From positions 124,001-188,000 of the IMG/VR virus record IMGVR_UViG_3300042402_002564: a stretch of DNA of 64,000 nucleotides; one strand, written 5' to 3'. The notes beneath the pieces were generated by a model, which did not search any database, was not told where the DNA came from, and saw nothing but the letters and a program-made list of their open reading frames with translations. Of this stretch, positions 1 through 64,000 are shown piece by piece (position 1 is the stretch's first letter; every line of letters starts with the position of its first letter). The position numbers were made by a program, and so were the translations under genes.

Positions 1-15
1 CATCATTATTGAACA

Positions 16-150
16 ATGATTGAAGTTCTTGCCGCTTACGTTGTCGGAATGATGCAGGTTGCACCTAATCTCATTCAGACAGATTACCTCAACGAAGACA
101 AGCAAATCATTTCCGTCACTGAAGTAATCCAAGAGGTTCCACAATCATGA
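16..150 (+). CDS. small hypothetical early protein (44 aa)
   Basis: Hand-read ORF MIEVLAAYVVG...; its stop overlaps the next start (ATGA), typical of coupled early genes. Confidence 0.55.
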   Translation: MIEVLAAYVVGMMQVAPNLIQTDYLNEDKQIISVTEVIQEVPQS

Positions 151-293
151 CACTCACACACCTCAACTATCAAGAGATTGATGCCCTGATGGCAATTCTT
201 GAGAGTAGTGATTGGCATTATCTGACTGAACTTGTGGATGCAGACATTCCGCTTCTGTATGACAAACTCACCGAAATGAGGGATGAACTGTGA
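147..293 (+). CDS. small acidic hypothetical protein (48 aa)
   Basis: Hand-read ORF MTLTHLNYQEIDALMAIL...; overlaps both neighbours (ATGA / GTGA). Confidence 0.6.
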   Translation: MTLTHLNYQEIDALMAILESSDWHYLTELVDADIPLLYDKLTEMRDEL

Positions 294-457
294 CTGAAAC
301 TCTCCGACAGTATCACTTCACTGACGAACAGATTGACTTCCTGATGCGAATTGTGCGGAACAATGCACAATTTGAAGATGGTGAAGACCGTGAGTTCATG
401 GAAGAACTTGCCAATCAAATTGAAGATCAAATCGTCAACCATCCTGACAACGACTGA
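290..457 (+). CDS. small acidic hypothetical protein (55 aa, GTG start)
   Basis: Hand-read ORF (M)TETLRQYHFTDEQIDFLMRIV...; TGATG coupling to the next ORF. Confidence 0.6.
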   Translation: MTETLRQYHFTDEQIDFLMRIVRNNAQFEDGEDREFMEELANQIEDQIVNHPDND

Positions 458-657
458 TGACACCTAACGCACCCTACGGTTGCCAAACCTATAAAGATCT
501 GCTGGTCATGTTACAATCTATGACAGCAGAGCAGTTGGACTGCACTCCTACGGTGTATGATCCTGATGCGGATGAGTATTATCCTATCACCACACTTCTC
601 ACCGCATCTGACACCAACGACGTGTTAGACTCTGATCATCCCTACCTCTCCTTCTGA
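457..657 (+). CDS. hypothetical protein (66 aa)
   Basis: ORF track; TGATG coupling on both sides. Confidence 0.7.
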   Translation: MTPNAPYGCQTYKDLLVMLQSMTAEQLDCTPTVYDPDADEYYPITTLLTASDTNDVLDSDHPYLSF

Positions 658-833
658 TGAACCGTTCTGAACTGCAAGACCAACTCATTCAGCAGATGTT
701 GGATGACATGGATCTCAAGACAATGACCCAACTCTGTTATGATTATCTGGATGAGGGTTATGGTAAGTATTCTGATGAGGAATTGATCACTGAATGTGAA
801 GAATACTACCCCGATTTGCTTGAAAATCAATAA
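657..833 (+). CDS. small acidic hypothetical protein (58 aa)
   Basis: Hand-read ORF MNRSELQDQLIQQMLDDMDLKTM...EEYYPDLLENQ; coupled to the upstream stop. Confidence 0.7.
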   Translation: MNRSELQDQLIQQMLDDMDLKTMTQLCYDYLDEGYGKYSDEELITECEEYYPDLLENQ

Positions 834-939
834 AGTATAAATTATTACAGGATGGGTTGGTATCCTGATTGTCACCGATACCATAAAACTCTACAGAGTC
901 TTTCCCGTCCTACCCAATCCCTGAACTGGCACAGACCCC

Positions 940-968
940 TTGACAGGGTGCCAGGAATCGCTTAATCT
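940..968 (+). promoter_or_regulatory. sigma70-type early promoter
   Basis: TTGACA(940-945)-N17-TAATCT(963-968); -35 flanked by inverted repeat CTGGCAC/GTGCCAG; leader hairpin at 979-998. Confidence 0.75.
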
Positions 969-1038
969 AAGAAAACAAGCGGGGGTGAAGCATCCCGCTC
1001 AAAACACTTCACTCAAACCCTTACAATGTGATTTAATT

Positions 1039-1266
1039 ATGTCTCAGTTCGCTTTTACTTCTTCCGCCATCGAAAGCATCTCTGATGTGAATGATGGTAA
1101 AGTGACTATCACCTTCAACGGTGGTCGTGAGTATACCTACGGTGTGCAAGATGTTGAGATGTTCGTGTCTCAACTGAGCACCGTGATTGCCGAACAGCAG
1201 TCCGTGGGTCGTTTTGTAAATAATGCTATCAAAACGGAACAACTGCTCGCAGTGACCGCCGCCTGA
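1039..1266 (+). CDS. KTSC-domain-like protein
   Basis: SSAIESI...VTITFNGGREYTY...SVGRFVNNAIK matches the KTSC pattern (SS.I..+.Y, F..G..Y.Y, S.G.++N..IK); start moved to ATG 1039 downstream of the promoter. Confidence 0.7.
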   Translation: MSQFAFTSSAIESISDVNDGKVTITFNGGREYTYGVQDVEMFVSQLSTVIAEQQSVGRFVNNAIKTEQLLAVTAA

Positions 1267-1319
1267 TAGTATAATACGGGGGGAGGCAACTCCTCCCATC
1301 ACACTACTCCCAAAGAACA

Positions 1320-1484
1320 ATGACTGATTACTTCGACCCTAACGAACAGTTTTCAATCCTTGATCTTATTGATGATTCACAACCTTATGAAGATTTCTCT
1401 CCTGAGGTTAGACAAATGCTTAACGAAGTTGAGTATTACGATGACTACTCTTATGGGGTAGAAGTCGATAATGATTACGACTAA
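1320..1484 (+). CDS. very acidic small hypothetical protein (54 aa)
   Basis: Hand-read ORF MTDYFDPNEQFSILDLIDD...; follows a hairpin plus C/A-rich leader. Confidence 0.55.
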   Translation: MTDYFDPNEQFSILDLIDDSQPYEDFSPEVRQMLNEVEYYDDYSYGVEVDNDYD

Positions 1485-1543
1485 TCTCGACTAGTTAATC
1501 ATCATAATCTCGTCGAGATCACGTCATTAAATCTCGACGAGAT
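1484..1543. repeat. three copies of a 13-bp palindrome ATCTCGWCGAGAT
   Basis: ATCTCGACTAGTT 1484-1496, ATCTCGTCGAGAT 1507-1519, ATCTCGACGAGAT 1531-1543; spacing 23 and 24 bp; intergenic. Confidence 0.85.
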
Positions 1544-1578
1544 ACGCACACAAATCACTTGAAATTCTTCTCTTTAAC

Positions 1579-1713
1579 ATGGAAAATCGTTCGCTCCTGC
1601 TTTCGCTTCTTCGTAAAGGTCAAACTGGTGAAGAAATTCTCCAGATTCTGGAAACTATCATTGGCAGCGATGATGATAGTGATGGTCCTACCCTAAACCC
1701 CATCGATTTCTGA
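1579..1713 (+). CDS. small hypothetical protein (44 aa)
   Basis: Hand-read ORF MENRSLLLSLLRKGQTGEEILQILETII... Confidence 0.6.
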   Translation: MENRSLLLSLLRKGQTGEEILQILETIIGSDDDSDGPTLNPIDF

Positions 1714-1717
1714 TACA

Positions 1718-1906
1718 ATGGAAACTGCATTTGTGACACCCGTATCTAAGAAAGCAAAAAACCGTTTTGCTAATCTTATGGGTGGACTTGATGAGTGTAT
1801 TGTAGAACAACACAAAGGAGACAAAGTGTTCCTCACAAGTGCAAACGGTAAAAACCATTTCTGGGTTAACATTAACAAAGATCCAGACTGGATTGTAGAG
1901 TTCTAA
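1718..1906 (+). CDS. hypothetical protein (62 aa)
   Basis: ORF track; co-oriented with neighbours; followed by a terminator. Confidence 0.75.
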   Translation: METAFVTPVSKKAKNRFANLMGGLDECIVEQHKGDKVFLTSANGKNHFWVNINKDPDWIVEF

Positions 1907-1917
1907 GATTATACCAT

Positions 1918-1943
1918 CCCCCGCCAAGTGCGGGGGTTTTTTT
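1918..1943 (+). terminator. intrinsic terminator
   Basis: CCCCCGC-CAAGT-GCGGGGG followed by T7. Confidence 0.85.
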
Positions 1944-2068
1944 ATACTTTATAGTATGCTTCCCACCCCTCCCGCCCTCTAGCGTAGGGGCGATGCCCCC
2001 CTGAAGTCAACCCCTGAGCCATAAGCATTTCTGATGCAACCCATAAGCGAGACTGATAGGAAAACCCG

Positions 2069-2096
2069 TTGCAGGGTGCCGCCGATGCTGTAGGAT
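2069..2096 (+). promoter_or_regulatory. putative early promoter
   Basis: TTGCAG-N16-TAGGAT; shares CTGTAGGAT with the modules at 2774 and 3503. Confidence 0.5.
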
Positions 2097-2119
2097 TCTG
2101 GCAACGCCAACCCACCCCC

Positions 2120-2734
2120 ATGGCACACACCGACTCCATCATCGCCACCTATTTCCAGAGCAACACTCTGGATCGCCAGACTGGTGCCCAATGGTATAAC
2201 AACGCTTATGGCGTTTGTGTTACTTTGGGTGAAAAGTATGGTGTCCATTCTGACATCGTTGCAGGTGTTATCGCTGCACTTTCTCCTAACAACAAATGGG
2301 AGAGAAATGTAGAGGATGCTGAGGCAATGATCAAAGCATGGGCATACGAAATCTCCTATGATTCGGTTGCAGTTTGTTCCTACTCTGCCAACAAAGACAA
2401 GGCACAAACTATTCTCGATTTGCAACTTAATCGTGAGCAGATTGTTAAAGTTTTGCGTGGCAACAAAACTATTGCTTTCTTCCTTTGTATTGCTAACAAT
2501 GGTGATAGCGATTCTCCCTGCATTGATGGTCACGCTTACAACATTTGGAACGGAACTGTAACTAACCTGAAAGAGGTTCCTTCTATGTCAGACAAGACTT
2601 TCCGCATGATTCAAGATGCCTACCGTGACGCCGCTAAGTTAATCTCTGAGGTGACGGGTTTGCATTATTCAGCGGCACAAGTGCAAGCGATCACCTGGGT
2701 TACGTATCGCAGGATACACAAAAACCTAGTGTGA
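2120..2734 (+). CDS. DUF7178-like phage protein, possible HhH-glycosylase-like fold
   Basis: Motifs G..WY, AGVIAALSP...W..N, K...F..CI, CIDGHA, QVQAITW; ATG 2120 preferred over the TTG inside the promoter. Confidence 0.7.
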   Translation: MAHTDSIIATYFQSNTLDRQTGAQWYNNAYGVCVTLGEKYGVHSDIVAGVIAALSPNNKWERNVEDAEAMIKAWAYEISYDSVAVCSYSANKDKAQTILDLQLNREQIVKVLRGNKTIAFFLCIANNGDSDSPCIDGHAYNIWNGTVTNLKEVPSMSDKTFRMIQDAYRDAAKLISEVTGLHYSAAQVQAITWVTYRRIHKNLV

Positions 2735-2773
2735 CGGATTGTTACAGGGGCATCGCTGGCGATGCCCCCCATG

Positions 2774-2810
2774 CTGTAGGATACTCTCAAGCGGGGCAAA
2801 CGGACCCCGC
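2774..2810 (+). repeat. 37-bp promoter(-10)/leader stem-loop repeat, copy 1
   Basis: CTGTAGGATACTCTCAAGCGGGGCAAACGGACCCCGC; second copy at 3503-3539 with two compensatory changes. Confidence 0.9.
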
Positions 2811-2827
2811 ACAATCGGAAACCCGAA

Positions 2828-2998
2828 ATGTTCACTTCCTGGTCTGCTGCTCCTAAAGGCACTGGCATGGATCACCTGGAATTTTTCACCAGTGAAGAAC
2901 ACGCCGTAGATGTTGCCTACGATTGGAGTATTGAACTCGGTGGCAAACCCATTGTAATCTACTGTAACGAACAGGAATGGATGGAAATCACCGCCTGA
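2828..2998 (+). CDS. small hypothetical protein (56 aa)
   Basis: Hand-read ORF MFTSWSAAPKG...AVDVAYDWSIELGGKPIVIY; directly downstream of repeat copy 1. Confidence 0.7.
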   Translation: MFTSWSAAPKGTGMDHLEFFTSEEHAVDVAYDWSIELGGKPIVIYCNEQEWMEITA

Positions 2999-3049
2999 TT
3001 TGAAACACTTAGGGGGAGAAATCCCCCTCCCATTCTTCACTCTGAAACA

Positions 3050-3220
3050 ATGAAATTCGGTGCAATTGGTGTAACGATTCGCTACCAAACTCCCTACAAT
3101 TCTTGTGAATGGAGAGAGCAAACGTTTGCTACAATTGATGAGGCAAACCGCATGGTAGATTTCTATCGTTCCTGTGGTTCTCCCGCTGAGGTTGTTACTT
3201 TCCGTGAGGCACAAAAATGA
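3050..3220 (+). CDS. small hypothetical protein (56 aa)
   Basis: Hand-read ORF MKFGAIGVTIRYQTPYNSCEWREQTF...MVDFYRSCGSPAE; follows a GAAA hairpin. Confidence 0.7.
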   Translation: MKFGAIGVTIRYQTPYNSCEWREQTFATIDEANRMVDFYRSCGSPAEVVTFREAQK

Positions 3221-3327
3221 AAACATTTGCCCTCATTTTTGCGGTTATGTTTTTAATGTCTCCAGCAGTTAGAAACACTACCGCGAACACTTTACACACC
3301 GCTGCCACCATCATTTCAGCAGAATGA
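3217..3327 (+). CDS. small hydrophobic peptide (36 aa)
   Basis: MKTFALIFAVMFLMSPAVRN...; ATGA-coupled on both sides. Confidence 0.55.
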   Translation: MKTFALIFAVMFLMSPAVRNTTANTLHTAATIISAE

Positions 3328-3491
3328 CACACTATCCCTCCCGCCTTCGTTTCAAACTACCTGCCGAAAGAATCGCTGAGCTGGTAGAAAAGAATTGCAC
3401 CGTCCTAAGTGATAGTGAATGGATGCAATTTTTTGAAGAAATCAACATTATTTCGGATTGTAACGAAACGCCCGAACTGGTCACCCCCTGA
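3324..3491 (+). CDS. small hypothetical protein (55 aa)
   Basis: Hand-read ORF MTHYPSRLRFKLPAERIAELVE...; coupled start. Confidence 0.5.
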   Translation: MTHYPSRLRFKLPAERIAELVEKNCTVLSDSEWMQFFEEINIISDCNETPELVTP

Positions 3492-3502
3492 CCCCCCTGA
3501 CC

Positions 3503-3539
3503 CTGTAGGATACTCTCAAGCGAGGCAAACGGACCTCGC
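3503..3539 (+). repeat. 37-bp promoter(-10)/leader stem-loop repeat, copy 2
   Basis: CTGTAGGATACTCTCAAGCGAGGCAAACGGACCTCGC. Confidence 0.9.
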
Positions 3540-3557
3540 CCAACCCACACCAGACCG

Positions 3558-3818
3558 ATGCTCGCATCCATCATCCGCACCGCCATCCGCACCCGCCTGA
3601 TCAACGATGGCCCCCAGACCTGCTCCGACCTTGTGCGGGCAATGGGTTTGGATCCTCGCCGTCACAAGGGCACCATCCACGCCCTTATGGTCGATCTGGA
3701 AAAGGCAGGCACCCTGTCCGCCACCCGTTCCGATAATGGCAAGCGGGATCTGTGGTTTGTGAACTTTGAGCAAATCCGCAAGCGGGACCGCATCATCGCC
3801 GCCCTCTCTGGAGTGTGA
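3558..3818 (+). CDS. winged helix-turn-helix DNA-binding protein
   Basis: GPQTCSDLVRAMGL...TIHALMVDLEKAGTL...GKRDLW fits the wHTH pattern (helix-turn-helix, L..LE..G.+, wing). Confidence 0.7.
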   Translation: MLASIIRTAIRTRLINDGPQTCSDLVRAMGLDPRRHKGTIHALMVDLEKAGTLSATRSDNGKRDLWFVNFEQIRKRDRIIAALSGV

Positions 3819-3890
3819 ACGATTGTTAACGGGGGCACGATAGGGTGCCCCCACCCTGTAGAATTTAAAAGTCAACACGGGACACACCCC

Positions 3891-4130
3891 ATGACCGCCT
3901 ACGCTTTCACCGACCGCCAGCAGATTGACGAAAATCCTAAAGTCGATTTCGTCGATACTGTTACCGTCAACCTGAAAGTTTCGCCCCGCGAACTTAAGTT
4001 AATGTGTGATGCGTTGATTGAATCTGACCGCTATATGTGTCAGGAAGGCAAACTACAATCGGCAGATCTCCGCCGATGGGATGCAATCCTCGATTATATT
4101 AAGGATCGGGCATTCAACGACGCTTACTGA
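3891..4130 (+). CDS. hypothetical protein (79 aa)
   Basis: ORF track; preceded by an inverted repeat plus CTGTAGAAT -10-like element. Confidence 0.7.
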   Translation: MTAYAFTDRQQIDENPKVDFVDTVTVNLKVSPRELKLMCDALIESDRYMCQEGKLQSADLRRWDAILDYIKDRAFNDAY

Positions 4131-4180
4131 TACAATCGGGGGGAGAAATCCCCCCTTCTCAAACCACCTCACCTAGAACC

Positions 4181-4507
4181 ATGTTCCCCACCGTTCTTCT
4201 CAACAATCCGATGATTGAAAAGTATAACGAACTGCGTCAGGAAGTTCTTTCTAACGACACTGTGCAGCAGGTTCTTTATACTCTCGCCACCGTGCTAGGT
4301 GTTATCGTTGGTGTCACCCTTTGGTGTTACAAACGCATTGCACAATGGTATAACGAAGGTGGCAAAGATTCTTTCTACTTTGGTATCAACACCAGGGCAG
4401 GAAAGGATGATGAACAGTTCGGCATTGGTATATTCAAACTCTACGTGGGTTTGTATAACAATGTCCTACACATTGGGTTCACAGATCACAATGGGTGCCT
4501 GCCCTAA
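4181..4507 (+). CDS. hypothetical membrane protein
   Basis: ORF track; hydrophobic segment VLYTLATVLGVIVGVTLWCY. Confidence 0.6.
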   Translation: MFPTVLLNNPMIEKYNELRQEVLSNDTVQQVLYTLATVLGVIVGVTLWCYKRIAQWYNEGGKDSFYFGINTRAGKDDEQFGIGIFKLYVGLYNNVLHIGFTDHNGCLP

Positions 4508-4549
4508 GTGACACTTATGGGGTGCTGAGTTCTTTATACTTAGCACCCC
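4505..4549. repeat. adjacent palindrome and 12-bp inverted repeat
   Basis: TAAGTG-A-CACTTA (4505-4517); GGGGTGCTGAGT-N7-ACTTAGCACCCC (4519-4549). Confidence 0.8.
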
Positions 4550-4928
4550 TACATTCGTGCGTAAGTGTAAATGTGACAGTCTGTGACAGACAGTTGACGG
4601 TATAACGGTATCGTGATAACGGCGGGCCGTGCCCCCTACCCCCCCCTTAGCTAAAATTGATGACTCCCCTAACCTACAGAGGTGACAAAACGAGTGAGTG
4701 ATTTCATGTTCATAAGAAAAAATTTTACAGAAAAATTTCGCCTCATAAGGTCGATAAAAACCCTCACAAGGGTCTCCGAGAATCCTCACATAAGTATCCG
4801 TATGCAACTAAAGTATGTTATAATGTGTCTCCGAGAGTCTCTATGGATTCTCATATCACACGCCCTTAAAAATTTTTCGAGGGGTCTCAAAGGGGTGATA
4901 TATAGTGATGTAATGAGAAGGTGGTGAG

Positions 4929-5093
4929 ATGGACGACAAAATCTATCACATTTATAACAAAGAGAATCAGTGTGTATCTCCATGTTTATCTGAGGAAGAA
5001 TTCAGTGATACATGGAAAGAACTCACAGAAGATTCTTATGAATATGAAGAACTCGAAGCTTCTTATTCAAAGCAAGAGGAAGCGTCTTATTGA
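4929..5093 (+). CDS. small acidic hypothetical protein (54 aa)
   Basis: Hand-read ORF MDDKIYHIYNKENQCVSPCLSEEEF...EEASY, more protein-like than the overlapping track ORF 4921-5115. Confidence 0.65.
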   Translation: MDDKIYHIYNKENQCVSPCLSEEEFSDTWKELTEDSYEYEELEASYSKQEEASY

Positions 5094-5118
5094 CAACTTC
5101 CAAATAAAACGATAAAAT
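5090..5118 (+). promoter_or_regulatory. sigma70-type promoter for the glycosyltransferase-like gene
   Basis: TTGACA(5090-5095)-N17-TAAAAT(5113-5118). Confidence 0.75.
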
Positions 5119-5141
5119 TGATCTGAAGGTACTTTAAACTT

Positions 5142-5909
5142 ATGGCAAAAGGATTCACAGTAAAGGCCACTGCCCCTACAAAACCAAAGGAGGAGTGGGA
5201 CTATGAAGCAATTAAAGAACGAATGAGGGGGAAGAGCATTGTTTTTTGCCTCCCAGGTCGTGGATGTTCTTATACATTCCTAAAAGCATTTGTACAACTT
5301 TGTTTTGATCTTGTACAAAACGGAATGGCAATTCAAATTTCTCAAGATTATTCTTCGATGGTAAACTTTGCACGTTGCAAAGTTCTTGGTGCAAACGTTC
5401 TCAGAGGTCCGAAGCAAGTTCCCTGGGATGGTAAACTACAATATGATTATCAACTCTGGATTGATAATGACATTGTGTTTAACTCAGAAAAGTTCTGGCA
5501 ACTGTGTGACCTCGCAGTTCCCGCAGAAGGAGATGAAAAAGAAATCGTTGCTGGATGGTATGCAACCGAAGATGGTCACACAACCTCAGTTGCTCACTGG
5601 TTAGAAGAAGATGATTTCCGTCGTAACGGTGGAGTCATGAATCATGAAACCGTTGAATCGATTCAGAAGCGTCGTAAACCATTTACAGTTGACTACACTG
5701 GATTTGGTTGGGTTATGATTCGTAAAGGTGTATTTGAGCGTCTTGAATATCCTTGGTTCGCTCCTAAGATGCAAGTCTTTGAATCTGGGGCAGTACAAGA
5801 TATGTGTGGAGAGGATGTGTCGTTCTGTCTCGATGCAAAAGAGGCAGGCATTGAAACATGGTGTGACCCACGAATTCGTGTTGGACACGAGAAGACTCGC
5901 GTTATCTGA
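5142..5909 (+). CDS. GT-A fold glycosyltransferase-like protein
   Basis: ARC..L, YDYQLWIDNDI (DxD), TGFGWVMIRKGVFE, GEDVSFC, VGHEK motifs. Confidence 0.8.
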   Translation: MAKGFTVKATAPTKPKEEWDYEAIKERMRGKSIVFCLPGRGCSYTFLKAFVQLCFDLVQNGMAIQISQDYSSMVNFARCKVLGANVLRGPKQVPWDGKLQYDYQLWIDNDIVFNSEKFWQLCDLAVPAEGDEKEIVAGWYATEDGHTTSVAHWLEEDDFRRNGGVMNHETVESIQKRRKPFTVDYTGFGWVMIRKGVFERLEYPWFAPKMQVFESGAVQDMCGEDVSFCLDAKEAGIETWCDPRIRVGHEKTRVI

Positions 5910-6064
5910 TGAAGAGGTTTAATGTAATTTTTAGAGGTGAGGTATTGGCAGCGAATCTTTCATATGAAGATGCTGCTGATGCCCTTCACGAACTTGCATT
6001 AAAATACTTTGAATCTTATGATAACTTTAATCCTGAAGATATAACAATGGAGGAACTTGACTAA
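5909..6064 (+). CDS. small hypothetical protein (51 aa)
   Basis: Hand-read ORF MKRFNVIFRGEVLAANLSYEDA...; TGATG and TAATG coupling. Confidence 0.65.
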   Translation: MKRFNVIFRGEVLAANLSYEDAADALHELALKYFESYDNFNPEDITMEELD

Positions 6065-6210
6065 TGGCTATTAAAAAATCTCTGAGTGGCAATAAGTTTG
6101 TACTTGAATCCACACCCAAAAAGTCTCGACAAGGTGATGGTAAACATACTAAGTATGCCGCTACGTCTCGCAATAAAGCTCGTAAAAGGTACAGGGGACA
6201 AGGAAATTAA
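6064..6210 (+). CDS. small highly basic protein (48 aa)
   Basis: MAIKKS...PKKSRQGDGKHTKYAATSRNKARKRYRGQGN; the KRYRGQG ending is recalled from proteins near gp25 in T4-like cyanophages. Confidence 0.75.
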   Translation: MAIKKSLSGNKFVLESTPKKSRQGDGKHTKYAATSRNKARKRYRGQGN

Positions 6211-6213
6211 TCG

Positions 6214-6822
6214 ATGTATCTCTTAGACTCACAAGAAGAATGGAAGAATATCCACGATTCTGATTTGTGGGTCTATAATAAACTTTTTTTAAGTCGGATG
6301 TTAGGATATAACTGTGGGCCTGTTGGGGTTCCAGTTCCTAAATCCGACTTTTATATTATTCGCCCGTCTTTTAATTTACTAGGCATGGGGCGTTTCGCTC
6401 GAATAGAATGGATAGAACAATATACAGAACATATACATCCTTCAGAGTTTTGGTGTGAAGTATTTGAAGGAGAACATATTAGTATAGACTACAAGAATAA
6501 GTATCCAGAATTAGTTGTATTAGGCACAAAAGATTCTAAAGACCCATTATACAAATGGAGTAAATGGGAGAAGGTTGATAGATTCATAGAATTTCCATCA
6601 ATTTTAAATGGTCTCAAGGGGAATTATGAATATATTAACTGTGAATTTATAGGTAATAAACTAATAGAAGTTCACTTTAGAAGAAATCCTGACTTTAGAT
6701 ATGGGAATAATGTTGCTATTCCTATTTGGAATGACCAAGATATTAAAGAAGTAGATAATTATAACTATATTAGAGACGAAGATTATCGTCGAAAAGGTTT
6801 TTTAATTGATAACACGGGATAG
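6214..6822 (+). CDS. hypothetical protein, possible minimal ATP-grasp-like fold
   Basis: YIIRP...GMG, FWCEVFEGEHISID, NCEFIGNKLIEVHFR resemble ATP-grasp motifs; fold call is inference. Confidence 0.6.
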   Translation: MYLLDSQEEWKNIHDSDLWVYNKLFLSRMLGYNCGPVGVPVPKSDFYIIRPSFNLLGMGRFARIEWIEQYTEHIHPSEFWCEVFEGEHISIDYKNKYPELVVLGTKDSKDPLYKWSKWEKVDRFIEFPSILNGLKGNYEYINCEFIGNKLIEVHFRRNPDFRYGNNVAIPIWNDQDIKEVDNYNYIRDEDYRRKGFLIDNTG

Positions 6823-6868
6823 CAACCCCGTAAAAAGTTCTGATTTTATTTTAAAATCAGTAAGCACA

Positions 6869-7177
6869 ATGAACAAACAACCAGACCGAAACAAAGATTA
6901 CATGTACAATATGTGGGGAACTGATAGACTTTCAACAGATTATAATTCTATTGAGAGTTTAGAAGTTCCAGCAAAACCCATTGAAGGTTCTCATTTTTCT
7001 CATGGAATAAGTCCACACAATGGAAGAATGCTTCGTGAGATTACCGAAGATGACCTAGTACCAAAAAAACATAATTTTGAAGTACAAAATGAGGTACATG
7101 AAAGAATTAGAAATGATGAAGATTATGATGATTGGGACTATGGTACAGAACCAATTCCGTTGAGAGAATGGATATAA
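6869..7177 (+). CDS. hypothetical acidic protein upstream of gp25
   Basis: ORF track; start moved to ATG 6869 after the hairpins; C-terminal DYDDWDYGTEP. Confidence 0.7.
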   Translation: MNKQPDRNKDYMYNMWGTDRLSTDYNSIESLEVPAKPIEGSHFSHGISPHNGRMLREITEDDLVPKKHNFEVQNEVHERIRNDEDYDDWDYGTEPIPLREWI

Positions 7178-7187
7178 AAAAACCCTA

Positions 7188-7194
7188 ATAAATA
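7188..7194 (+). promoter_or_regulatory. gp55-dependent late promoter
   Basis: ATAAATA intergenic, 22 nt upstream of gp25. Confidence 0.7.
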
Positions 7195-7215
7195 AATCAT
7201 AATTAAACAATAAAA

Positions 7216-7617
7216 ATGCCTGTAGAGCGTGTTAGTCTTGGGTTTAAAGATATTAGTCTCTCGTTAAAGACAAATCCTTTAACGAGAGACCTTATTGATA
7301 TAAAGAATGAAACTGCAATATCTCGCTCTGTTCAAAATTTAGTATTGACTATAAATGGAGAAAGATTTTTTGATCCTTTAATTGGGTCAGGAGTAAACAG
7401 GTTATTATTTGAAAACGTTGATAATTTTGTTGCTGATTCTATAAAAACACAAATTGAAATCAGCATTAATAACTATGAACCAAGAGTGGAATTAAAAAGT
7501 GTTGAGGTTACTCCAAATTATGATGAAAATAAATTTGATGTGGTAATTGTTTACATTATAGTTGGGATTGATGCCCTCCCACAACAATTATCATTCGCAT
7601 TACTGCCAACTAGATAA
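7216..7617 (+). CDS. gp25: baseplate wedge subunit gp25
   Basis: FKDISLS...NP, AI..SV.NLV.T..GERFFDP, I.NYEPRV. Confidence 0.95.
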   Translation: MPVERVSLGFKDISLSLKTNPLTRDLIDIKNETAISRSVQNLVLTINGERFFDPLIGSGVNRLLFENVDNFVADSIKTQIEISINNYEPRVELKSVEVTPNYDENKFDVVIVYIIVGIDALPQQLSFALLPTR

Positions 7618-9537
7618 ATGTCACTAGTAAATTTCGCATCATTAGATTTCGATCAAATAAAGGAATCTATAAAAAGTTATTTAAGATCAAATTCAACATT
7701 CACAGATTACGACTTTGAAGGTTCTAATCTGTCGATTTTGATAGATGTATTAGCATATAATACTTATATTTCCTCATATAATGCTAACATGCTGTCCAAT
7801 GAGGTATTCTTGGACGGTGCTACACTACGAGAGAACGTAGTATCTTTAGCTAGAAATATCGGATATTTACCAAAGTCTGTAACAGCACCAAGAGCACTTA
7901 TATCTTTTTATATCGATGTAACTGAATTTGAAAGTAACCCAGTATCATTAACTTTAAAGCAAGGTATTGTTTGTACAACTTCAATTAATTTTGGAGATAG
8001 AAGTTTTGTATTCTCAATTCCATCAGATATAACAGTTCCTGTAACTAATGGATTTGCCTTATTTGAAAATATAGAAATTTACGAAGGCATCTATACAGTT
8101 AATAATTTTACTGTTGATAGTTTTAATAAGAATCAAAAATTCGTTTTAAATAATGCTAATATAGACACATCAACCGTAAGAGTTGTTGTAAGAGAAGATA
8201 AAAATAGTTCAATATCTAGAGTATATAAGTTTGTAGATAATATCTCAACTGTAAAAAGCACTGATAATGTATTCTTTTTAAATGAAATTGAAGACCAAAG
8301 ATACGAACTTATCTTTGGTGACGGAACATTTGGTAGTAAGTTAGAAAATGATAATTACATTATTTCATCATATATCATAACCAGTGGGGAACTTGGTAAT
8401 GGTATTGAAGATTTTACATTTTCTGGACGCCTTTTTGATAATAATGGTTCTCCAATACTTACAGCAAACCCACCTGCAATAATAGTAAATCAATCATCTC
8501 AAGGAGGTTCTAGTATTGAATCGGTATCCTCAATTAAAAAGTATGCCCCTAGAGTATATGCTTCCCAAAATAGGGCGGTGACTGCTACCGACTATGAATC
8601 ATTAATACCTCAGATTTATCCAGAAACAGAATCAGTTTCTGTTTTTGGTGGAGAAGAATTAGATCCACCAAAATTTGGTAAGGTTTTTATTACTGTTAAA
8701 CCAAAAAATGGTTCATATGTTCCAAACAATGTAAAAGATAACTTAAAAGTTCAATTAAGAAACTATTCTGTAGTAGGTATAATCCCAGAATTTATTGATC
8801 TAAAATATCTTTACATTGAATATGATGCAAGAGTTTATTATAATACAAATTTAGTTCAGAATAGTGAAGATGTAAAATCTTTAGTGACATCTAATATAAT
8901 TAAATATTCTAAATCTAGTGAGTTGAATAAGTATGGATCTAGATTTAAATACAGTAAATTTTTAAAACTAATTGATGATTCTAGCGATTCTATAACATCG
9001 AACATCACTAGAATAGCAATGAGAAGAGATATGAAGATCCAGATAGGTTCTTTTGCTGAGTATGAGATATGTTTTGGTAATGAATTTCATATCAAAAATA
9101 AAGCAGGTTATAATGTAAAGTCCTCTGGATTTACAGTAAGCGGTATATCAGGAACCGTATATATTGCAGACACTCCACCAGCAAATGAATCTGAATCAAT
9201 TGGTAATATCTTTTTATTCAGATTTGATGGGCAATCAAATCCTATTGTTATAAGAAAGTCTATTGGAAATATTGATTATAAAAAAGGAGAGATCAGAATA
9301 AATTCTATTAACATTATTGATACAGTTAAAAAATCTTTCGGAGATAATATTGTCCAATTTTCGGCAATACCAAAGTCAAATGATGTTATTGGAAAGCAAG
9401 ACCTTTACATACAATTAGATGTGACATCCTCTTCCGTCAATATGATTTCGGACGTTATTTCTTCTGGTATAGATATATCAGGATCACAATACATAGTATC
9501 ATCAAGTTATTTAAATGGAGATTTAGTAAGGCAGTAA
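7618..9537 (+). CDS. gp6: baseplate wedge subunit gp6
   Basis: LDFDQIK, FTDYDFEGS, LAYNTY, QNRAVTATDYE. Confidence 0.95.
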   Translation: MSLVNFASLDFDQIKESIKSYLRSNSTFTDYDFEGSNLSILIDVLAYNTYISSYNANMLSNEVFLDGATLRENVVSLARNIGYLPKSVTAPRALISFYIDVTEFESNPVSLTLKQGIVCTTSINFGDRSFVFSIPSDITVPVTNGFALFENIEIYEGIYTVNNFTVDSFNKNQKFVLNNANIDTSTVRVVVREDKNSSISRVYKFVDNISTVKSTDNVFFLNEIEDQRYELIFGDGTFGSKLENDNYIISSYIITSGELGNGIEDFTFSGRLFDNNGSPILTANPPAIIVNQSSQGGSSIESVSSIKKYAPRVYASQNRAVTATDYESLIPQIYPETESVSVFGGEELDPPKFGKVFITVKPKNGSYVPNNVKDNLKVQLRNYSVVGIIPEFIDLKYLYIEYDARVYYNTNLVQNSEDVKSLVTSNIIKYSKSSELNKYGSRFKYSKFLKLIDDSSDSITSNITRIAMRRDMKIQIGSFAEYEICFGNEFHIKNKAGYNVKSSGFTVSGISGTVYIADTPPANESESIGNIFLFRFDGQSNPIVIRKSIGNIDYKKGEIRINSINIIDTVKKSFGDNIVQFSAIPKSNDVIGKQDLYIQLDVTSSSVNMISDVISSGIDISGSQYIVSSSYLNGDLVRQ

Positions 9538-9541
9538 TCAT

Positions 9542-12500
9542 ATGTTAAATTCCCGTGTAAAAATCAGAAATCTTTTAGAAGGACAACTACCTGAGTTTCT
9601 AAGAGAATCATATCCAGAATTTCAACAGTTATTAACAGAATACTACAAATCTTCAGAGTCTCAGGGGGCACCTTTAGACTTACTTAACAATATTGATCAA
9701 TATGTAAAGATTGATAATCTTGCAGAAATTACATATTATTCGGAACTAAGTGCTAATATTACAGAAAATGATGATGTAATATTAGTAGATAGTACAGATG
9801 GATTTCCAAATAATTATGGATTATTGCAAATAAATGATGAGATAATATCATATGAGTCTAAAACTAATACTTCTTTTGTAAATTGCTCTAGAGGATTTAG
9901 TGGTATTACCTCATATAGAGACGTTGACAAAGATACTTTAATTTTTTCTACTAGCAATTCAGATTCACATTTTTCTGGTTCAACAGTATATAACTTATCA
10001 AATTTCTTTTTACGCGAATTATTTAAAAAATTTAAATCTCAATATGTTCCAGGATTTGACAATATTGATTTCTTCCCAGATGTAAATGAAAAGCTGTTCA
10101 TTTCTAAAGTAAAAGATTTCTATTCGTCAAAAGGTGCCATAACCTCTTTTGAAATATTATTTAAAGCACTCTATGGTCAAATAGTTAAAGTAGTTAAACC
10201 AAAAGATTTTATTATTCAACCATCAGATGCGGACTATAGAATTACTAGAGATCTCGTTGTAGAGCAATATCTTGGAAATCCAGAAAACTTATTGAATCTT
10301 ACTCTGTTTCAAGATCAGACAGAATCAATAACTAAAGCATCTGGAACTATAACTAAGATAGAAAAAATATATAGAAATTCGAAAGAATATTATCAGCTTA
10401 GTTTAGATTACAACCCAGATATCGAAGAATTTGAATTTACAATCCACCCAAAGACTGCGATAGTATCGGATGTAACACAAAATCAAACTTATCTTGATGT
10501 TGATTCAACATTGGGATTCCCAACTTCTGGTGTCTTGTCAGTAAAAGTTGATGGATTAGAATATTTAATATCTTACTCGGATAAATCTTCAACCCAATTT
10601 TTAGGTTGTGCTGATGTTCCATTTATCCCTAGAGGAACTAGAACAGAAACTTTAGACTATGCATATGCTATTGATAGATTTGGAAATGAAGTTAGAGTTA
10701 AAGTCACTGGAGTAATTTCTTCTTTAGATTATAATCCAGAAGAAACTTATTATTATAGAGAAAATGATGAGATTCAATTAGTTTCCTTAGGTAGATTGGG
10801 TAATAAACCAAAACATAATGAATGGATATTTAATATTACTCCAACATATGATGTAGTTAGTATCACACAATTAACCAATAAAATAAACGGTGCTGCTAGA
10901 TTTAGATTAGTAACAAAAGATGAAAATATTTTTACCGTTGGTGATCCAGCAATCATTAAATCCAATACTGGATTAATTTTAGATGCTTTTGTAATTTCAG
11001 TTAGCGATAAAAATACAATTGATATTAATTTAACTGTAGATGTTGATAAATCTTTAAAATATACAATTACCAAAGATATATCAAAAGTAAACTGCATAAA
11101 TTATCCAGAATTAAATGTATTGTCATCTGATGTTCAAAATGTTTATATTGATAAAAATGATGTTTATGTAACTTCAGCATCTTTACCAAACTATTATAAT
11201 GTTCCATTATCCTTAAAAGACTATTCAATAGTTTTTAGTGGAGAATTTAATGGTGAAGATTTAGTTTTAGGAGATCATCCATTTTATACTGGAGATTCCA
11301 TTTTTTATAAGTCCCAAAGTCCTACAAATAAATTAAACATTGAAGATGGAATATATTATGTGAAAAAAGTTAATGAAAGTACTATTAAATTAGCATCTAG
11401 TAAATCTAATTTATATAATGATATCTTCATTTCTCTATTTGGTACTATAAGTGATAATAAAATTCAGTTATCCAGATTCTATAATTTAAGTCCAAAATCT
11501 CAAAAATTAGTAAGAAAAATATCAGATCCTGTTGATGAAGGGATTTCATATGAAACTGAATCTGGACAAACTGGTATTTTAAAAAATGGTGTTGAAATTT
11601 TAAATTATAAATCTAATGATTTTGTTTATTATGGTGAAATAGAAGATTTAAAAGTAACTTCTTCTGGAGATTCAAACTATGATGTTATAAGTCCACCTAT
11701 TTTACACATAAGTGATGCTGTTGGATCTGGTGCTACTGGTGTATGTAATGTTGTAGGTTCACTTAAAAGGATTAATATCATTGATGGTGGATATGGATAT
11801 ATAAGTGAACCAAAAATAACAATAATAGGCGGAAATGGTTTTGGTGCTTCTGCAAAGGCAAACCTAATTTCAATTACAAATTCGGTAAAATTTAATGCTG
11901 GAGATCAATACGATCAAGTAAACTTATCAAATAGCACAATAGGATTTACTACAGATCATAGATTTTTTGATACTGAACAGGTAGTATATAAGTGTGGAAT
12001 TCAAACCTCAATTGGTGGATTAACAAATGATTCAATTTACTACGTTGGAGTAATTGATAGATTCACTATCAATTTATACTCATCTTTAAAAGATTCTATT
12101 AGTGGTATAAACACTATATCATTTACTTCTTATGGCGACGGATTACACACTATAGATTCATTTGAAAAAAGAAAAAAAATATCATCTATAGATGTTATTT
12201 CTTCGGGTGAGAATTATCAAAATAAAACACTATTTTTCAATCCATCTGATGTAAATATTTACTCAGATACCATAACAATAAAAAATCACAGATATAAAGA
12301 TAAAGAAATAGTAAATTACAACTCTACCCAAAGTTTAATTTCTGGATTATCATCTACTACAGATTATTATGTAAAAGTTATAGATAATGATCATATAAAA
12401 TTATCCTTAGTTGGAATTGGAACTTCTATTTCGGAAGATTTCTACTTTAATAAAAATAGATTCATATCTTTAGGTACTAAAGGTACTGGAATCCACAAGT

Positions 12501-15500
12501 TGATATATAAACCAATAACAATTAGTATAGAATCGCCTGTTGGCATAACGACATTCTCTGGGCAGGATTTTGATGCCAAAGTGCAGGCTATTTTTAGAGG
12601 AAATATTGATTCAATATCATTAAGTAATAAAGGTAAGCATTATGGTGATGAAGAAATTATAAACTATAATAGACAACCATTGGTTACATTATTAAATGGT
12701 GACTCTGCATTAATTACTCCTATTGTTTCCAATACTGGACAAGTCATTGATGCAATTATTAATAATAGAGGTTTCTATTATAATAGTCCACCAGAATTAA
12801 TAATAGACGGTGATGGTGTTGGTTGCATATTAACTCCAGTTATTAAAGATGGAAAAATCGTAGAGGTAAAAATAATTAATACTGGATTTGGATATAATAA
12901 AAATAACACTTTTGTTAGAGTTGTATCTCCTGGTTCTGGTGCAAAGTTTGAAGCTCAAATAAAAAACTGGAGAATTAATCTTGTCGAAAGATTAATAGAT
13001 ACCAATCAAATAAGATTTGATGATGGTGTTTTGTCGTTAGGAAAAAATGAAAGATATGGTTTACAATATTGCCACCCATATATTCCAAGAGAGTTAAGAA
13101 GAAAAAGCTTATCCACATCTTTAGGTGAAGATGGAACAGTAATTTATAGAAATGATATATTAAATGATGATTTAACTTTAAAATATCATTCTCCAATTAT
13201 TGGATGGGCTTACGATGGCAATCCAATTTACGGACCTTATGGTTACGGTGATAGAGAAGGTGGTTTAGTAAAAAGAATGACTTCTGGTTATTCACTTAGA
13301 CCAAAACCAGACAGACCATCATCATATCCAATTGGATTATTTGTTGAAGATTATGAATTCTCGGGTGAGGGTGATTTAGACATTTATAATGGAAGATATT
13401 GTAAGACACCAGAATTTCCAAACGGGGTTTATGCATATTTTTCAACTATTAATGCTCAAAAAGATTCTTCTGGAATCTTTAATGGATTTTTAAGACCAGT
13501 TTTCCCATATTTTATTGGAAATTATTATAAATCAAATCCTATAAGATTTAATTTTGATTTATTATCAAATCAAGACTTTATTGATATAAATCAAACAAAA
13601 TGGTTGAGAAATACTACACCATATTCAGTATTTTTAAACAACAGTTATTATGATGGATTTGTACAACCAGATAAATTCATACAAAACTATCCAATAATCA
13701 CATCCACGGTTCCTGGATTTGTTGATGAATTAAAGGTTGTTAATTTTGGCGATAATTACTCAATTAATGATAATATTTTCTTTAACAATGAAGGTTCTAG
13801 TGGTTCTGGAGCATATGCATCTATTAAAGAAATATCTGGAAGATCTGTACAAAATATTGTATATAATTCTTCAGTAATTGATAATGTTGAAATTGTTCCA
13901 TATAATAATAGTGGCACATTTATTGGATTTGCTACAGAACCGCATAATTTATCAGTATCAGATTTGATTAGAATCCAAAATCTTTCAAATTTAAATACAC
14001 AGTTTGATGGAATTTATAAAGTTGGAATAACAACAAATCAATTAACACTAACCCAAAACATTCCAAATTCTTCAATAACAGGTATTGTTACTTATATTAA
14101 TGTTATTGGAACGTTGACTATACCAGATCTTAGTGTAAATGATGTATTGGGAATTGGAACAGAAAAGGTTAAGGTTTTAGAGGTTGATACACCTAGCTCC
14201 AGAATAAAAGTAAGAAGAGAATATGATTCCACACTTGGAGTGGCACATTCTCAAGGAATTACTATCCAAGAATATCCAAGAAAGTTTTTTGTTAATATTG
14301 GTCTTACTGATATATCAAATTATAAATTAAATAAAGAACTCTATTTTTATCCAGCAGAAGCTATTTCTATACCAAGTGAGAATGTACTACCATACTCTAA
14401 TCCAGTAGATTTCTCCAATTGGTCTTCATATGTTGTTGGATCTGGATCTACCGTTACTGTAACTTATTACAATCATCCAGCTCCAAATAATACAATATCT
14501 GCAGCAAAAGTTCAAGTAGGTGTAGTAACATCAACAGAAATTTCTGGAATACTAAATGGACCTGTAACATTATCATCTGATGATTACACAATATCAGTAT
14601 TTTTGAAAGGTCAATTTGGTGGGGAAATTGTTTATTTAATAGTTGAAGATGGATCTAATTTTATTGCACAGCAATTAGTATTAACTAGTTCTTGGAAAAG
14701 ATATTCAGTATCTGGCACCGCAAATGCTGGACCTCACGACTTTTTTGTTGGTGGTTGGGGTCCACAAGGATATACAATACCAGAGTCTACATTTTACATT
14801 TGGGGGGCACAAATAGAATCTGGGAATGTATTAACTCCGTATATAAAAACTGAATCTTCTATTGTATTAAGAGCAGATAATGAAGTTGGAACTACTTATT
14901 TCTCAAATCCTGGATTTGGTATTAAAGAAGTAATTATTCCACAAAATTCAATTTATTTACCAGGTCATAATCTCAATACTGGAGATACTTTAATCTATAA
15001 AAATAATGGAAATAATTCAATCCAAGTTTCATTTGCTACAACGACATTTCCATTAGCAAATAATAGTGAACTATTTGCAGTTAGATATTCTGATACTTTT
15101 ATTGGGATATCTACTATAAAGGTAGGATTAGGTACAACTGGTTCTTATGTTGGAATTGGAACTACTGCATTAGGAAATATTCTAACATTTTCTGGATATG
15201 GCACTGGATTGGACCATAGTTTTGTTACAAACTATGATAATATTATATCAGGTGACATTTATAGAAAGGATGCAGTAGTAACTACAGATAGAGAACATGG
15301 ATTAAGAGTATCTGATATAATTGATATTAATGTTATTTCTGGAATTCAAACTACAGTTTATATTAGTTACGATGATTTAAATAGGAGATTGTTGGTAAAT
15401 CCAAGATCATTTACCGCACTAAATGTAGATACTAATGAAAATACTATATCTATACTTAATCATGGATTTGAATTGGGTTTCAAAGTAATACATAATTCAC

Positions 15501-18500
15501 AAACTCCAACTGGAGGTCTGAATAATGCTCAAATATATTACATAATTCCAATTAGTGAGAATTTAATAAAATTATCAAATAACTATTACTCCTCAATATT
15601 ATCATCAACTGAAGTTGAGTTTGTAGATCTTACTTCTGCATCATTTGGTACGTTGACACCTATTAATCCAGAAATAAAGGCGATAGCAAATTCCACTGTT
15701 ATATTTGATTTGTCAGATCAATCCTTATCCATTAATGGCGTACCCTCATTCGATTTTAACCTTTATACGGATAGTCAATTTAAAAATAAATTCTTCAACA
15801 CACAAAGTAACTTAAAGCAATTTAATGTATTCAAATCAGGAACTATCGGCATTGATGGTGGACGCTTAACATTGATAATAGATGAAAATGTACCAAAAAA
15901 TTTATATTATACATTAACTCCAATTAATTATGACGGTGCTTCTGCTGCAAAACTAGAATATTTTGAAGATGACTTTAATGTAAAAAATAATAATAAATTT
16001 AGCATTGTTCAGAGTGAGTTCAGTAAAAGAACAACTATTACTGGTGTAACAACAAATACATTTAGATATTCTTTAGTAAATACTCCAGAAAAATCTGGAT
16101 ATACAGTATCAGAAGGTATTACTACTTACTTCACAAATTCTCCTTCTGCTATAGGCCCAGTATATTCAACTAATGTCAGTTCCAAAGGAAGAGGTTATAG
16201 AAAATTACCTACAGTTGTAAATATTAGTAGTGGACTTGGAACTAATGCTATTTTCTTACCAGCAAGTAAAACTTTAGGAAAAGCATCTGAAGTTGAAATT
16301 ACTGATATTGGTTTTGACTATCCAGTAGATTATACTTTAAGACCATATGCTAAGTTTCCAAATGTATTTAAAATTGAACCTCTTTCCAAATTTAAAGAGA
16401 TAAAAATAATTTCTCCTGGAGTAAATTATTTTGTTCCACCGCAATTATTAGTTTTAGACGGATTTACTGGAAGAGTTAATGATGAAGTAGATTTAAGATA
16501 TCAAATTGGAGACATTGAAGTAACTATTGTAAGAAATACAACTGGTTTGTATAACGTTAAGCCTGTCATAATTCCAATTAATAATCCAAATGGTACTAGA
16601 ATTAGTAATATTTCTTATAATAGTACTACTAAAGAAGTTACCGTTGGATTAGGTATTAGTTATACTTCAGAAGACCAATTCCCATTTATAATTGGTGAAA
16701 AAGTAATTGTAGAAAATACAAATATTGATTTGGTAGAAGGTGGTAGAGGATATAACTCTGCAAATTATGGTTATGTATTATTTGAAATAATAGATGCCAA
16801 TTCAAATATTGGTGTAGAAGAAGATCCCTTTATTGTTTATAGTTTGCAAAGTTTATTGGGACCAAACCAAAGTCCTGGAATATATGATTCTTTTGAATCA
16901 TTTGGTACAGTTACTCCAGAGAGATATTTCCCAAGTTTTGACATAAAATTAGAAAAAGATTCTTTCAGGGCAGGAGAAATAGTTACAACAGATTCTGGTT
17001 CTATTGGTGTAGTTCAAAATTATGATCAAGCGAATGAATACTTAAAAATTAGAACAAAGTATCAATTTAATGTTAATGATTTAATTGTTGGTGCATCTTC
17101 TGGAAATAAAGGTGTAATTTCTTCGGTAGAAGGTGCTGAAGGAATCTTTGATGTCCGTTCTAATAGCATTACCAGAAAAGGATGGCAAAAACAAACTGGA
17201 TATTTAAGTGATGGGTTACAAAGAATTCATGATAATGACTATTATCAGTATTTTTCATATTCATTGAAGAGTCCAGTAAGTTATGAAATTTGGAATCCTG
17301 TAGTAAGTAATTTAAACCATACTGCTGGATTTAAAAAATTTGGAGAATTATCTATAGAGTCATTCAATGCAGATGAAGTTGGAATAAGCACATCTCAAGA
17401 TTTCGGAGCACTGATTGCAATTTCTGACCTAGTTGAGGTTGTTGATTTAAATTGCGTAAAAGATTTTGATGTTGCTAGAGAAAAAAGTATATTAATAGAT
17501 GAAACATTAGTTTCAAATGAAATTATATTCAGACTACCATTCCTACAAAGATATCAAGAATTTATTGGCAATAGAGTATTAAAAATTGATGATATTAGTA
17601 ACCAATTTGATAATAATACTAGAAGTTTTGACTTATATAGTAACAACTATCCAATATTCAAAGTACAATTTAATGCAAGTGATCCAAATATTGTTGACTT
17701 GGCAGATGCGAGTGTTAACTTAATTAATCATTATTTCGTATCAGGTGAAGAAGTTGAATATATTCCACAAGATAATGATTTTAATAATGCGATAGAAATA
17801 GTGCCCACATTTATAAGTGGAATAGGGGTTACTACAAAATTACCACCATCAATTTACGTAATTAAGGTAGATAACCAAAGAATTCGTTTTGCTTCTTCAC
17901 CAGAAAATGCACTTTTATTTAACCCAGTATCTATCAATTTAACTTCAGTTGGAATTGGAAGTACTCACATTTTTAAATCAAAAATTCAAAATACAAAGGC
18001 ACTGATTACAATCAATGGAACTATACAAACTCCAATAGTTGGAACAGCAATAACCTCTGCTCTTAGCAACTCTGTAGGAATAGGTTCTACTATTATTGGT
18101 GTTGTTGGTATTTCTTCATTCTTTGGTGGTGATTTAATTCAAATCAATGAAGAGATTATGAAGATTACTGCTGTTAGTTCAGCATCTACTACATTTACTG
18201 TATTAAGATCATGGATGGGAACTGTAGAATCTTCTCACAATACTAATGACCAAATAATTAAACTTTCTGGAACTTACAATATTATTGATAATACAATCAA
18301 TTTTATTGAACCAATGTGGGGTAATCTACCAATTGGATTTGGAACTACAGCAACATCTTCTGGTGAAATAGATTATGCTGGATTGACAACTAGTAGTAGA
18401 TTTAGTGGAAGAGTATTCATAAGATCGGCACTTAACCAAGCATTTACTACAAGTTTTGTAAGAGCGTATGAAACTAACTATATCTTTGATGATATATCAG

Positions 18501-21169
18501 ATCAATTTAATGGTATTACTACACAGTTTACATTAAAGCAAAATAGCTTAGATGTAGATGGTTTGACGGCAGGTAACGCTGTTATTCTTATTGATGATAT
18601 ATTCCAAGGTCCTCAAAGACTTGGTAACGTATTGACTAATATTCTTGGTGATTACAAAATCGAAGAATCTGCTGGCGTATCTACTTTAGGATTTACTGGC
18701 AATATAGCAAATTATAGTTTAACTCAAGACATTAATGTTAATAGAGTTCCAAAAGGTGGTGTAATTGTTTCAGTTGGTTCTTCAAATGGATTTGGATATC
18801 AACCATTGGTTTCTGCTGGTGGAACTGCAATAGTTTCAATTGCTGGCACTATACAATCAATATCAATAGGAAATTCTGGTTCTGGATATAGAGTTGGTAT
18901 TCAAACTATAGTTAATATTGGAGTTCAAACATATAGTTCTGGAACTCCTAATATAACTTTTGTTGGATATGCAACAGTATTAAATGGTAATGTTGTTGGT
19001 CCTGTAGTAATTACAAATCCAGGTAGTGGTTTTACGTCATCAAATCCACCAGAAGTTATCTTCGATGACCCATTAAGTTATTCAAATATCCCACTAATTT
19101 ATTCTTCAGATTCTCCACCAAATGGAATTGGAACTGGTGCGATTGTTGATATTGTAGTTGGTCAAGGTTCCAGTGTAATTAATTTTGAATTTAAAAATTA
19201 TGGCTATGCTTATGGACAGGGAGACATTCTAACAGTTCCTGTAGGTGGTCTATCTGGAATACCAACATCTTCTGGACTACCATTTAATGAATTTAAAGTT
19301 TTTGTGGATTCCACATATAGATCTAAGTTCTCTGGATGGAATGTTGGTGATTTCTTAGTATTAGATAATATTGAACAATTCTTTAATGGAAGAAGAAGAC
19401 TGTTCCCATTAAGTATTAATGGAGAAAGAATTTCTTTCTTTGCAAGACAGAATTCTGGAATTGATTTACAATCTAACCTTTTAGTATTTGTTAATGATAT
19501 TTTACAAACTCCTGGAGAAGGATATACCTTCACTGGTGGTAGCGTTTTAAGATTTAGTGAAGCACCAAAAGGAGGTATCGCTGGTATTTCTACGAAAGGT
19601 GATAGATGTAAACTATTAATTTATACTGGAACACAAACCATTGACGTTAAACAAGTTGATGTTTTACCAACTGTAAAAATTGGAGATGAAGTTCAACTTT
19701 ATAATGATACAGATGAAACCTTAAATCAAGAAGATAGATTGGTAATTGATATTAGTGCTGCAGATACAATTATTACCAACAACTATGCTGGTCAAGGTGT
19801 TGTTGCAGATGAATTATTTGAAAGACCAATTAGTTGGTGTAAACAGACAGTAGATAAAATTATTGATGAAAATGAAGTGGCTAAAGATAGAATTTATTAT
19901 GAACCAGCAATAACACCATCTACAAATATTTTACATAATGTTGGATTAGGTTCTACTGCTATTTTTGTATCTTCACTAAGACCATTTTTTGATTATCCTT
20001 TAGAAGGAATATCTATTGATGAAAAAACTACAATAGAATTAGTATCACAAGAAGATTTAGTTACTGCTACCGCAGAAGCAATAATTTCTGTAGGAGGAAC
20101 AGTATCTTCAATATCAGTAACAAATCCAGGATTTGGATATACCGTTGCACCAATGGTTACTATACAGTCTCCAGGATATGCAACGTCAGTATCTTCTACT
20201 GCCACAGGAATAGCATCAATTTCTTCTGGTATAGTTACATCTATTCAAGTTAGTTTTGGTGGAACTGGATATGTTTATGGTCCAGTTGAAGCATTATCAA
20301 TTTCTGCTCAAGGTTTAGGGTTCCCAAGAATTGATCCATCTACAAATAGGTTTATCAAAGCTAAATTAAAATCAAAAACTGGAATTGGTGTTAATGCTAC
20401 TGCTACTATTACTTTAAATCCATTTACTTATAACATTACAACATTAGAAATAATTGATGGTGGTTATAATTATCAACTTGGTGATCAATTATTCATAGAC
20501 ACTTTTGATAATGTTGGACTAGCATCAACACAAAGAAAATATGCTTTGACTAGACCAATGGAATTTACAGTATCTGCCATTAAACCCCCAGTCGTTTTAG
20601 TATCCCCTCCAGCTAGAAAAATTGAATCTATATTCTCAGTCACTTATTCTGGTGATTATGGAAATATAGTTGGTGTTGGAACTACTAATGTTGGAATTTC
20701 TACAGGAGTAGTATTTGATTTTTATATTCCATTAAATTCCATTTTAAGAAGAGATTATTCTATCTTTACATCAGGAATTCAAACAGGTCAGTATTTTGTA
20801 GTTACAGATTCATCTCTAGGTAATTCTTCAGTATCTTTAACATCTTCCAATGGTGTATTGGGAATTGGTTCTACATGTTTAGATAATGTATATGAAGTTA
20901 TATCAACTTCTCTAATTAATAGATATATTCCTTCTGATGGTATAACAACAAGTGTTGTTAGAGTTGTGACAAAAATTGCTAACTATAATGGTTTGACTGG
21001 AATAGCATCTACAGCATTCTATGGCAATTATAGTTGGGGTAGAATAGATACTCCAATTAGAACAAGACCAGTTGAATTTAACATTGAAACAAATCAATTT
21101 GTTGGCATATCATCAAATCCAATAGTAAGAAGGGCATTCCCATTAAAATATCTTGGATATATTGTTTAA
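9542..21169 (+). CDS. gp7: very large baseplate wedge initiator gp7-like protein (3875 aa)
   Basis: N-terminal QLPEF...FY.SKG...F.ILF; position between gp6 and gp8; YHYH-type HSPIIGWAYDGNPIYGP; DNDYYQYFSYSLKS...LNHTAGFKKF. Confidence 0.85.
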   Translation: MLNSRVKIRNLLEGQLPEFLRESYPEFQQLLTEYYKSSESQGAPLDLLNNIDQYVKIDNLAEITYYSELSANITENDDVILVDSTDGFPNNYGLLQINDEIISYESKTNTSFVNCSRGFSGITSYRDVDKDTLIFSTSNSDSHFSGSTVYNLSNFFLRELFKKFKSQYVPGFDNIDFFPDVNEKLFISKVKDFYSSKGAITSFEILFKALYGQIVKVVKPKDFIIQPSDADYRITRDLVVEQYLGNPENLLNLTLFQDQTESITKASGTITKIEKIYRNSKEYYQLSLDYNPDIEEFEFTIHPKTAIVSDVTQNQTYLDVDSTLGFPTSGVLSVKVDGLEYLISYSDKSSTQFLGCADVPFIPRGTRTETLDYAYAIDRFGNEVRVKVTGVISSLDYNPEETYYYRENDEIQLVSLGRLGNKPKHNEWIFNITPTYDVVSITQLTNKINGAARFRLVTKDENIFTVGDPAIIKSNTGLILDAFVISVSDKNTIDINLTVDVDKSLKYTITKDISKVNCINYPELNVLSSDVQNVYIDKNDVYVTSASLPNYYNVPLSLKDYSIVFSGEFNGEDLVLGDHPFYTGDSIFYKSQSPTNKLNIEDGIYYVKKVNESTIKLASSKSNLYNDIFISLFGTISDNKIQLSRFYNLSPKSQKLVRKISDPVDEGISYETESGQTGILKNGVEILNYKSNDFVYYGEIEDLKVTSSGDSNYDVISPPILHISDAVGSGATGVCNVVGSLKRINIIDGGYGYISEPKITIIGGNGFGASAKANLISITNSVKFNAGDQYDQVNLSNSTIGFTTDHRFFDTEQVVYKCGIQTSIGGLTNDSIYYVGVIDRFTINLYSSLKDSISGINTISFTSYGDGLHTIDSFEKRKKISSIDVISSGENYQNKTLFFNPSDVNIYSDTITIKNHRYKDKEIVNYNSTQSLISGLSSTTDYYVKVIDNDHIKLSLVGIGTSISEDFYFNKNRFISLGTKGTGIHKLIYKPITISIESPVGITTFSGQDFDAKVQAIFRGNIDSISLSNKGKHYGDEEIINYNRQPLVTLLNGDSALITPIVSNTGQVIDAIINNRGFYYNSPPELIIDGDGVGCILTPVIKDGKIVEVKIINTGFGYNKNNTFVRVVSPGSGAKFEAQIKNWRINLVERLIDTNQIRFDDGVLSLGKNERYGLQYCHPYIPRELRRKSLSTSLGEDGTVIYRNDILNDDLTLKYHSPIIGWAYDGNPIYGPYGYGDREGGLVKRMTSGYSLRPKPDRPSSYPIGLFVEDYEFSGEGDLDIYNGRYCKTPEFPNGVYAYFSTINAQKDSSGIFNGFLRPVFPYFIGNYYKSNPIRFNFDLLSNQDFIDINQTKWLRNTTPYSVFLNNSYYDGFVQPDKFIQNYPIITSTVPGFVDELKVVNFGDNYSINDNIFFNNEGSSGSGAYASIKEISGRSVQNIVYNSSVIDNVEIVPYNNSGTFIGFATEPHNLSVSDLIRIQNLSNLNTQFDGIYKVGITTNQLTLTQNIPNSSITGIVTYINVIGTLTIPDLSVNDVLGIGTEKVKVLEVDTPSSRIKVRREYDSTLGVAHSQGITIQEYPRKFFVNIGLTDISNYKLNKELYFYPAEAISIPSENVLPYSNPVDFSNWSSYVVGSGSTVTVTYYNHPAPNNTISAAKVQVGVVTSTEISGILNGPVTLSSDDYTISVFLKGQFGGEIVYLIVEDGSNFIAQQLVLTSSWKRYSVSGTANAGPHDFFVGGWGPQGYTIPESTFYIWGAQIESGNVLTPYIKTESSIVLRADNEVGTTYFSNPGFGIKEVIIPQNSIYLPGHNLNTGDTLIYKNNGNNSIQVSFATTTFPLANNSELFAVRYSDTFIGISTIKVGLGTTGSYVGIGTTALGNILTFSGYGTGLDHSFVTNYDNIISGDIYRKDAVVTTDREHGLRVSDIIDINVISGIQTTVYISYDDLNRRLLVNPRSFTALNVDTNENTISILNHGFELGFKVIHNSQTPTGGLNNAQIYYIIPISENLIKLSNNYYSSILSSTEVEFVDLTSASFGTLTPINPEIKAIANSTVIFDLSDQSLSINGVPSFDFNLYTDSQFKNKFFNTQSNLKQFNVFKSGTIGIDGGRLTLIIDENVPKNLYYTLTPINYDGASAAKLEYFEDDFNVKNNNKFSIVQSEFSKRTTITGVTTNTFRYSLVNTPEKSGYTVSEGITTYFTNSPSAIGPVYSTNVSSKGRGYRKLPTVVNISSGLGTNAIFLPASKTLGKASEVEITDIGFDYPVDYTLRPYAKFPNVFKIEPLSKFKEIKIISPGVNYFVPPQLLVLDGFTGRVNDEVDLRYQIGDIEVTIVRNTTGLYNVKPVIIPINNPNGTRISNISYNSTTKEVTVGLGISYTSEDQFPFIIGEKVIVENTNIDLVEGGRGYNSANYGYVLFEIIDANSNIGVEEDPFIVYSLQSLLGPNQSPGIYDSFESFGTVTPERYFPSFDIKLEKDSFRAGEIVTTDSGSIGVVQNYDQANEYLKIRTKYQFNVNDLIVGASSGNKGVISSVEGAEGIFDVRSNSITRKGWQKQTGYLSDGLQRIHDNDYYQYFSYSLKSPVSYEIWNPVVSNLNHTAGFKKFGELSIESFNADEVGISTSQDFGALIAISDLVEVVDLNCVKDFDVAREKSILIDETLVSNEIIFRLPFLQRYQEFIGNRVLKIDDISNQFDNNTRSFDLYSNNYPIFKVQFNASDPNIVDLADASVNLINHYFVSGEEVEYIPQDNDFNNAIEIVPTFISGIGVTTKLPPSIYVIKVDNQRIRFASSPENALLFNPVSINLTSVGIGSTHIFKSKIQNTKALITINGTIQTPIVGTAITSALSNSVGIGSTIIGVVGISSFFGGDLIQINEEIMKITAVSSASTTFTVLRSWMGTVESSHNTNDQIIKLSGTYNIIDNTINFIEPMWGNLPIGFGTTATSSGEIDYAGLTTSSRFSGRVFIRSALNQAFTTSFVRAYETNYIFDDISDQFNGITTQFTLKQNSLDVDGLTAGNAVILIDDIFQGPQRLGNVLTNILGDYKIEESAGVSTLGFTGNIANYSLTQDINVNRVPKGGVIVSVGSSNGFGYQPLVSAGGTAIVSIAGTIQSISIGNSGSGYRVGIQTIVNIGVQTYSSGTPNITFVGYATVLNGNVVGPVVITNPGSGFTSSNPPEVIFDDPLSYSNIPLIYSSDSPPNGIGTGAIVDIVVGQGSSVINFEFKNYGYAYGQGDILTVPVGGLSGIPTSSGLPFNEFKVFVDSTYRSKFSGWNVGDFLVLDNIEQFFNGRRRLFPLSINGERISFFARQNSGIDLQSNLLVFVNDILQTPGEGYTFTGGSVLRFSEAPKGGIAGISTKGDRCKLLIYTGTQTIDVKQVDVLPTVKIGDEVQLYNDTDETLNQEDRLVIDISAADTIITNNYAGQGVVADELFERPISWCKQTVDKIIDENEVAKDRIYYEPAITPSTNILHNVGLGSTAIFVSSLRPFFDYPLEGISIDEKTTIELVSQEDLVTATAEAIISVGGTVSSISVTNPGFGYTVAPMVTIQSPGYATSVSSTATGIASISSGIVTSIQVSFGGTGYVYGPVEALSISAQGLGFPRIDPSTNRFIKAKLKSKTGIGVNATATITLNPFTYNITTLEIIDGGYNYQLGDQLFIDTFDNVGLASTQRKYALTRPMEFTVSAIKPPVVLVSPPARKIESIFSVTYSGDYGNIVGVGTTNVGISTGVVFDFYIPLNSILRRDYSIFTSGIQTGQYFVVTDSSLGNSSVSLTSSNGVLGIGSTCLDNVYEVISTSLINRYIPSDGITTSVVRVVTKIANYNGLTGIASTAFYGNYSWGRIDTPIRTRPVEFNIETNQFVGISSNPIVRRAFPLKYLGYIV

Positions 21170-21175
21170 TAAATA
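21169..21175 (+). promoter_or_regulatory. late promoter
   Basis: ATAAATA upstream of gp8. Confidence 0.7.
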
Positions 21176-21197
21176 GAACAAAATAAGCTAATAGGCA

Positions 21198-22781
21198 ATG
21201 TCTGCAATTATAACTGATCAATTGAGAATTAAAAATGCTAGGTCATTTATAAATGAAATTAGATCTAGTGATAATTCATATTACACTTTTATTGGTCTTC
21301 CTAATGCGTCGGAAATAAGTTCTACATGGGATTCTTATCCACCCCCACCAAAAGATAGTTTTAATGAACAAAATGATTATTGGGATAGTATTATAGCATT
21401 AAAAAAAATTGGAGTAGATGATGTAAGGCCAGTTGTTAGAAGAATTCCCTGGGTTTCTGCTACAATTTATGATATGTATCGTCATGATGTAACACGAACT
21501 AATCTATCCAGACCATCCAATAAAACTAGTTTATATTCTTCAAACTTTTATGTAGTTAATAGCGAATACAGAGTTTATATTTGTTTAAATAACGGGGTAG
21601 ATCCAGAAAACCCAAACGGAAGACCATCATTAGATGAACCTAAATTTACAGATTTAGAACCAAGATCTGCTGGTATTAGTGGTGATGGTTATATTTGGAA
21701 GTATTTGTTTACTATTAGTCCAAGTGATGTAATAAAATTTGATTCTATTAATTTTATTCCATTACCAGTTGATTGGGAAACAAACACCGATTATGCTTCA
21801 GTTAGAAATAATGCTTTAAGTAGCGGACAAATAAAAATTTCTACTATTACTAATAGAGGATTTTTAGTTGGTCCACCAAATACAACTTACTCTAGAGTAC
21901 CTATAAAGGGTGATGGATTTGGTGCTGAGGCAACAATAGTTGTAAATAATGATTCTAAAGTAGAATCAATTACCATTACTAATGGTGGAACAGGATATAC
22001 ATACGGTTCAGTAGATTTAATTGGTGGAAATGTACCTTTAGGTAACACCACACCAACTTTTGATGTTATTATTCCTCCAAGTAATGGACACGGATATGAC
22101 ATTTACAGAGAACTTGGTTCTACAAATGTTCTAATTTATTCTAGAATAGAAAATAATGATCAAAATCCAGATTTTGTTACTGGGACAAAAATTGCTAGAA
22201 TTGGTATTGTAGAAAATCCAAACTCATTTGAATCAAATACTATTTTGACTGATGATAGAGCTAGTGGTGTTTATGCCTTAATGTTAAAAGGATTAAGTCC
22301 AAATACTGATGATTATAAGATAACTACTTTTCAACCAAATGCAATTATAACTCAGACAGTTGGTACTGGTGTAACAGCAGTTGGAAAAGTAATTTCATAT
22401 GATCAAACAACAGGAGTTTTGAGATATTGGCAAGACCGCACAATGGTCGGTTTTAATACAGATGGAACACAGAATCAATCTCCAAAATATGGATATAATA
22501 TAAATCGTTTTACTTCAGAAATTACTGGTTCTGGCACATTAAGAATTGTTGGTGGTAATAAAGATTTATATATTGATTCTGGATTTGGTTCAGAAAACAA
22601 TCCTGGTATAAGTACTGTCATAAATAATAAAACATATTACCTAGGACAAACTTTTATTAGTGGGGTATCAAATCCAGAAGTTCAAAAATATTCTGGAAAT
22701 ATTCTTTATGTCGATAATAGACCTTCGATAACAAGATCTATAAACCAAAGAGAAGATATTAAAGTAGTGTTGCAATTCTAA
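21198..22781 (+). CDS. gp8: baseplate wedge subunit gp8
   Basis: MSAIITDQLRI.NA, YRVYICL.N, DGYIWKYL, SG.ILYVDNR..ITR..NQ.EDIK. Confidence 0.93.
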   Translation: MSAIITDQLRIKNARSFINEIRSSDNSYYTFIGLPNASEISSTWDSYPPPPKDSFNEQNDYWDSIIALKKIGVDDVRPVVRRIPWVSATIYDMYRHDVTRTNLSRPSNKTSLYSSNFYVVNSEYRVYICLNNGVDPENPNGRPSLDEPKFTDLEPRSAGISGDGYIWKYLFTISPSDVIKFDSINFIPLPVDWETNTDYASVRNNALSSGQIKISTITNRGFLVGPPNTTYSRVPIKGDGFGAEATIVVNNDSKVESITITNGGTGYTYGSVDLIGGNVPLGNTTPTFDVIIPPSNGHGYDIYRELGSTNVLIYSRIENNDQNPDFVTGTKIARIGIVENPNSFESNTILTDDRASGVYALMLKGLSPNTDDYKITTFQPNAIITQTVGTGVTAVGKVISYDQTTGVLRYWQDRTMVGFNTDGTQNQSPKYGYNINRFTSEITGSGTLRIVGGNKDLYIDSGFGSENNPGISTVINNKTYYLGQTFISGVSNPEVQKYSGNILYVDNRPSITRSINQREDIKVVLQF

Positions 22782-22787
22782 CAAACC

Positions 22788-25700
22788 ATGCCAAAAGAAA
22801 CTAATTTAAATGTATCCCCATATTTTGACGATTTTGATCCAGAAAAACAATATTATCAGGTTCTTTTTAAACCAGGATTACCAGTACAAGCAAGAGAGTT
22901 AACCTCTTTACAGTCCGTACTACAAAATCAAATTGAGCAGTTAGGAAACCATTTATTTAAAGAGGGTTCTGTAGTTATACCTGGTCAAATTAATTACAAT
23001 AATAGTCTTTTTGCAGTAGAAGTAGAATCAGAATATCTCGGAATCCCCTTTGCAAGTTATGCTAGTGAGTTGCTAGGTAAGGTAATAAGGGGAGAAAATT
23101 CTAATGTAAGTGCAAAGGTAGTTCTAATAATAGGTCCAGAATTTTCGGAAAGAGGATATCATACAATTTATATAAATTATCTCAGTTCTGGAACTGATGA
23201 AAGACAAGCATTTGCTAATGGGGAAACATTATTATTAGAAGAAAATTTAGTATTAAATAATTTAAACTTCCAATCTGGACAAGGATTTGCTATTACTGCA
23301 CCTACAGATTGTACTAGTACTGGTTCTGCACTATTTTTATCAGAGGGAATTTATTTTCTTAGAGGATCTTTTGTTAAAGTTGATGAGCAAGTATTAATAT
23401 TAGAGCCACACGCAAATAATCCATCCTATAGAGTTGGATTTGAAATATTAGAGGAAGTTATTACTTCTTCTCAAGATCAATCTTTAAATGATAATGCTAA
23501 AGGATTTAATAATTATGCAGCACCAGGTGCTGATAGATTAAAAATAACTGCATCTCTTACTAAAAAACCTTTAGATTCTGAAAAAAATGAAAATTTTATA
23601 GAATTTTTAATAGTAAGAAATGGAACAGTTTCTCATATTAATGAAACACCAGAATATAATGTAATTGTAGATGAATTAGCAAGAAGAACATATGACCAAT
23701 CTGGTGATTTTTATGTAAAACCATTTTCAATAGTTTCTAGAGAATCTTTAAATGATAGTAAAGGTAATAATGGAATTTTTAATTCTAATCAGTTAACTTA
23801 TGGTAATTTAACACCAAATTCTAGCTTGGGTGTTTACAAAATATCTCCAGGTAAAGCATTCATTAAGGGATATGAAGTAAACGTAAGAGGAGTTACTTTT
23901 CTAGATTTTGAAAAAACAAGAACTACAAAAACTTTAGAGAATCAAAAAATAAATTTCATTACTGGACCAACATTAACTTTAAACAGAGTTTTTGGTGCTC
24001 CAACAATTGGATTTACAACCGATAATACAATTAGTTTAAGAGACCAAAGAATAGGTGTAGCACATTCAATATTTGCAGGAAAAGAAATTGGTGTTGCTAG
24101 AGTATATGATTATGCCTTAGAATCTGGTTCTTATTCTTCTTTTGACCAAAATCTAAATGAGTGGGATATTGCACTGTATGATATTCAGACTTATACTGAA
24201 ATTACATTAAATGAACCTTTAACATTAACTGCACCAACTTTTATTGAAGGAAAATCTAGCGGTGCAACTGCATACTTAAGATATAATACCACTTCTGGAA
24301 TTATAACCGCATATAATGGTCAAGGAAAATTCATTTATGGTGAAAAATTAATATTTAATGGAATCGAAGGAAACCGAGTATCTACAGCAATTACTGCTTA
24401 TAGTATTGATGATGTAAAATCATTATACTCTTTAGTTGGATCTGGCATTACATTTAACGCGGATGTCAAACCACAATTAAAATTATCATATGGTCAAGTT
24501 AGAATATCTCCAAAATCTGGTGCAGCACCAGGAATTTGTACAGTAACTTCAAATGATTTAGTATTTTTAAATGCAGTAAAGCCTGGTGATTTAGTATCAT
24601 TTACAAATCCAGCAATTAATAATGCACAATTAAAAACGTTTGCAAAAATTGTAAGCGTAACTGATGATTTTAACATTATAATTTCTGGAATAACAACAGT
24701 ATCTAACATATGTGATGGTGGATTACCAACATCTCAAATTACCCCTGTAGATTTTTCTATTTTAAAATCTAAATTCCAATCATCATCAGATAATACTTTA
24801 TATACACCATTACCTAAAAAATGGATATCTAATGTTAATTTAACAAATTCTAATTTGACAATTAGAAAAGAATTTGATGTAACTATTACTGCAAATACAA
24901 CTAATACTATTCAAGCCGATGAAGATGAATTTTTCTTACCTTTTGATGAAGAAAGATATGTTTTAGTAAATTCTTCTGGGTATATTGAGCCATTAACTCC
25001 AGATAAATTTAGATATACTAATGGAAACAGAGAAATAAGAATCTTTGGTGTAAACAGTGTTGGATCAGCAAGATTAATTGCAACTCTAGAAAAAATCAAT
25101 ATAAAAAATAAAGTAAAAAATATAAGTAGAGTAAATTCAATAATTGTTAATAAATCAAATCTTGCCCAATCAGGAATTGGTTCTACAACACTAAATGATG
25201 GATTATCTTATGGAAATTATGGATATGGATTAAGAGTTCAAGATAAAGAATTGTGCTTGTTAGTTCCAGACGTAACTAAGGTATATGGAATTTTTGAATC
25301 TTCAGACACCACAGATCCAAAATTACCAAGAATATCATTGTTCAATTTAAATGGACCTACTGGAAGAGTTGACGATTTAATAATAGGTGAAGAGTTTATC
25401 GGTAGAGAAAGTGGTGCTGTTGGTATATTTGTAAACAAAGTAGACAGTTTGAATTTAGAATTTATATACTTAAATGAATTAAGATTAAAGTTAAATGAAA
25501 CCATAGAGTTTAAAGAAACAAGTATTAGAGGTGTTGTTAATGGATTTGTTGAAGGTGATTCAAATATTACAAATAGATATCTTTTAGACAGTGGACAAAA
25601 AGAGACTATTTGCGACTATTCAAAATTGATTAGAATTACTAATAATAAAGAACCAAAAAGAAAATTAAGAATTATATTTGAAGCATCCCAATATTCATCT

Positions 25701-28700
25701 TCAGATAGTGGTGATTTAACAACAGCATCTTCATATGATCAAATAAATTACTGCGACTTACCTTTAATTAATGATAGTACTAGACTTACTGATATTTTAG
25801 ATATTAGACCAAGGGTATTACCATTTAATCCAGAATCTAGTGTTTCACCATTCGAATTCTTTGGCAGAACTTTTTCAGAAGAGAATAATTCATCAAAAAA
25901 TATAATTGCATCTGATGAATCTATAACTTTAACTTATTCATTCTATTTACCAAGAATAGATAAAATTTATTTGAATAAGAATAGAAGATTCCAATTAATC
26001 AATGGTATTCCTTCAGAGAATCCATTACCACCAATTCCAATTGACGATTCATTGGAAGTTGCAACAATAAATCTTCCACCATATATTTGTAACGCTAATT
26101 CTTTAGATATATCATTAAAACAGCATAAGCGTTATAGAATGCAAGATGTTGCCCAACTTGAAGATAGAATCAAAAACTTAGAATATTACACCGCATTATC
26201 ATTATTAGAAACAAATACAGAAAATTTATTTGTACCTGATGAAAATGGATTATCTAGATTTAAATCTGGAATTTTTGTAGATAATTTTTCAACTAGAAAT
26301 TCTCAAGTAAAAGTAGGTCCAGTAAAAAATAGTATTGACCCAGCAAATCTAGAATTGAGACCTTCACCATTCACAACAGAAATTGATTTACAAATAGGTT
26401 CTAAATCACTTATTGGTATTGGTACTACCGCATCCCCAATTGCAGACACAAAATTTGTAAATGATCTCGTTGGAAATAATGTAAGAAGAACTGGACAATT
26501 AATTACACTGGATTATGATGAAGTAGTTGAAATAAAACAACCCTTTGCGACAAGAGTTGAAAACGTAGTTCCTTACTTAGTAATATCTTATAAAGGAACT
26601 ATTGAATTATTCCCATCTTCTGATATTTGGATAGACCAAGTAAGATTAGAACCACAAAGATTAGAATTAGACCTGTATACAGAGTCTAGAGAAGAATTAA
26701 TACATTCTGGTTTCGATCCACAAACAGGTTTAACTCCAGTAACATGGGATGCTTGGGAAGCTACTTGGACAGGTAGTACTACATCAGTACAAAATTCTGC
26801 AGTATTTGCTGGATCTACTTCTAATCAAATAGGAAGAACTATAACAACAACAAATACTTTCCGAAATATTCAAACAACAACAGTAACTAGAACTGGAACT
26901 GAAACTAGATCTGGTTCTCAATTGAGATTAGCTGAACAAGTTGATGTTGTTAATGAAGGAGATAGAGTTGTTAGCACTTCTGTCATTCCATTCATGAGAT
27001 CTAGGAATGTTGAATTTACTGGAAAATCATTTAGACCTTTTACTAGACTATACACATTTTTTGATGGTGTAGATGTAAATAGATTTGTTTTACCAAAATT
27101 AATTGAAATTGAAATGATCACTGGTAAATTTAATGTTGGTGAGATTATAACTGGTAGAATGTCAACTGGAACTGAAACTGAAATTAATGACTCTACTCCA
27201 TTTATAACTTTTAGAGTTGCAAAATCAAATCATAAGTATGGTCCTATTTCCAATCCTACAGATACATTTACTGTAAGTCCATATAATCAGTCATATACAA
27301 TTCCAGAAGAATATTCTAGTTCTTCAATTCTTCTTAATGTTGATACTGCATCACTATCAGATATAACTCAAGGTTTGTATAGAGGATTCATACAAACAGG
27401 TATGAGATTGAGAGGTGAAGAGGGTGAAGCAGTTATAACAAATGTAAGATTGTTTACAGACCATGTAGGGACTCTTATAGGTTCATTCTTTATTCCAAAC
27501 CCAAATATTATATCAAATCCATCTTTTGAAACTGGAATTAAATTATTTAAATTAACAAGTAGCTCTACAAATAGTTCTGTTGGTGGACTTGTTAGCACAG
27601 ATGGTGAAGAGCAATATTTTGCTCAAGGTACAATTAATAATCAACAAGAAACTATTAGAACTACTAGAAAACCAAGATTTGATGAAGAGACAGTAAGTGA
27701 ATCTAGAGCGGCAGTAGATGTACAATCAACTACTGCAGTAAGTACATTTACAACTGTTAGTACTATTACATTACCGCCACCACCACCACCAGATCCACCA
27801 TGGGGAGGAGACCCACTAGGACAATCATTCTTTATTACTAATAATACTGGAGTTTTTGTAACTGCTGTTGATGTTTTCTTTAATACTAAAGACGAAACAC
27901 TTCCAGTAACAGTTCAGCTTAGACCTGTTGTTAATGGTGTTCCATCTACAGAAGTATATCCATTTGGTGAAGTTGTTGTTGAATCTAAAGATGTTGTTAC
28001 TTCTTCAGACGGTTCATTACCAACTAAAGTATTATTCCCTTCCCCAATTTATTTAAATCCAAATTCAGAAAATGCTATTGTATTATTAGCACAATCATAT
28101 GAATACACTGTTTGGATTTCTAGAATGGGTGAAATTGACATTGGTACTTTATCTCAACCAGAATCTAGACAGGTTCTAGTTTCTGCACAACCAATGCTTG
28201 GTTCTTTATTCAAGTCACAAAATGGTTCCACTTGGACACCTAGCCAATATGAAGATTTAAAATTCAATCTATATTCGGCAAGATTTAAGGGTAGTAATGG
28301 ATCTATAACATTCTATAATCCAGAATTATCAGAAGGTAACGCACAAATTGCAACTCTATTAAAAGATTCTTTAGAATTTAATGCTAAAAAAATTATTGTA
28401 ACTTTAAATGATACTGTAGATTTATCTGGAGTAGATTTGGGTAATACTATTATTCAAATGAATAATAATGCTTTTGCAAATTATGTTGGTGCTGGTGGTT
28501 CTGCTTCTGGAAATTTAAATATTGTTAATCCTGGTATTGGATATACACCATCTAATGGTTCATCGTTTACATTCACTAATATTCCTCTGGTATCTTCTAC
28601 TGGAAATGGTAAAAATGCGACTGCTAATATTACTATTGGAACTGTTAATGGATTAAATGGTGTTGCTATTGCTGCAACAATATCCAATGGAGGTTCTGGT

Positions 28701-30296
28701 TATCAAATTGGCGATGTTCTTACAGTTGAACAAATCGGTTCTGAGTCATTAGGAAGAAATTTACAGTTATCATTATCAAATATTTCTGGAACTAATGAAC
28801 TAATTTTAGATCAAGTTCAAGGTGAATTTAAAATTAATGGGGCAATGCCTATACAATATGTTGATAGTGTTGCTGGAATTACTACAATTTTAACTACTTC
28901 TGGTCCAAATGCAGTAATTACCGATTTAGAACTTTATTCCCTTGAGACAGATGGTTTACATATTAAAGTAAATCATAAAAATCATGGTATGCATTCTGAA
29001 ATTAATAAAGTTCAGATTAATCATGTTGATACTGATATAACACCTACCATATTGACTGCAGACTATACAAATTCTGACACTGGAAGTATCAGTATTGCAA
29101 GTACTACATCTTTCACAACGTTTGAAAATGTTTCGGTTGCTTCCACAAATCCAGGATATGTTTTAATAGATAATGAAATAATTTCATATACTGGAGTTGG
29201 TGATGGACAATTAATAGGTATTACTAGACAAATAGATCAAACTAGATCTTACAACTATCCTACTGGTTCAATAGTTAAAAAATATGAATTGAATGGAGTT
29301 TCATTAAGAAGAATAAACAAAACTCATGATTTACAAGATTCCCTAGTACAAAGACCAATAGGATTAGATTACTATTATATTAAACTTGACACATCATCAA
29401 ATGGAACTGATAGAAATAGTGGAAATGGATTTGAAAAACTATACATTAATGAATCCAAATCTTCTGGTGGCAATTCAGTAAAAGCATCACAAAATATACA
29501 ATATGAAATAGCAAGACCAATAGTTCAAACATTAGTTTTATCTGAAACTAACATTCGTTCATCAATTAAAACTGTAACTGGAACTAGTATTGATGGTGAT
29601 GAAGTATCATTTATTGAATCTGAAATACTTCCATTAAATATAACAGAAAATACATTCTTCGATACTCCAAGAATTGTTGCATCTAAGGTTAATGAAACTG
29701 ATAAATTGTCCAGTTTACCTGGAAATAAATCATTAAGCGTTACATTTAACCTATCTACTTTAAATAATACAGTATCTCCTGTTATTGATTTAGATAGAGT
29801 TGGATTAATTTTAACAACTAATAGAGTAAATAATGTTATTGACGATTACGTAAATGATAGTAGAACATCTTCAATATACGAAGATCCAACAGCTTTCATT
29901 TACACTAATAAGATGATTTCTTTAGAAAATTCTGCATCATCTATTAAAATTTTATTATCTGCTTATGTAAATGTTTTTAGTGAAGTTAGAGCATTTTACA
30001 CCATATCTAATAAATTAGAAACAAATCCAATTTATTATCCATTCCCAGGATATAATAACTTAGATGTAAATGGAAAAGTGATTGATATCTTTAATAGTGA
30101 TGGACTACCTAATAAGTTAGTACCAAAAACAGATATTCTTGGTTTTGGTAATAATGAAGTTACCTTTAGAGATTATGAGTTCTTTATTGATAATTTACCA
30201 GAATTTAGATACTTTGGCATTAAACTAATTGGAACATCTACAAATCAGGCACATCCACCAAGAATAAAAGATTTACGTGTAATTGCATTGGCTTAA
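22788..30296 (+). CDS. large virion structural protein, VrlC/DUF4815-like (2502 aa)
   Basis: NLNVSPYFDDF...VLFKPG.PVQARELT.LQS, APGADRL, RYRMQD...LE.RI.NLEYYT.LSLLE, DPLGQSF, GSLFKSQN..TW. Confidence 0.85.
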   Translation: MPKETNLNVSPYFDDFDPEKQYYQVLFKPGLPVQARELTSLQSVLQNQIEQLGNHLFKEGSVVIPGQINYNNSLFAVEVESEYLGIPFASYASELLGKVIRGENSNVSAKVVLIIGPEFSERGYHTIYINYLSSGTDERQAFANGETLLLEENLVLNNLNFQSGQGFAITAPTDCTSTGSALFLSEGIYFLRGSFVKVDEQVLILEPHANNPSYRVGFEILEEVITSSQDQSLNDNAKGFNNYAAPGADRLKITASLTKKPLDSEKNENFIEFLIVRNGTVSHINETPEYNVIVDELARRTYDQSGDFYVKPFSIVSRESLNDSKGNNGIFNSNQLTYGNLTPNSSLGVYKISPGKAFIKGYEVNVRGVTFLDFEKTRTTKTLENQKINFITGPTLTLNRVFGAPTIGFTTDNTISLRDQRIGVAHSIFAGKEIGVARVYDYALESGSYSSFDQNLNEWDIALYDIQTYTEITLNEPLTLTAPTFIEGKSSGATAYLRYNTTSGIITAYNGQGKFIYGEKLIFNGIEGNRVSTAITAYSIDDVKSLYSLVGSGITFNADVKPQLKLSYGQVRISPKSGAAPGICTVTSNDLVFLNAVKPGDLVSFTNPAINNAQLKTFAKIVSVTDDFNIIISGITTVSNICDGGLPTSQITPVDFSILKSKFQSSSDNTLYTPLPKKWISNVNLTNSNLTIRKEFDVTITANTTNTIQADEDEFFLPFDEERYVLVNSSGYIEPLTPDKFRYTNGNREIRIFGVNSVGSARLIATLEKINIKNKVKNISRVNSIIVNKSNLAQSGIGSTTLNDGLSYGNYGYGLRVQDKELCLLVPDVTKVYGIFESSDTTDPKLPRISLFNLNGPTGRVDDLIIGEEFIGRESGAVGIFVNKVDSLNLEFIYLNELRLKLNETIEFKETSIRGVVNGFVEGDSNITNRYLLDSGQKETICDYSKLIRITNNKEPKRKLRIIFEASQYSSSDSGDLTTASSYDQINYCDLPLINDSTRLTDILDIRPRVLPFNPESSVSPFEFFGRTFSEENNSSKNIIASDESITLTYSFYLPRIDKIYLNKNRRFQLINGIPSENPLPPIPIDDSLEVATINLPPYICNANSLDISLKQHKRYRMQDVAQLEDRIKNLEYYTALSLLETNTENLFVPDENGLSRFKSGIFVDNFSTRNSQVKVGPVKNSIDPANLELRPSPFTTEIDLQIGSKSLIGIGTTASPIADTKFVNDLVGNNVRRTGQLITLDYDEVVEIKQPFATRVENVVPYLVISYKGTIELFPSSDIWIDQVRLEPQRLELDLYTESREELIHSGFDPQTGLTPVTWDAWEATWTGSTTSVQNSAVFAGSTSNQIGRTITTTNTFRNIQTTTVTRTGTETRSGSQLRLAEQVDVVNEGDRVVSTSVIPFMRSRNVEFTGKSFRPFTRLYTFFDGVDVNRFVLPKLIEIEMITGKFNVGEIITGRMSTGTETEINDSTPFITFRVAKSNHKYGPISNPTDTFTVSPYNQSYTIPEEYSSSSILLNVDTASLSDITQGLYRGFIQTGMRLRGEEGEAVITNVRLFTDHVGTLIGSFFIPNPNIISNPSFETGIKLFKLTSSSTNSSVGGLVSTDGEEQYFAQGTINNQQETIRTTRKPRFDEETVSESRAAVDVQSTTAVSTFTTVSTITLPPPPPPDPPWGGDPLGQSFFITNNTGVFVTAVDVFFNTKDETLPVTVQLRPVVNGVPSTEVYPFGEVVVESKDVVTSSDGSLPTKVLFPSPIYLNPNSENAIVLLAQSYEYTVWISRMGEIDIGTLSQPESRQVLVSAQPMLGSLFKSQNGSTWTPSQYEDLKFNLYSARFKGSNGSITFYNPELSEGNAQIATLLKDSLEFNAKKIIVTLNDTVDLSGVDLGNTIIQMNNNAFANYVGAGGSASGNLNIVNPGIGYTPSNGSSFTFTNIPLVSSTGNGKNATANITIGTVNGLNGVAIAATISNGGSGYQIGDVLTVEQIGSESLGRNLQLSLSNISGTNELILDQVQGEFKINGAMPIQYVDSVAGITTILTTSGPNAVITDLELYSLETDGLHIKVNHKNHGMHSEINKVQINHVDTDITPTILTADYTNSDTGSISIASTTSFTTFENVSVASTNPGYVLIDNEIISYTGVGDGQLIGITRQIDQTRSYNYPTGSIVKKYELNGVSLRRINKTHDLQDSLVQRPIGLDYYYIKLDTSSNGTDRNSGNGFEKLYINESKSSGGNSVKASQNIQYEIARPIVQTLVLSETNIRSSIKTVTGTSIDGDEVSFIESEILPLNITENTFFDTPRIVASKVNETDKLSSLPGNKSLSVTFNLSTLNNTVSPVIDLDRVGLILTTNRVNNVIDDYVNDSRTSSIYEDPTAFIYTNKMISLENSASSIKILLSAYVNVFSEVRAFYTISNKLETNPIYYPFPGYNNLDVNGKVIDIFNSDGLPNKLVPKTDILGFGNNEVTFRDYEFFIDNLPEFRYFGIKLIGTSTNQAHPPRIKDLRVIALA

Positions 30297-30297
30297 A

Positions 30298-30528
30298 ATG
30301 GATAAAAAATATTTAAAAGTTGAAGGTCATAGTCATTTAGTTCGTGATGTACAATCAAATGCAATAATTAATATGAATAAAGATGGTTATCAATCTTACA
30401 AATCATTAAAAACTGCAAAAGAACGTGAAAAAGGTAGGATTGATAACATCGAAAATGATTTAAATAGTTTAAAGTCAGATTTGGATGAAATTAAAACATT
30501 ATTGAGGCAAATTGCAAATGGATCCTGA
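30298..30528 (+). CDS. hypothetical coiled-coil protein
   Basis: KVEGH..LVRD..SNAIIN and a C-terminal heptad repeat; start at MDKK. Confidence 0.8.
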   Translation: MDKKYLKVEGHSHLVRDVQSNAIINMNKDGYQSYKSLKTAKEREKGRIDNIENDLNSLKSDLDEIKTLLRQIANGS

Positions 30529-30691
30529 CAAAATTTCTTTAACAGATTTTAACAAATCATTTGAATATGAGAAAATATCTAGAGATATAGATAATATAGA
30601 GAGCCTTGAGCAATTAAAGACTATTGCCAAATCTTATGTTAAATTATACTTCCAGCAACAAGAAGTATTATTACAGTTAGGTAAAATTTAA
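30518..30691 (+). CDS. small helical hypothetical protein (57 aa)
   Basis: Hand-read ORF MDPDKISLTDFNKSFEYEK...KLYFQQQEVL; TAATG-coupled to gp13. Confidence 0.7.
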   Translation: MDPDKISLTDFNKSFEYEKISRDIDNIESLEQLKTIAKSYVKLYFQQQEVLLQLGKI

Positions 30692-31530
30692 TGGCACAAC
30701 CAGCATCAAGACAAGAATTAATTGATTATTGCAAGAGAAAACTGGGTTATCCAGTGTTGGAAATAAATGTTGCAGATGAACAAATTGATGACTTAGTTGA
30801 TGATGCTATTCAGTTCTTTCAAGAGAGACACTTTGATGGTGTCTCTCAAATGTATTTGAAATACCAAATAACACAAGAAGATATTGATAGAGGTAGAGCA
30901 AAAGTATCGGGAGTTGGAATTGCAACAACTTCTGCAACTGCAAATATTGCTGGAACCCCAACAACATTTAACTACTTCGAAACTAGTAATTACTTACAAA
31001 TTCCTCCTTCTGTTATTGGAATTAATAAAATTTTCCACTTTGAAGGTTCTAACAGCATTTCAAGTGGAATGTTTAGTATTAAATATCAATTATTTTTAAA
31101 TGATATTTATTATTGGGGTTCAACAGAACTTTTAACTTATTCTATGGTTAAACGATATCTTGAAGATATTGACTTTTTATTAACAACACAAAAACAAATA
31201 AGATTTAATCAAAGAATGAATCGTTTATATCTAGACGTTGATTGGTCTAGTTTAAGAGTAGGTGAATATCTAATAATAGATTGTTATAGAGCTTTAGATC
31301 CTAATGATTATACAAGAGTATGGAATGATTCTTTCTTAAAACCATACTTAACTGCCCTTATTAAAAAGCAATGGGGTCAAAATTTAATTAAATTCCAAGG
31401 TGTAAAGTTACCTGGAGGAATTGAGTTAAATGGTCGTCAAATGTATGACGATGCTCAAAGAGAAATTGATGAAATTATGAACAAAATGTCATCTACATAT
31501 GAATTACCACCATTAGACATGATAGGTTAA
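30691..31530 (+). CDS. gp13: neck protein gp13
   Basis: L.DYC.RKLG.PVLEINVADEQ, QWGQNL.KF.GVKLPGG..LNG. Confidence 0.95.
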   Translation: MAQPASRQELIDYCKRKLGYPVLEINVADEQIDDLVDDAIQFFQERHFDGVSQMYLKYQITQEDIDRGRAKVSGVGIATTSATANIAGTPTTFNYFETSNYLQIPPSVIGINKIFHFEGSNSISSGMFSIKYQLFLNDIYYWGSTELLTYSMVKRYLEDIDFLLTTQKQIRFNQRMNRLYLDVDWSSLRVGEYLIIDCYRALDPNDYTRVWNDSFLKPYLTALIKKQWGQNLIKFQGVKLPGGIELNGRQMYDDAQREIDEIMNKMSSTYELPPLDMIG

Positions 31531-31535
31531 TCAAA

Positions 31536-32918
31536 ATGGCATTAAATCCATTCTTTCTTCATGGTTCTATAGGTGAAAAAAATCTTATTCAAGATTTAGT
31601 AAATGAACAATTAAGGATGTATGGTGTAGAAATTTATTATATACCAAGAAGTTATGTCAATGAAAGAACTATTATAGAAGAAGTTTCAAAATCTGAATTT
31701 AAATATGCAGTACCATTAGAAGCATATGTAGAAACATATGACGGATATAGTGGTGCAGGTACGTTATTATCAAAATTTGGTGTTCAAGAATTAGATGATC
31801 TTACATTAACTATTTCAAAAGAAAGATATGAACTTTCAGTAAAACCTTTGATTCATGACAAAGAAAATATAAAATTAGCAGATAGACCCAAAGAGGGTGA
31901 TTTGATTTATTTCCCTCTTGGTGACAGATTATTTGAAATTAAATATGTAGAACACGAAAAACCATTTTATCAGCTTCAAGGAAGTTATACTTATGAATTA
32001 CGTTGTGAATTATTCGCATATAATCACGAATTAGTAGAAACTAACATAGATTTTATAGATGATAATGTTGAATCTGAAGGATTTATTCAATTTTATCAAA
32101 TGGTTGGATTTGGTTCTACGGCTTCTGCTATAACTTCTGTGGTTAATGGTGGTGTTACAAGAGTTAATTTATTAAATAGAGGTACTGGATATACAAGCGT
32201 TCCTGTAGTTGGATTTTCATCAGCACCAATAAATGGTTTAACTGCAGTTGGAATAGCATCTATGATTTCTGGAATTATTGATTTTTGTGAACCAAATCCA
32301 GATTTATCTAGAGTGCAAGCAGTTAATATAATTAATCCAGGATATGGATATACTGTAGCACCTCAAGTTACCTTTATTGGAGGTGGTGGATCGGGTGCTA
32401 AAGCAACTTCTGTGATTGGAAATGGAATAGTTGGTGTAATTACAGTAACTAATGGTGGTTCTGGATATGTTTTACCACCAACTGTTACTTTTACAGGAAT
32501 TTCAACTATACAAGCATCAGCAACCGCAGTTATAAATGCCAGTGGTACTGTAACACAAATCTTAATTAATAATGCTGGCCTTGGATATCAATCAACACCT
32601 ACTATTACAATTTCGTCCCCAGAAAGTATAGTAGGATACGGAACATATATATTTAATGAGGTTGTAGTAGGTAGCTCTAGTAGTGTTACCGCTAGAGTAA
32701 AATCTTGGAATGCTATAACAAAAGTATTACAGTTATCTAAAATTAATGGGTCATTTAATTCTGGTGAAAATCTAGTAGGACAAGAATCTGGTGCTATTTA
32801 CAGAATTAAATCACTAAATACTGATAATAATGATGGATTTGCTCAAAATCAAGTTATTCAAGAAGAAGCAAACCAAATAATAGATTTTAGTGAATCAAAT
32901 CCATTTGGAACACCATAG
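31536..32918 (+). CDS. gp14: neck protein gp14 with an internal repeat insertion
   Basis: LNPFF, EGDLIYFP....FEIKYVE...PFYQL, DFSESNPFG. Confidence 0.93.
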   Translation: MALNPFFLHGSIGEKNLIQDLVNEQLRMYGVEIYYIPRSYVNERTIIEEVSKSEFKYAVPLEAYVETYDGYSGAGTLLSKFGVQELDDLTLTISKERYELSVKPLIHDKENIKLADRPKEGDLIYFPLGDRLFEIKYVEHEKPFYQLQGSYTYELRCELFAYNHELVETNIDFIDDNVESEGFIQFYQMVGFGSTASAITSVVNGGVTRVNLLNRGTGYTSVPVVGFSSAPINGLTAVGIASMISGIIDFCEPNPDLSRVQAVNIINPGYGYTVAPQVTFIGGGGSGAKATSVIGNGIVGVITVTNGGSGYVLPPTVTFTGISTIQASATAVINASGTVTQILINNAGLGYQSTPTITISSPESIVGYGTYIFNEVVVGSSSSVTARVKSWNAITKVLQLSKINGSFNSGENLVGQESGAIYRIKSLNTDNNDGFAQNQVIQEEANQIIDFSESNPFGTP

Positions 32919-32938
32919 TAGAGTTTTAAATTTCCAAT

Positions 32939-33946
32939 ATGTTTGATCACTTTTACCACGAAATTCTTAGAAAAACCATTGTAGCCTTTGGTACACTATT
33001 TAATGGAATAACCATTGAAAGAAAAAATTCTGATAATAGTGTTGACTCTATAATTCAAGTTCCATTAGCTTATGGACCAACTCAAAAGTTTTTGGCTCGT
33101 TTAGAACAAGAACCTGATTTAAATAAACCAGTTCAAATAACATTACCAAGAATGTCTTTTGAAATGGTTGGTTTAAGATATGATACTGCAAGGAAATTAG
33201 CACCAACACAATCATTTATTGCAACAATAAAAACTGATAATACCGATTTAAGGAAGGCATATATGCCAGTTCCTTATAATATGGATTTTGAATTATCAAT
33301 AATGACATTGTTGAATGATGATATGTTGCAAATTGTAGAGCAAATATTACCATATTTCCAACCATCTTATAACTTAAGTATTGATTTAGTATCAAGTATT
33401 GGTGAAAAAAGAGATATCCCAATAACTTTAGATAATATTTCTATGCAAGATAATTATGAAGGTGATTATTCGACAAGAAGATCTTTAATTTATACATTAA
33501 AGTTTACAGCAAAAACTTATCTTTTTGGACCTATTTCTGGATCCGATTCTGCAAAAGATATTATCAAAAAAGTTTCTCTGGGTCTTTCTTCTGGAGAATA
33601 TGGAGATACTCCAAGAAGAAATGTTGTATATACAGTTGAACCAAAAGCAACTAAAAATTATACTGGGGATGTGGCAACAAATATTGTTGAAGATATTGCA
33701 GCATCTGATACTATTATTTTGGTTGATGATAGTTCCACAATTCCAACCAATTCTTATATAACAATAAATAATGAAACATTATTTGTAAAATCCAATTCAA
33801 ATAATACTTTAGTTGTTATTAGAGGATCTTATAATACAGTTTCCTCTGAACATGTTTCTGGAAGTCCTGTTAAGTTAATAACAGATGCAGATAATTTACT
33901 AGTAAATAAAAATGATAATTTTGGATTTGATGGTTCTATTGATTAA
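32939..33946 (+). CDS. gp15: tail sheath stabiliser/terminator gp15
   Basis: FYHEI.RK...AFGTLFN, VPLAYGP..KFLARL, LPRMSFE, QIVEQILPYFQP. Confidence 0.95.
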   Translation: MFDHFYHEILRKTIVAFGTLFNGITIERKNSDNSVDSIIQVPLAYGPTQKFLARLEQEPDLNKPVQITLPRMSFEMVGLRYDTARKLAPTQSFIATIKTDNTDLRKAYMPVPYNMDFELSIMTLLNDDMLQIVEQILPYFQPSYNLSIDLVSSIGEKRDIPITLDNISMQDNYEGDYSTRRSLIYTLKFTAKTYLFGPISGSDSAKDIIKKVSLGLSSGEYGDTPRRNVVYTVEPKATKNYTGDVATNIVEDIAASDTIILVDDSSTIPTNSYITINNETLFVKSNSNNTLVVIRGSYNTVSSEHVSGSPVKLITDADNLLVNKNDNFGFDGSID

Positions 33947-33954
33947 ATTTAAAA

Positions 33955-34392
33955 ATGGCAGAAAAATTTACCGATTTAGAGAGTGCTTTTGATGTAGAGA
34001 CTGAAATTATTCAGACAGAAAATACATTAAAAGAAATAAAAAACATTGCAAAAGAAGTTGCAGAATTAAATAATGATGTTAGAAAAGATTATGAATATAC
34101 CAGAGGTAATCTATATTCCATTATAGAAAAGGGTCAAGAAGCATTAAATAGTGCATTAGAATTAGCACAAGATGGTGGACAACCCAGAGCTTATGAGGTT
34201 GTTGGGCAATTAATAAAAAATGTCTCAGATGCTACTGATAAATTATTAGATTTGCAGAAAAAATTAAAAGATATTGAAGATAATGGTCAGGTAAAATCCC
34301 AAACCAATGTTACTAACAATGCTCTTTTTATTGGTTCTACTGCAGAATTATCTAAATTCTTAAAATCTAACAAAAAAAGTGAAAATACTTAA
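33955..34392 (+). CDS. gp16: terminase small subunit gp16
   Basis: DYEYTR..L, PRAYEV, NNALFIGSTAEL. Confidence 0.93.
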   Translation: MAEKFTDLESAFDVETEIIQTENTLKEIKNIAKEVAELNNDVRKDYEYTRGNLYSIIEKGQEALNSALELAQDGGQPRAYEVVGQLIKNVSDATDKLLDLQKKLKDIEDNGQVKSQTNVTNNALFIGSTAELSKFLKSNKKSENT

Positions 34393-34397
34393 TATTT

Positions 34398-34405
34398 TAT
34401 AAATA
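34398..34405 (+). promoter_or_regulatory. late promoter
   Basis: Exact T4 late consensus TATAAATA, intergenic. Confidence 0.8.
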
Positions 34406-34426
34406 ATAAAAAACTCTTTTGTAAAA

Positions 34427-36172
34427 ATGAAAAGAATATCCGAAGATCATAAAGAAATTGCAAGTGGTAAAAGAAAAGATGATGAAGGATATATGGCTCG
34501 CAATGAAATGGATGCTATCGAAAGATCTGTTAATAAGTTAAGAAAAGTAATAAAAAAGAGTGACACTCAACTTCCTGCTTGGGTTCAATCTAAAATCACT
34601 AAAGCAGCAGATTATATTGATACTGCAGCAGAATATCTTCAAAGTGATGAAGAATTAGATGAAAATTCCATTAGTTTTACCGTAGATCCCAAAAAACTTA
34701 GATCAGATGCAAGATCTGCAAAAATAAGAACTCTTGCTCAAAAAGGTTCTACTGAAGGTGAAAGACAAGCAGCAGAAAGAAAAACAAAGGGTCCAAAATT
34801 ATTTGGTGAAGATATTTCTTTGGTTGAAAAAATTCTAGGTGAAGAAAAATGTGGTAAGGGAATGTATTGGTGCAATACTGATAAAGTATGCAAACCCATA
34901 CCAAAAGGATTTAATGTTGATGGGCAAAAGAAAAAACCAACAGAAGTTGGAATCGGCAAACCTGTTGGAGAAGAGAAATCTTGTAACCACACCAAAAAAG
35001 GAACTTATTGCCCCATTCATGGTAAAAATGATTGTTCTTTAAAAGAAGAAAAAGATCCTAGAGGTCCAGTAAAATCATATAAATCACCTCAAGAAATTGC
35101 TAAAAAACATGGTGTATCTTTAGAGGCAATTAAAAAACAATTAGAAATGGGTCTTGAAGTGGAAAAAGAACATACTTCAAGTAAAACTGCGGCAAGAATC
35201 ACTGCATTGCAACATTTGGATGAACTTCCAGATTATTATACAAAGTTAAAAAAGGTGGAAAAAAAATCCATCAAAAATGAAAGTGTAACCGTTGAAGATA
35301 TGTTTGGTAATACATTTGTTGAATTTATAGATTTGATTACACCGCAAGATGTTATTGATGAGAAAAAAATTCCTGTTACTCGTCAGGCAGGAGACTTTAG
35401 ATATTCTGGAAAGACTGGGGAAGAAAAAGCAACAAATAAAGCAAAACGATTAAGTCAATCACAAAACCCTGCTGATCGTAAAAGAGCAAATAAAATCAGT
35501 AAAACTATAAAAACAGTTGCTGATCGTGATACTGCACAAGCAAGTTCTGATGCAAGGCAGGAACTTTATAGAAGACAACAAAGAAGAGCAAATGATCTTG
35601 CTAAACAGTTAAATCAACAAAAAAACAAGGTAGATGAAGCAGTAAGACTACCATCCCAAAATGGTCAATTAATGATGATTATTTTTACCTGGAGAGGCAA
35701 ATCATATTCATTAAAAATGTTCTTTCCACAAGTAAAAATGCCATCTAGAAAGGAAGTGGAATTCGAACTCCAAAAAGTATATCCTGGAGCAAGAGTTTTA
35801 CAATCTCATGTAACAGATTTACGTCAAGATGGAGCACCAGTTTTACAAATACAAAATTCTAAATCAAAAAATTATTTACTAAATAATGGAACTATTGGTG
35901 AAGAGTTAGAAGAAGATTGGCAAAAAGTCAATCGTCAAGATAAGACTGATGGATTAAGTAAAAAAGCAGTAAAAGCATATCGCAAAGAAAATCCAGGTTC
36001 TAAACTACAAACTGCTGTAACTGAAAAAAATCCAGAAGGAAAAAGAGCAGAACGCCGTAAATCCTTTTGTAGTCGAATGAAAGGGATGAAGTCAAAATTA
36101 ACTTCTTCAGATACCGCAAAAGATCCAGATAGCAATATTAATAAAGCACTAAGACGTTGGAACTGTAATTAA
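34427..36172 (+). CDS. modular basic protein, probable prohead-packaged internal (poly)protein
   Basis: Late promoter; short modules (LPAWVQSKIT, two Cys/His clusters, MG..VE.EHT...HL.E.PDYYTKL, RRKSFC.RM...RRWNC) separated by [ILV]xE sites. Confidence 0.7.
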   Translation: MKRISEDHKEIASGKRKDDEGYMARNEMDAIERSVNKLRKVIKKSDTQLPAWVQSKITKAADYIDTAAEYLQSDEELDENSISFTVDPKKLRSDARSAKIRTLAQKGSTEGERQAAERKTKGPKLFGEDISLVEKILGEEKCGKGMYWCNTDKVCKPIPKGFNVDGQKKKPTEVGIGKPVGEEKSCNHTKKGTYCPIHGKNDCSLKEEKDPRGPVKSYKSPQEIAKKHGVSLEAIKKQLEMGLEVEKEHTSSKTAARITALQHLDELPDYYTKLKKVEKKSIKNESVTVEDMFGNTFVEFIDLITPQDVIDEKKIPVTRQAGDFRYSGKTGEEKATNKAKRLSQSQNPADRKRANKISKTIKTVADRDTAQASSDARQELYRRQQRRANDLAKQLNQQKNKVDEAVRLPSQNGQLMMIIFTWRGKSYSLKMFFPQVKMPSRKEVEFELQKVYPGARVLQSHVTDLRQDGAPVLQIQNSKSKNYLLNNGTIGEELEEDWQKVNRQDKTDGLSKKAVKAYRKENPGSKLQTAVTEKNPEGKRAERRKSFCSRMKGMKSKLTSSDTAKDPDSNINKALRRWNCN

Positions 36173-36186
36173 AAACTGGTTTTATT

Positions 36187-37833
36187 ATGGCCGAACATTA
36201 TCTTGGCAATCCTCTTCTAAAGAAAGCAAATACTGCTATTCAATTTACAGAAGAACAAATAATAGAATTTGCTCGTTGTCAAGACGATCCTATTTACTTT
36301 GCGAAAAATTATATACAAATTGTCACCTTGGACTATGGTTTGCAACCATTTAAACCATATCCATTTCAGGAGACTATGATTGAAAGATTTCATAATTACA
36401 GATTTAATGTATGTAAACTACCAAGGCAGTCTGGAAAATCTACAATTGTAGTATCGTATCTTTTACACTATGCAATTTTTAATGACAATGTAAACATAGC
36501 AATTCTTGCTAACAAGGCATCTACTGCTAAAGACCTTTTAGACCGCCTACAAACTGCATACGAGAACCTTCCCAAGTGGTTACAGCAAGGTGTAATGACT
36601 TGGAACAAAGCATCACTGGAGTTAGAAAATGGTTCAAAAATTATTGCTGCTTCTACTTCTGCCTCTGCGGTACGCGGTGGCTCTTATAATATTATATTCC
36701 TGGACGAATTTGCGTTTATTCCTAACCACATTGCTGATCAGTTTTTCAGTTCTGTTTATCCTACTATTTCATCTGGTAAAAATACAAAAGTAATTATCGT
36801 TTCTACCCCTCACGGGATGAACCATTTTTATAAAATTTGGCATGATGCTGAACGTAAAAAAAATGAATATATTCCAACAGAAGTACACTGGAGTGAAGTT
36901 CCAGGTAGAGATGAAAAATGGAAAGAGCAAACTATTGCAAATACTAGTGAACAGCAGTTTAAAGTTGAGTTTGAATGTGAATTTTTAGGATCTGTTGATA
37001 CATTAATTTCTCCAAATAAGCTTAGAAATTTAGTTTACGAATCTCCAAGACTAAGAAGTGGTGGTTTAGATGTTTTTGAAGATTGTAAAGATGAACATAA
37101 TTATGTAATGTCTGTTGACGTTGCTAGAGGTGTCGGTAATGATTATTCTGCATTTGTTGTAATAGACATCACACAATTTCCACATAAGGTAGTTGCAAAG
37201 TATAGAGATAACCAAATAAAACCAATGCTATTTCCAAGTATAGTACACGAAGTAGCAAAGAGTTATAATGATGCCTATGTATTGTGTGAAGTTAATGATG
37301 TTGGTGATCAGGTAGCATCAATTCTTCACTATGATTTGGAGTATCAAAATGTTTTAATGTGCTCTATGCGTGGTAGAGCTGGACAAATTGTTGGACAAGG
37401 ATTTTCTGGCAAGAAGACTCAACTTGGAGTTAAAATGTCTAAAACTGTTAAAAAGGTTGGATGTCTTAACTTAAAAACAATGATAGAAGAGGATAAACTA
37501 TATTTTAATGATTATGATATTATTAGTGAATTAACAACATTTATTCAAAAGTCAAATTCTTTTGAAGCAGAAGATGGATGTAATGATGATTTGGCTATGT
37601 GTTTAGTAATATACGCTTGGTTAGTTGTACAAGATTATTTTAAAGAATTGACAGACCAAGATGTAAGAAAGAAATTATACGAAGAACAAAAAAATCAAAT
37701 AGAACAAGATATGGCACCATTTGGATTTATTGTAGATGGTATTAATAATCAATCATCTTTTGTCGATAATACTGGAGATAGATGGTATACGGACGAATAT
37801 GGTGATATGTCTTACATGTGGGACTATATGTAA
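36187..37833 (+). CDS. gp17: terminase large subunit gp17
   Basis: YLGNP.LK, PRQSGKST Walker A, IIFLDEFAF Walker B, VDVARG..DYS, DDLAM. Confidence 0.97.
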   Translation: MAEHYLGNPLLKKANTAIQFTEEQIIEFARCQDDPIYFAKNYIQIVTLDYGLQPFKPYPFQETMIERFHNYRFNVCKLPRQSGKSTIVVSYLLHYAIFNDNVNIAILANKASTAKDLLDRLQTAYENLPKWLQQGVMTWNKASLELENGSKIIAASTSASAVRGGSYNIIFLDEFAFIPNHIADQFFSSVYPTISSGKNTKVIIVSTPHGMNHFYKIWHDAERKKNEYIPTEVHWSEVPGRDEKWKEQTIANTSEQQFKVEFECEFLGSVDTLISPNKLRNLVYESPRLRSGGLDVFEDCKDEHNYVMSVDVARGVGNDYSAFVVIDITQFPHKVVAKYRDNQIKPMLFPSIVHEVAKSYNDAYVLCEVNDVGDQVASILHYDLEYQNVLMCSMRGRAGQIVGQGFSGKKTQLGVKMSKTVKKVGCLNLKTMIEEDKLYFNDYDIISELTTFIQKSNSFEAEDGCNDDLAMCLVIYAWLVVQDYFKELTDQDVRKKLYEEQKNQIEQDMAPFGFIVDGINNQSSFVDNTGDRWYTDEYGDMSYMWDYM

Positions 37834-37845
37834 AGTAACAATTTA

Positions 37846-37852
37846 ATAAATA
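37846..37852 (+). promoter_or_regulatory. late promoter
   Basis: ATAAATA upstream of gp18. Confidence 0.7.
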
Positions 37853-37887
37853 TTTTGTAGAGCAAAACTGAGATTACGGAGAAAAAC

Positions 37888-40656
37888 ATGGCGACTCCTC
37901 AATTATCTCCTGGTGTATTGGTCAGGGAAGTTGATTTAACTGTCGGGAGAGCTGAAAATGTATTAGATAATATTGGTGCTATAGCTGGTCCTTTTGAAAT
38001 TGGACCAGTTAATGAACCAATTAGTATCACTACAGAGCAAGAGTTACTTAATACTTTTGGTAGACCATCTAGTTCTGACAATCAATACGAATATTGGTTA
38101 ACTGCATCATCGTTCTTAACATACGGCGGAGTTTTAAAAGTTGTAAGAACTGACGGTGCTACACTAAGTAACGCCAATGTTGGTGTTGGTGCATCATTTG
38201 TATCTACAAAAATTAAAAACTTTGATGACTACAATTCAAACTTTATAGGTGCGGTAAATAACTTTTATTTTGCTGCAAAAAATCCAGGAAGTTGGTCAAA
38301 TGGATTAAAAGTTTGTGTAGTTGATGACCAAGCAGACCAAATTGTCGGTATTGCGACTACAGTTTTATCAAACATTAATATTCAAGTAGGATATGGTGTT
38401 ACCGTTGATCTTAGTGGAGAAGTTCTTCCTGGTATTGGAACAACTTCAGTATTCCAAGGATACCTGAAGGGTATTATTACTGGAACAGTAGATAATGTTA
38501 GGGGCGGTTCTGTAATCTACGTTAAGATAATTTCTAGAGTCTCTACAGGCGGAACTGAGTATCCAATTAGTTATGCAGAGAATAATACACTAAACTCTAT
38601 TGTGGAGGGAAGTAAACTATCAATTGTAGATAATAATGGTGCGGTAATATCACCAAAAGATTCAATTGATGAAGTTGGAATAACAACGTTTACCTCTATT
38701 AACGGTCAACAAGATGAAGTTTATACTGGAGTAGGTGCTACATCATCTGGTTCTGGAACTCAAGCAACTTTCACAATTACTAGAAATAGCAGTGATGGCG
38801 GAGTTCTTTCTGCAGCAGTTGTAAATCCTGGTGTTGGTTATTCAACTGGAGATTCTGTAACTATTGCTGGTAGTGATGTTGGTGGATTTGATTTATCTGA
38901 TGGTGTTATAAGAACTGTTGGTTTAACATCCTCAACAACAGTTGTTTCTGCAGCAAATGCTACTTATACTGGAGTTGCTGGTGTAAGCACAGTGGGTGCT
39001 GGAGTATCATTTACAATCTTTAGAAATGGTAGTGGTGGCATTGGAACAGTTTTTGTTTCTAACCAAGGAACAAATTATCAAGTAGGAACAGTAATTACTA
39101 TTCCTGGAAATACAGTTGGTGGAACTGCCCCAGCAGATAACCTCACTCTATCAGTTACTGCACTTAGAGACGATAAAATTATCTTAGAAGTAAATGAAGT
39201 TGCTTCTAGTATTATTGCAGGTCTTACTGTTGATTGGTATAGTCAACAGGTATTAAAGTTAGATAATGGAGTTGTATTCTGGAACACAATTGCACCAAAA
39301 CCTGGAACATCCCAATATGCTCTAGAAAGAAATGGTAGAGCGGATGAAATGCACATTGTTGTTGTAGATGATTCTGGTTCTGTTAGTGGTGTAAAAGGTA
39401 ATATTTTAGAAAAGCACTTATTCTTGTCAAAATCAACGGATGCTATTTCTTCTTCCAATTCCCCAACTAAAATTTGGTATAAAAACTATCTTGCAAACTT
39501 CTCGAATTACATCTATGCAGGAACTAACCCATCAAATGCTTATGATGGATATTGGTTAACTGACCCACAAGCAAATATATTCACATACGGAAGTAATTAC
39601 ACTTCAGATAATTTTGAGACAGATTTTAGTACATATACTATCGGTGAAACTGTTTGGGATAGACCAGCACAAGATGCGATCTTTAGCACTATTGGACAAG
39701 TTACTTATACATTAGGTAATGGAGTTGATTATAGTGCTGGTGGTGCTTTAAGATCTAGTCTTTCATTCGTTATGGAATCATATGATTTATTTGCTAATCG
39801 TGATGAAATTGCAGTAGATTACTTACTTATGGGTCCAAGTGGCGAAACAATTTCAGAATCACAATCAAAAGCAAATAGACTAATATCTATAGCAGACTCA
39901 AGAAAAGATTGTGTTGCAGTAATTTCTCCACATAGAACTGGAGTAATTGATATATTAAATTCAAATACACAAACAAATAATATCATTGAATTCTTTGGTC
40001 CATTATCTTCTTCATCGTATGCAATTTTTGATAGTGGATACAAATATACATATGATAGATTTAATAATGCCTTCAGATACATCCCATGTAATGGTGATAT
40101 CGCTGGATTAATGTGCAGAACAAACATAGTTGCATATCCTTGGTTCTCTCCTGCTGGTCAGCAAAGAGGTGTTATTAAAAATGCAATTAAACTTGCATAC
40201 AATCCAAACAAATCACAAAGAGACGCCCTGTATTCAGCAAGAATTAATCCAATTATCAATCAACCTGGAATTGGTGTTATTCTATTTGGTGATAAAACTG
40301 CACTATCTTATGCATCAGCATTTGATAGAATTAACGTTCGTAGATTATTCTTAACTGTTGAACAAGCACTGGAAAGAGCTGCTCAAGCACAACTCTTCGA
40401 ATTCAACGATCAAATTACAAGGGCAAACTTTGTAAACATTGTTGAACCATATTTACGTGATATTCAGGCAAAGAGGGGTGTTTATGACTTCTTAGTAATT
40501 TGTGATGAAACTAATAACACACCAGATATTATTGATAATAATGAATTTAGAGCTGACATCTTCCTGAAACCAGCTAAATCTATCAACTACATTACATTGA
40601 CCTTTGTTGCTACTCGAACAGGGGTAAGTTTTGAAGAAGTGGCTGGTAGAGTTTGA
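37888..40656 (+). CDS. gp18: contractile tail sheath protein gp18 (922 aa, with insertions)
   Basis: SPGV.VRE.DLT, PWFSPAG..RG, GDKT....SAFDRINVRRLF. Confidence 0.97.
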   Translation: MATPQLSPGVLVREVDLTVGRAENVLDNIGAIAGPFEIGPVNEPISITTEQELLNTFGRPSSSDNQYEYWLTASSFLTYGGVLKVVRTDGATLSNANVGVGASFVSTKIKNFDDYNSNFIGAVNNFYFAAKNPGSWSNGLKVCVVDDQADQIVGIATTVLSNINIQVGYGVTVDLSGEVLPGIGTTSVFQGYLKGIITGTVDNVRGGSVIYVKIISRVSTGGTEYPISYAENNTLNSIVEGSKLSIVDNNGAVISPKDSIDEVGITTFTSINGQQDEVYTGVGATSSGSGTQATFTITRNSSDGGVLSAAVVNPGVGYSTGDSVTIAGSDVGGFDLSDGVIRTVGLTSSTTVVSAANATYTGVAGVSTVGAGVSFTIFRNGSGGIGTVFVSNQGTNYQVGTVITIPGNTVGGTAPADNLTLSVTALRDDKIILEVNEVASSIIAGLTVDWYSQQVLKLDNGVVFWNTIAPKPGTSQYALERNGRADEMHIVVVDDSGSVSGVKGNILEKHLFLSKSTDAISSSNSPTKIWYKNYLANFSNYIYAGTNPSNAYDGYWLTDPQANIFTYGSNYTSDNFETDFSTYTIGETVWDRPAQDAIFSTIGQVTYTLGNGVDYSAGGALRSSLSFVMESYDLFANRDEIAVDYLLMGPSGETISESQSKANRLISIADSRKDCVAVISPHRTGVIDILNSNTQTNNIIEFFGPLSSSSYAIFDSGYKYTYDRFNNAFRYIPCNGDIAGLMCRTNIVAYPWFSPAGQQRGVIKNAIKLAYNPNKSQRDALYSARINPIINQPGIGVILFGDKTALSYASAFDRINVRRLFLTVEQALERAAQAQLFEFNDQITRANFVNIVEPYLRDIQAKRGVYDFLVICDETNNTPDIIDNNEFRADIFLKPAKSINYITLTFVATRTGVSFEEVAGRV

Positions 40657-40690
40657 TCTATATTATTAATTAACGAAGGAGGATCCTACA

Positions 40691-41293
40691 ATGTCAAATA
40701 GAAACATCAGAACAATCACTGATTTTAAATCAAAACTACAAGGTGGAGCAGCCAGACCAAATTTATTTGAAGTATCTATCCCATCTTTTCCATCTTCAGT
40801 AACTGGGTGGGACGATGAAACATTCCAGTTTATGTGTAAAGCGGCTGCTTTACCAGCTTCTAACGTAGCACCAATTGATGTTCCATTTAGAGGTCGTATT
40901 TTAAAAGTTGCTGGGGACAGAACATTTGATACCTGGACTGTTACTATCATCAATGATGAAGACTTTAAATTAAGAACTGCATTTGAGCAGTGGATGAATC
41001 AAATTAGTAAATTAGATAATGCTACTGGTGCCACAAGTCCAACATCATACATGGTAAACGCATTTGTTTATCAATTAGGTAGAGGTGCATCAAGATTTTC
41101 AACAGGAAATACTGATAATTTAACCAATACCGCATTGAGAACTTATAAGTTCTACGATATTTTCCCAACTAATGTATCTCAAATTGATCTTTCATATGAT
41201 ACCTCAGATACAGTTGAAGAGTATACAGTAGAATTCCAAGTTCAGTGGTGGCAAACTGAGGGTAGTGACCAAACTGGTACTGAAATTAGATAA
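40691..41293 (+). CDS. gp19: tail tube protein gp19
   Basis: GAARPNLFEV, PFRGR.LK.AGDRTF..WTVT..ND. Confidence 0.96.
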   Translation: MSNRNIRTITDFKSKLQGGAARPNLFEVSIPSFPSSVTGWDDETFQFMCKAAALPASNVAPIDVPFRGRILKVAGDRTFDTWTVTIINDEDFKLRTAFEQWMNQISKLDNATGATSPTSYMVNAFVYQLGRGASRFSTGNTDNLTNTALRTYKFYDIFPTNVSQIDLSYDTSDTVEEYTVEFQVQWWQTEGSDQTGTEIR

Positions 41294-41299
41294 TAAATA
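41293..41299 (+). promoter_or_regulatory. late promoter
   Basis: ATAAATA upstream of gp20. Confidence 0.7.
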
Positions 41300-41327
41300 G
41301 TAGAGATTTAGAAGGTTATTTTTAGTA

Positions 41328-42995
41328 ATGGCAAAATTATTTGGATTTTCTATAGAGAATAAAGAATCTCTTTCACCTTCTGTAGTATCCCCCGTTCCTC
41401 AAAATAATGAGGACGGGGTTGATCATTATCTAACAAGTGGTTTTTTTGGATCTTATGTAGATATAGAGGGTGTTTATAGAACCGAATATGATTTAATTAA
41501 AAGATACAGAGAAATGTCACTTCACCCAGAAGTAGACAGTGCTATTGAAGATATCGTTAATGAAGCTATTGTTAGTGACACAAACGATACTCCAGTACAA
41601 ATTGAATTATCTAATTTAAATGCTAGTGATGGATTAAAAAAGAAGATAAGAGAAGAATTTAAAACAATTTTAGATTTATTAGATTTTGATAAAAAATCTC
41701 ATGAAATTTATAGGAATTGGTACATTGATGGAAGACTTTATTATCATAAAGTAATCGATTTAAAAAATCCACAAAAGGGTATTCAAGAATTAAGATATGT
41801 TGACGCATTAAAAATGCGTTATGTTAGACAATCTATTTCTAAAAAGAAGAATAATGGTGGAGTTAGAATAAAAAATTCTAACGACGAAAATCCAATGGAT
41901 TATGATTTTCCACAAATTGAAGAATACTTCATCTATAATCCTACTGCCCAATCTCCAATTGGGTCTATGAATGGAAGAAATTCTAGTCAGGCAAATTCTG
42001 GAATCAAAATTGCGAGAGATGCGATAACTTATTGTACTTCTGGATTAGTAGATAGAAATAAAGGAACTTGTCTGTCATACTTACATAAAGCAATTAAGTC
42101 TCTCAATCAACTCCGCATGATTGAGGATAGTCTTGTTATTTACAGATTGTCTCGTGCTCCAGAGCGTCGTATCTTCTATATTGATGTAGGTAATCTTCCT
42201 AAAATTAAGGCAGAGCAATATCTTCGTGATGTTATGATGCGTTATCGCAATAAATTAGTTTACGATGCCTCTACAGGTGAAATTAGAGATGATAAGAAGT
42301 TTATGAGTATGCTTGAGGACTTCTGGTTACCTCGTAGAGAAGGTGGTAGAGGTACAGAGATTACAACTCTTCCTGGTGGTCAGAATCTTGGAGAAATTAC
42401 AGATATCAAATATTTCCAGAGTAAATTATACAAATCATTGAACGTTCCTCCATCAAGAATGGAAGGAGAAGGTGGATTTAATCTTGGTAGATCTTCAGAA
42501 ATTTTGAGAGATGAACTCAAATTTACCAAATTTGTTGGTAGATTAAGGAAGCGTTTTTCAAACATGTTTAATGACATGTTAAAGACCCAATTAATATTAA
42601 AAAATATCGTAACTCCAGAAGATTGGGAGCAAATGAGTGAGCATATTCAATATGACTTCCTTTATGATAATCACTTCTCTGAACTAAAAGAAGCAGAATT
42701 GATGACCGAAAGGTTAAATATTGCTGCTACTGCAGAACCTTATATCGGCAAATACTACTCTCAAGATTATGTAAGACGTAAGATTTTACGTCAAACTGAT
42801 GAAGAGATTATTGAGCAAGATCAATTAATCAAAAAAGAAATTAAAGCAGGCATTATTCCAGATCCAAATGCACCAATAGACCCAGCAACTGGTATGCCAA
42901 TGCCTTCTGATGCAAACCAAGATAATATTAATGGTGCATCAGGAAAAGTTCCTACAGAACCAGGGATAGATGGTTCAAGTACAGAAGTTAAGTAA
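41328..42995 (+). CDS. gp20: portal vertex protein gp20
   Basis: RAPERRIFYIDVGNLP, EDFWLPRREGGRGTEITTLPGG. Confidence 0.98.
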   Translation: MAKLFGFSIENKESLSPSVVSPVPQNNEDGVDHYLTSGFFGSYVDIEGVYRTEYDLIKRYREMSLHPEVDSAIEDIVNEAIVSDTNDTPVQIELSNLNASDGLKKKIREEFKTILDLLDFDKKSHEIYRNWYIDGRLYYHKVIDLKNPQKGIQELRYVDALKMRYVRQSISKKKNNGGVRIKNSNDENPMDYDFPQIEEYFIYNPTAQSPIGSMNGRNSSQANSGIKIARDAITYCTSGLVDRNKGTCLSYLHKAIKSLNQLRMIEDSLVIYRLSRAPERRIFYIDVGNLPKIKAEQYLRDVMMRYRNKLVYDASTGEIRDDKKFMSMLEDFWLPRREGGRGTEITTLPGGQNLGEITDIKYFQSKLYKSLNVPPSRMEGEGGFNLGRSSEILRDELKFTKFVGRLRKRFSNMFNDMLKTQLILKNIVTPEDWEQMSEHIQYDFLYDNHFSELKEAELMTERLNIAATAEPYIGKYYSQDYVRRKILRQTDEEIIEQDQLIKKEIKAGIIPDPNAPIDPATGMPMPSDANQDNINGASGKVPTEPGIDGSSTEVK

Positions 42996-44781
42996 CTTTA
43001 ATAAATTTATTTTTTAGAAGTCCTTTTCTTCTCAGTATAAAAAGATTATTTTTATCATATCCTATAAAGTCATTATCGATTTTATAGGATATTTTATTTT
43101 TCTCCCAAGTTTCTATATTATATTTTGAGTTTAAAGTTAATGGATATTTTTGATTTTCATTAAAAATAAATTTTTTCTGAATATCAATAATTTCTGAGTC
43201 AATTTGTACAATATTTGAGCAATATAACTCAATAAATTCAAATAGTTTTGATTTATTTTTAAATAAGAATTCAAAACTACTAGCATGTAAAGAATGACCA
43301 GTTTTGGCACCCTGTGTTATCTTCCCAGTCTTAATATAAGTAGAGACAATATTATATATTTCTTGATAATGAACTCCAATGAATCCATCATCATTTTTTA
43401 TACAGTCAAATAAATTATCATAAAATTTTCTATAACTTATATTTAAAATATTAAAGCAATATTTCGATAGCACTTGAGTATATCCCGCTATATGTAATTG
43501 AACAATCAACCATCCGTACATATAACATTCAATTAATTCATCTGTGGTTAAAGTATCGGTTTTATTAATTAATTCTATACTTTCTTTTACTTCTGAGTAA
43601 TCTTTTTCATTAGTGAATGAAACGTAATCCTCTGCTTTGATAGTTTCAATACCATATATTTTTCTAGATAATTCACTGTTCAATTCACTGTTACCAAAAA
43701 CTTGACAAAACCAAACATCAATAGATTCATGTTGCCCAAATTCTAATATTTTAGAGAATCCTTCCTTCCAAGAATCTATAGTTTCGTTTGGTAATCCTAA
43801 AATTAACTCGGTATAAGTTTTTACATCATGCTCTTTACTTTTTTCAATATGAGATGTAATGTTATTAATACTCATATTTTTTCTTTTAATTGCTTTAAGT
43901 GTTGGTTCATTCATACTTTGAACACTTATAGTTACACCTCTACTAATATCTCCAAGTATTTTTGCTATTTCAAAAACTACTTCTGTAGAATTTTTAGAAT
44001 ATTGCAAATTAACAGATTCTAATTTGCTATTATCAGCAACTTCTCTTATTAATTTTGCTATTTCCAAATCTCTTTCTTTATACATTCCAAAATTTGCATC
44101 TGCACAAAATATAAATGCAACATTATTATTTTTAATCCATTCAAGATCATTTTTTACACGATCTAGATTAAACATTTTAACTTTACTATAGGTTAATCCA
44201 CCCCAATCACAAAAAGTACATGAATGGGGGCACCCTCGATTAGTTTCAATAGTAGAAGCCCAAAGAGTATTTGGATTGTCTTTTACAATTTGATCAAATA
44301 CTTTAGATTCATATGGACTTGGAAAGTCTAATTGCTCTATTCTACTTTTTTGATATATTTTTTCTATTGTTTTATTTTGAACAATACTAGTTAATAAATC
44401 TAAGTAACTTTCTTCACCTTCACCAATTATTACACAATCTATAAATTCATTATCAAGAATTTTCAAAGTTGCTTGTGGTCCACCAAATTGAATAATACAG
44501 TCTGGAAATTTTTCTTTTATTAGTTTTGATAAAAATAGACAATATTGCTCATTCCAAACGTAACAACTAAAACTGCACACTGTTGGATTGTCTAATCTTT
44601 CCAGTATTTTATTTGGATGCTCTCTTTTAAAGATAATATCTTTTAATACAAAATTATTTTTTACTTCATCAAATTGATTACAATAACTCCATAAACAACC
44701 AACACTGTAAGGAAGCCAATATGTGTCTTCATTTCTAATTTCTACAGAATATTGCGGTTGAAATAAATATATATTTTTCAT
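42988..44781 (-). CDS. cobalamin-binding-domain radical SAM enzyme (paralog 2)
   Basis: N-terminal B12-binding-like region (FSCYVWN, GGPQ, GEGE); ETNRGCPHSCTFCDW CxxxCxxC; DANFG; TELILGLP.ET. Confidence 0.9.
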   Translation of the reverse strand: MKNIYLFQPQYSVEIRNEDTYWLPYSVGCLWSYCNQFDEVKNNFVLKDIIFKREHPNKILERLDNPTVCSFSCYVWNEQYCLFLSKLIKEKFPDCIIQFGGPQATLKILDNEFIDCVIIGEGEESYLDLLTSIVQNKTIEKIYQKSRIEQLDFPSPYESKVFDQIVKDNPNTLWASTIETNRGCPHSCTFCDWGGLTYSKVKMFNLDRVKNDLEWIKNNNVAFIFCADANFGMYKERDLEIAKLIREVADNSKLESVNLQYSKNSTEVVFEIAKILGDISRGVTISVQSMNEPTLKAIKRKNMSINNITSHIEKSKEHDVKTYTELILGLPNETIDSWKEGFSKILEFGQHESIDVWFCQVFGNSELNSELSRKIYGIETIKAEDYVSFTNEKDYSEVKESIELINKTDTLTTDELIECYMYGWLIVQLHIAGYTQVLSKYCFNILNISYRKFYDNLFDCIKNDDGFIGVHYQEIYNIVSTYIKTGKITQGAKTGHSLHASSFEFLFKNKSKLFEFIELYCSNIVQIDSEIIDIQKKFIFNENQKYPLTLNSKYNIETWEKNKISYKIDNDFIGYDKNNLFILRRKGLLKNKFIKVT

Positions 44782-46586
44782 TCATCAATTTTAGATATAG
44801 TATTTTTTAGTAATCCCTTTCTTCTTAAAACCCAAAAATCATTTCGTATTGACTCATCTCTTTTATTTGAAACCATTAAACTTGTTGGTTTATCTTCCCA
44901 TGTTGTTGTATCAACAGAAGAAGAAATAGTAATAGGATAATCTACCTCAGAGTCATAAACAAAGTTTTTTTGAAGATCCCAAAATTCATTAGTTATACCA
45001 CCAAATTTTACCAGAGATTTATCAATTAAGGCAAATACTTCATTCCTATTATTCATAAAAAATGAAAAATCATTAGGAGAATTAAATTCTAATGAATGTC
45101 CACTTTTATTATCTGGTAAAATTCCCTCTGTTAAGTAATTTTTTACATCGAACTTTAATTTTTGAAAATATTCACCAATTATTCCGTTGTCAGTTTGAAC
45201 CTTTTCAAATATTTCATCATAAAACATCCTATAAGTTATATTTTTATTGTAAAAAAGATATTTTGCTATTAGTTGAGCATATCCATTTATATGGAATTGT
45301 ATTACTGTCCAAGCATACAAATAACTTTCAATTAATTCCAAAGTTGCCATTGAATTAGTTTTATTAACTATCTCAACAATTTCTTTGAATCCATGATATT
45401 CCTTAGGATTAGTGAATGAAATATAGTCATACGCCTTTACTGTTTCAATTCCGTGCATCTTTCTAGATAATTCACTTCCCAATTCACTATTACCAAATAA
45501 TTGGCAGAACCAAACATCAATCGATTCGTGTTGACCACACTCCAAAACTTTAGATAATCCGTCTTTCCAAGTTTCTAAAGTTTCCTCGGGTAATGGCAAA
45601 ATCAGTTCAGTGTATGTTTTAACTCCATATTCTTGACTCATTCTCATATGATTAGTCAAATCATTTATATGAAGATTCTTTCTCTTAATAGCCTTCAAAG
45701 TTGGTTGATTCATACTTTGAACGCTAATTGTTATTCCCCTAAGACAATGTTCTTCAAGTATTTTTGCAATTTTAAATACTGCTTCTGTTGAATTCTTAGC
45801 AAATTGTAAAACAACGTCACCAACATTGGTTTCTTTTAATTTGTCTCTGATTATCTCTGCTATAAGTATATCTCGCTCCTTATACATTCCAAAATTAGCA
45901 TCAGCAACAAATAAGTATCCAATATTATTATTTTTTATCCAAGTAATATCATCTTCAACTCTCTTTATGTCGAAGTGGTCTACTTTACTCATAGTAGTTC
46001 CACCCCAATCACAAAAAGTGCATCTATGAGGACAACCTCTATTTGTTTCTATAGTTGCAGCCCAAATTACATCGGGATTTTCTTCAATTATTTTACTAAA
46101 GACATTAGATTGATATGGACTTGGATAATCTAATGTAGATAATCTAGTTCTCTCGTAATATTTTTTTATTTCTTTGTTTTCTATAATAGAATTAAGTATG
46201 TCTAGAAAATTTTCTTCACCCTCAGAAATTATTACAGTATCAATAAAATCATTTTCCTCTTGCATTTTTTTAGATGCTTGAGGTCCACCAAATTCGATAA
46301 TGCAATTTGGAAATTTTTCTTTTACGAGTTTAGCTATTCCTAGACAATACTGTTCATTCCAAATATAACAACTAAATCCACATAAAACAGGATTATCCAA
46401 TCTTTCTAATATTTTATCTGGATGTTCTCTTTTAAAAATTATATCCTTTAAAATAAAATTATTTTTTACTTCATCAAATTGATTACAATAACTCCAAATA
46501 CATCCAACACTATATGGTATCCAATAATTTTCTTGTTTTCTAACTTCTACAGAATATTGTGGTTGAAATAAATATATGTTTTTCAT
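44778..46586 (-). CDS. cobalamin-binding-domain radical SAM enzyme (paralog 1)
   Basis: Same architecture with RGCPHRCTFCDW; start set at 46586 because MKNIYLFQPQYSVE aligns with the paralog start. Confidence 0.9.
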   Translation of the reverse strand: MKNIYLFQPQYSVEVRKQENYWIPYSVGCIWSYCNQFDEVKNNFILKDIIFKREHPDKILERLDNPVLCGFSCYIWNEQYCLGIAKLVKEKFPNCIIEFGGPQASKKMQEENDFIDTVIISEGEENFLDILNSIIENKEIKKYYERTRLSTLDYPSPYQSNVFSKIIEENPDVIWAATIETNRGCPHRCTFCDWGGTTMSKVDHFDIKRVEDDITWIKNNNIGYLFVADANFGMYKERDILIAEIIRDKLKETNVGDVVLQFAKNSTEAVFKIAKILEEHCLRGITISVQSMNQPTLKAIKRKNLHINDLTNHMRMSQEYGVKTYTELILPLPEETLETWKDGLSKVLECGQHESIDVWFCQLFGNSELGSELSRKMHGIETVKAYDYISFTNPKEYHGFKEIVEIVNKTNSMATLELIESYLYAWTVIQFHINGYAQLIAKYLFYNKNITYRMFYDEIFEKVQTDNGIIGEYFQKLKFDVKNYLTEGILPDNKSGHSLEFNSPNDFSFFMNNRNEVFALIDKSLVKFGGITNEFWDLQKNFVYDSEVDYPITISSSVDTTTWEDKPTSLMVSNKRDESIRNDFWVLRRKGLLKNTISKIDE

Positions 46587-46609
46587 TTCATTGAACTTTA
46601 TGTATGTTG

Positions 46610-46624
46610 TATTTATCATAAATA
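46610..46624. promoter_or_regulatory. back-to-back divergent late promoters
   Basis: TATTTAT-C-ATAAATA: ATAAATA on both strands, each about 24 nt from the ATG it faces (46586 on -, 46648 on +). Confidence 0.75.
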
Positions 46625-46647
46625 TATCAGAATTAAATGATTAAAAA

Positions 46648-46806
46648 ATGGACGAACTTTTAGATATGATTATCTCTGACGAATCACCTGCACAAGTCAG
46701 TGATAAAATTAAAGAACTTCTTTTCGCAAAATCTGCGGATAAAATTGAAGCATTGAGACCAGCAGCAGGAAATTCATTATTTGGGAATCAAGAAGAGGTA
46801 GGATGA
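46648..46806 (+). CDS. small prohead-core-like protein (gp67 position, 52 aa)
   Basis: Hand-read ORF MDELLDMIISDESPAQVSDKIKELLFAKSADKIE..RP...SLF; position downstream of gp20. Confidence 0.75.
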   Translation: MDELLDMIISDESPAQVSDKIKELLFAKSADKIEALRPAAGNSLFGNQEEVG

Positions 46807-46807
46807 T

Positions 46808-47128
46808 ATGAAATCATTCAAGCAATTTATATCTGAATCAGTTAATATTGCTGGTGATTTTACTGGAAATCTTTATATTAATTCCGAAACAGAACAACCT
46901 CAGCAAGTAGGAGAAAACTATGTTGCTGATGTTATGTGGCAAGGAAACTTGTATAGATTGGAATTAGTAACCAAATCTGGATTGCCCTCAAAACAGGATT
47001 TAGGTGAGCAACTTCAAAGACAATATCCTGGAGCAATTGTTCATCAGATTTATCCAGCAGAAGAAAAGAACTTTAACATTAAAAACGTACAAAGATATCA
47101 CCCCTCAAAATTAGAATGGATTGATTGA
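46808..47128 (+). CDS. probable internal head protein with a capsid-targeting-like N-terminus
   Basis: MKSFKQFISE resembles the T4 IPII/IPIII capsid targeting sequence MKTYQEFIAE. Confidence 0.7.
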   Translation: MKSFKQFISESVNIAGDFTGNLYINSETEQPQQVGENYVADVMWQGNLYRLELVTKSGLPSKQDLGEQLQRQYPGAIVHQIYPAEEKNFNIKNVQRYHPSKLEWID

Positions 47129-47130
47129 TA

Positions 47131-49050
47131 ATGGCTCAGTGGAATATACAAAATCAAGATTATCTAAATCAAGAAAGATCTTTATTTGAAGTTAATAATA
47201 TTGCAACTAAAGATGGTCAACCAGTTAGTGTTGATAATCCATTTCCAGTATCTCTTGGAAGTTCTAGTATTACAATTAATGGTGATATTAGTATTCCTGG
47301 AATAGTAACTGTTACAAGTACACCAGAAAATCCAATTCATTCCCATATAGTTGAAGTTGGAACCAGTGGTGCATTAACAACACCATATCTTCCTGTTGGT
47401 GTTGGAACAGTAAATATAAATCTTTCATATCTTCCAGTTGGCATTTCCTCATTACTGAATACAGTATCAATCTCAAATACAAGTTTTTATATTCTAAATC
47501 CTGTTACTTCTGTGACGGTAGGTGGAACAGTATCAATTGCTAATACAGTATCAATCTCAAATACAAGTTTTTATATTCTAAATCCCGTTACTTCTGTAAC
47601 CGTAGGAGGAACTGTATCAATTGCCAATACAGTATCAATCTCAAATACAAGTTTTTATGTAACCAATCCAGTCACAACAGTCGCAGTATCAGGTATTGGT
47701 TCTACTGTTACAGTTCAGGGAACAGTAGGAATTGGAACAACTGGGCAAGTATCACTCAATCTCAATAGTGCTCCTGTAAGTTCTAGTAATCCCCTACCAG
47801 TTACGGGAACAGTATCAATTTCCACATCATCAGCAGCAGCATCTATTACATTTCCCCCAATAGCAACTGATGCATTTGGTCGTTTAAGAACTTCAACTCC
47901 ACTTACACTTTTTGATAGTTCCCACAGATACAAGGACAATAATCTTTGGAGTGGTTTAGTTGTAGGAACTGGTTCAACAGTTGGATTTGTAACAGCACAA
48001 GGTTTAGTCAATATTAGTATAGGAACTACTGCTGGATGTTCTGCGATTAGGGAAACCACAAAAGTATTCTCTTATCAACCAGGAAAATCATTACAAGTGA
48101 TGAATACTTTTGTAATGAACCCACCAAAAGCAAATCTTCGTCAAAGAGTAGGATACTTTGGTGCAGATAATGGAATGTATCTGGAACTTGATGGAAGCAC
48201 TTTATATTTTGCGGAAAGAAGTTTATCTACTGGAATAACAACACAAATTTCGCAAAATAACTGGAATATTGATACAATGCTTGGTGCAGGACATCTCAAT
48301 CCATCTGGTGTTACATTAGATATTTCCAAAGCACAAATTTTGTGGATGGATATTGAATGGTTAGGACTTGGAACAGTTAGATTGGGTTTTGTAGTCGATG
48401 GGAAGTTTATTCACTGCCATTCATTCCATCACGCAAACTTAATCACTTCAACTTATATCACAACAGCATCACTACCATTAAGATATGAGATTGTAAATAC
48501 TGGAATTACAACCAGTGCAAGCACACTTAAACAAGTTTGTTCTACTGTAATTTCCGAAGGTGGTTATGAACTTCGTGGATTACAACAGGCAATAGGAACA
48601 CCAATCACGGCACCAAGAACTCTTACAACTGCTGGGACTTTTTATCCTATAGTTAGTTTGAGATTGAAAACTACTGCTTTGGATGCAATTATCATTATGA
48701 CTGCACTTTCTCTTATGGGAATTGGTAATGGAGTTAATTATAATTGGCAGGTAAGAGCATCTGGAACTACAACAGCTGGAAGTTGGGTGAGTGCTGGTGT
48801 GGATAGTAGTGTTGAATATAATCTTACTGGAACTTCTTATGCTGGTGGAAGAATACTTGCGAGTGGATTTTTAAACTCATCAAATCAAGGTTCTCCATCA
48901 ATTGATATTCTAAAAGAAGCACTATTCAAGTTTCAGTTAGAAAGAAATAGTTTGACTTCTACACCTTTTGAACTCACACTTCTTGCTACTGCTGCAACTA
49001 ATGGTGAGCAGATTTTTGCTTCAATGGACTGGGAAGAAATTAGTAGGTAA
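47131..49050 (+). CDS. probable virion structural/fibre protein with a repeat stalk and a globular C-terminal domain
   Basis: V/S/T/G-rich N-terminal half with tandem repeats; DAFGRLR.S.P.TLFDS, YQPGKS, EWLG.G.VR.GF C-terminal domain. Confidence 0.7.
   Translation: MAQWNIQNQDYLNQERSLFEVNNIATKDGQPVSVDNPFPVSLGSSSITINGDISIPGIVTVTSTPENPIHSHIVEVGTSGALTTPYLPVGVGTVNINLSYLPVGISSLLNTVSISNTSFYILNPVTSVTVGGTVSIANTVSISNTSFYILNPVTSVTVGGTVSIANTVSISNTSFYVTNPVTTVAVSGIGSTVTVQGTVGIGTTGQVSLNLNSAPVSSSNPLPVTGTVSISTSSAAASITFPPIATDAFGRLRTSTPLTLFDSSHRYKDNNLWSGLVVGTGSTVGFVTAQGLVNISIGTTAGCSAIRETTKVFSYQPGKSLQVMNTFVMNPPKANLRQRVGYFGADNGMYLELDGSTLYFAERSLSTGITTQISQNNWNIDTMLGAGHLNPSGVTLDISKAQILWMDIEWLGLGTVRLGFVVDGKFIHCHSFHHANLITSTYITTASLPLRYEIVNTGITTSASTLKQVCSTVISEGGYELRGLQQAIGTPITAPRTLTTAGTFYPIVSLRLKTTALDAIIIMTALSLMGIGNGVNYNWQVRASGTTTAGSWVSAGVDSSVEYNLTGTSYAGGRILASGFLNSSNQGSPSIDILKEALFKFQLERNSLTSTPFELTLLATAATNGEQIFASMDWEEISR
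47458..47676 (+). repeat. 84-bp in-frame tandem repeat (~2.6 copies)
   Basis: Units start at 47458, 47542 and 47626 and encode NTVSISNTSFYILNPVTSVTVGGTVSIA. Confidence 0.9.
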
Positions 49051-49060
49051 TTGAGTATTT

Positions 49061-49068
49061 TATAAATA
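49061..49068 (+). promoter_or_regulatory. late promoter
   Basis: TATAAATA, intergenic. Confidence 0.8.
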
Positions 49069-49094
49069 ACTAATAAAGTCTTTATTATATAATA

Positions 49095-49364
49095 ATGCAA
49101 GTAACAAAACCACTTTCTATAGAAACTGATTTAGCAACTTCTTCTGGTGCTGGAACAAGTATACTTTCTGCAACATGCGTAAGATTATATAATGGAGCTG
49201 GTGCAGCAACTACAATTGCAATTTCAGCATCTGTTGGGGCGAGTGCATCTTATTCATTTACTTTACCATCTGGTGCTGTTGAATTTATACAAAAATTACC
49301 CACTGATATTATCTGGGCTTCAGCATCATCTATAAAAGTAACAAAAGTAGGATTTACTAACTAA
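49095..49364 (+). CDS. small hypothetical virion-associated protein
   Basis: ORF track; late promoter; ATCVRLYN...KVGFTN; directly before gp21. Confidence 0.75.
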   Translation: MQVTKPLSIETDLATSSGAGTSILSATCVRLYNGAGAATTIAISASVGASASYSFTLPSGAVEFIQKLPTDIIWASASSIKVTKVGFTN

Positions 49365-49369
49365 GAAAA

Positions 49370-50020
49370 ATGAAACTTATCAGAGAAGAAATCGAAAAGG
49401 TAGAACTTATCACCGAAGATGTTGGTGGTAAAAAACAAATGTATATCCAAGGTGTATTCCTCCAAAGCGAAACAGTTAATCGTAATGGTAGAATGTATCC
49501 TTTTTCGATTATGGAAAGAGAAGTAAATCGTTATAATGAAAATTATGTTAAAAAAGGTAGGGCATTAGGAGAACTTGGTCATCCAGATGGTCCTACAGTA
49601 AATCTCGATAGAGTTTCTCATAAAATTACTGAATTAAAGCAAAGTGGTAATAATTTTGTAGGTAAGGCACAAATCTTATCAACTCCAATGGGAAAAATTG
49701 CAGCATCTCTTCTTAAGGATGGTGTAACTCTTGGTGTTTCATCCCGTGGTATTGGTTCATTAAGAGAGAACAATAAAGGATATAAAGAAGTTGGTGAAGA
49801 CTTCATGCTTGCAACTGCGGCTGATATTGTTGCTGATCCTTCTGCTCCTGATGCTTTTGTTCAAGGCATTATGGAAGGTAAAGAATGGATTTGGGACGGT
49901 GGCATTCTCCGTGAAAAACTCGCTGAAAATACCAAAAGAAAAATTAATAATTTAGTCGATCAAAGAAGACTAGAAGAGAATAAAATTGAGTTATTTAATG
50001 AATTTTTGAATTCATTATAA
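49370..50020 (+). CDS. gp21: prohead core protease gp21
   Basis: NRNGRMYP, ALGELGHP, GVSSRG.GS, DIVADPSAPDA. Confidence 0.97.
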   Translation: MKLIREEIEKVELITEDVGGKKQMYIQGVFLQSETVNRNGRMYPFSIMEREVNRYNENYVKKGRALGELGHPDGPTVNLDRVSHKITELKQSGNNFVGKAQILSTPMGKIAASLLKDGVTLGVSSRGIGSLRENNKGYKEVGEDFMLATAADIVADPSAPDAFVQGIMEGKEWIWDGGILREKLAENTKRKINNLVDQRRLEENKIELFNEFLNSL

Positions 50021-50040
50021 TATCTTAAATTTAGATTTTA

Positions 50041-50047
50041 ATAAATA
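50041..50047 (+). promoter_or_regulatory. late promoter
   Basis: ATAAATA upstream of gp22. Confidence 0.7.
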
Positions 50048-50087
50048 AATATAGATTAAATTAATAAAGGTTAATCGGAGAGTTCAA

Positions 50088-51314
50088 ATGTCTCGTGGTA
50101 AAAATTTACAAGAAATGGAAGCAGGCACTAAGCAATCCAGAACCGCTGTCAATGCAGGTGCAAAGGCAGGGGATCCAATGCAAAAGCTAGCACCTGGTGC
50201 AGTTGCTGGTCAGACTGGTAGCTGGGAAGATCTTGGTGGTCCTACTCCAGAAAACTATCGTTCCGATGATAGTTCTGCAGAATTAAAGACCCCAGGAAAA
50301 ACTTTACAGCAAGTAAAGAATGTTGTAAATAAAGGTGCTAAAGCTGCTGATCCAATGAAGGGTCTCAAAAAGAGTGAAGCAGTAAAAGAAGATGAAGATC
50401 TAGAAGATGAAGACCTCATCGAAGAAGAAATTGAAGAGGACGAAGATCTTGATGAAGTTGAAGAAGACGTTGAAGAAGAAGTAGTTTCCGAAGCTTCTAA
50501 AGAAGAAGAGGATGAAGAGGATGAAGAAGATGAAGATGAAGAGGGTGAGGAAGAAGACAAAAAAATGAAGAAAGAAGAGTTTGATATTGAAGAAGATGTC
50601 AATGCTCTTTTAAACACTGGTGATGAAGAAGAACTCTCCGAAGAGTTTAAAGAAAAGGCAAAGGTAGTATTCGAATCTGCCCTTAGATCAAAAGTTTCTG
50701 AAATCAAAGAAGAACTAGAAGTTCAGTATGAGCAGAGACTTATTGAAGAAGTAGATGCTATTAAGGCATCTCTTGAGGAAAGAATTGATTCTTACCTTGA
50801 GTATGTTTCTGAAGAATGGATTTCAGAAAACGAATTAGCAATTGAGCACGGTCTTAAGACCGAAATGACCGAATCATTCCTCCAAGGAATGAGAGGACTT
50901 TTTGAAGAGCATTATGTATCAATCCCTGAAGATAAATATGATGTGTTAGAGAGCATGGTAGAAAAACTTGATGAAATGGAGACAAAACTCAACGAGCAGA
51001 TTGAGAAGAACATTTCCCTAAACAAGCGTCTCTCCGAGTCGGTTGCACAAGGAATCTTTGATAGTGTTTCTGAGGGTCTAGCACTTTCTCAGAAAGAGAA
51101 GCTCGCTTCACTTGCCGAAAGTGTTGAGTTTGAAAGTGACGTAGAATATCGTGAAAAACTGGAGACTTTGAAGGAATCATATTTCCCTTCAAAAACAGCT
51201 GCTCCACAAGCAAAAACTGAAACTCTTTCTGAAGGAGTAGACGTTGCTACTGAGTATCACTCAGATTCAATGCACGCTTACTTGAGAACTCTTTCAGCTG
51301 TTGCTAAAAAGTGA
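50088..51314 (+). CDS. gp22: prohead core scaffold protein gp22
   Basis: Glu-rich tract, ELSEEFK.KA..VFE, YLEYV.EEW..EN; between gp21 and gp23. Confidence 0.93.
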   Translation: MSRGKNLQEMEAGTKQSRTAVNAGAKAGDPMQKLAPGAVAGQTGSWEDLGGPTPENYRSDDSSAELKTPGKTLQQVKNVVNKGAKAADPMKGLKKSEAVKEDEDLEDEDLIEEEIEEDEDLDEVEEDVEEEVVSEASKEEEDEEDEEDEDEEGEEEDKKMKKEEFDIEEDVNALLNTGDEEELSEEFKEKAKVVFESALRSKVSEIKEELEVQYEQRLIEEVDAIKASLEERIDSYLEYVSEEWISENELAIEHGLKTEMTESFLQGMRGLFEEHYVSIPEDKYDVLESMVEKLDEMETKLNEQIEKNISLNKRLSESVAQGIFDSVSEGLALSQKEKLASLAESVEFESDVEYREKLETLKESYFPSKTAAPQAKTETLSEGVDVATEYHSDSMHAYLRTLSAVAKK

Positions 51315-51367
51315 ACTTAATATTATTCAAATAAAACACAATTACACTTAGTAAAAGGTAAAAGCAA

Positions 51368-52777
51368 ATGTTCCAAACTGAGCATCTGCAGGAAAAGTGG
51401 GCACCACTTCTCGACTATGATGGTCTTGATCCAATCAAAGATTCCCATAGAAGAGCTGTAACCGCTGTCCTGCTCGAAAACCAAGAAAAATTCTTAAGAG
51501 AACAGCAAGCTTTCTCAAGCGGCGTTCTTATGGAGACCCCAACCAATGCAGGTAATGCTGCTGGTGCATCTGGTGGTTTCTCAGGTTCCGCAGCTGCAGG
51601 TGGTCCTGTAGCAGGTTTTGACCCAGTTCTGATTTCTCTAATCAGACGTGCAATGCCTAACCTCGTTGCATATGACCTCGCTGGTGTTCAACCAATGAGC
51701 GGTCCTACTGGACTCATCTTCGCAATGCGTTCACGCTATAGCGATCAGTCTGGCACCGAAGCTCTATTCAACGAAGCAGATACTGCATTCTCTGGTCAGA
51801 ACTCTGGTATCGGTCTTACTGCGGCTAGCGATGTAACCGCAGGTATGGGTACTACTACCCAGTATGGTTCAAACCCAGGTCTTCTCAATCCTGTTGGTAC
51901 TGGTGCATCCACTGGTTCTTCTGGTTACAACGTTGGTCAGGGTATGTTCACTGGAGATTCTGAGAATCTCGGTAACGGTAATGACAACCAGTTCAATGAG
52001 ATGGCATTCTCAATCGAGAAGGTTCTCGTTGAAGCAAAGTCAAGAGCCCTCAAAGCTGAGTACTCCTTAGAACTCGCTCAGGACCTCAAGGCTATCCACG
52101 GTCTAAACGCAGAAGCAGAACTTGCTAACATTCTCTCCACTGAGATCCTCGCTGAGATCAACAGAGAAGTTATCAGAACCATCTACAAGGTCGCTGAGCA
52201 AGGTGCTGCTGTAAATACTGCTACCGCTGGTGTATTTGACCTTGACGTTGATTCCAACGGTCGTTGGTCTGTTGAGAAGTTCAAGGGTCTACTCTTCCAA
52301 ATCGAGCGTGATGCTAACGCAATCGCACAAAGAACTCGTAGAGGTAAGGGTAACGTTATCATGTGTTCTGCTGACGTTGCATCTGCTCTCAGCATGGCTG
52401 GTGTACTCGACTACACCCCTGCTCTGAATGCAAACCTCAACGTTGATGACACTGGTAACACCTTCGCTGGTGTTCTGCTCGGTAAGTTCCGCGTATATAT
52501 CGACCCATATTCAGCAAACGTATCTGCTAACCAGTACTACGTTGTTGGTTATAAGGGTTCCAGCCCATATGATGCTGGTCTCTTCTACTGCCCATATGTT
52601 CCTCTCCAAATGGTTCGTGCCGTTGGTGAGAACACCTTCCAGCCTAAGATTGGCTTTAAGACCAGATATGGTCTTGTTGCTAACCCATTTGCTGAAGGCA
52701 CCACTCAAGGTCTCGGCAGACTTCAAGTTAACGCAAACCGTTACTACAGAAGAGTTCAAATCAAGAACCTCATGTGA
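51368..52777 (+). CDS. gp23: major capsid protein gp23
   Basis: DPVLISLIRRAMP, VQPMSGPTGLIFAMR, SRALKAEYS.ELAQDLKAIHG, FQPKIGFKTRYG. Confidence 0.99.
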   Translation: MFQTEHLQEKWAPLLDYDGLDPIKDSHRRAVTAVLLENQEKFLREQQAFSSGVLMETPTNAGNAAGASGGFSGSAAAGGPVAGFDPVLISLIRRAMPNLVAYDLAGVQPMSGPTGLIFAMRSRYSDQSGTEALFNEADTAFSGQNSGIGLTAASDVTAGMGTTTQYGSNPGLLNPVGTGASTGSSGYNVGQGMFTGDSENLGNGNDNQFNEMAFSIEKVLVEAKSRALKAEYSLELAQDLKAIHGLNAEAELANILSTEILAEINREVIRTIYKVAEQGAAVNTATAGVFDLDVDSNGRWSVEKFKGLLFQIERDANAIAQRTRRGKGNVIMCSADVASALSMAGVLDYTPALNANLNVDDTGNTFAGVLLGKFRVYIDPYSANVSANQYYVVGYKGSSPYDAGLFYCPYVPLQMVRAVGENTFQPKIGFKTRYGLVANPFAEGTTQGLGRLQVNANRYYRRVQIKNLM

Positions 52778-52798
52778 TTTCTGGTCACATTTATCAAG

Positions 52799-52823
52799 AG
52801 GGACCCGAAAGGGTCCCTTTTTT
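52799..52823 (+). terminator. intrinsic terminator after gp23
   Basis: AGGGACCC-GAAA-GGGTCCCT followed by a T-tract; CTAAATA late-promoter variant follows at 52827-52833. Confidence 0.9.
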
Positions 52824-52844
52824 ATTCTAAATAGTTAAAAAACA

Positions 52845-53408
52845 ATGGCAGTCGGAAACGCTTTTAGTAATCAAATACAAAATAGAAACTTTTTATCCTC
52901 AGTTGGGTTTAAGTTTACATTAACTAGGGCACGTAAAGTATCATTCTTTTCCAATTCCGCAAATGTCCCAGGATTAAGTCTAGGAATTGCCCAACAACCA
53001 ACATACTTGAAGGATATTGATATTCCTGGTGATAAAATGGTTTTTGAAGATTTTAATCTAAGATTTATTGTTGATGAAAATCTAGAAAATTATATGCAAA
53101 TTCAAAACTGGATGAGAGGTCTCGGATATCCAGAATCTTTGAATGAAATTTATAGTTTACAAAAACAAGAAACAAATTTAAATACTTCTTTGAACAAGCA
53201 AATGAACATCTATTCAGATGGAACTTTGCAAGCACTGAATAGCAATAATCGCGTTCAATTTGAAGTTGTATTCAAAGATATGTTCCCATATTCACTATCT
53301 GCACTGGAGTTTGATTCAACAAATCCAGATGTCGAATACTTTACAGCAGAAGTATCATTCAAGTATACTATTTACAATATATTAGATGCTAGTGGAAATA
53401 AACTATGA
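52845..53408 (+). CDS. gp3: tail completion/tube terminator gp3-like protein
   Basis: NRNFLS..GFKF, PGDK..FED..LRF.VDENLENY; position after gp23. Confidence 0.85.
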   Translation: MAVGNAFSNQIQNRNFLSSVGFKFTLTRARKVSFFSNSANVPGLSLGIAQQPTYLKDIDIPGDKMVFEDFNLRFIVDENLENYMQIQNWMRGLGYPESLNEIYSLQKQETNLNTSLNKQMNIYSDGTLQALNSNNRVQFEVVFKDMFPYSLSALEFDSTNPDVEYFTAEVSFKYTIYNILDASGNKL

Positions 53409-53842
53409 TTATTGACCTTGAAATGATTCAAAAAATGTGGGAAGAAGATTCTAAAATTGACATGGATAATTTGCATACAGAATCTACCAATATCCCAGTT
53501 TTACATGCAAAATATTTTGATTTATATAATAACATCATTCTTTTAAAGAAAAAAGCAGAGCAACAAAGAAAAAATATTAGGCACGAGAGATATGAATATT
53601 TTACTGGTAAAGCAGATCCAGATGTTTATATAGAAAATCCATTCCCTAAAAAAATTAGAGACAAAGATACTTTACAAAAATATCTAGATGCAGATGAGAA
53701 ATTGTCTCAAGTTAGTTTAAAAATAGACTATTATGAAACCATTATAAATTACTTAGAGAGTATTCTTAAAGTAATTCAGAATAGAACTTACCAAATTAAG
53801 AATGCCATCGAATTTTTAAAATTCCAGGCAGGTTATGGTTGA
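53405..53842 (+). CDS. uvsY: recombination mediator UvsY
   Basis: W..DS.ID, IP.LHAKY, YL.AD, R.YQIKNAIE; adjacent to uvsW. Confidence 0.92.
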   Translation: MIIDLEMIQKMWEEDSKIDMDNLHTESTNIPVLHAKYFDLYNNIILLKKKAEQQRKNIRHERYEYFTGKADPDVYIENPFPKKIRDKDTLQKYLDADEKLSQVSLKIDYYETIINYLESILKVIQNRTYQIKNAIEFLKFQAGYG

Positions 53843-55307
53843 TAAATTTGATCTAATAATTTCTAAATCCAACGAAGTTTATTTAAAAATAGAATGTGAA
53901 CCACACATTGAATATGAACTTCGGGATCACTTTAAATTCGAAGTACCGAATGCAAAATTCATGCCTCAATATAGAGGCAGAAATTGGAATGGAGAAATTC
54001 ATCTATTCGACATGAGAACCAAGCAGCTCTACGTAGGTCTGTTGGATAGATTAATTTCTTTTTGTAAAAACTATGGATACAATTACAAGTTTGTAGAAAA
54101 TAAATTCTACGGATTACCCTTTGAAGTAAATGAAGAGATTACTCTTGAGGGTGTTAAAGGATATATGCAATCTATTTGTTCCCACTCTCCAAGGGATTAT
54201 CAAATAGATGGAGTATGTGATGCGTTAAAGCATAATCGAAGGCTATTGATAAGTCCCACAGCATCAGGCAAATCTCTGATGATTTACTCTCTAGTAAGAT
54301 ACTATGTGAGTAAACACGAAAAAATACTTTTAGTTGTTCCAACGACATCTCTTGTAGAGCAAATGTACAAGGATTTTCAGGATTATGGTTGGGATGCTGA
54401 TTCATATTGTCACCGAATTTATTCTGGTAGAGAAAAGACAAACGAACATCCTGTTACCATTACTACTTGGCAATCCGTATATAAATTAGAACGTTCATTC
54501 TTTGAAGATTATGGTGTAATTATAGGTGATGAGGCTCATTTATTCAAGAGCAAATCACTTATTGAAATTATGACTAAACTTCATCATGCAAAATATAGAT
54601 TTGGATTTACAGGAACTTTAGATGGAACTCAAACTCACAAATGGGTTCTTGAAGGTTTATTTGGACCATCATATAAAGTTACACGAACTGCAGAATTAAT
54701 GGAAAAGGGACACGTATCCAAATTAGATATTCGTTGTCTTGTGTTAAAACATACTCCTCAGATTTTTGAGACTTATGAAGATGAAGTTCAATTTATTATA
54801 TCTCACGAAAAAAGAAATAACTTTATTAAAAACCTTGCTTTAGATTTAAAGGGTAATACTCTTATATTATTTTCTAGAGTCGAGACTCATGGACTTCCTT
54901 TGTATGAATTAATTAATAAGAACAAAAAAGAAAATCGTAAAGTATTTTTTGTCCATGGAGGAATTGATACTGAAGAAAGAGAGCAAGTCAGAGAAATAAC
55001 AGAACGAGAGAATGATGCAATCATCGTAGCTTCTTATGGTGTATTTTCTACTGGAATAAATATTAGAAACCTCCATAATGTTATTTTTGCATCCCCAAGT
55101 AAATCCAGAGTTCGCAATCTTCAAAGTATTGGTAGAGTTTTAAGAAAGGGTAAAAATAAAACAAAAGCAATGCTTTATGATATTTCCGATGATTGCACTC
55201 ACAAAGCAAGAAAAAATTATACTTTAAATCACCTGATAGAAAGAATTAAAATTTATAATGAAGAAAACTTTAACTACGAAATAATTACAATCAATTTAAC
55301 GCCATGA
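53835..55307 (+). CDS. uvsW: SF2 DNA/RNA-DNA helicase UvsW
   Basis: SPTASGKS, GDEAH, GFTGT, LQSIGRVLR. Confidence 0.96.
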   Translation: MVDKFDLIISKSNEVYLKIECEPHIEYELRDHFKFEVPNAKFMPQYRGRNWNGEIHLFDMRTKQLYVGLLDRLISFCKNYGYNYKFVENKFYGLPFEVNEEITLEGVKGYMQSICSHSPRDYQIDGVCDALKHNRRLLISPTASGKSLMIYSLVRYYVSKHEKILLVVPTTSLVEQMYKDFQDYGWDADSYCHRIYSGREKTNEHPVTITTWQSVYKLERSFFEDYGVIIGDEAHLFKSKSLIEIMTKLHHAKYRFGFTGTLDGTQTHKWVLEGLFGPSYKVTRTAELMEKGHVSKLDIRCLVLKHTPQIFETYEDEVQFIISHEKRNNFIKNLALDLKGNTLILFSRVETHGLPLYELINKNKKENRKVFFVHGGIDTEEREQVREITERENDAIIVASYGVFSTGINIRNLHNVIFASPSKSRVRNLQSIGRVLRKGKNKTKAMLYDISDDCTHKARKNYTLNHLIERIKIYNEENFNYEIITINLTP

Positions 55308-55705
55308 TGGAAGAAGATTTTTATGCAACAATTAAATTAAAGAATGGAGAAGAAATATACGCAAAAGTATCTCCATGCTTTGAAGAAGAAAAAACTTTAT
55401 TATTAATAACTAATCCGATTACAATATCTGAAGTAAAATCAAGATCTGGAATGTCTGGGTATAAATTAGAATCTTGGTTAAAGACTAGTAAAGAAGATAT
55501 GTTATTAATTAATATGAATGATGTATTAACTATTAGTGAGTCTAAAGATATTGATATGATTATCATGTATCAAAATTACGTTAGACAATCAAAGGATTAC
55601 GGTGACGATTATCCTAGTAGAAAAAAGATTAATAGAAAAATGGGATATATCTCTAATGTTAATGATGCTAAAGAGATATTAGAAAAGCTCTATAAAAATA
55701 GCTAG
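55304..55705 (+). CDS. conserved hypothetical protein (possibly Sm-like) between uvsW and gp55
   Basis: FYATIKLKNGEEI, KMGYIS.V..A...LE..Y; syntenic position. Confidence 0.8.
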   Translation: MMEEDFYATIKLKNGEEIYAKVSPCFEEEKTLLLITNPITISEVKSRSGMSGYKLESWLKTSKEDMLLINMNDVLTISESKDIDMIIMYQNYVRQSKDYGDDYPSRKKINRKMGYISNVNDAKEILEKLYKNS

Positions 55706-55732
55706 ATATAATGTTTCAAACCTAACAAAGGT

Positions 55733-55761
55733 ATTTTATCTATATTTTGGATCCTTGTCAA
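55733..55761 (-). promoter_or_regulatory. antisense sigma70-type promoter
   Basis: On the - strand, TTGACA(55761-55756)-N17-TAAAAT(55738-55733). Confidence 0.6.
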
Positions 55762-55763
55762 GT

Positions 55764-55792
55764 TTGTAGATATTTCATATGGATGGTATAAT
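55764..55792 (+). promoter_or_regulatory. sigma70-type promoter for the gp55 operon
   Basis: TTGTAG-N17-TATAAT with extended TGn. Confidence 0.7.
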
Positions 55793-55820
55793 TGATATAC
55801 ATATTAAATTAGGTATTCTT

Positions 55821-56318
55821 ATGATAACTACAAATGCCATGACAAAGAGGAAGAGATCGGTTCATTACGTCAATAACAAAGATTTTTTAGCAGCATTAAT
55901 TGAGTATAAAAAAGCAATTGCTGATGCTGAAGGTAGAGGTGACCCAAAACCACAAATTACGAATTATCTTGGTGAATGCTTTTTAAAAATTGCAACTCAT
56001 TTATCATTTAAACCAAATTTTGTCAATTACATCTTTAAGGATGATATGATTAGTGATGGTATTGAAAACTGTGTTCAGTACATCCATAATTTCAATCCAG
56101 AAAAATCTCAAAACCCTTTTGCATACTTCACTCAGATTATTCACTACGCATTTCTGAGACGCATTCAGAAAGAAAAGAAGCAACTGGAAATTAAGAATAA
56201 GATTCTTGAAAGAACTGGATATGATGAGGTCTTTTTTGACGACAACCATATTGACGGAATGAATTATTCTGACTATAATAGCATCAAGGATAGTATTCAC
56301 TCTAAAACAAGGTACTGA
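55821..56318 (+). CDS. gp55: late-transcription sigma factor gp55
   Basis: HYVNNK.F, KIA.HLS.KPNF, NPFAYFTQI..YAFLRRI.KEK; the track ATG at 55779 lies inside the promoter, so 55821 or 55839 is preferred. Confidence 0.95.
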   Translation: MITTNAMTKRKRSVHYVNNKDFLAALIEYKKAIADAEGRGDPKPQITNYLGECFLKIATHLSFKPNFVNYIFKDDMISDGIENCVQYIHNFNPEKSQNPFAYFTQIIHYAFLRRIQKEKKQLEIKNKILERTGYDEVFFDDNHIDGMNYSDYNSIKDSIHSKTRY

Positions 56319-57358
56319 TGCGTGTAGCAATAATTACAGACCAACATTTTGGTGCTCGTAAAAATTCTAAATTATTTCATGATTATTTTTTAAAATTCTA
56401 TAATGATGTGTTTTTCCCGACGCTGGAACAGTACGGGATTACCACTATCATTGATATGGGAGATACTTTTGATAGTCGTAAAGGTATTGACTTTGCCGCT
56501 TTGGCATGGGCAAAAGATAATTACTATGATAAACTAGAGTCTTTGGGGTGTCAGGTTTATACTGTAGTTGGAAATCACACAGCTTATTATAAGAATACCA
56601 ATCAAGTAAATGCTGTTGATTTATTGTTGAGAGAATATAAAAACGTAAGAGTAATATCAGAAGCAGAACATATTAAAATTGGAGAGCAGAATATTTTGTT
56701 TATTCCTTGGATAAACTCTGAGAATGAACAAAAAACATATGAAATAATTGATAAAAGCAATTCCGAGATTGCAATGGGGCACTTAGAATTGAATGGATTT
56801 TCTCCATACAAAGGTCATGTGATGACATCTGGGCATGATAGTGAAATATTTAATAAATTTACCAGAGTTTTTTCTGGACACTATCATACTAGGTCTAATA
56901 ATGGAAAAATATATTATCTCGGTAATCCCTACGAGATATATTTAAACGATTACAATGATACCAGAGGATTTCATTTATTTGATTTGAATTCTTTAGAATT
57001 GACTTCAATTAATAATCCATATCGCATGTTCTATTCAGTTTTTTATGAGGACAATGATCCACAACTGTTTGATGCGAGAGAATATGAAAACAAAATAGTA
57101 AAGTTAATCATAAGAAAAAAATCTGATCCTAAAAAATTCGACAAATTTTTAGATAAATTATACGCCGCTAATGTTGCAGAAATTAAAATCGTAGAAAGTT
57201 TTAGAATAGATGAAGAGATTCAAATAGATGAATTAGAATCTGAAGATACTGTATCTTTACTTAACCGATATGTTGAAGATTCTGATGTAATTTTGGATAA
57301 AAATATTATTAAAGGAATTATCCAAAATATATACAAAGAGGCATGTGAGATGATCTAA
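56318..57358 (+). CDS. gp47: recombination endonuclease subunit gp47 (Mre11/SbcD-like)
   Basis: TDQHFG, GDTFD, GNH, SGHYH metallophosphoesterase motifs. Confidence 0.95.
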   Translation: MRVAIITDQHFGARKNSKLFHDYFLKFYNDVFFPTLEQYGITTIIDMGDTFDSRKGIDFAALAWAKDNYYDKLESLGCQVYTVVGNHTAYYKNTNQVNAVDLLLREYKNVRVISEAEHIKIGEQNILFIPWINSENEQKTYEIIDKSNSEIAMGHLELNGFSPYKGHVMTSGHDSEIFNKFTRVFSGHYHTRSNNGKIYYLGNPYEIYLNDYNDTRGFHLFDLNSLELTSINNPYRMFYSVFYEDNDPQLFDAREYENKIVKLIIRKKSDPKKFDKFLDKLYAANVAEIKIVESFRIDEEIQIDELESEDTVSLLNRYVEDSDVILDKNIIKGIIQNIYKEACEMI

Positions 57359-57627
57359 TGTTTATTCTAACAATAGAAGGAAAAGAAGATGAAGGTGCAT
57401 ACTCCGTAGTAAATGAAGATGGAGAACAAATATTGTATCTCTTTGAACAAGAAGACGATGCAGTTAGATTTGCTATGATGCTAGAAGATATGAATTATCC
57501 TTCTATGCATGTTATTGAAATTGATGATGATGTTATTATTAAAACATGTGAAATGAATGATTATCAATACGCAATAATTACTGAAAACGATATTGTAATT
57601 CCCCCTCAAGAAAATGATCTTATTTGA
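57358..57627 (+). CDS. conserved hypothetical protein between gp47 and gp46
   Basis: ORF track; coupled to both neighbours; FEQEDDA.RFA. Confidence 0.8.
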   Translation: MFILTIEGKEDEGAYSVVNEDGEQILYLFEQEDDAVRFAMMLEDMNYPSMHVIEIDDDVIIKTCEMNDYQYAIITENDIVIPPQENDLI

Positions 57628-59323
57628 AAAAATTAAGTATAAAAACTTTTTAAGTACTGGCAATCAATTTACTGAAGTATCTTTTACGGGAAGTCCTACT
57701 ACTTTAATTATTGGTAATAATGGTGCAGGTAAGAGTACCATGTTGGATGCCCTTACATTTTCTCTATTTGGTAAATCATTTAGAGGAGTAAATAAACCAC
57801 AACTGGTCAATTCTACTAATGAAAAAGATTGTGTAGTTGAGGTTGAATTCACAATTGGTTCTAATAAATGGAAGGTTATTCGAGGAATTAAACCTGCTAT
57901 TTTTGAAATTTATAGAAATGATAAACTACTGAATCAAGATTCTGCTTCCACTGATCAGCAAAAATGGTTGGAGCAAAATGTTCTTAAAATGAACTATAAG
58001 TCATTCACTCAAATTGTTATTTTGGGTAGTAGTAGTTTTGTTCCTTTTATGCAACTTTCTGCTGCTCATCGCAGAGAAGTCATTGAAGATTTGTTGGATA
58101 TTAAAATATTTTCATCTATGAATGGTTTAGTGAAAGAAAAAATCCGTTCAGTAAAAGATGAGATTAAAGTTCTTGAATTAAAACGAGAATCTTTTCAAGA
58201 TAAAGTTGATATGCAAGAGAGTTTTATCGAAGAACTTGAGAATAGAGGAAGGGATAATATAAGCAACAATAATCGGAAAATTTCCGATTTGGATAAGGAA
58301 ATCGAACAGTATTTGAAGGAAAACGAATCTGTAGAAGAACCTCTTCAAGAACTTATTCGTGAGCAAGATGCTATTGCGGGATATGCAGATAAACTTCGTA
58401 AGTTAGGAAACCTTAAAGGAAAAATCTCTCAAAAGGTATCTACAATTACTAAAGAGCATAAGTTTTTTACAGAGAATACGGTATGCCCCACCTGCACACA
58501 ATCAATTGATGAGGAATTTAGGATAAATAAAATTGATGACGCTCAAAATAAAGCAAAAGAGTTGCAATCTGGTTATAAAGAACTAGAGGAGGCAATTAAA
58601 GAGGAAGAGAAACGAGAGTGTCAATTCAATTCTCTATCTAAGGAGATTTCAAATCTAACGAATGGCATTTCTCAAAACAATATTAAGATTAATGGATTGC
58701 GAAGACAAATCAAAAATCTTGAATCTGAAATTCAAACTCTTACCGAAAACCTTGCAAATCGAAATTCTGAACATGAAAAGTTAGAAGAATATAAAAATAA
58801 TTTGAATTCTGTACTGAGTGATTTAGATTCTGTAAAGGAAAAAATTAATTATTACGATTATATCTACAGTCTCTTAAAAGATGGTGGAGTAAAAACTAAA
58901 ATTATTAAAAAGTATTTGCCTCTTATTAATCAACAAGTCAATCGTTATTTACAAATGATGGACTTCTATATTAATTTCCATTTGGATGAAGAATTTTCTG
59001 AATCCATTAGATCTCCGATTCATGAAGATTTTTCATATACTTCATTTAGTGAAGGTGAAAAAATGAGAATTGATTTGGCTCTTCTTTTTACATGGAGAGA
59101 AATCGCTAAAATCAAAAATTCTTTGAATTGTAATATTATAATTTTTGACGAAACTTTTGATTCCTCTTTAGATGGATTTGGTACAGATGAGTTTTTAAAG
59201 ATTATTAGGTATGTAATTAAAGACGCAAATGTATTTGTAATCTCTCATAAAGAAGGTATGCGAGATAAATTTAATAACGTAATTAAATTTGAGAAAATAA
59301 AAGGATTTAGTAGGGCAGTTTAA
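57614..59323 (+). CDS. gp46: recombination endonuclease ATPase subunit gp46 (Rad50/SbcC-like)
   Basis: GNNGAGKST, CPTC zinc hook, SFSEGEK signature, IIFDE. Confidence 0.96.
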   Translation: MILFEKIKYKNFLSTGNQFTEVSFTGSPTTLIIGNNGAGKSTMLDALTFSLFGKSFRGVNKPQLVNSTNEKDCVVEVEFTIGSNKWKVIRGIKPAIFEIYRNDKLLNQDSASTDQQKWLEQNVLKMNYKSFTQIVILGSSSFVPFMQLSAAHRREVIEDLLDIKIFSSMNGLVKEKIRSVKDEIKVLELKRESFQDKVDMQESFIEELENRGRDNISNNNRKISDLDKEIEQYLKENESVEEPLQELIREQDAIAGYADKLRKLGNLKGKISQKVSTITKEHKFFTENTVCPTCTQSIDEEFRINKIDDAQNKAKELQSGYKELEEAIKEEEKRECQFNSLSKEISNLTNGISQNNIKINGLRRQIKNLESEIQTLTENLANRNSEHEKLEEYKNNLNSVLSDLDSVKEKINYYDYIYSLLKDGGVKTKIIKKYLPLINQQVNRYLQMMDFYINFHLDEEFSESIRSPIHEDFSYTSFSEGEKMRIDLALLFTWREIAKIKNSLNCNIIIFDETFDSSLDGFGTDEFLKIIRYVIKDANVFVISHKEGMRDKFNNVIKFEKIKGFSRAV

Positions 59324-59391
59324 AGAGTGGCACAGGGGTCGTCCAATGGGCGATCTTTTTTTGTATTATACGCACATACGACATAAATCAA

Positions 59392-61575
59392 ATGCCTGTC
59401 TCTCACGAAATCAAGTCTCAACTTGCCAAATTGCTTGCCACTGAGGATCTCGTTGTCGAGCATAAAAAAGTTTCTACTGCCTGCTTTAATGTCCACACTC
59501 GTGTTCTGACACTTCCTTTGTGGGAAAAAGCAAGCAATCTTGTGTATGACCTTCTGGTGGGTCACGAAGTTGGTCACGCTCTCTTCACTCCTGATGAGGA
59601 TTGGACTGAGCAAGTAAAGGTTCCTGCTCAATTTGTAAACATCGTAGAAGATGCTCGCATTGAGAAGTTGATGAAGCGTAAGTATGCAGGACTTGCTAAA
59701 ACTTTCTTCAATGGATACAAAGAATTAAACGAGGAAGATTTCTTCCAGATTGCTGATGATGATATCTCTACTTTTAATCTTGCTGACCGTACCAATCTTT
59801 ATTTTAAAATTGGTAATTTTGTAAATTTAAAATTCGACTCAGAAGAGCAAGAAATTATTGACATGATTTCTGCTACTGAAACTTTTGCTGATGTTTTAAT
59901 TGCAGCGGAAGAACTTTACAAATATTGTAAAAAAGAAAAAGAACAAGAACAAAAGATTGCTAACTTTGATTCTCATGAGCAACAAGGAGGTTCTCAATCA
60001 CCTTCTAATGAAATTATAGAGACTAATAATTCTGATTCTGAACAAGATGGTGATGGTGATAATTCTCAACCAAAAGAGAATGAAGGAACTGGTGGAAATT
60101 CTCAAGGTGAACAAACTCCAATCAAATCTTCTGGGGATGATAATGAACCTGAAGTTCGTACTGCTGATTCTCTAGAGGAAAAGATTCGTGATCTTGTTGG
60201 GAATGATTCATATGAAAATATGTACGTAGAAGTTCCTCAACTAAATTTGGACAGTGTTATTGGTAAAAATTCTGATGTTCATAAAGATATTGATGCATCT
60301 TTTGAACATCAACAAAAAATTCACAATGAGCATTCTCAAATGAGTGGTTATCCCACAATAAATTTATATGAAAATGTTGATCTTGAGTTTAGGAAGTTCA
60401 AATCTTCAGCACAGAAAGAAGTCAACTATCTCGTGAAAGAGTTTGAATGTCGCAAGGCAGCAGACCAGTATGCTCGTGCGTCAACTGCTCGCACTGGTGT
60501 TCTTGATACTGCTCGACTTCATACCTACAAATATAACGAAGACCTTTTCAAGAAGGTTTCTGTAATTCCTGATGGTAAGAATCATGGACTAGTGTTTGTT
60601 CTAGACTGGAGTGGATCTATGTCTGATGTGATGGTTGATACTTGTAAGCAACTATTCAATCTCGTTTGGTTCTGTAAAAAAGTTAATATTCCATTTGAGG
60701 TATATGCTTTTACTAACGAGTGGCGTCGAGGGGAGTATGACTATGAAACTGGAAAATATATTGCGGTAGACCGTGCTTCGCATTATGAAAAGAAAGAAAA
60801 TTTATTGGTTGTGGATGAATCTTTCTCCATGATGAATATTCTTACCAGTAAAGTTTCTGGTAAGCAGATTGAAAAGCAAATGCTGAATATTTGGAGACTT
60901 GCTTGTTGTTTTAAAAATACTTATAGGTCTACGTACACTTATCCAAATCGTTTGAGTCTTTCTGGAACTCCTTTGAATGAAGCACTGATTTCTCTTCATC
61001 AAATCCTTCCAAAATTCCAAAAGGAAAACAAACTCCAGAAAGTTCAATGTATTGTTTTGACTGATGGTGAGGCAAATCAACTAGTTTGTCATAAAGAAGT
61101 GAGGCGACATTGGGAAAAAGAACCATATATGGGAGTTGGACATATTAATGCTATGAGTACTTTTTTGCGAGATCGTAAACTTGGCACTACTTACAAGATT
61201 GGATATGGGTATCATGAATTTACTGATGTTTTACTTAATAACTTAAAGGATAAGTTTTCTTCAACAAACTTCATTGGTATTCGTGTCCTTGAGAGTCGTG
61301 GTGTTCAAAGATTTATTAGTCTTTATCATCAAATTGGTGATAACGATTATGACAAAATTCAAAATGACTGGAAAAAAGTGAAAAGTTTTACCATTACAAA
61401 ATCTGGATATAATGCTTATTTTGGAATGTCTTCCGCTGCTCTTTCTCAAGATAGTGAGTTTGATGTTGCAGAATCTGCTACTAAGTCTCAAATCAAATCT
61501 GCATTTGTTAAATCTTTGAAGACCAAAAAACTAAATAAAAAAGTTCTTGGTGAATTCATTTCTTTAGTTGCATGA
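59392..61575 (+). CDS. metallopeptidase-like plus vWA domain protein (CobT-like partner of the AAA+ ATPase)
   Basis: HEVGH (HExxH) and NIVEDARIE; acidic linker; MIDAS DWSGS...GTPL...LTDGE. Confidence 0.85.
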   Translation: MPVSHEIKSQLAKLLATEDLVVEHKKVSTACFNVHTRVLTLPLWEKASNLVYDLLVGHEVGHALFTPDEDWTEQVKVPAQFVNIVEDARIEKLMKRKYAGLAKTFFNGYKELNEEDFFQIADDDISTFNLADRTNLYFKIGNFVNLKFDSEEQEIIDMISATETFADVLIAAEELYKYCKKEKEQEQKIANFDSHEQQGGSQSPSNEIIETNNSDSEQDGDGDNSQPKENEGTGGNSQGEQTPIKSSGDDNEPEVRTADSLEEKIRDLVGNDSYENMYVEVPQLNLDSVIGKNSDVHKDIDASFEHQQKIHNEHSQMSGYPTINLYENVDLEFRKFKSSAQKEVNYLVKEFECRKAADQYARASTARTGVLDTARLHTYKYNEDLFKKVSVIPDGKNHGLVFVLDWSGSMSDVMVDTCKQLFNLVWFCKKVNIPFEVYAFTNEWRRGEYDYETGKYIAVDRASHYEKKENLLVVDESFSMMNILTSKVSGKQIEKQMLNIWRLACCFKNTYRSTYTYPNRLSLSGTPLNEALISLHQILPKFQKENKLQKVQCIVLTDGEANQLVCHKEVRRHWEKEPYMGVGHINAMSTFLRDRKLGTTYKIGYGYHEFTDVLLNNLKDKFSSTNFIGIRVLESRGVQRFISLYHQIGDNDYDKIQNDWKKVKSFTITKSGYNAYFGMSSAALSQDSEFDVAESATKSQIKSAFVKSLKTKKLNKKVLGEFISLVA

Positions 61576-61757
61576 AACAAAAATTTCCACTTGAACATCT
61601 AGTCAAATATGACACTAAAGAAGTGTTAGTAATTTGTGATAGTGCAATTACTGCTATGGGTATTCCTGCTATTGTAAAAAAATACTATCCAGGATATACG
61701 GGCAAAATTGTGAGTAGAGATTACTTTGAAAAATTTAAGAGCCAGTTGGCGAACTGA
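61572..61757 (+). CDS. small hypothetical protein
   Basis: ORF track; ATGA-coupled to the vWA gene. Confidence 0.65.
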   Translation: MKQKFPLEHLVKYDTKEVLVICDSAITAMGIPAIVKKYYPGYTGKIVSRDYFEKFKSQLAN

Positions 61758-61821
61758 CCACTGAGAACCTTTCAGAACCAATTTTACCCTTATAATTATT
61801 GAGTTGAACAAACACATCGTT

Positions 61822-62940
61822 ATGACACTTTCTTCTGATTACATCCGCACCTCTCTTCAAAATCTTTATGGCAACAACATCACCAGTGCCGATGTTCGTG
61901 CTTGGTGTAGTATGAATGATACTAATTACCAAACTGTTACTAATAAAATTTATCAATATAAAACTGGTCATGGTAAATGGAATCTTGAAGTGACTCAACA
62001 AAAAGTGGAAGAAATCGAACGTACTTATCAAGCACCCGCAGTGGTTCCTCCTGTAGAGCAAAATCTCATTCCTGATAAAGATGATACCTTCGTCAAGTTT
62101 GGTAATTTTAACGATATTAAACGCATTATTCAGTCCAATCTCTTTTATCCTACGTTCATTACGGGTCTTTCGGGTAATGGTAAAACGTTCAGTGTTGAGC
62201 AAGCGTGTGCTCAACTTAAGCGTGAATTGATTCGTGTAAACATTACAATTGAAACTGATGAAGACGACCTTATCGGTGGATTCCGCCTTGTTGATGGAAA
62301 TACCGCTTGGCATAACGGTCCCGTTATTGAGGCACTGGAACGAGGAGCAATCCTTCTCCTTGATGAAATCGACCTTGCATCTAACAAAATCCTGTGTCTT
62401 CAATCCATCCTTGAAGGCAAAGGTGTTTTCCTGAAAAAGATTGGTCGCTGGGTAAAACCCGCTGCTGGGTTTAACGTGATTGCCACCGCAAACACCAAGG
62501 GTAAAGGTTCTGATGATGGACGTTTCATCGGCACCAACGTGCTCAACGAAGCATTCCTGGAGCGTTTCCCTGTGACCTTCGAGCAGTCCTATCCCGCCCC
62601 AGCAACTGAGCAGAAAATCCTTGAGGGGGTCGCTCTGGACCTTGGAGTAGAGGATCGTGACTTCTGCAAGCGTCTGGTGGACTGGGGTGATATCATCCGC
62701 AAGACCTTCTACGATGGTGGTATTGAAGAAATCATTAGCACCCGTCGTCTGGTTCATATCATCCGTGCTTACAGCATCTTCCAGGATAAAGCAAAGGCAA
62801 TCCAAGTTTGTGTCAATCGTTTTGATGACGAAACTAAGCAAGCATTCCTTGAACTTTATGACAAGGTTGATGCTGACTTCCAGATGCCTAAAGAATATGA
62901 GCATGTAACTTACGACCTTGACCAACAAACTCAATCCTGA
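61822..62940 (+). CDS. cobS: CobS/MoxR-like AAA+ ATPase
   Basis: GLSGNGKT, LLLDEID, ATANTKG.G, NEAFLERF, ISTRRL; TATAAT at 61791-61796 upstream. Confidence 0.88.
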   Translation: MTLSSDYIRTSLQNLYGNNITSADVRAWCSMNDTNYQTVTNKIYQYKTGHGKWNLEVTQQKVEEIERTYQAPAVVPPVEQNLIPDKDDTFVKFGNFNDIKRIIQSNLFYPTFITGLSGNGKTFSVEQACAQLKRELIRVNITIETDEDDLIGGFRLVDGNTAWHNGPVIEALERGAILLLDEIDLASNKILCLQSILEGKGVFLKKIGRWVKPAAGFNVIATANTKGKGSDDGRFIGTNVLNEAFLERFPVTFEQSYPAPATEQKILEGVALDLGVEDRDFCKRLVDWGDIIRKTFYDGGIEEIISTRRLVHIIRAYSIFQDKAKAIQVCVNRFDDETKQAFLELYDKVDADFQMPKEYEHVTYDLDQQTQS

Positions 62941-62946
62941 TAAAAT
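62918..62946 (+). promoter_or_regulatory. sigma70-type promoter
   Basis: TTGACC-N17-TAAAAT with extended TGn; hairpin at 62950-62969 follows. Confidence 0.7.
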
Positions 62947-62996
62947 ATAAGGAGGTAAATCTGCCTCCTCTTTTTGTCCTTTTACTATGAAACAAA

Positions 62997-63536
62997 ATGT
63001 CTGAAATTCCTGATAAAAATAAAAATTTTACTTCCATTTACGGAGACTTTATCGCAACTGAAGATTCTTATCCTTCGCCCGACACTATTTCTTTTGCTGG
63101 ATCTAGACTTTACGGTGGAATGAGTGATCAATCATATTGGGAAAGTGATGGGATTAGTCTTACTGGTAATCCTGCTCCCATGGGCGAAGACCGTATCACT
63201 TTAAATCCACCAACCCCCAAAGATGAATCGCAAAACAATTTTTGGAAATTTGGTGAAGGTAAAACTCTCAAAGCAGTAGAAGATTACATTATCAGCACTT
63301 ATAAAGCACATTACGCATCTGATAATTCTAAAGTTCAAGTTCTTGATATTATTGATGCAATTGGTGATGGTGTTCCATTTTGCCGAGATAATCTGATTAA
63401 ATATTCTTCTCGTTTTGGTAAAAAAGAGGGGATGTCTCGTCTGGATGCACTAAAGATTATTCACTACGGAATTCTTCTTTATCATTTTGCTGGATTTAAT
63501 AATGAAACTTCGAAATCAAACTATGAAACTTTCTGA
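62997..63536 (+). CDS. DUF3310-like protein (T7 gp1.7-related nucleotide kinase domain)
   Basis: C-terminal HY...Q..D.I...FC..N.IKY..R.GKK.G...D..K..HY. Confidence 0.7.
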   Translation: MSEIPDKNKNFTSIYGDFIATEDSYPSPDTISFAGSRLYGGMSDQSYWESDGISLTGNPAPMGEDRITLNPPTPKDESQNNFWKFGEGKTLKAVEDYIISTYKAHYASDNSKVQVLDIIDAIGDGVPFCRDNLIKYSSRFGKKEGMSRLDALKIIHYGILLYHFAGFNNETSKSNYETF

Positions 63537-64000
63537 TAAAACTCTGACACTTCTGAAGAATTTTTCTTCGATTAATCAATCCATTCTGTTTAAACAAGGC
63601 AATTCTCTTCGTACAATTTCAGTAATGAAGAACATCTTGGCAGAAGCAACTGTAGAAGAAGAATTTACCAAAGATTTTGGTATCTATGACCTGAATCAAT
63701 TTTTGAATGGTTTAAATCTTCATCAGAATGCAGAACTTGATTTTCAAAACGATGGTTATGTCGTTATTAAAGAAGGTAAATCGCGTTCCAAGTATTTCTT
63801 TGCAGACCCTAATGTAATCATCACTCCTCCAGAAAAAGATATTACACTTCCAAGTGAAGATGTTGCATTTACTCTGGATACAAAAGAACTAGATAAACTC
63901 CTTAAAGCTGCTGCAATTTATCAACTTCAAGATTTGTCAGTTATTGGAGAAGCAGGTGTTGTAAAACTAGTTGTTCGTGATAAGAAGAACGATACTTCTA
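63523..64000 (+). CDS. gp45: DNA polymerase sliding clamp gp45 (runs off the window)
   Basis: Hand-read MKLSDKTLTLLKNFSSINQSILFK.G...KNILAEA...FGIYDLNQFL. Confidence 0.93.
   Translation, partial: MKLSDKTLTLLKNFSSINQSILFKQGNSLRTISVMKNILAEATVEEEFTKDFGIYDLNQFLNGLNLHQNAELDFQNDGYVVIKEGKSRSKYFFADPNVIITPPEKDITLPSEDVAFTLDTKELDKLLKAAAIYQLQDLSVIGEAGVVKLVVRDKKNDTS

What the first reader, a model, noticed from the sequence alone, without database searches (positions are those of the whole stretch)
920..4180. Early region built from repeated promoter/stem-loop cassettes (PeSL-like shuffling units)
Seen: nearly every 1-4 gene block is preceded by a related unit. These include CTGTAGRAT -10 boxes (hexamers at 2091, 2777, 3506, 3859), an upstream GATTGT(T/A)A motif (2737, 3456, 3821), GC stems, and C/A-rich leaders without a Shine-Dalgarno. 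Established: promoter-early-stem-loop (PeSL) cassettes mediate modular gene shuffling in some T4-type phages. Inference: these units are both regulatory elements and recombination handles for exchanging small host-takeover genes.
Basis: partly seen in the sequence, partly recalled or inferred. Interest (0 to 1): 0.6.

Follow-up and report, generated by a model that had tools for sequence, protein, structure and literature searches.

The report
Shuffling promoter-hairpin cassettes in cyanophage island
A freshwater T4-like cyanophage keeps about 30 tiny genes in a GC-rich block where almost every gene is preceded by a reusable hairpin-promoter-leader cassette, and related phages differ by gene gains, losses and swaps that mostly join at these cassettes, which extends the known PeSL shuffling system to cyanophages.

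Summary
Window 920-4180 holds nine intergenic units for twelve small genes. Four carry CTGTAGRAT (7 matches in the window against 1.2 expected), and 27-50 nt direct repeats link the units.

The stretch is the right half of an 8.4 kb island at 44-50% GC in a 246.5 kb, roughly 32% GC T4-like cyanomyovirus from lake metagenomes. The nearest isolate is S-SRM01.

Units are built from modules:
- a TG(G/T)NACA box;
- a G/C hairpin over the -35 position;
- a -10 hexamer, (T/C)A...T in 32 units from six phages;
- a short C/A-rich leader without Shine-Dalgarno, often a 5' hairpin.

Two relatives about 80% identical differ from this genome by at least nine gene-content events in 8 kb. Most junctions lie at a -10 box, a hairpin or a leader. 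Chimeric cassettes occur. One relative's two cassette cores are identical (44/44). Lake and wetland contigs show deletions joining two cassettes.

This matches the PeSL cassettes of RB49/phi1, T4/PST and KVP40/nt-1, adapted to a cyanobacterial host.

Not shown: promoter or terminator activity, mini-circles, or that cassettes cause the exchanges. Some gene swaps occur at TGATGA gene junctions without any cassette.

The parts
1..4900 (+). Right-hand part of a GC-rich hyperplastic early-gene island. The whole island is genome 120,500-128,900, which is window -3500 to +4900, so its left 3.5 kb lies before the window.
   Evidence: GC is 0.42-0.51 here against about 0.30 in the rest. GC3 is 0.46 against 0.25. 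A syntenic raised-GC island exists in S-SRM01 and B23.
16..833 (+). String of five overlapping small ORFs (16-150, 147-293, 290/344-457, 457-657, 657-833). ORFs 147-833 are absent from relatives B and C at this place.
   Evidence: Contig joints 138->684 and 287->653. ORF 457-657 is 95.6% identical to L046, exactly from ATG to stop.
921..1038 (+). Unit K: box TGGCACA 927-933, -35 TTGACA 940-945, 17-nt spacer, -10 TAATCT 963-968, leader hairpin 978-999, ATG at 1039.
   Evidence: Read; hairpin -11.7 kcal/mol, z -3.3. Homology to relatives resumes at 963 or 975. Alternative upstream sequence in contigs ends at 975.
1039..1266 (+). Small ORF (75 aa), family phrog_4357, with a weak KTSC-like match.
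1267..1484 (+). Unit L (TATAAT 1270-1275, hairpin 1278-1297) plus a 54-aa ORF at 1320-1484. This module is present only in this genome.
   Evidence: Hairpin -16.4 kcal/mol. Absent from L013/L100 and L015/L098. It is bounded by the TGATAG stop and the first palindrome.
1485..1578 (+). Unit M: three copies of the palindrome ATCTCG(A/T)CGAGAT-like motif (10-mers start at 1485, 1508 and 1532) ahead of ORFs 1579-1713 and 1718-1906.
   Evidence: All 16 genome matches to TCTCGWCKAG lie in the island. The same clusters occur in S-SRM01, B and C.
1918..1936 (+). Canonical intrinsic terminator (7 GC pairs plus a T7 run). It is one of only two of this kind on the + strand of the island.
2069..2119 (+). 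Unit N: -35-like TTGCAG 2069-2074, -10 TAGGAT 2091-2096 inside CTGTAGGAT, 23-nt C/A-rich leader, ATG at 2120.
   Evidence: The whole 1907-2119 spacer is conserved in B and C.
2120..2734 (+). DUF7178 protein (204 aa). Its phage homologues are in T7-like cyanopodoviruses, roseophages and actinophages.
   Evidence: Pfam E 5e-41; tblastn.
2735..2827 (+). Unit O: box TGTTACA 2740-2746, hairpin 2747-2768, -10 TAGGAT 2777-2782, leader hairpin 2791-2810, ATG at 2828.
   Evidence: Hairpins -17.8 and -12.8 kcal/mol. A 50-nt repeat links it to unit Q. Homology to B breaks at 2784, right after the -10. Joints at 2734->3851 and 2786->3557.
2828..2998 (+). 56-aa ORF. B and C carry strongly diverged alleles, and B's has a different leader (GTCAACACGGGACAC type).
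2999..3049 (+). Unit P: hairpin-only unit (3012-3027, GGGGGA/UCCCCC) plus a pyrimidine-rich tail and a C/A leader, ahead of ORFs 3050-3220, 3217-3327 and 3324-3491.
   Evidence: -12.4 kcal/mol, not distinct from shuffles. A 27-nt repeat links it to unit S. Homology to B resumes at 3012.
3459..3557 (+). Unit Q: box TGTAACG 3459-3465 (inside the end of ORF 3324-3491), -10 TAGGAT 3506-3511, leader hairpin 3520-3539, ATG at 3558.
   Evidence: Relative to unit O the stem changes on both sides (GCGGGG/CCCCGC against GCGAGG/CCTCGC) and still pairs.
3558..3818 (+). 86-aa ORF of unknown function, GC3 0.75, conserved in B and C.
   Evidence: No Pfam, PHROG or PDB match.
3819..3890 (+). Unit R: box TGTTAAC 3824-3830, hairpin 3831-3852, -10 TAGAAT 3859-3864, leader GTCAACACGGGACAC, ATG at 3891.
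   Evidence: Hairpin -19.4 kcal/mol. A 33-nt repeat links it to two units left of the window. The unit and its gene are absent in C and replaced in B.
3891..4130 (+). 79-aa ORF found only in this genome. B has an unrelated 46-aa ORF here and C has none.
4131..4180 (+). Unit S: TACAAT 4131-4136, hairpin 4138-4155, C/A leader, ATG at 4181.
   Evidence: -15.7 kcal/mol; repeat shared with unit P.
4181..4549 (+). Last island ORF (108 aa; its N-terminal part differs in B and C), followed by a terminal hairpin at 4519-4549.
   Evidence: The hairpin was read. B and C have a canonical terminator at this place.

Best explanation
Window 920-4180 is part of an 8.4 kb hyperplastic early-gene island of an uncultivated freshwater T4-like cyanomyovirus. 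About 30 small + strand ORFs are separated by about 20 composite regulatory cassettes of the PeSL type.

Each cassette is assembled from interchangeable modules:
1. a TG(G/T)NACA box just after the upstream stop codon;
2. a G-tract/C-tract hairpin that covers the -35 position, and in some units carries a TTGACA-like hexamer in its loop;
3. a -10 hexamer of the form (T/C)A...T, seen as CTGTAGGAT, TGGTATGAT, TATACT and TAATCT;
4. a 16-60 nt C/A-rich leader without Shine-Dalgarno, often beginning with a small 5' hairpin;
5. the ATG.

Inferred function: the unmodified host RNA polymerase with its primary sigma factor starts at each cassette early in infection. The hairpin attenuates or ends read-through and protects the 3' end of the upstream mRNA. 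The leader allows Shine-Dalgarno-independent initiation.

Shown by comparison: the 20-50 nt shared cores lie at the points where gene modules are inserted, deleted and replaced between related phages and within natural populations.

Inferred mechanism: the phage's homologous recombination machinery uses these cores as short homology, as proposed for PeSLs.
For: - Phage identity: T4-like structural genes. The record is 246.5 kb with terminal repeats. The nearest relatives are S-SRM01 and B3/B23.
- Motif and repeat statistics and stable hairpins.
- -10 signature: anchoring on the leader motif GTTCAC/GTCAAC, the hexamer 6-7 nt upstream (9 nt in L095) has A at position 2 and T at position 6 in all 32 units I judged to be real cassettes, from six phages.
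- Full sigma70-type promoters with 17-nt spacers occur in the left half of the island and at unit K.
- Hyperplasticity: gene orders of genomes A, B and C differ by at least 9 events in about 8 kb, while shared genes are 78-86% identical.
- Junctions: BLAST blocks against B end at 138|963, 1250|1507, 2784|3012 and 3889|4373. Five of the six ends inside 920-4180 fall in units, which make up 25% of that stretch (my count).
- After the same TGGTATGATT box, genomes A, B and C carry three different leader-plus-gene modules.
- After CTGTAGGATAC, A and B carry different leaders and alleles.
- Concerted evolution: C's two cores are 44/44 identical, against 8/44 and 4/44 differences from A's positional counterparts.
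- Population data: a contig joint at 2734->3851 with a hybrid O/R hairpin, a joint at 2786->3557 (O/Q), and loose ends at 975, 1024, 2777, 2784 and 2816 that place the cassette core in other contexts.
- The cassette core occurs in nine viral contigs, including a distant phage (L095) where it precedes unrelated genes.
- Five of the nine contigs break inside the island.
- The published PeSL definition matches.
Against: - There are no transcript 5' or 3' ends. The RNA-library contigs cannot show starts and may be DNA carry-over.
- Units N, O, Q and R have no good -35 hexamer. E. coli-type strong promoter matches are not enriched in the island (5 of 154 on the + strand).
- Most hairpins lack a U-tract, so terminator activity is doubtful. 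Only two canonical terminators were found.
- Junctions in intergenic DNA are what selection for intact genes would leave under any recombination mechanism.
- Several gene-precise indels and one 95.6%-identical transferred gene are bounded by TGATGA or ATGA start-stop overlaps with no cassette.
- No 'go-back' (circle) joints were seen, although contigs would hide rare forms.
Confidence: 0.7

Rival explanations
1. The units are ordinary promoters and hairpins whose likeness reflects shared function only. Gene turnover comes from illegitimate or microhomology recombination anywhere, and selection keeps only products with intact genes. Junctions therefore appear at intergenic units without the units being recombination handles.
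For: Gene-precise indels occur at cassette-free TGATGA junctions: joints 138->684 and 287->653. ORF 457-657 is shared at 95.6% identity with L046 exactly from ATG to stop. Gene 34 of B and C ends at a tight gene junction.
Against: Chimeric cassettes have junctions right at the conserved -10 core. Cassette copies within one genome are identical although positional counterparts differ. Deletion forms join two cassettes of the same class. The same core appears in unrelated contexts.
Confidence: 0.2
2. The CTGTAGRAT units are not promoters but RNA-processing sites. A long transcript from unit N or further upstream would be cut in the single-stranded UGUAGGAUAC segment between an upstream 3'-protecting hairpin and a downstream 5'-protecting hairpin.
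For: Units O, Q and R lack a -35 hexamer and sit between two stable hairpins. Only two strong terminators divide the island.
Against: Across 32 units the hexamer varies exactly as a -10 element does, with A2 and T6 invariant. It keeps a 6-7 nt distance (9 nt in L095) to the conserved leader start. Related units with the same leaders have full -35/-10 pairs with 17-nt spacers.
Confidence: 0.08
3. The GC-rich block is foreign to the phage: an assembly chimera or an inserted mobile element with its own repeats.
For: GC jumps sharply from about 30% to 45-50% and the GC skew changes sign. DUF7178 is otherwise a podovirus-type gene.
Against: The same island sits between the same flanking genes in the isolate S-SRM01, in B23 and in two metagenomic lineages. 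The stretch is held nearly whole in runs of many separate lake studies. Several island genes are common cyanomyovirus genes. No integrase or transposase was found.
Confidence: 0.02

Closest known systems
PeSL (promoter-early stem-loop) cassettes of coliphages RB49/phi1 (Arbiol et al. 2010, PMC2839356)
   Same: Both have a stop codon followed by a polyG/polyC stem-loop placed between or over the promoter boxes, a sigma70-type promoter and a start codon. Both occur in many copies concentrated in a hyperplastic region of small ORFans. In both, insertions, deletions and replacements between close relatives join at the cassettes, and chimeric cassettes occur.
   Different: Here there is no Shine-Dalgarno and no AT-rich upstream tract. 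Instead the units have a TG(G/T)NACA box, C/A-rich leaders with 5' hairpins, and many promoters with a -10 only. The whole region is GC-rich relative to the genome. Promoter and terminator activity and mini-circles were shown experimentally for RB49/phi1 but not here.
PeSL/PmSL elements of T4/PST and KVP40/nt-1 (Comeau et al. 2014, PMC4122927)
   Same: These show that each T4-like lineage has its own cassette consensus and that the cassettes lie beside indels. The present units fit that pattern as a further lineage.
   Different: In those phages the stem-loop lies just upstream of the promoter and carries A/T-flanked stems, and a Shine-Dalgarno is present. No middle-promoter (Mot-box) version is expected or seen in this cyanophage.
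'ORFanage' region of cyanophage S-PM2 (Puxty et al. 2015, PMC4503421) and the cyanomyovirus hyperplastic region (Millard et al. 2009, cited in PMC3152331)
   Same: Both are blocks of small ORFs of unknown function in T4-like cyanophages that are gained and lost. Links to freshwater gene pools were suggested.
   Different: Puxty et al. found only one early promoter and two stem-loops there, and judged PeSL-mediated exchange unlikely. Here the cassette density is about one per 1-3 genes.

Membership tests
PeSL cassettes of T4-like phages | Sigma70-type early promoter (-35, about 17 nt, -10) in the intergenic unit | tested here: inconclusive
   Full TTGACA-17-TAnnnT pairs occur at unit K and in five or more units in the left half of the island. 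Units N, O, Q and R have only a -10 of the form TAGGAT or TAGAAT. The -10 signature holds in 32 units. Activity was not measured.
PeSL cassettes of T4-like phages | Stable stem-loop (often polyG/polyC) within or next to the promoter, acting as terminator or attenuator | tested here: inconclusive
   Hairpins of -12 to -22 kcal/mol overlap the -35 position, and stems differ between orthologous units but stay complementary. Most lack a U-tract. Termination was not tested.
PeSL cassettes of T4-like phages | Shine-Dalgarno and start codon at the 3' end of the cassette | tested here: not met
   None of 12 scored island genes has GGAG/GAGG/AGGA upstream, and the leaders are C/A-rich. Only 24% of the other genes in this genome have such a motif, so this is likely a host-specific difference.
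PeSL cassettes of T4-like phages | AT-rich tract upstream of the -35 | tested here: not met
   The upstream part is a TG(G/T)NACA box followed by G/C stems.
PeSL cassettes of T4-like phages | Many related copies concentrated in a hyperplastic region of small non-essential ORFs | tested here: met
   About 20 units lie in 8.4 kb. The repeat families and several motifs are confined to the island. A few further TGGCACA units occur elsewhere in the genome.
PeSL cassettes of T4-like phages | Insertions, deletions and replacements between close relatives join at the cassettes, and chimeric cassettes occur | tested here: met
PeSL cassettes of T4-like phages | Excision of mini-circles by recombination between neighbouring cassettes | not testable with these tools
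   Only assembled contigs were available. Cassette-to-cassette deletion joints were seen but no circle joints.

The most novel reading that the evidence does not exclude
The island is a compositionally separate 'early compartment' kept in a low-GC jumbo cyanophage. It is GC-rich, C-skewed and free of Shine-Dalgarno motifs. In this reading it is tuned to be read by the unmodified machinery of a high-GC freshwater picocyanobacterium before the phage's 27 tRNAs act. One of these, tRNA-Leu(UAA), is encoded in the island behind its own promoter. The island would also serve as a common exchange hub, where portable promoter-leader cassettes let genes from myoviruses and podoviruses plug in and be expressed at once. 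The island-restricted 13-bp palindromes would act as operators or an origin that times the block.
Probability: 0.25. Interest if true: 0.7.

Novelty: new member of a known kind. Interest (0 to 1): 0.45.

Why it matters
PeSL-mediated modular shuffling has so far been documented in T4-like phages of enterobacteria, Yersinia and vibrios. The one cyanophage examined for it (S-PM2) was judged poor in such elements.

If this reading holds, the same strategy operates in freshwater cyanomyoviruses, rebuilt from cyanobacterial-type signals. The data here also add concerted evolution of the cassettes and natural deletion variants in lakes.

This gives a concrete route by which cyanophages trade small early genes. 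It also gives a defined set of promoter-leader parts for cyanobacterial hosts that can be tested on the cultured relative S-SRM01.

Tried and rejected
- Megablast of 800-4600 against phage records found nothing. Relatives were found only through the conserved neighbour gene and a cassette pattern.
- Rfam gave only the tRNA.
- Pfam, PHROGs and PDB gave no function for most small ORFs. My by-eye guess that ORF 3558-3818 is a winged-helix regulator was not supported, so I dropped it.
- GATTGTWA as a stand-alone motif is not enriched. I reinterpreted it as part of a wider box.
- Strong E. coli-type promoter matches are not enriched in the island, and other early regions exist. The island is therefore not 'the' early region.
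- Late-promoter words (TATAAATA, CTAAATA) are absent from the island, but the expected count is below one, so this is uninformative.
- I considered a sigma54 reading of TGGCAC...TTGC and rejected it. The spacing is wrong, and cyanobacteria lack sigma54 (from my own knowledge).
- NtcA, CRP and LexA sites do not fit the box or the palindrome (by eye only).
- No circle-type joints were found in contigs.
- The RNA-library contigs cover parts of the region, and one begins at 975, the predicted start of unit K. DNA contigs also break there, so this is not evidence of a transcription start.

Full report
**What the window is.** The window is bases 124,001-188,000 of a 246,502-bp virus record with direct terminal repeats. 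Its large ORFs are T4-type baseplate, sheath, portal and major head proteins. The nearest isolates are the freshwater Synechococcus phage S-SRM01 (Kyanoviridae) and phages B3/B23, at about 67% nucleotide identity in the baseplate genes. The stretch occurs nearly whole in lake and freshwater metagenomes of many separate studies. The genome is about 32% GC and carries 27 tRNA genes.

**The observation.** CTGTAGRAT lies at 2088, 2774, 3503 and 3856. There are 7 matches in the window against 1.2 expected, and no shuffle reaches 7. The three other matches lie inside long ORFs. GATTGTWA is present at 2737, 3456 and 3821 but is not enriched by itself.

Direct-repeat families tie the units together. 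A 50-nt family joins 2765-2814 and 3494-3543 at 86% identity. Further families of 33, 27 and 27 nt exist. The GC stems are stable, at -10 to -22 kcal/mol. Nine units precede the twelve ORFs of 920-4180. Leaders are C/A-rich, and none of 12 scored island genes has a Shine-Dalgarno motif, against 24% of the other genes.

The finding lies in a GC-rich island at genome 120,500-128,900, which is window -3500 to +4900. The island is 44-50% GC against about 30% around it, and its GC skew has the opposite sign. GC3 of its genes is 0.46 against 0.25.

The island holds about 30 small + strand ORFs, nearly all of unknown function. It also holds a tRNA-Leu(UAA) gene behind a TTGACA-17-TATCAT promoter. S-SRM01 and, more weakly, B23 have a raised-GC island of small genes at the same place, upstream of gp25/gp6. 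The first island gene is conserved in many cyanomyoviruses. There it lies only 1-2.5 kb from the neighbour gene at 5142-5909, against 8.2 kb here. The island is therefore an expanded hyperplastic locus.

**Anatomy of the units.** I read the intergenic sequences of this genome (A), two relatives (B = L100/L013 and C = L098/L015), S-SRM01 (D), L046 (E) and L095 (F). The units are built from five modules:
- a TG(G/T)NACA box just after the upstream stop codon, at about -48 to -42 from the predicted start (-59 in unit Q);
- a G-tract/C-tract hairpin over the -35 position, which in several units carries TTGACA, TTGCAA or TTGACT in its loop;
- a -10 hexamer;
- a leader that begins 6-7 nt later with GTTCAC (often a GTTC...GAAC hairpin), with GTCAAC, or with a CAAGCG-stem hairpin;
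- the ATG, without a Shine-Dalgarno.

Anchoring on the leader motif, I picked 32 real cassettes by eye from the 52 motif hits. In all 32 the hexamer upstream has A at position 2 and T at position 6. That is the pattern expected of a -10 element.

Hairpin stems differ between positional counterparts but stay complementary. The O and Q leader stems differ by a change on both sides that keeps pairing. Hairpin-only units (L, P, S) and clusters of a 13-bp palindrome (unit M) complete the set. Only two canonical terminators divide the island. Similar TGGCACA-hairpin-TATAAT units occur at a few other places in the genome.

**The comparative test.** The conserved neighbour gene and a cassette pattern retrieved two lineages that span the whole island, with 78-86% identity in shared genes.

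Gene-family orders (placement of family 17 in C read from the intergenic sequence):
- A: 2|6|7|tRNA|8'|9|10|11|12|13|14|15|16|17|19|20|21|22|23|24|25|26|27|28|29|30
- B: 2|6|34|7|tRNA|35|16|17|9|11|12|13|19|21|22|23|24'|25|26|27|28|36|30
- C: 2|6|34|7|tRNA|35|38|17|9|12|13|19|21|22|23|24''|25|26|27|28|30

That is at least nine events in 8 kb.

BLAST blocks of A against B end at 138|963, 1250|1507, 2784|3012 and 3889|4373:
- 963 is the first base of the -10 of unit K.
- 1507 lies in the palindromes.
- 2784 is two bases after CTGTAGGAT.
- 3012 is the first base of hairpin P.
- 3889 is the end of unit R.

Five of the six ends inside 920-4180 fall in units, which make up 25% of that stretch. A simple binomial on my count gives about 0.005, with the selection caveat discussed below.

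After the same TGGTATGATT box, A, B and C carry three different leader-plus-gene modules. After CTGTAGGATAC, A and B carry different leaders and alleles. The module at 1267-1484 (unit L plus its ORF) sits between a stop codon and the palindromes. Between units R and S, A and B have unrelated ORFs and C has none.

C's two cassette cores are identical (44/44). They differ at 8 and 4 positions from A's positional counterparts. This points to conversion between cassettes.

**Population evidence.** I laid contigs of three lake DNA runs and one wetland RNA library on 1-5000.
- A joint at 2734->3851 has a hybrid hairpin between the two sides, so unit O is fused to unit R and five genes are missing.
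- A joint at 2786->3557 fuses O to Q.
- The B/C-type form of unit K coexists with the A form, shown by loose ends at 975.
- An alternative leader and gene begins after 1024.
- The O core at 2777/2784-2816 is flanked on both sides by unrelated sequence.
- Contigs fragment at the units, and five of nine IMG/VR contigs holding the cassette break inside the island.

**Counter-evidence.** Joints at 138->684 and 287->653 remove genes at TGATGA or ATGA start-stop overlaps where there is no cassette. ORF 457-657 is 95.6% identical to a copy in the otherwise divergent L046, exactly from ATG to stop. Cassettes are therefore not needed for gene-precise exchange. Selection for intact genes would place junctions between genes under any mechanism.

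E. coli-type strong promoter matches are not enriched in the island. Units N, O, Q and R lack a -35 hexamer. Most hairpins lack a U-tract. No circle joints were seen. No transcript ends are available.

**Comparison with what is known.** Arbiol et al. described PeSLs as follows. The upstream stop codon is followed by a sigma70-like promoter and a stem-loop, often polyG/polyC. The stem-loop lies upstream of, between, over or after the promoter boxes. A Shine-Dalgarno and the start codon follow. The elements are concentrated in hyperplastic regions, flank indels and can excise as mini-circles. Comeau et al. extended this to T4/PST and KVP40/nt-1, each with a lineage-specific consensus.

The present units share the architecture, the location and the association with indels. 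They differ by lacking a Shine-Dalgarno and an AT-rich tract, by the TG(G/T)NACA box, by swappable leader modules and by their GC-rich setting. Puxty et al. found few such elements in cyanophage S-PM2. The S-SRM01 paper does not mention the island or promoters. Early transcription of cyanomyoviruses by unmodified host polymerase is the accepted view.

**Verdict.** Regulatory activity and a causal role in recombination remain inferred. I class this as a new member of a known kind, of moderate interest. The GC-rich, Shine-Dalgarno-free 'early compartment', the island-restricted palindromes and an invariant 21-nt element at the island's right edge are the less expected by-products.

Noticed in passing
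window 1-4900, continuing to genome 120,500 (L009 6500-14900): An 8.4 kb island at 44-50% GC, with reversed GC skew and GC3 of 0.46, sits in a genome of about 32% GC. It lies at the same place in S-SRM01 and, more weakly, in B23. In most cyanomyoviruses the two flanking conserved genes are only 1-2.5 kb apart.
   Followed up: partly
window 1485-1544; L009 6590-6835 and 8347-8392: A 13-bp palindrome, ATCTCG(A/T)CGAGAT, occurs in three clusters at about 24-nt spacing. All 16 genome matches to TCTCGWCKAG lie in the island. The clusters are conserved in S-SRM01, B and C. The largest cluster sits beside an AT-rich tract at the island's left border. They may be an operator array or an origin; nothing was tested.
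   Followed up: partly
window 4667-4687: The 21-nt element CCCTAACCTACAGAGGTGACA is invariant or nearly so in 51 distinct cyanomyovirus loci. In most of them it lies about 14 nt downstream of a TATAAAA-like box, upstream of the conserved 54-aa and 255-aa genes. There is no Rfam match.
   Followed up: partly
L009 8406-8533 (genome 122,406-122,533): A tRNA-Leu(UAA) gene lies inside the GC-rich island behind its own TTGACA-17-TATCAT promoter, far from the main tRNA cluster at 225-230 kb. B23 has the same tRNA at the same locus.
   Followed up: partly
L009 7125-7300; L010 9085-9260 and 10630-10800; also window 1937-2068: Conserved noncoding elements of about 130-170 nt follow the strong terminators and run into the next promoter's TGGCACA box. 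They contain a long-range inverted repeat (GATGTAT...ATACATC). There is no Rfam match, and structure was not analysed.
   Followed up: partly
window 457-657 and 657-833: Two small ORFs (one in Pfam DUF7326) are 95.6% and 87% identical to copies in L046 and about 94% identical to a copy in L048. Those phages' islands are otherwise different and reach 59% GC. In relative B the pair sits at another position in the island.
   Followed up: yes
genome 109,893 and 110,190 (outside the window): Two nearly identical TGG(C/T)ACA-hairpin-TATAAT cassettes lie 300 bp apart and flank one small ORF. This arrangement could excise as a mini-circle.
   Followed up: no
L009 6492-6520 and 6552-6580, minus strand: Two very good sigma70-type promoter matches (12/12 and 11/12) point leftwards, out of the island's left border into the AT-rich tract.
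   Followed up: no
window 9542-21169 and 22788-30296: Two giant ORFs of 3875 and 2502 aa. The first corresponds to the gene annotated 'baseplate wedge initiator' (gp7-like) in S-SRM01.
   Followed up: no
L010 11513-11950 (S-SRM01), minus strand: An AT-rich HNH endonuclease gene sits inside the S-SRM01 island next to a palindrome cluster. B23 also has a homing endonuclease near the island's right border. This is a second possible driver of local plasticity, and it is absent from this genome's island.
   Followed up: no

What the first reader, a model, noticed from the sequence alone, without database searches (positions are those of the whole stretch)
2774..3539. 37-bp repeat whose only two differences are a compensatory base pair in a leader hairpin
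Copy 1 has GCGGGG-CAAACGGA-CCCCGC and copy 2 has GCGAGG-CAAACGGA-CCTCGC. A G-C pair is swapped for A-T while the 8-nt loop and the upstream CTGTAGGATACTCTCAA are invariant. The stem starts 9 nt after a TAGGAT -10-like hexamer, so it would sit at the 5' end of the transcript, 18-19 nt before an ATG with no Shine-Dalgarno. This is direct evidence of a selected structure. It could be a 5' stabiliser or a protein-bound translational element. A similar GCGGG...CCCGC stem lies at 979-998.
Basis: seen in the sequence. Interest (0 to 1): 0.7.

Follow-up and report, generated by a model that had tools for sequence, protein, structure and literature searches.

The report
Portable promoter-plus-5′-hairpin cassette in cyanophage
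The 37-base repeat is two copies of a small, movable "expression cassette" (a promoter −10 box followed by a hairpin that would cap the start of the mRNA). Uncultured freshwater T4-like cyanophages place it in front of many unrelated small genes, and the hairpin's base pairing is clearly kept by selection.

Summary
The copies at 2774-2810 and 3503-3539 differ at only two bases, and those two changes turn a G-C stem pair into A-T.

The window lies in a 246.5-kb T4-like cyanomyovirus. Bases 1-5000 form a GC-rich island of small genes of unknown function, each with its own promoter.

The same hairpin was found in IMG/VR and metagenome contigs.
- It occurs in 38 distinct sequence contexts, in front of about 30 different genes.
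- It always lies 8-9 nt after a TAnnnT −10 box and 14-21 nt before an ATG, across a C/A-rich leader that mostly lacks a Shine-Dalgarno sequence.
- 99.6% of stem cells are paired, and three of the six pairs covary.
- G·U occurs six times and A·C once, which points to folding of the sense-strand RNA.
- When either arm was left free in the search, no family member had a broken stem.

The loop is not universal, and some orthologous genes lack the hairpin.

Best reading: this is a PeSL-like mobile promoter cassette whose extra, transcribed stem-loop sits 2-3 nt from the 5′ end of the mRNA. It most likely protects or insulates the transcript. That function and the exact start site are inferred, not shown. 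I rate it a new variant of a known kind, of moderate interest.

The parts
2774..2810 (+). Repeat copy 1: −10 region plus 5′ hairpin of the cassette in front of ORFan g2828
2747..2768 (+). Upstream GC stem-loop (GGGGCATCG-CTGG-CGATGCCCC), after the stop of g2120 and before the −10. This is the classic PeSL-type stem-loop, a likely terminator or 3′-end hairpin for upstream transcripts.
   Evidence: The L027 orthologue has a different sequence that also pairs.
2777..2782 (+). −10 hexamer TAGGAT (copy 1). No convincing −35 lies 16-18 nt upstream.
   Evidence: Read from the sequence. T1/A2/T6 are kept across 38 contexts.
2791..2810 (+). Hairpin 1: GCGGGG / CAAACGGA / CCCCGC. The predicted start is A2789 or A2790, which leaves 1-2 unpaired 5′ nt.
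2811..2998 (+). 17-nt C/A-rich leader without a Shine-Dalgarno sequence, then ORFan g2828 (56 aa, ATG 2828)
3503..3539 (+). Repeat copy 2: −10 TAGGAT 3506-3511 plus hairpin 3520-3539 (GCGAGG / CAAACGGA / CCTCGC). The predicted start is A3518 or A3519.
3540..3818 (+). 18-nt C/A-rich leader, then ORFan g3558 (86 aa, ATG 3558)
940..968 (+). Full sigma-70-type promoter TTGACA-N17-TAATCT of the g1039 cassette
   Evidence: Read from the sequence. Promoters differ among relatives.
978..1038 (+). Third family hairpin (A-GCGGGG / GTGAAGCA / TCCCGC-T, 978-999) plus leader. The stretch is nucleotide-invariant in 8 relatives. An RNA-library contig ends at 975, the predicted start.
2069..2119 (+). The same CTGTAGGAT promoter type (TTGCAG-N16-TAGGAT) without the hairpin, in front of g2120 (DUF7178). 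This is a natural hairpin-less form of the leader.
   Evidence: (D1, D3)
3831..3864 (+). Upstream stem-loop GGGGGCAC/GTGCCCCC (3831-3852) plus CTGTAGAAT (−10 at 3859-3864), in front of g3891. This cassette has no 5′ hairpin.
   Evidence: (D3)

Best explanation
**What it is.** The two copies are instances of a portable promoter-leader cassette. It is used by a lineage of uncultured freshwater or wetland T4-like cyanomyoviruses, inside a GC-rich hyperplastic island of small genes of unknown function.

**Anatomy.**
- An optional upstream GC stem-loop, which in many relatives carries a TTGAC −35 in its loop.
- A −10 box TAnnnT.
- 8-9 nt of spacer ending in CAA.
- A 6-bp GC stem with a loop of about 8 nt.
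- A 14-21-nt C/A-rich leader that mostly lacks a Shine-Dalgarno sequence.
- The ATG.

**Shown.**
- The repeat is real.
- The stem is kept by selection, through compensatory changes at three pairs, with G·U tolerated far more often than A·C.
- The −10 box and both spacings are conserved.
- The cassette precedes about 30 different genes.
- Homology with relatives breaks at cassette edges.

**Inferred.**
- Host RNA polymerase starts at the A or AA just 5′ of the stem, so the hairpin sits 1-3 nt from the 5′ end of the mRNA.
- There it acts as a 5′-terminal protective stem-loop. It would hinder 5′-end-dependent decay (pyrophosphate removal, then RNase E or RNase J entry).
- It would also insulate a standard unstructured leader from whatever gene has been shuffled in behind it.
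- Because the cassette is repeated, it also provides homology for PeSL-style gene shuffling.
For: **Repeat and fold:**

**Family and covariation.**
- IMG/VR scans with free stem positions gave only complementary combinations in family context, while chance hits had random arms.
- The metagenome scan added GCGGGA/TCCCGC, GCGAGA/TCTCGC, GCGGGC/GCCCGC and G·U intermediates.
- On 38 distinct contexts, 99.6% of cells are paired, 3 of 6 pairs have double changes, and 0 of 500 shuffles reach the score. Sliding the 3′ partners by 1-3 columns gives 35-69% paired.
- G·U occurs 6 times and A·C once.

**Promoter geometry.**
- The hexamers include TAGGAT, TACAAT, TATAAT, TAGTAT, TAAGAT, TACACT and TATACT, among others.
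- The spacing to the stem is 8 nt in 39 of 51 contexts.
- The distance from hairpin to ATG is 14-21 nt.
- Leader composition is A 35%, C 40%, G 15%, T 10%.
- There are 35 distinct N-termini.

**Gene independence and shuffling:**, and the 2734→3851 joint in an RNA-library contig.

**GC island:**

**Start site:** an exact-match RNA-library contig ends at 975, the 7th nt after TAATCT and 3 nt before the third hairpin. Depth is zero upstream of it.

**Known biology.**
- PeSL cassettes are described in PMC2839356 and PMC4122927.
- 5′-end-dependent decay needs unpaired 5′ nucleotides, and 5′ stem-loops stabilise mRNAs. This comes from the review PMC3997798 and the Emory/Bouvet/Belasco papers it cites.
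Against: - No start site was mapped for copies 1 and 2. RNA-library contigs of relatives run across the copy-2 promoter and hairpin (3394-3591 and 3460-3707). Either read-through RNA or contaminating DNA exists there.
- Orthologues of both downstream genes exist without the hairpin, so it is dispensable.
- No half-life data exist.
- The two window cassettes have no recognisable −35.
- The CAAACGGA loop is far more conserved than a purely structural role needs.
- Only the 5′-end dependence of E. coli and B. subtilis enzymes is documented in what I read. Extending it to the cyanobacterial host is an extrapolation.
- Invariance of stem pairs 1, 3 and 5 is partly built in by the search patterns.
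Confidence: 0.6

Rival explanations
1. The hairpin works on transcripts coming from upstream. It would be a terminator, attenuator or 3′-end protective stem-loop for the preceding gene(s), as shown for the stem-loop of RB49 PeSLs. Its position after the −10 box would then be incidental.
For: - PeSL stem-loops terminate transcription in reporter assays (PMC2839356).
- Copy 2 has no other hairpin between the stop of g3324 (3491) and g3558.
- From my own knowledge, cyanobacteria lack Rho, so hairpins matter for 3′ ends.
Against: - No U-tract follows. The invariant 3′ flank is ACAAC-like, and the terminator scan does not call it, while it does call 1918-1936.
- Copy 1 already has a separate stem-loop upstream of the −10 (2747-2768).
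- A terminator would not need a fixed 8-9 nt distance from the −10 or 14-21 nt to the ATG.
- RNA-library contigs run through the copy-2 hairpin.
- This role does not exclude the 5′ role.
Confidence: 0.13
2. The hairpin is an operator for a sequence-specific factor, either a phage or host RNA-binding protein (translational repressor or activator) or an sRNA. The factor would recognise the CAAACGGA loop and co-regulate the island genes.
For: - The loop is identical in 38 contexts whose promoters, leaders and genes differ.
- Several other loops share a C-R…GG-W pattern: CGACAGGA, CGATCGGT, CGGAGGT, CAGGGA, CAAAGGT.
- The hairpin ends 14-21 nt from the ATG, at about the 5′ edge of the expected ribosome binding region (own knowledge), so a bound protein could affect initiation.
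Against: - An orthologous leader of the copy-2 gene carries the unrelated loop GCAAGGTT, or no hairpin at all.
- Other members have ACACA, ACAGGAA or GTGAAGCA loops.
- The shared loop may reflect recent spread of one cassette allele by recombination.
- No candidate binding protein was identified. The island proteins have no informative Pfam or PHROG match.
Confidence: 0.13
3. The repeat has no RNA function. It is just a recently duplicated or recombined piece of promoter DNA, a PeSL-type recombination substrate or a DNA hairpin/cruciform. The compensatory pair would then be chance or a DNA-level constraint.
For: - Cassette-bounded shuffling is evident.
- RB49 mini-circle crossovers map inside the PeSL stem-loop.
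- The block has sharp borders.
Against: - The chance of the two-site pattern is about 0.003 (own arithmetic).
- Three stem positions covary across 38 contexts.
- G·U 6 versus A·C 1 is the asymmetry expected for the sense strand only.
- Both one-arm-free searches found no broken stems.
- Single-stranded + strand DNA cannot be formally excluded.
Confidence: 0.06
4. The nascent hairpin acts on RNA polymerase itself. It could aid promoter escape, cause promoter-proximal pausing, or give put-like antitermination.
For: The fixed position at +2/+3 to +22 means the hairpin would form as the transcript emerges from the polymerase. This is inference only.
Against: - Nothing in the data speaks for it.
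- From my own knowledge, put RNAs are two-stem elements of about 70 nt.
- There is no Rfam match.
Confidence: 0.04

Closest known systems
PeSL (promoter-early stem-loop) cassettes of T4-type phages RB49/phi1, PST/T4 and nt-1/KVP40 (Arbiol et al. 2010, PMC2839356; Comeau et al. 2014, PMC4122927)
   Same: - A short composite promoter-plus-GC-stem-loop motif, repeated between small ORFan genes in a hyperplastic region of a T4-like genome.
- Poly-G/poly-C stems.
- An upstream stem-loop between or around the −35 and −10, seen here at 2747-2768 and 3831-3852, with TTGAC in the loop in relatives.
- Gene content is shuffled among close relatives, with breakpoints at the motifs.
   Different: - The stem-loop in this finding lies downstream of the −10, so it would be transcribed as the 5′ end of the mRNA. 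PeSL stem-loops lie upstream of, between or over the promoter boxes and act as terminators.
- Many cassettes here have no −35 and most no Shine-Dalgarno sequence, whereas PeSLs end in SD + ATG.
- The hosts are cyanobacteria.
- The one cyanophage paper that looked for PeSLs (S-PM2, PMC4503421) found only sparse candidates.
- Mini-circle formation was not tested.
5′-terminal stabilising stem-loops of bacterial mRNAs: ompA and papA 5′ UTR hairpins in E. coli, and the aprE leader in B. subtilis (cited in PMC3997798)
   Same: - A GC-rich hairpin within a few nucleotides of the predicted 5′ end.
- It is independent of the coding sequence and portable between genes.
   Different: - Here the 5′ end is inferred and no half-life has been measured.
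- The element is a phage-borne, multi-copy, sequence-conserved cassette rather than a gene-specific leader.
- The host nucleases would be cyanobacterial.
Rho-independent (intrinsic) terminators
   Same: A GC-rich 6-bp stem with a short loop in an intergenic region, directly after a stop codon (copy 2).
   Different: - There is no 3′ U-tract.
- The distances to a −10 box and to the next ATG are fixed.
- A genuine terminator with a T7 tail exists nearby at 1918-1936 for comparison.
Translational operators in T4 leaders (the gene 32 5′ pseudoknot and RegA sites; own knowledge, and reviewed in PMC3014915, which I did not read)
   Same: A structured element in the 5′ leader of T4-type phage mRNAs. 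The third family member (978-1012) even has loop-to-downstream complementarity compatible with a pseudoknot.
   Different: - There is no sequence or structural match.
- Copies 1 and 2 have no pseudoknot potential.
- The loop varies among relatives.

Membership tests
PeSL cassette (T4-type phages) | Lies in a hyperplastic region of a T4-like genome, between small variable/ORFan genes | tested here: met
   - The genome is a T4-like cyanomyovirus.
- The island at 1-5000 is 43-57% GC against 33.8% for the genome.
- Its genes are small, mostly without a Pfam or PHROG match.
- Their order and content differ among relatives.
PeSL cassette (T4-type phages) | Contains a sigma-70-like early promoter (−35, about 17 nt of spacer, −10) | tested here: inconclusive
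   - A −10 TAnnnT is conserved at a fixed distance in all contexts.
- A full TTGACA-N17-TAATCT is present at 940-968, and TTGAC-N17/18 is present in many relatives.
- Copies 1 and 2 have no recognisable −35, and the generic scan does not call them.
- Promoter activity was not measured.
PeSL cassette (T4-type phages) | GC-rich stem-loop next to or overlapping the promoter boxes, acting as a terminator for upstream transcription | tested here: inconclusive
   - Such stem-loops exist at 2747-2768, 3831-3852 and 4138-4155.
- The hairpin of this finding is instead downstream of the −10 and has no U-tract.
- Terminator activity cannot be tested here.
PeSL cassette (T4-type phages) | Mediates insertion, deletion or replacement of flanked genes (recombination between cassettes, mini-circles) | tested here: inconclusive
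   - Homology breakpoints fall at 2783/3012 and at 978.
- An RNA-library contig has a cassette-bounded 1116-bp indel.
- The same cassette precedes about 30 different genes.
- Mini-circles and recombination were not observed directly.
PeSL cassette (T4-type phages) | Ends in a Shine-Dalgarno sequence and a start codon | tested here: not met
   The ATG is present, but the leaders are C/A-rich. GGAG, GAGG or AGGA occurs in only 10 of 51 contexts, and in neither window copy.
5′-terminal mRNA-stabilising stem-loop | The stem begins within about 0-4 nt of the transcript's 5′ end | tested here: inconclusive
   - Predicted from −10 geometry: the 7th nt after the hexamer is A2789, A3518 and A975.
- One exact-match RNA-library contig ends at 975.
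- Contigs of relatives cross the copy-2 promoter.
- No true 5′-end mapping is available.
5′-terminal mRNA-stabilising stem-loop | Base pairing, not sequence, is what is conserved | tested here: met
   - Three covarying pairs, 99.6% of cells paired, and 0 of 500 shuffles reaching the score.
- The one-arm-free searches found no broken stems.
- The loops vary.
5′-terminal mRNA-stabilising stem-loop | Lengthens mRNA half-life in a way that depends on the 5′-end decay pathway | not testable with these tools
   Needs rifampicin-chase or reporter experiments.
Intrinsic terminator | GC stem followed directly by a U-rich tract | tested here: not met
   ACAATC or CCAACC follows the stem, and the element is not called by the terminator scan.
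Any Rfam family | Match to a curated covariance model | tested here: not met
   There are 0 hits at gathering score in the whole window. At 900-4200 only chance-level hits with E 0.2-0.8 appear, and they lie elsewhere.

The most novel reading that the evidence does not exclude
The hairpin may be more than a passive 5′ cap. It could be the recognition tag of a phage-specific post-transcriptional regulon. A factor, either a phage or host protein or an sRNA, would read the CAAACGGA-type loop on the 5′ end of many early ORFan mRNAs and switch them on or off together. The tag would travel with the promoter as a self-contained mobile expression module that any newly acquired gene can plug into. That would make it a new class of mobile cis-regulatory RNA element in cyanophages.
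Probability: 0.15. Interest if true: 0.65.

Novelty: new variant of a known kind. Interest (0 to 1): 0.45.

Why it matters
**Extends a known mechanism.** PeSL cassettes are the only proposed mechanism for how T4-type phages shuffle accessory genes while keeping them expressed. They have been described for phages of Escherichia, Yersinia and Vibrio. This finding extends the idea to uncultured freshwater cyanophages.

**Adds a new component.** The cassette here carries a transcribed, covariation-supported 5′ stem-loop joined to a standard leader that mostly lacks a Shine-Dalgarno sequence.

**Practical uses.**
- It marks probable early promoters and transcription starts in genomes that have no cultured host.
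- It supplies natural variants for testing: hairpin present or absent, G-C, A-U or G·U pairs, and different loops.
- It is a compact candidate part (about 60 nt of promoter, 5′ hairpin and leader) for expression in picocyanobacteria.

**Limits.** The element is narrowly distributed. It was absent from 50,697 isolated phage genomes and from the prokaryote species genomes scanned (cyanobacteria included). It occurred in only 3 or 4 of 80 contigs anchored on the neighbouring conserved gene, many of which hold little upstream sequence. It is not a general feature of cyanophages.

Tried and rejected
- **Rfam.** No family matched at gathering score in the window. A permissive scan of 900-4200 gave nothing on the element.
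- **Isolated phages.** blastn of 2774-2830 against 50,697 records found no match. The covariance model R1 found nothing in S-SRM01, the closest cultured relative, or in an unrelated 224-kb IMG/VR genome.
- **Host origin.** A scan of one genome per prokaryote species found 6 exact hairpin matches. All were in GC-rich non-cyanobacterial genomes and none had the −10/ATG context, so they are chance.
- **Start-site mapping from public RNA runs.** Only assembled contigs were available. For copies 1 and 2 they are uninformative or cross the promoter. For the 979 hairpin, one contig ends at the predicted start. I treat this as weak, single-contig evidence.
- **−35 search.** No hexamer with more than 3 of 6 matches lies 16-18 nt upstream of either TAGGAT. 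TTGTTA at 2739-2744 is 32 nt away and belongs to the conserved end of the upstream gene region.
- **Intrinsic terminator.** Rejected, because there is no U-tract.
- **Loop-to-downstream pairing (pseudoknot) for copies 1 and 2.** No complement of CAAACGGA lies in either leader. Such complementarity exists only in the 978-1012 leader.
- **DNA operator for a dimeric protein.** Symmetric double changes, G·U tolerance and variable loops fit pairing better than half-site recognition.
- **Other CTGTAGRAT sites in the window** (18222, 27253−, 43983). They lie in AT-rich coding sequence without a hairpin, so they are chance.
- **Sample anchored on the neighbouring conserved gene g5142** (80 loci). Only 3 or 4 hold the element. 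It is lineage-restricted, so this set added no new variants.
Full report
**1. The observation**

The window is G000:C1:124001-188000 of a 246.5-kb IMG/VR virus with direct terminal repeats. Its baseplate and neighbouring genes match T4-like Synechococcus phages (S-SRM01, S-SCSM1, Bellamy and others) at about 70% DNA identity.

The 37-nt block CTGTAGGATACTCTCAA-GCGGGG-CAAACGGA-CCCCGC at 2774-2810 recurs at 3503-3539. It has exactly two differences, G2794→A and C2807→T, and these are the two partners of stem pair 4. No other copy exists in the window or the genome, and 0 are expected by chance.

Identity stops abruptly on both sides of the block (family D1). RNAfold gives the 6-bp, 8-nt-loop hairpin as the minimum-free-energy fold of both leaders, whether the RNA is started at the promoter or at the predicted +1.

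My own arithmetic: two random substitutions in 37 nt hit one stem pair and stay Watson-Crick with probability of about 6/666 × 1/3 ≈ 0.003.

The stem starts at the 9th nt after TAGGAT. The ATG begins 18 or 19 nt after the stem. There is no Shine-Dalgarno sequence. The 979-998 stem is also there.

**2. The surroundings**

Bases 1-5000 of the window (genome about 120.5-129 kb) form a GC-rich island. It is 43-57% GC against 33.8% for the genome.

The island is packed with + strand genes of 36-108 aa, plus one of 204 aa (DUF7178). The rest have no Pfam family above its curated cut-off, and most have no PHROG match.

Nearly every intergenic gap holds a promoter-like −10 and one or two GC hairpins.
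- **940-999:** TTGACA-N17-TAATCT, then a hairpin.
- **2069-2096:** TTGCAG-N16-TAGGAT, with no hairpin.
- **2747-2810:** an upstream stem-loop, TAGGAT, then the 5′ hairpin (copy 1).
- **3503-3539:** TAGGAT, then the 5′ hairpin (copy 2).
- **3831-3864:** a stem-loop, then TAGAAT.
- **3012-3027 and 4138-4155:** GNRA-loop hairpins directly after stop codons.
- **1918-1936:** one canonical terminator with a T7 tail.

**3. The element elsewhere**

*First scan.* An IMG/VR scan with the stem pair left free (AAGCGNGGCAAACGGACCNCGC) found 24 contigs. Every site had G..C or A..T. Every site lay 6 nt (plus AA) after a TAnnAT hexamer and 13-20 nt before an ATG, in front of different genes.

*Freeing more positions* (GNNNGG…CCNNNC) added three stems:
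- GGGGGG/CCCCCC
- GGGAGG/CCTCCC
- GGGGGG/CCTCCC, which has a G·U pair

More than 80 chance hits in the same scan had mostly non-complementary arms.

*One-arm-free tests.* Two tests removed any bias towards pairing.
- With the 5′ arm and loop fixed and the 3′ arm free, all 16 family-context sites were paired. Fourteen were perfect and two had an inner G·U. The 23 other hits had random arms.
- With the loop and 3′ arm fixed and the 5′ arm free, all 14 family sites were perfect.

*Metagenome scan.* This added GCGGGA/TCCCGC, GCGAGA/TCTCGC, GCGGGC/GCCCGC, five contexts with an inner G·U, one G·U intermediate at pair 4, and a single A·C mismatch.

*Pair counts.* On 38 distinct contexts (alignment A5):
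- 99.6% of cells form standard pairs.
- Pairs 2, 4 and 6 show double-sided changes: C-G/G-C; G-C/A-U/G·U; and G-C/A-U/C-G/G·U.
- 0 of 500 shuffles reach the observed covariation score or the percentage paired.
- Sliding the 3′ partner by 1-3 columns gives 35-69% paired.

*Caveats.* The contexts are related. One allele can be spread by recombination, so cells are not independent events. The invariance of pairs 1, 3 and 5 is partly imposed by the patterns used.

*Strand.* G·U 6 versus A·C 1 is the asymmetry expected if the + (sense) strand folds, that is, the mRNA.

**4. What varies and what does not**

A covariance model (R1) and a flank-anchored scan found diverged members of the form CAAGCGGG(N)-loop-(N)CCCGCACAAC. 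Their loops include GCAAGGTT, CGACAGGA, CGATCGGT, CGGGGA, CGGAGGT, CAGGGA, CAAAGGT, ACACA and ACAGGAA. The window's own 976-1004 member has GTGAAGCA and scores E = 5.6. So the loop is not invariant.

What is constant:
- a −10 box with T1, A2 and T6 kept and positions 3-5 free, for example TAGGAT, TACAAT, TATAAT, TAGTAT, TAAGAT, TACACT, TATACT, TACATT and TATAGT
- 8-9 nt from the box to the stem, with the last three nt usually CAA
- a GC stem
- an ACAAC-like 3′ flank
- a 14-21-nt leader of 75% A+C, with an SD-like tetramer in only 10 of 51 contexts
- the ATG

With the usual 7-nt distance from the −10 to +1 (own knowledge), transcription would start at the A or AA just before the stem. That leaves 1-3 unpaired 5′ nucleotides.

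**5. Gene independence and shuffling**

The 51 contexts that pass the −10/ATG filter (a few of which are chance hits) have 35 different N-termini.

Orthologous genes carry different leaders.
- **g3558.** It is preceded by the CAAACGGA hairpin in the window, L019, L012 and L024. In L027 it is preceded by a GCAAGGTT-loop hairpin. In one RNA-library contig it is preceded by a GCGGG-ACACA-CCCGC hairpin. In L011, L079, L215 and L097 it has no hairpin.
- **g2828.** It has the hairpin only in the window and L027.
- **g2120.** It has the same CTGTAGGAT promoter in all relatives but never the hairpin. Its leader (TAGGAT-TCTGGC-AA-CGCC-AACCC) reads like the hairpin form with the stem-loop removed.

Homology with relatives breaks at cassette edges. 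The breakpoints are 2783 and 3012 against L019 and L012, and 978, the first base of the third hairpin, against L006, L079 and L004. One wetland RNA-library contig joins 2734 to 3851. It replaces 1116 bp, which includes both repeat copies, with a single stem-loop.

The third hairpin and its leader (978-1038) are nucleotide-invariant in 8 relatives. Their proteins are only 56-79% identical and their promoters differ.

**6. Distribution**

- No match was found in 50,697 isolated phage genomes.
- The covariance model found none in S-SRM01.
- Species-representative prokaryote genomes gave none in cyanobacteria and only chance hits in other bacteria.
- Only 3 or 4 of 80 contigs anchored on the conserved neighbour g5142 carry it.
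- Carriers have 1-3 strict copies, all in the homologous island.
- RNA libraries that hold pieces of the island come from wetland, lake, freshwater, aquatic, estuary, salt-marsh and marine samples, most of them freshwater-type.

**7. Transcript evidence**

Only assembled contigs were available, so the evidence is weak.
- For the third cassette, a contig identical to the window spans 975-1212 and stops at 975. That is exactly the 7th nt after TAATCT and 3 nt before the stem. Depth is zero from 835 to 969.
- A relative's contig runs on upstream of 978, through that relative's own promoter region.
- Contigs of relatives cross the copy-2 promoter.

So read-through RNA, or DNA in the libraries, also exists. 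The start sites of copies 1 and 2 remain inferred.

**8. Mechanism**

*Shown.* This is a conserved, gene-independent cassette. Its −10 box, spacings and stem pairing are under selection.

*Inferred.* The stem-loop is the 5′-terminal structure of the early mRNAs. 5′-terminal stem-loops with very few unpaired nucleotides block the 5′-end-dependent decay pathway. That pathway needs unpaired 5′ nucleotides for pyrophosphate removal and for nuclease entry (PMC3997798, citing Emory 1992, Bouvet and Belasco 1992, Arnold 1998 and Hambraeus 2002).

A cassette that supplies a promoter, a protective 5′ cap-like hairpin and an unstructured C/A-rich leader would give any shuffled-in ORF a context-independent expression signal. 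That it is dispensable in orthologues fits a modulatory role.

The rivals are not mutually exclusive:
- a terminator or 3′ hairpin for upstream transcripts
- a loop-specific operator
- DNA-level recombination only
- an effect on RNA polymerase

They are scored in their own sections of this report.

**9. Comparison with what is known**

The closest described system is the PeSL cassette of T4-type phages.

*Shared features:*
- a promoter plus a poly-G/poly-C stem-loop
- a location between ORFans in hyperplastic regions
- shuffling at the motifs

The island's upstream stem-loops (2747-2768, 3831-3852 and 4138-4155) are PeSL-like in position.

*Differences:*
- The hairpin of this finding is downstream of the −10, so it would be transcribed.
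- Most leaders have no Shine-Dalgarno sequence.
- The −35 is often absent.

PeSLs have not been reported in cyanophages beyond a negative remark for S-PM2. My literature searches found no description of this motif. The paper library is incomplete, so prior description cannot be excluded.

**10. Verdict**

The element is a new variant of a known kind: a PeSL-like mobile promoter cassette with an added 5′ stem-loop. Interest is moderate. The covariation evidence is unusually clean for such a small element, but the concept is not new and the distribution is narrow.

Noticed in passing
window 1484-1560: Three copies of an operator-like palindrome (AATCTCGACTAG, AATCTCGTCGAGAT, AATCTCGACGAGAT) lie upstream of g1579. 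The same motif array is conserved upstream of the orthologue in L027, L021 and L018, and in front of other genes in L215, L225 and L020. Weak Rfam 'mir-M7' hits on both strands are just this palindrome. This is probably a binding-site array for a phage DNA-binding protein.
   Followed up: partly
window 978-1038: The leader of g1039 is nucleotide-invariant in 8 relatives, although the protein is only 56-79% identical and the promoters differ. Loop bases GTGAAG (985-990) are complementary to CTTCAC (1007-1012), with an A-rich 7-nt linker between them. That fits an H-type pseudoknot or an alternative fold, and the MFE fold of 975-1060 uses this pairing. Words from this stretch occur in about 20 aquatic metatranscriptomes, most of them freshwater-type.
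   Followed up: partly
window 3012-3027 and 4138-4155: GNRA-tetraloop hairpins (GGGGGA-GAAA-TCCCCC and GGGGGGA-GAAA-TCCCCCC) lie directly after stop codons. The L027 orthologue of the first has GCAA, which is still GNRA. The second starts 1 nt after TACAAT (4131-4136), so a transcript from that −10 would begin inside the stem. That is classic PeSL geometry.
   Followed up: partly
window 2734→3851: A wetland RNA-library contig (X1) joins 2734 to 3851, with 33 other letters in between that form a stem-loop. In that relative the 1116 bp holding g2828 to g3558 and both repeat copies are absent. L012 and L019 show a related arrangement.
   Followed up: partly
window 1-5000 (genome 120.5-129 kb): A GC-rich island, 43-57% GC in a 33.8% GC genome. 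Other smaller GC peaks lie at genome 175-176.5, 225-227 and 240-241 kb. These were not examined.
   Followed up: partly
window 2120-2734: A 204-aa protein of family DUF7178 (PF23802, E 5e-41; phrog_3842) is the only island gene with a Pfam family above its curated cut-off.
   Followed up: no
window 5142-5909: A conserved 255-aa protein (phrog_1574; weak match to a glycosyltransferase PHROG) sits between the island and the baseplate wedge genes. It has more than 600 relatives in IMG/VR and serves as a handy anchor for the hyperplastic region.
   Followed up: partly
L006, L008, L009, L016 (relatives): The upstream stem-loop often carries the −35 hexamer TTGAC(G) in its loop, 17-18 nt from the −10, and it covaries too. 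An example is ggggcaggTTGACgcctgcccc versus ggggcaccTTGACgggtgcccc.
   Followed up: partly

What the first reader, a model, noticed from the sequence alone, without database searches (positions are those of the whole stretch)
34427..36172. Probable protease-processed internal polyprotein between the terminase genes
Seen: basic mini-domains are separated by [ILV]xE motifs (RISE|D, ELDE|N, ILGEE|K, VGEE|K, LKEE|K, VIDE|K, KVDE|A, ELEE|D). They include two Cys/His clusters (CGKGMYWCNTDKVC; CNH...CPIH...C). Established: T4 gp21 cleaves after Glu in [IL]xE motifs, and internal proteins are injected with the DNA (IPI* inhibits a restriction enzyme). Inference: one late gene yields a cocktail of small packaged and injected effectors.
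Basis: partly seen in the sequence, partly recalled or inferred. Interest (0 to 1): 0.7.

Follow-up and report, generated by a model that had tools for sequence, protein, structure and literature searches.

The report
Cyanophage packaged polyprotein, likely protease-cut
A late gene between the two terminase genes of a marine T4-like cyanophage encodes a string of small shuffled protein modules joined by sequences that match the cutting site of the phage's head protease, so it is probably loaded into the capsid and cut into small internal proteins, although no cutting has been shown.

Summary
ORF 34427..36172 (581 aa, 65.9 kDa, pI 9.6) lies between TerS and TerL, and all eight listed motifs and both Cys/His clusters are present. 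In this one sequence the count of [ILV]xE is not above chance (12 vs 7.7±2.5, p≈0.07); the signal is in where the motifs sit. Eleven of 12 fall in low-confidence linkers of a beads-on-a-string model. In 275 homologues with shuffled module order, [ILV]xE directly precedes the beta-domain in 59 of 75 unrelated upstream contexts and the N-terminal helical module in 31 of 43 (background 1.8% per position). N-terminal copies of several modules lack it.

The gene is a member of T4-GC119 (C-terminal DUF6321), which was detected by mass spectrometry in S-SM1, S-SCSM1 and S-CREM2 virions. The phage encodes a gp21 protease, its gp23 has an LxE site where T4 gp23 is cut, and the gene has a TATAAATA late promoter. 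Four small ORFs carry T4-type capsid-targeting leaders; one is a paralogue of a module of this protein. Some GC119 members (P-SSM7_194) start MKTYSQFIEE.

The processed-polyprotein reading is well supported but indirect. This protein has no canonical targeting leader, and injection or effector function is untested.

The parts
34398..34405 (+). TATAAATA, the T4-type late promoter consensus, 21 nt upstream of the ATG
   Evidence: only 2 copies in the 64-kb window against 11.7 expected. The other copy is at 49061, upstream of the gp21 cluster. NATAAATA also precedes gp18, gp20 and gp22.
34427..36172 (+). CDS of the 581-aa modular protein (P0001), a member of the cyanomyovirus T4-GC119 / DUF6321 family
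34427..34444 (+). aa 1-6, leader MKRISE ending in an [IL]xE
   Evidence: Conserved in 25/26 aligned homologues. It occurs as M[IL]xE or MxxLxE in N-terminal copies, and as unrelated-sequence+[ILV]xE in internal copies.
34445..34663 (+). aa 7-79, helical module (DHKEIASG...YLQSDE), ending in LDE79
   Evidence: phrog_32745; helices 21-44 and 51-72. It is found at internal positions 100-340 in other family members.
34664..34843 (+). aa 80-139, variable linker plus the conserved element SLVEKILGE ending at E139
   Evidence: Indel-rich in alignment. E139 is invariant.
34844..35047 (+). aa 140-207, two Cys/His clusters (C142, C149, C155; C186, H188, C195, H198, C203), probably metal-binding knuckles
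   Evidence: C142, C186, C195, H198 and C203 are invariant in 44 homologues. phrog_32143 matches aa 165-204. Metal binding is inferred, not tested.
35048..35362 (+). aa 208-312, DUF5661 helical domain (aa 221-280) plus a short beta hairpin (ESVTVEDMFGNTFVEF)
   Evidence: PF18905 E = 7.7e-16; pLDDT about 80-87.
35363..35638 (+). aa 313-404, very basic (net +13) helical variable segment, ending in VDE404
   Evidence: It is replaced by unrelated sequence in homologues. E404 is invariant in 44/44.
35639..35914 (+). aa 405-496, small beta-alpha-beta domain plus a linker ending in LEE496
   Evidence: pLDDT about 90 in the domain model. It is homologous to the stand-alone 106-aa ORF at 46808 (BLASTP E = 4e-6). 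It is preceded by [ILV]xE in 59/75 distinct contexts.
35915..36169 (+). aa 497-581, DUF6321: a basic (net +13) helical domain with conserved W and two Cys
   Evidence: PF19846 E = 3.4e-13; helical model. It is a stand-alone 84-94 aa protein next to capsid genes in podoviruses.
33955..34392 (+). gp16, small terminase subunit
   Evidence: PF11053; phrog_445 E = 5e-51.
36187..37833 (+). gp17, large terminase subunit
   Evidence: PF03237, PF17289, phrog_2.
46808..47128 (+). 106-aa ORF with a T4-type capsid-targeting leader (MKSFKQFISE) and a body paralogous to aa 409-461 of P0001
   Evidence: It matches phrog_1742 at full length and occurs in 135 cyanophage records. In S-SCSM1 and DSL-LC02 it lies directly downstream of the GC119 gene.
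49370..50020 (+). gp21 prohead protease (Peptidase_S77), the proposed processing enzyme
   Evidence: PF03420 E = 2.6e-41; 38% identical to T4 gp21. A late promoter copy lies at 49061-49068.
51368..52777 (+). gp23 major capsid protein. LME (aa 54-56) aligns with the T4 gp23 maturation site LTE|A.

Best explanation
The gene encodes a late-expressed, beads-on-a-string protein of the cyanomyovirus T4-GC119 family. My preferred mechanism has four steps. First, it is made with the head proteins from its own T4-type late promoter. Second, it is incorporated into the prohead. Third, the gp21 protease cuts it after Glu at the [ILV]xE sequences that sit at the module junctions. The best candidates are E6, E79, E139, E207, E404 and E492/E496. 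Fourth, this releases pieces of roughly 7-12 kDa: a helical module, Cys/His knuckles, DUF5661, a basic helical segment, a small beta domain and DUF6321. These pieces would stay with the packaged DNA as internal head proteins.

Shown: the motif positions, junction-specific conservation across shuffled architectures, the late promoter, the presence of gp21, T4-type targeting leaders in this phage and on family members, and virion association of homologues.

Inferred: entry into the prohead, the cleavage itself, the fate of the pieces, and any ejection into or action on the host.
For: (1) Junction statistics were taken on 275 family members with shuffled module order. [ILV]xE sits at P3-P1 directly before the beta domain in 59/75 distinct upstream contexts, before the helical module in 31/43, and before DUF6321 in 30/78. 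The background rate is 1.8% per position.

(2) The logo shows information at P1 and P3 but near-background at P2, P4 and beyond. For the beta domain the values are 2.77, 0.96, 1.83 and 0.40. This is the T4 gp21 L/I-x-E signature described in PMC9026906.

(3) The motif belongs to junctions, not to modules. N-terminal copies of the GWSDKYK and CKxGYYYC modules lack it, as does the beta domain of P-HM2_112 (M|ATRIPT). Stand-alone podovirus DUF6321 proteins lack it too. Internal copies have it.

(4) Eleven of 12 motifs in P0001 fall in low-pLDDT linkers (p = 0.0026).

(5) gp21 is encoded in the window, and gp23 has LME|T where T4 gp23 has LTE|A.

(6) The genome has four ORFs with T4-type targeting leaders: MKTFQQFIAE, MKSFKQFISE, MKSFSQFLNE and MKTLQDFLSE. 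T4 IPII and IPIII start MKTYQEFIAE. One of the four is a paralogue of the P0001 beta domain.

(7) GC119 members themselves carry such leaders. P-SSM7_194 starts MKTYSQFIEE, and 16 of its 120 listed relatives match a strict pattern. Leader-like 9- or 10-mers also occur internally, directly before module starts: 8 observed against 0.9 expected.

(8) Homologues were detected in virions: S-SM1 with 13 peptide counts, S-SCSM1 ORF29, and S-CREM2 ORF137 with 4 peptides covering only 4.1% of the protein.

(9) TATAAATA lies 21 nt upstream of the ATG. It is one of two copies in the window; the other precedes the gp21 cluster.
Against: No direct evidence of cleavage exists for any family member.

P0001 has no canonical capsid-targeting leader; it starts MKRISE, and the positions equivalent to T4 residues 4 and 7 are absent. 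How it would enter the prohead is therefore unknown, and T4 gp21 acts only inside proheads.

The motif count in this single protein is not significant (p = 0.07).

Conservation alone can mislead. LDE266 is conserved in 41/41 homologues but lies inside the DUF5661 fold. The [IL]xE before the helical module is kept even in N-terminal copies, so there it could simply be part of the module.

The junction before DUF6321 is weaker, with P3 often M, F, T or Q, and the ESVTVED hairpin has no motif in 0/29 contexts.

Syn9 virion proteomics did not detect its GC119 protein.

In several phages the neighbours in the gp16-gp17 slot are tail-fibre-like proteins.
Confidence: 0.55

Rival explanations
1. The protein is an uncut multi-domain virion protein. 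Under this reading the [ILV]xE at junctions is a structural or linker feature (for example a hydrophobic anchor plus a helix-capping Glu at the start of each module), or it was inherited with the modules. The protein would function full-length as a flexible, basic, DNA- or capsid-binding string.
For: No cleavage has been shown, and P0001 lacks a targeting leader. [IL]xE is retained before the helical module even when that module is N-terminal. LDE266 shows that the tripeptide can be conserved for structural reasons. The count is not enriched in this sequence.
Against: At least six unrelated module types share the same tripeptide pattern at their N-terminal edge. N-terminal and stand-alone copies of several modules lack it. 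The P2 and P4 positions are unconstrained. The motif matches the specificity of a protease encoded in the same genome. T4-type targeting leaders occur on family members and at internal junctions.
Confidence: 0.22
2. The protein is a prohead core or scaffold accessory that gp21 degrades, as T4 gp22 and gp67 are. Most fragments would leave the head during maturation and only one or a few small pieces would remain. Cutting would then serve disposal, not the production of a set of delivered proteins.
For: T4 gp22 and gp67 are cut at many L/I-x-E sites, and only 2.5-3.9 kDa fragments stay in the head (PMC9026906). S-CREM2 ORF137 was detected with 4 unique peptides covering only 4.1% of the protein. 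Syn9 virions gave no peptides. The gene is not universal; S-PM2 lacks it.
Against: The modules are conserved, foldable small domains (pLDDT up to about 90). They are also encoded as stand-alone leader-bearing proteins, which fits retained internal proteins better than disposable scaffold. S-SM1 gave 13 peptide counts. K/R-rich sequence alone can explain low tryptic coverage.
Confidence: 0.15
3. The protein is a tail-, neck- or fibre-associated virion protein, outside the capsid and never exposed to gp21.
For: In S-SM2, S-SCSM1 and P-TIM68 the gp16-gp17 slot also holds tail-fibre-like genes. The proteomics papers show presence in virions but not location.
Against: Family members carry T4-type capsid-targeting leaders. 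In podoviruses DUF6321 sits beside major capsid protein genes. There are no fibre-like repeats or beta-helix. The protein is disordered and basic.
Confidence: 0.06

Closest known systems
T4 internal proteins IPI, IPII and IPIII, with their capsid-targeting sequence and gp21 processing
   Same: They are small proteins, made late and loaded into the prohead by an N-terminal leader (MKTYQEFIAE) that gp21 removes after L/I-x-E. This phage has near-identical leaders on four small ORFs, and relatives of this protein carry them. A gp21 homologue is present.
   Different: T4 IPs are single-module proteins from separate genes. Here six or more modules are strung in one 581-aa chain, with the cut motif at internal junctions, and this chain has no canonical leader. 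No sequence similarity to IPI-III was found.
T4 prohead core proteins gp22, gp67 and Alt, which are cut by gp21 at several sites
   Same: A head-internal protein is cut after Glu at multiple short L/I-x-E sites (PMC9026906).
   Different: gp22 and gp67 are scaffold that is degraded and expelled. The modules here are conserved, independently mobile small domains.
Processed inner-body and ejection proteins of giant phages (phiKZ, 201phi2-1, SPN3US)
   Same: Many head proteins are cut after Glu at a three-residue motif by a gp21-like protease. Propeptide regions carry redundant sites. A comparable run of three motifs (ITE, LVE, LSE) occurs in the leader MKKITETSKLNISLVETILSE of some family members.
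   Different: Their motif is S/A-x-E and the protein families are unrelated. They are not built from shuffled mini-modules.
Polyvalent proteins of phages and conjugative elements (Iyer, Burroughs, Anand, de Souza, Aravind 2017; PMC5512222)
   Same: These are multi-domain proteins encoded among late or virion genes with highly variable domain order. They are proposed to be packaged, delivered with the DNA and cut into functional units.
   Different: Polyvalent proteins carry recognisable enzymatic or anti-restriction domains and usually their own metallopeptidase. This protein has neither: no peptidase and no known effector domain. Processing would be done in trans by the head protease.
T4-GC119, a cyanomyovirus 'structural protein' cluster (Sullivan et al. 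2010; PMC3037559)
   Same: This is the same family: C-terminal DUF6321, usually in the gp16-gp17 slot, with sizes of 276-2985 nt across 15 of 16 cyanophages. It was detected in S-SM1 virions.
   Different: That work gave no function, domain dissection, motif or processing proposal.

Membership tests
T4-GC119 / DUF6321-containing cyanomyovirus virion proteins | DUF6321 domain at the C-terminus | tested here: met
   PF19846 E = 3.4e-13, 50.5 bits against a cutoff of 28.5, aa 504-578. The C-terminal part also matches phrog_30733, phrog_11180 and phrog_4689.
T4-GC119 / DUF6321-containing cyanomyovirus virion proteins | Gene located in the gp16-gp17 hypervariable slot of a T4-like cyanophage | tested here: met
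   The arrangement is the same in S-SM2 (SSM2_109, labelled GC119), S-SM1, P-HM2, DSL-LC02 and S-CREM2.
T4-GC119 / DUF6321-containing cyanomyovirus virion proteins | Protein present in purified virions | not testable with these tools
   Known only for homologues: S-SM1 (13 counts), S-SCSM1 ORF29 and S-CREM2 ORF137. It was not detected in Syn9.
T4-type internal proteins (capsid-targeted, gp21-processed) | N-terminal capsid-targeting sequence of the MKTYQEFIAE type | tested here: not met
   P0001 starts MKRISEDHKE. The feature is met by its module paralogue at 46808 (MKSFKQFISE), by three other ORFs of the genome, and by GC119 members such as P-SSM7_194.
T4-type internal proteins (capsid-targeted, gp21-processed) | L/I-x-E cleavage motif at accessible positions | tested here: met
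   Of the 12 [ILV]xE motifs, 11 fall in low-pLDDT linkers. E139 and E404 are invariant.
T4-type internal proteins (capsid-targeted, gp21-processed) | gp21-family prohead protease encoded by the phage | tested here: met
   Peptidase_S77 E = 2.6e-41 at 49370..50020; 38% identity to T4 gp21.
T4-type internal proteins (capsid-targeted, gp21-processed) | Actual cleavage in the prohead, and ejection with the DNA | not testable with these tools
   This needs proteomics or biochemistry.
T4-type internal proteins (capsid-targeted, gp21-processed) | Sequence homology to IPI, IPII or IPIII bodies | tested here: not met
   No Pfam or PHROG family of T4 internal proteins appeared among the hits.
Polyvalent proteins (PMC5512222) | Many domains in one polypeptide, variable order, late or virion gene context | tested here: met
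Polyvalent proteins (PMC5512222) | Recognised effector domains (methylases, ARTs, nucleases, MuF, ArdA and the like) and/or an embedded processing peptidase | tested here: not met
   Pfam gives only DUF5661 and DUF6321. There are no significant PDB sequence or fold matches. Homologues add only DUF192 and DUF3008.

The most novel reading that the evidence does not exclude
Marine T4-like cyanophages may use the T4 capsid-targeting and gp21 system as a general loading-and-release device. Under this reading any small module can be recombined into a GC119 polyprotein, because a three-residue [ILV]xE adaptor at each junction ensures it is freed inside the head. The result would be an evolvable, combinatorial set of small proteins delivered to the host with the DNA, functionally comparable to polyvalent proteins or polymorphic toxins but processed in trans by the head protease. 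With thousands of variants in ocean metagenomes (6745 clusters at 50% identity), this would be one of the most diversified candidate sets of phage-delivered proteins in the sea.
Probability: 0.3. Interest if true: 0.8.

Novelty: new variant of a known kind. Interest (0 to 1): 0.62.

Why it matters
T4-like cyanophages are among the most abundant viruses in the ocean. The gp16-gp17 'hypervariable' slot and its GC119 virion protein have been catalogued for 15 years without a function. If the junction motif is a real gp21 site, three things follow:
- It explains why this gene is such an extreme mosaic.
- It extends the T4 internal-protein and targeting-leader system, so far described in the coliphage-type T4 relatives, to cyanophages.
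- It defines a large, testable set of small proteins that enter Prochlorococcus or Synechococcus cells with the phage DNA.

It would also offer a natural design rule (leader plus [ILV]xE linker) for packaging cargo into cyanophage capsids in laboratory strains. I found no paper in the searchable library that describes any of this.

Tried and rejected
- Simple enrichment of [ILV]xE in P0001 against shuffles was not significant (12 vs 7.7 ± 2.5, p = 0.07). I dropped it as an argument.
- Function by similarity led nowhere. Pfam gives only two DUFs and all PHROGs hits are 'unknown function'. A PDB profile search gave only E≈0.03 matches to ribosomal protein S4, which I attribute to basic composition.
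- Fold searches also led nowhere. Foldseek of the full model against PDB found nothing below E = 1. VIA-align of the aa 398-581 model gave a best Z of 5.0, below the noise level the tool states. BFVD returned only family members. Weak hits to small phage inhibitors (p56, T7 Gp2, AcrIC9) and to small virion-vertex chains (phicrAss001, P74-26) were not significant, so I do not use them.
- I rejected a canonical targeting leader on P0001 itself (MKRISE is too short).
- I rejected a cut site before the ESVTVED hairpin (0/29 contexts) and at VIDE312 (conserved in 3/31).
- The supplement of the S-SCSM1 paper that is held as text had no peptide-level table for this ORF (no match to 'unique peptides' or 'coverage'). 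I listed the S-CREM2 supplement file but did not search it. Fragment mapping from published data was therefore not possible.
- Rfam and tRNA scans of the GC-rich first 8 kb found nothing.
- I did not run a gp21-substrate complex prediction. A transient enzyme-peptide contact is unlikely to pass, and a failure would say nothing.
Full report
**What is there**

The window is part of a complete 246,502-bp virus record with direct terminal repeats (window = bases 124001-188000). Its gene order is that of a T4-like cyanomyovirus: gp13/14 neck, gp15, gp16, gp17, gp18, gp19, gp20, gp21, gp22, gp23. GC content is about 30%, and the nearest cultured relatives are Synechococcus and Prochlorococcus myoviruses.

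The finding's coordinates are exactly one ORF, 34427..36172 on the + strand (581 aa, 65.9 kDa, pI 9.56). It lies between the small terminase gene (33955..34392) and the large terminase gene (36187..37833).

**Checking the observation**

All eight motif strings and both Cys/His clusters are present at the positions implied.

The raw count of [ILV]xE is 12. Composition-preserving shuffles give 7.7 ± 2.5 (p = 0.07), so the count alone shows nothing.

'Basic mini-domains' is only partly right. Two of the predicted pieces are acidic.

**Anatomy**

Pfam recognises DUF5661 (aa 221-280) and DUF6321 (aa 504-578). PHROGs adds an N-terminal helical module (aa 3-77) and a Cys-rich piece (aa 165-204), all of unknown function.

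AlphaFold2 with 44 homologues gives mean pLDDT 55.9 and pTM 0.21, which is a string of small confident units separated by low-confidence linkers. A second model of aa 398-581 gives a beta-alpha-beta domain at pLDDT about 90, a disordered linker, and a helical DUF6321.

Eleven of the 12 motif Glu residues lie in low-confidence segments, against 26 of all 48 Glu (p = 0.0026). The exception, LDE266, is inside DUF5661.

**Family**

The protein belongs to the cyanophage gene cluster that Sullivan et al. (2010) called T4-GC119. S-SM2's homologue carries that label. The cluster is present in 15 of 16 cyanomyoviruses, at sizes from 276 to 2985 nt.

The family is very large: tblastn finds it in 507 phage records, and an exhaustive phmmer search finds 6745 clusters at 50% identity.

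Homologues are extreme mosaics. The same mini-modules occur in different orders and combinations, together with others such as DUF192, DUF3008, the CW.GY loop, LH.WFKGS, GWSDKYK and KDACYHKV.

For each module I located its start in 275 family members. I kept one instance per distinct upstream context (less than 40% identity over positions -17 to -4) and examined the three residues before the module.

| Module | [ILV]xE at P3-P1 | Glu at P1 |
|---|---|---|
| Beta domain | 59/75 | 65/75 |
| Helical module | 31/43 | 42/43 |
| DUF6321 | 30/78 | 52/78 |
| ESVTVED hairpin | 0/29 | 0/29 |

The background rate is 1.8% per position.

For the beta domain, information content is 2.77, 0.96, 1.83 and 0.40 at P1, P2, P3 and P4. 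This is the pattern expected for the T4 gp21 site L/I-x-E, with cleavage after Glu and often before Ala (PMC9026906).

Other module types show the same pattern, with the motif one to four residues upstream.

The motif goes with junctions, not with modules:
- N-terminal copies start directly (MS-WSDKYK, MK-CKPGYYYC).
- P-HM2_112 starts M-ATRIPT, which is the beta domain itself.
- Podovirus DUF6321 proteins are stand-alone, 84-94 aa, with no leader.
- Internal copies carry VKE, VDE or ILGE.

Per-site conservation in P0001's closest 44 relatives:

| Site | [ILV]xE conserved | Note |
|---|---|---|
| E6 | 25/26 | |
| E79 | 25/26 | |
| E139 | 41/41 | |
| E404 | 44/44 | P2 variable |
| E207 | 41/43 | only if Met is allowed at P3 |
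| E492 / E496 | about half | |
| E134 | 27/44 | not conserved |
| E312 | 3/31 | not conserved |

**Is the machinery present?**

A Peptidase_S77 gene lies at 49370..50020 (E = 2.6e-41; 38% identical to T4 gp21). The phage's gp23 has LME|T exactly where T4 gp23 has its maturation site LTE|A.

The T4 late-promoter consensus TATAAATA occurs only twice in 64 kb, against 11.7 expected. One copy is 21 nt upstream of this ORF and the other is upstream of the gp21 cluster. NATAAATA also precedes gp18, gp20 and gp22. The gene is therefore a late gene, probably expressed together with the prohead genes.

**A link to T4 internal proteins**

T4 IPII and IPIII begin MKTYQEFIAE, as I translated from the T4 record. 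This is the capsid-targeting sequence that gp21 removes.

The genome here has four ORFs with such leaders:
- MKTFQQFIAE (8/10 identical to T4)
- MKSFKQFISE
- MKSFSQFLNE
- MKTLQDFLSE

The second is a 106-aa ORF in the window (46808..47128). It matches phrog_1742 at full length and occurs in 135 cyanophage records. Its body is homologous to aa 409-461 of P0001 (E = 4e-6). In S-SCSM1 and DSL-LC02 it lies immediately downstream of the GC119 gene.

The third matches part of the virion 'cytidyltransferase' family GC190.

GC119 members themselves can carry the leader. P-SSM7_194 starts MKTYSQFIEE, and among its 120 listed relatives 16 fit a strict leader pattern and more fit loosely. One of them starts MKTYTEFVAE.

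Leader-like 9- or 10-mers also occur inside longer family members, directly before module starts. Examples are KSFAKFMAE|ASAAWQRK and KSFEQFME|DWQKVN. I found 8 against 0.9 expected. This looks like the scar of fusing leader-bearing small genes.

**Virion association**

GC119 was detected in S-SM1 virions with 13 peptide counts. It was not detected in Syn9, and S-PM2 lacks the gene.

S-SCSM1 ORF29 is one of 45 virion proteins found by mass spectrometry.

In S-CREM2, ORF137 gave 4 unique peptides covering only 4.1% of the protein. Its upstream neighbour ORF136, which starts MQTFSMFFSE, gave 8 peptides at 24% coverage.

None of these studies looked for processing.

**Interpretation**

The protein is a late, capsid-destined polyprotein cut by gp21 at junction [ILV]xE sites into pieces of about 7-12 kDa.

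Not shown:
- Entry into the prohead. P0001's own N-terminus, MKRISE, is not a canonical leader.
- Cleavage itself.
- Retention versus expulsion of the pieces.
- Ejection into the host.
- Any effect on the host.

No module resembles a known effector, anti-defence protein or enzyme.

The two most basic pieces (aa 313-404 and DUF6321, each net +13) would suit DNA association inside the head. This is inference. DUF6321's position beside capsid genes in podoviruses without a gp21-type protease fits a head-internal role that does not itself require processing.

**Rivals**

- An uncut string whose junction tripeptide is structural.
- A disposable core component degraded like T4 gp22 or gp67.
- A tail-associated protein.

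The first rival is weakened by the junction-specific distribution and by the leaders on family members. The second is a variant of the processing model that current data cannot exclude; the low S-CREM2 coverage fits it. The third has little support.

**Novelty**

The parts are known: the T4 targeting leader, gp21 specificity, GC119 as a 'structural protein', and the concept of polyvalent proteins. Their combination is not described in the searchable literature. That combination is a trans-processed, shuffled polyprotein of internal-protein-like modules in cyanomyoviruses, together with T4-type leaders on cyanophage proteins. I rate it a new variant of a known kind, resting on indirect but mutually consistent computational evidence.

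Noticed in passing
window 46808..47128; also G000 116697-116897, 192188-192370 and 211324-211914 (outside the window): Four small ORFs carry T4-type capsid-targeting leaders (MKSFKQFISE, MKTLQDFLSE, MKTFQQFIAE, MKSFSQFLNE). The 66-aa one is Cys-rich with a borderline HIPIP match (PF01355, 22.9 bits against a cutoff of 22). The 196-aa one matches part of the virion 'cytidyltransferase' family phrog_395. They are candidate internal head proteins of a cyanophage.
   Followed up: partly
window 46808..49050, compared with L003 (S-SCSM1) and L001 (DSL-LC02): In S-SCSM1 and DSL-LC02 the GC119 gene, the 106-aa leader-bearing gene and a 'MAQWN...' virion protein form one cassette between gp16 and gp17. 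Here the last two sit between gp20 and gp21 instead, so the cassette is split. The 641-aa MAQWN protein (47125..49050) contains an exact 27-aa tandem repeat (VSISNTSFYILNPVTSVTVGGTVSIANT).
   Followed up: partly
window 42988..46619, minus strand: Two tandem paralogous radical-SAM genes (597 and 613 aa, one with a B12-binding domain) are inserted on the opposite strand between the portal gene gp20 and the head-gene cluster.
   Followed up: no
window 34398, 49061 and the NATAAATA sites: TATAAATA is strongly depleted (2 copies against 11.7 expected) and ATAAATA likewise (18 against 44). The + strand copies lie just upstream of structural genes (the 2502-aa protein, GC119, gp18, gp20, the gp21 cluster, gp22). 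This is consistent with their use as late promoters and avoidance elsewhere.
   Followed up: partly
window 1..5000: GC content is 42-49% against about 30% for the rest. There are no ORFs longer than about 220 aa, no tRNA and no Rfam match. The only nucleotide similarity is to hypothetical-protein regions of other cyanomyoviruses. This is unexplained.
   Followed up: partly
window 22788..30296: A 2502-aa ORF lies upstream of the neck genes, in the size range of the giant cyanophage structural proteins (GC400/402 type) detected in S-SM1 and Syn9 virions.
   Followed up: no
L012 (P-SCSP1d), L013 (HTVC115P), L014 (Skadi-3): DUF6321 exists as a stand-alone, extremely basic protein of 84-94 aa. In Prochlorococcus phage P-SCSP1d and Pelagibacter phage HTVC115P it is encoded right after the major capsid protein gene; in Skadi-3 it lies among small hypothetical genes. 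This suggests a small head-associated protein shared across phage morphotypes.
   Followed up: partly
window 50088..51314 (gp22): The scaffold protein carries a long acidic low-complexity N-terminal extension (runs of E/D, aa ~100-160) ahead of the T4_CASP domain.
   Followed up: no
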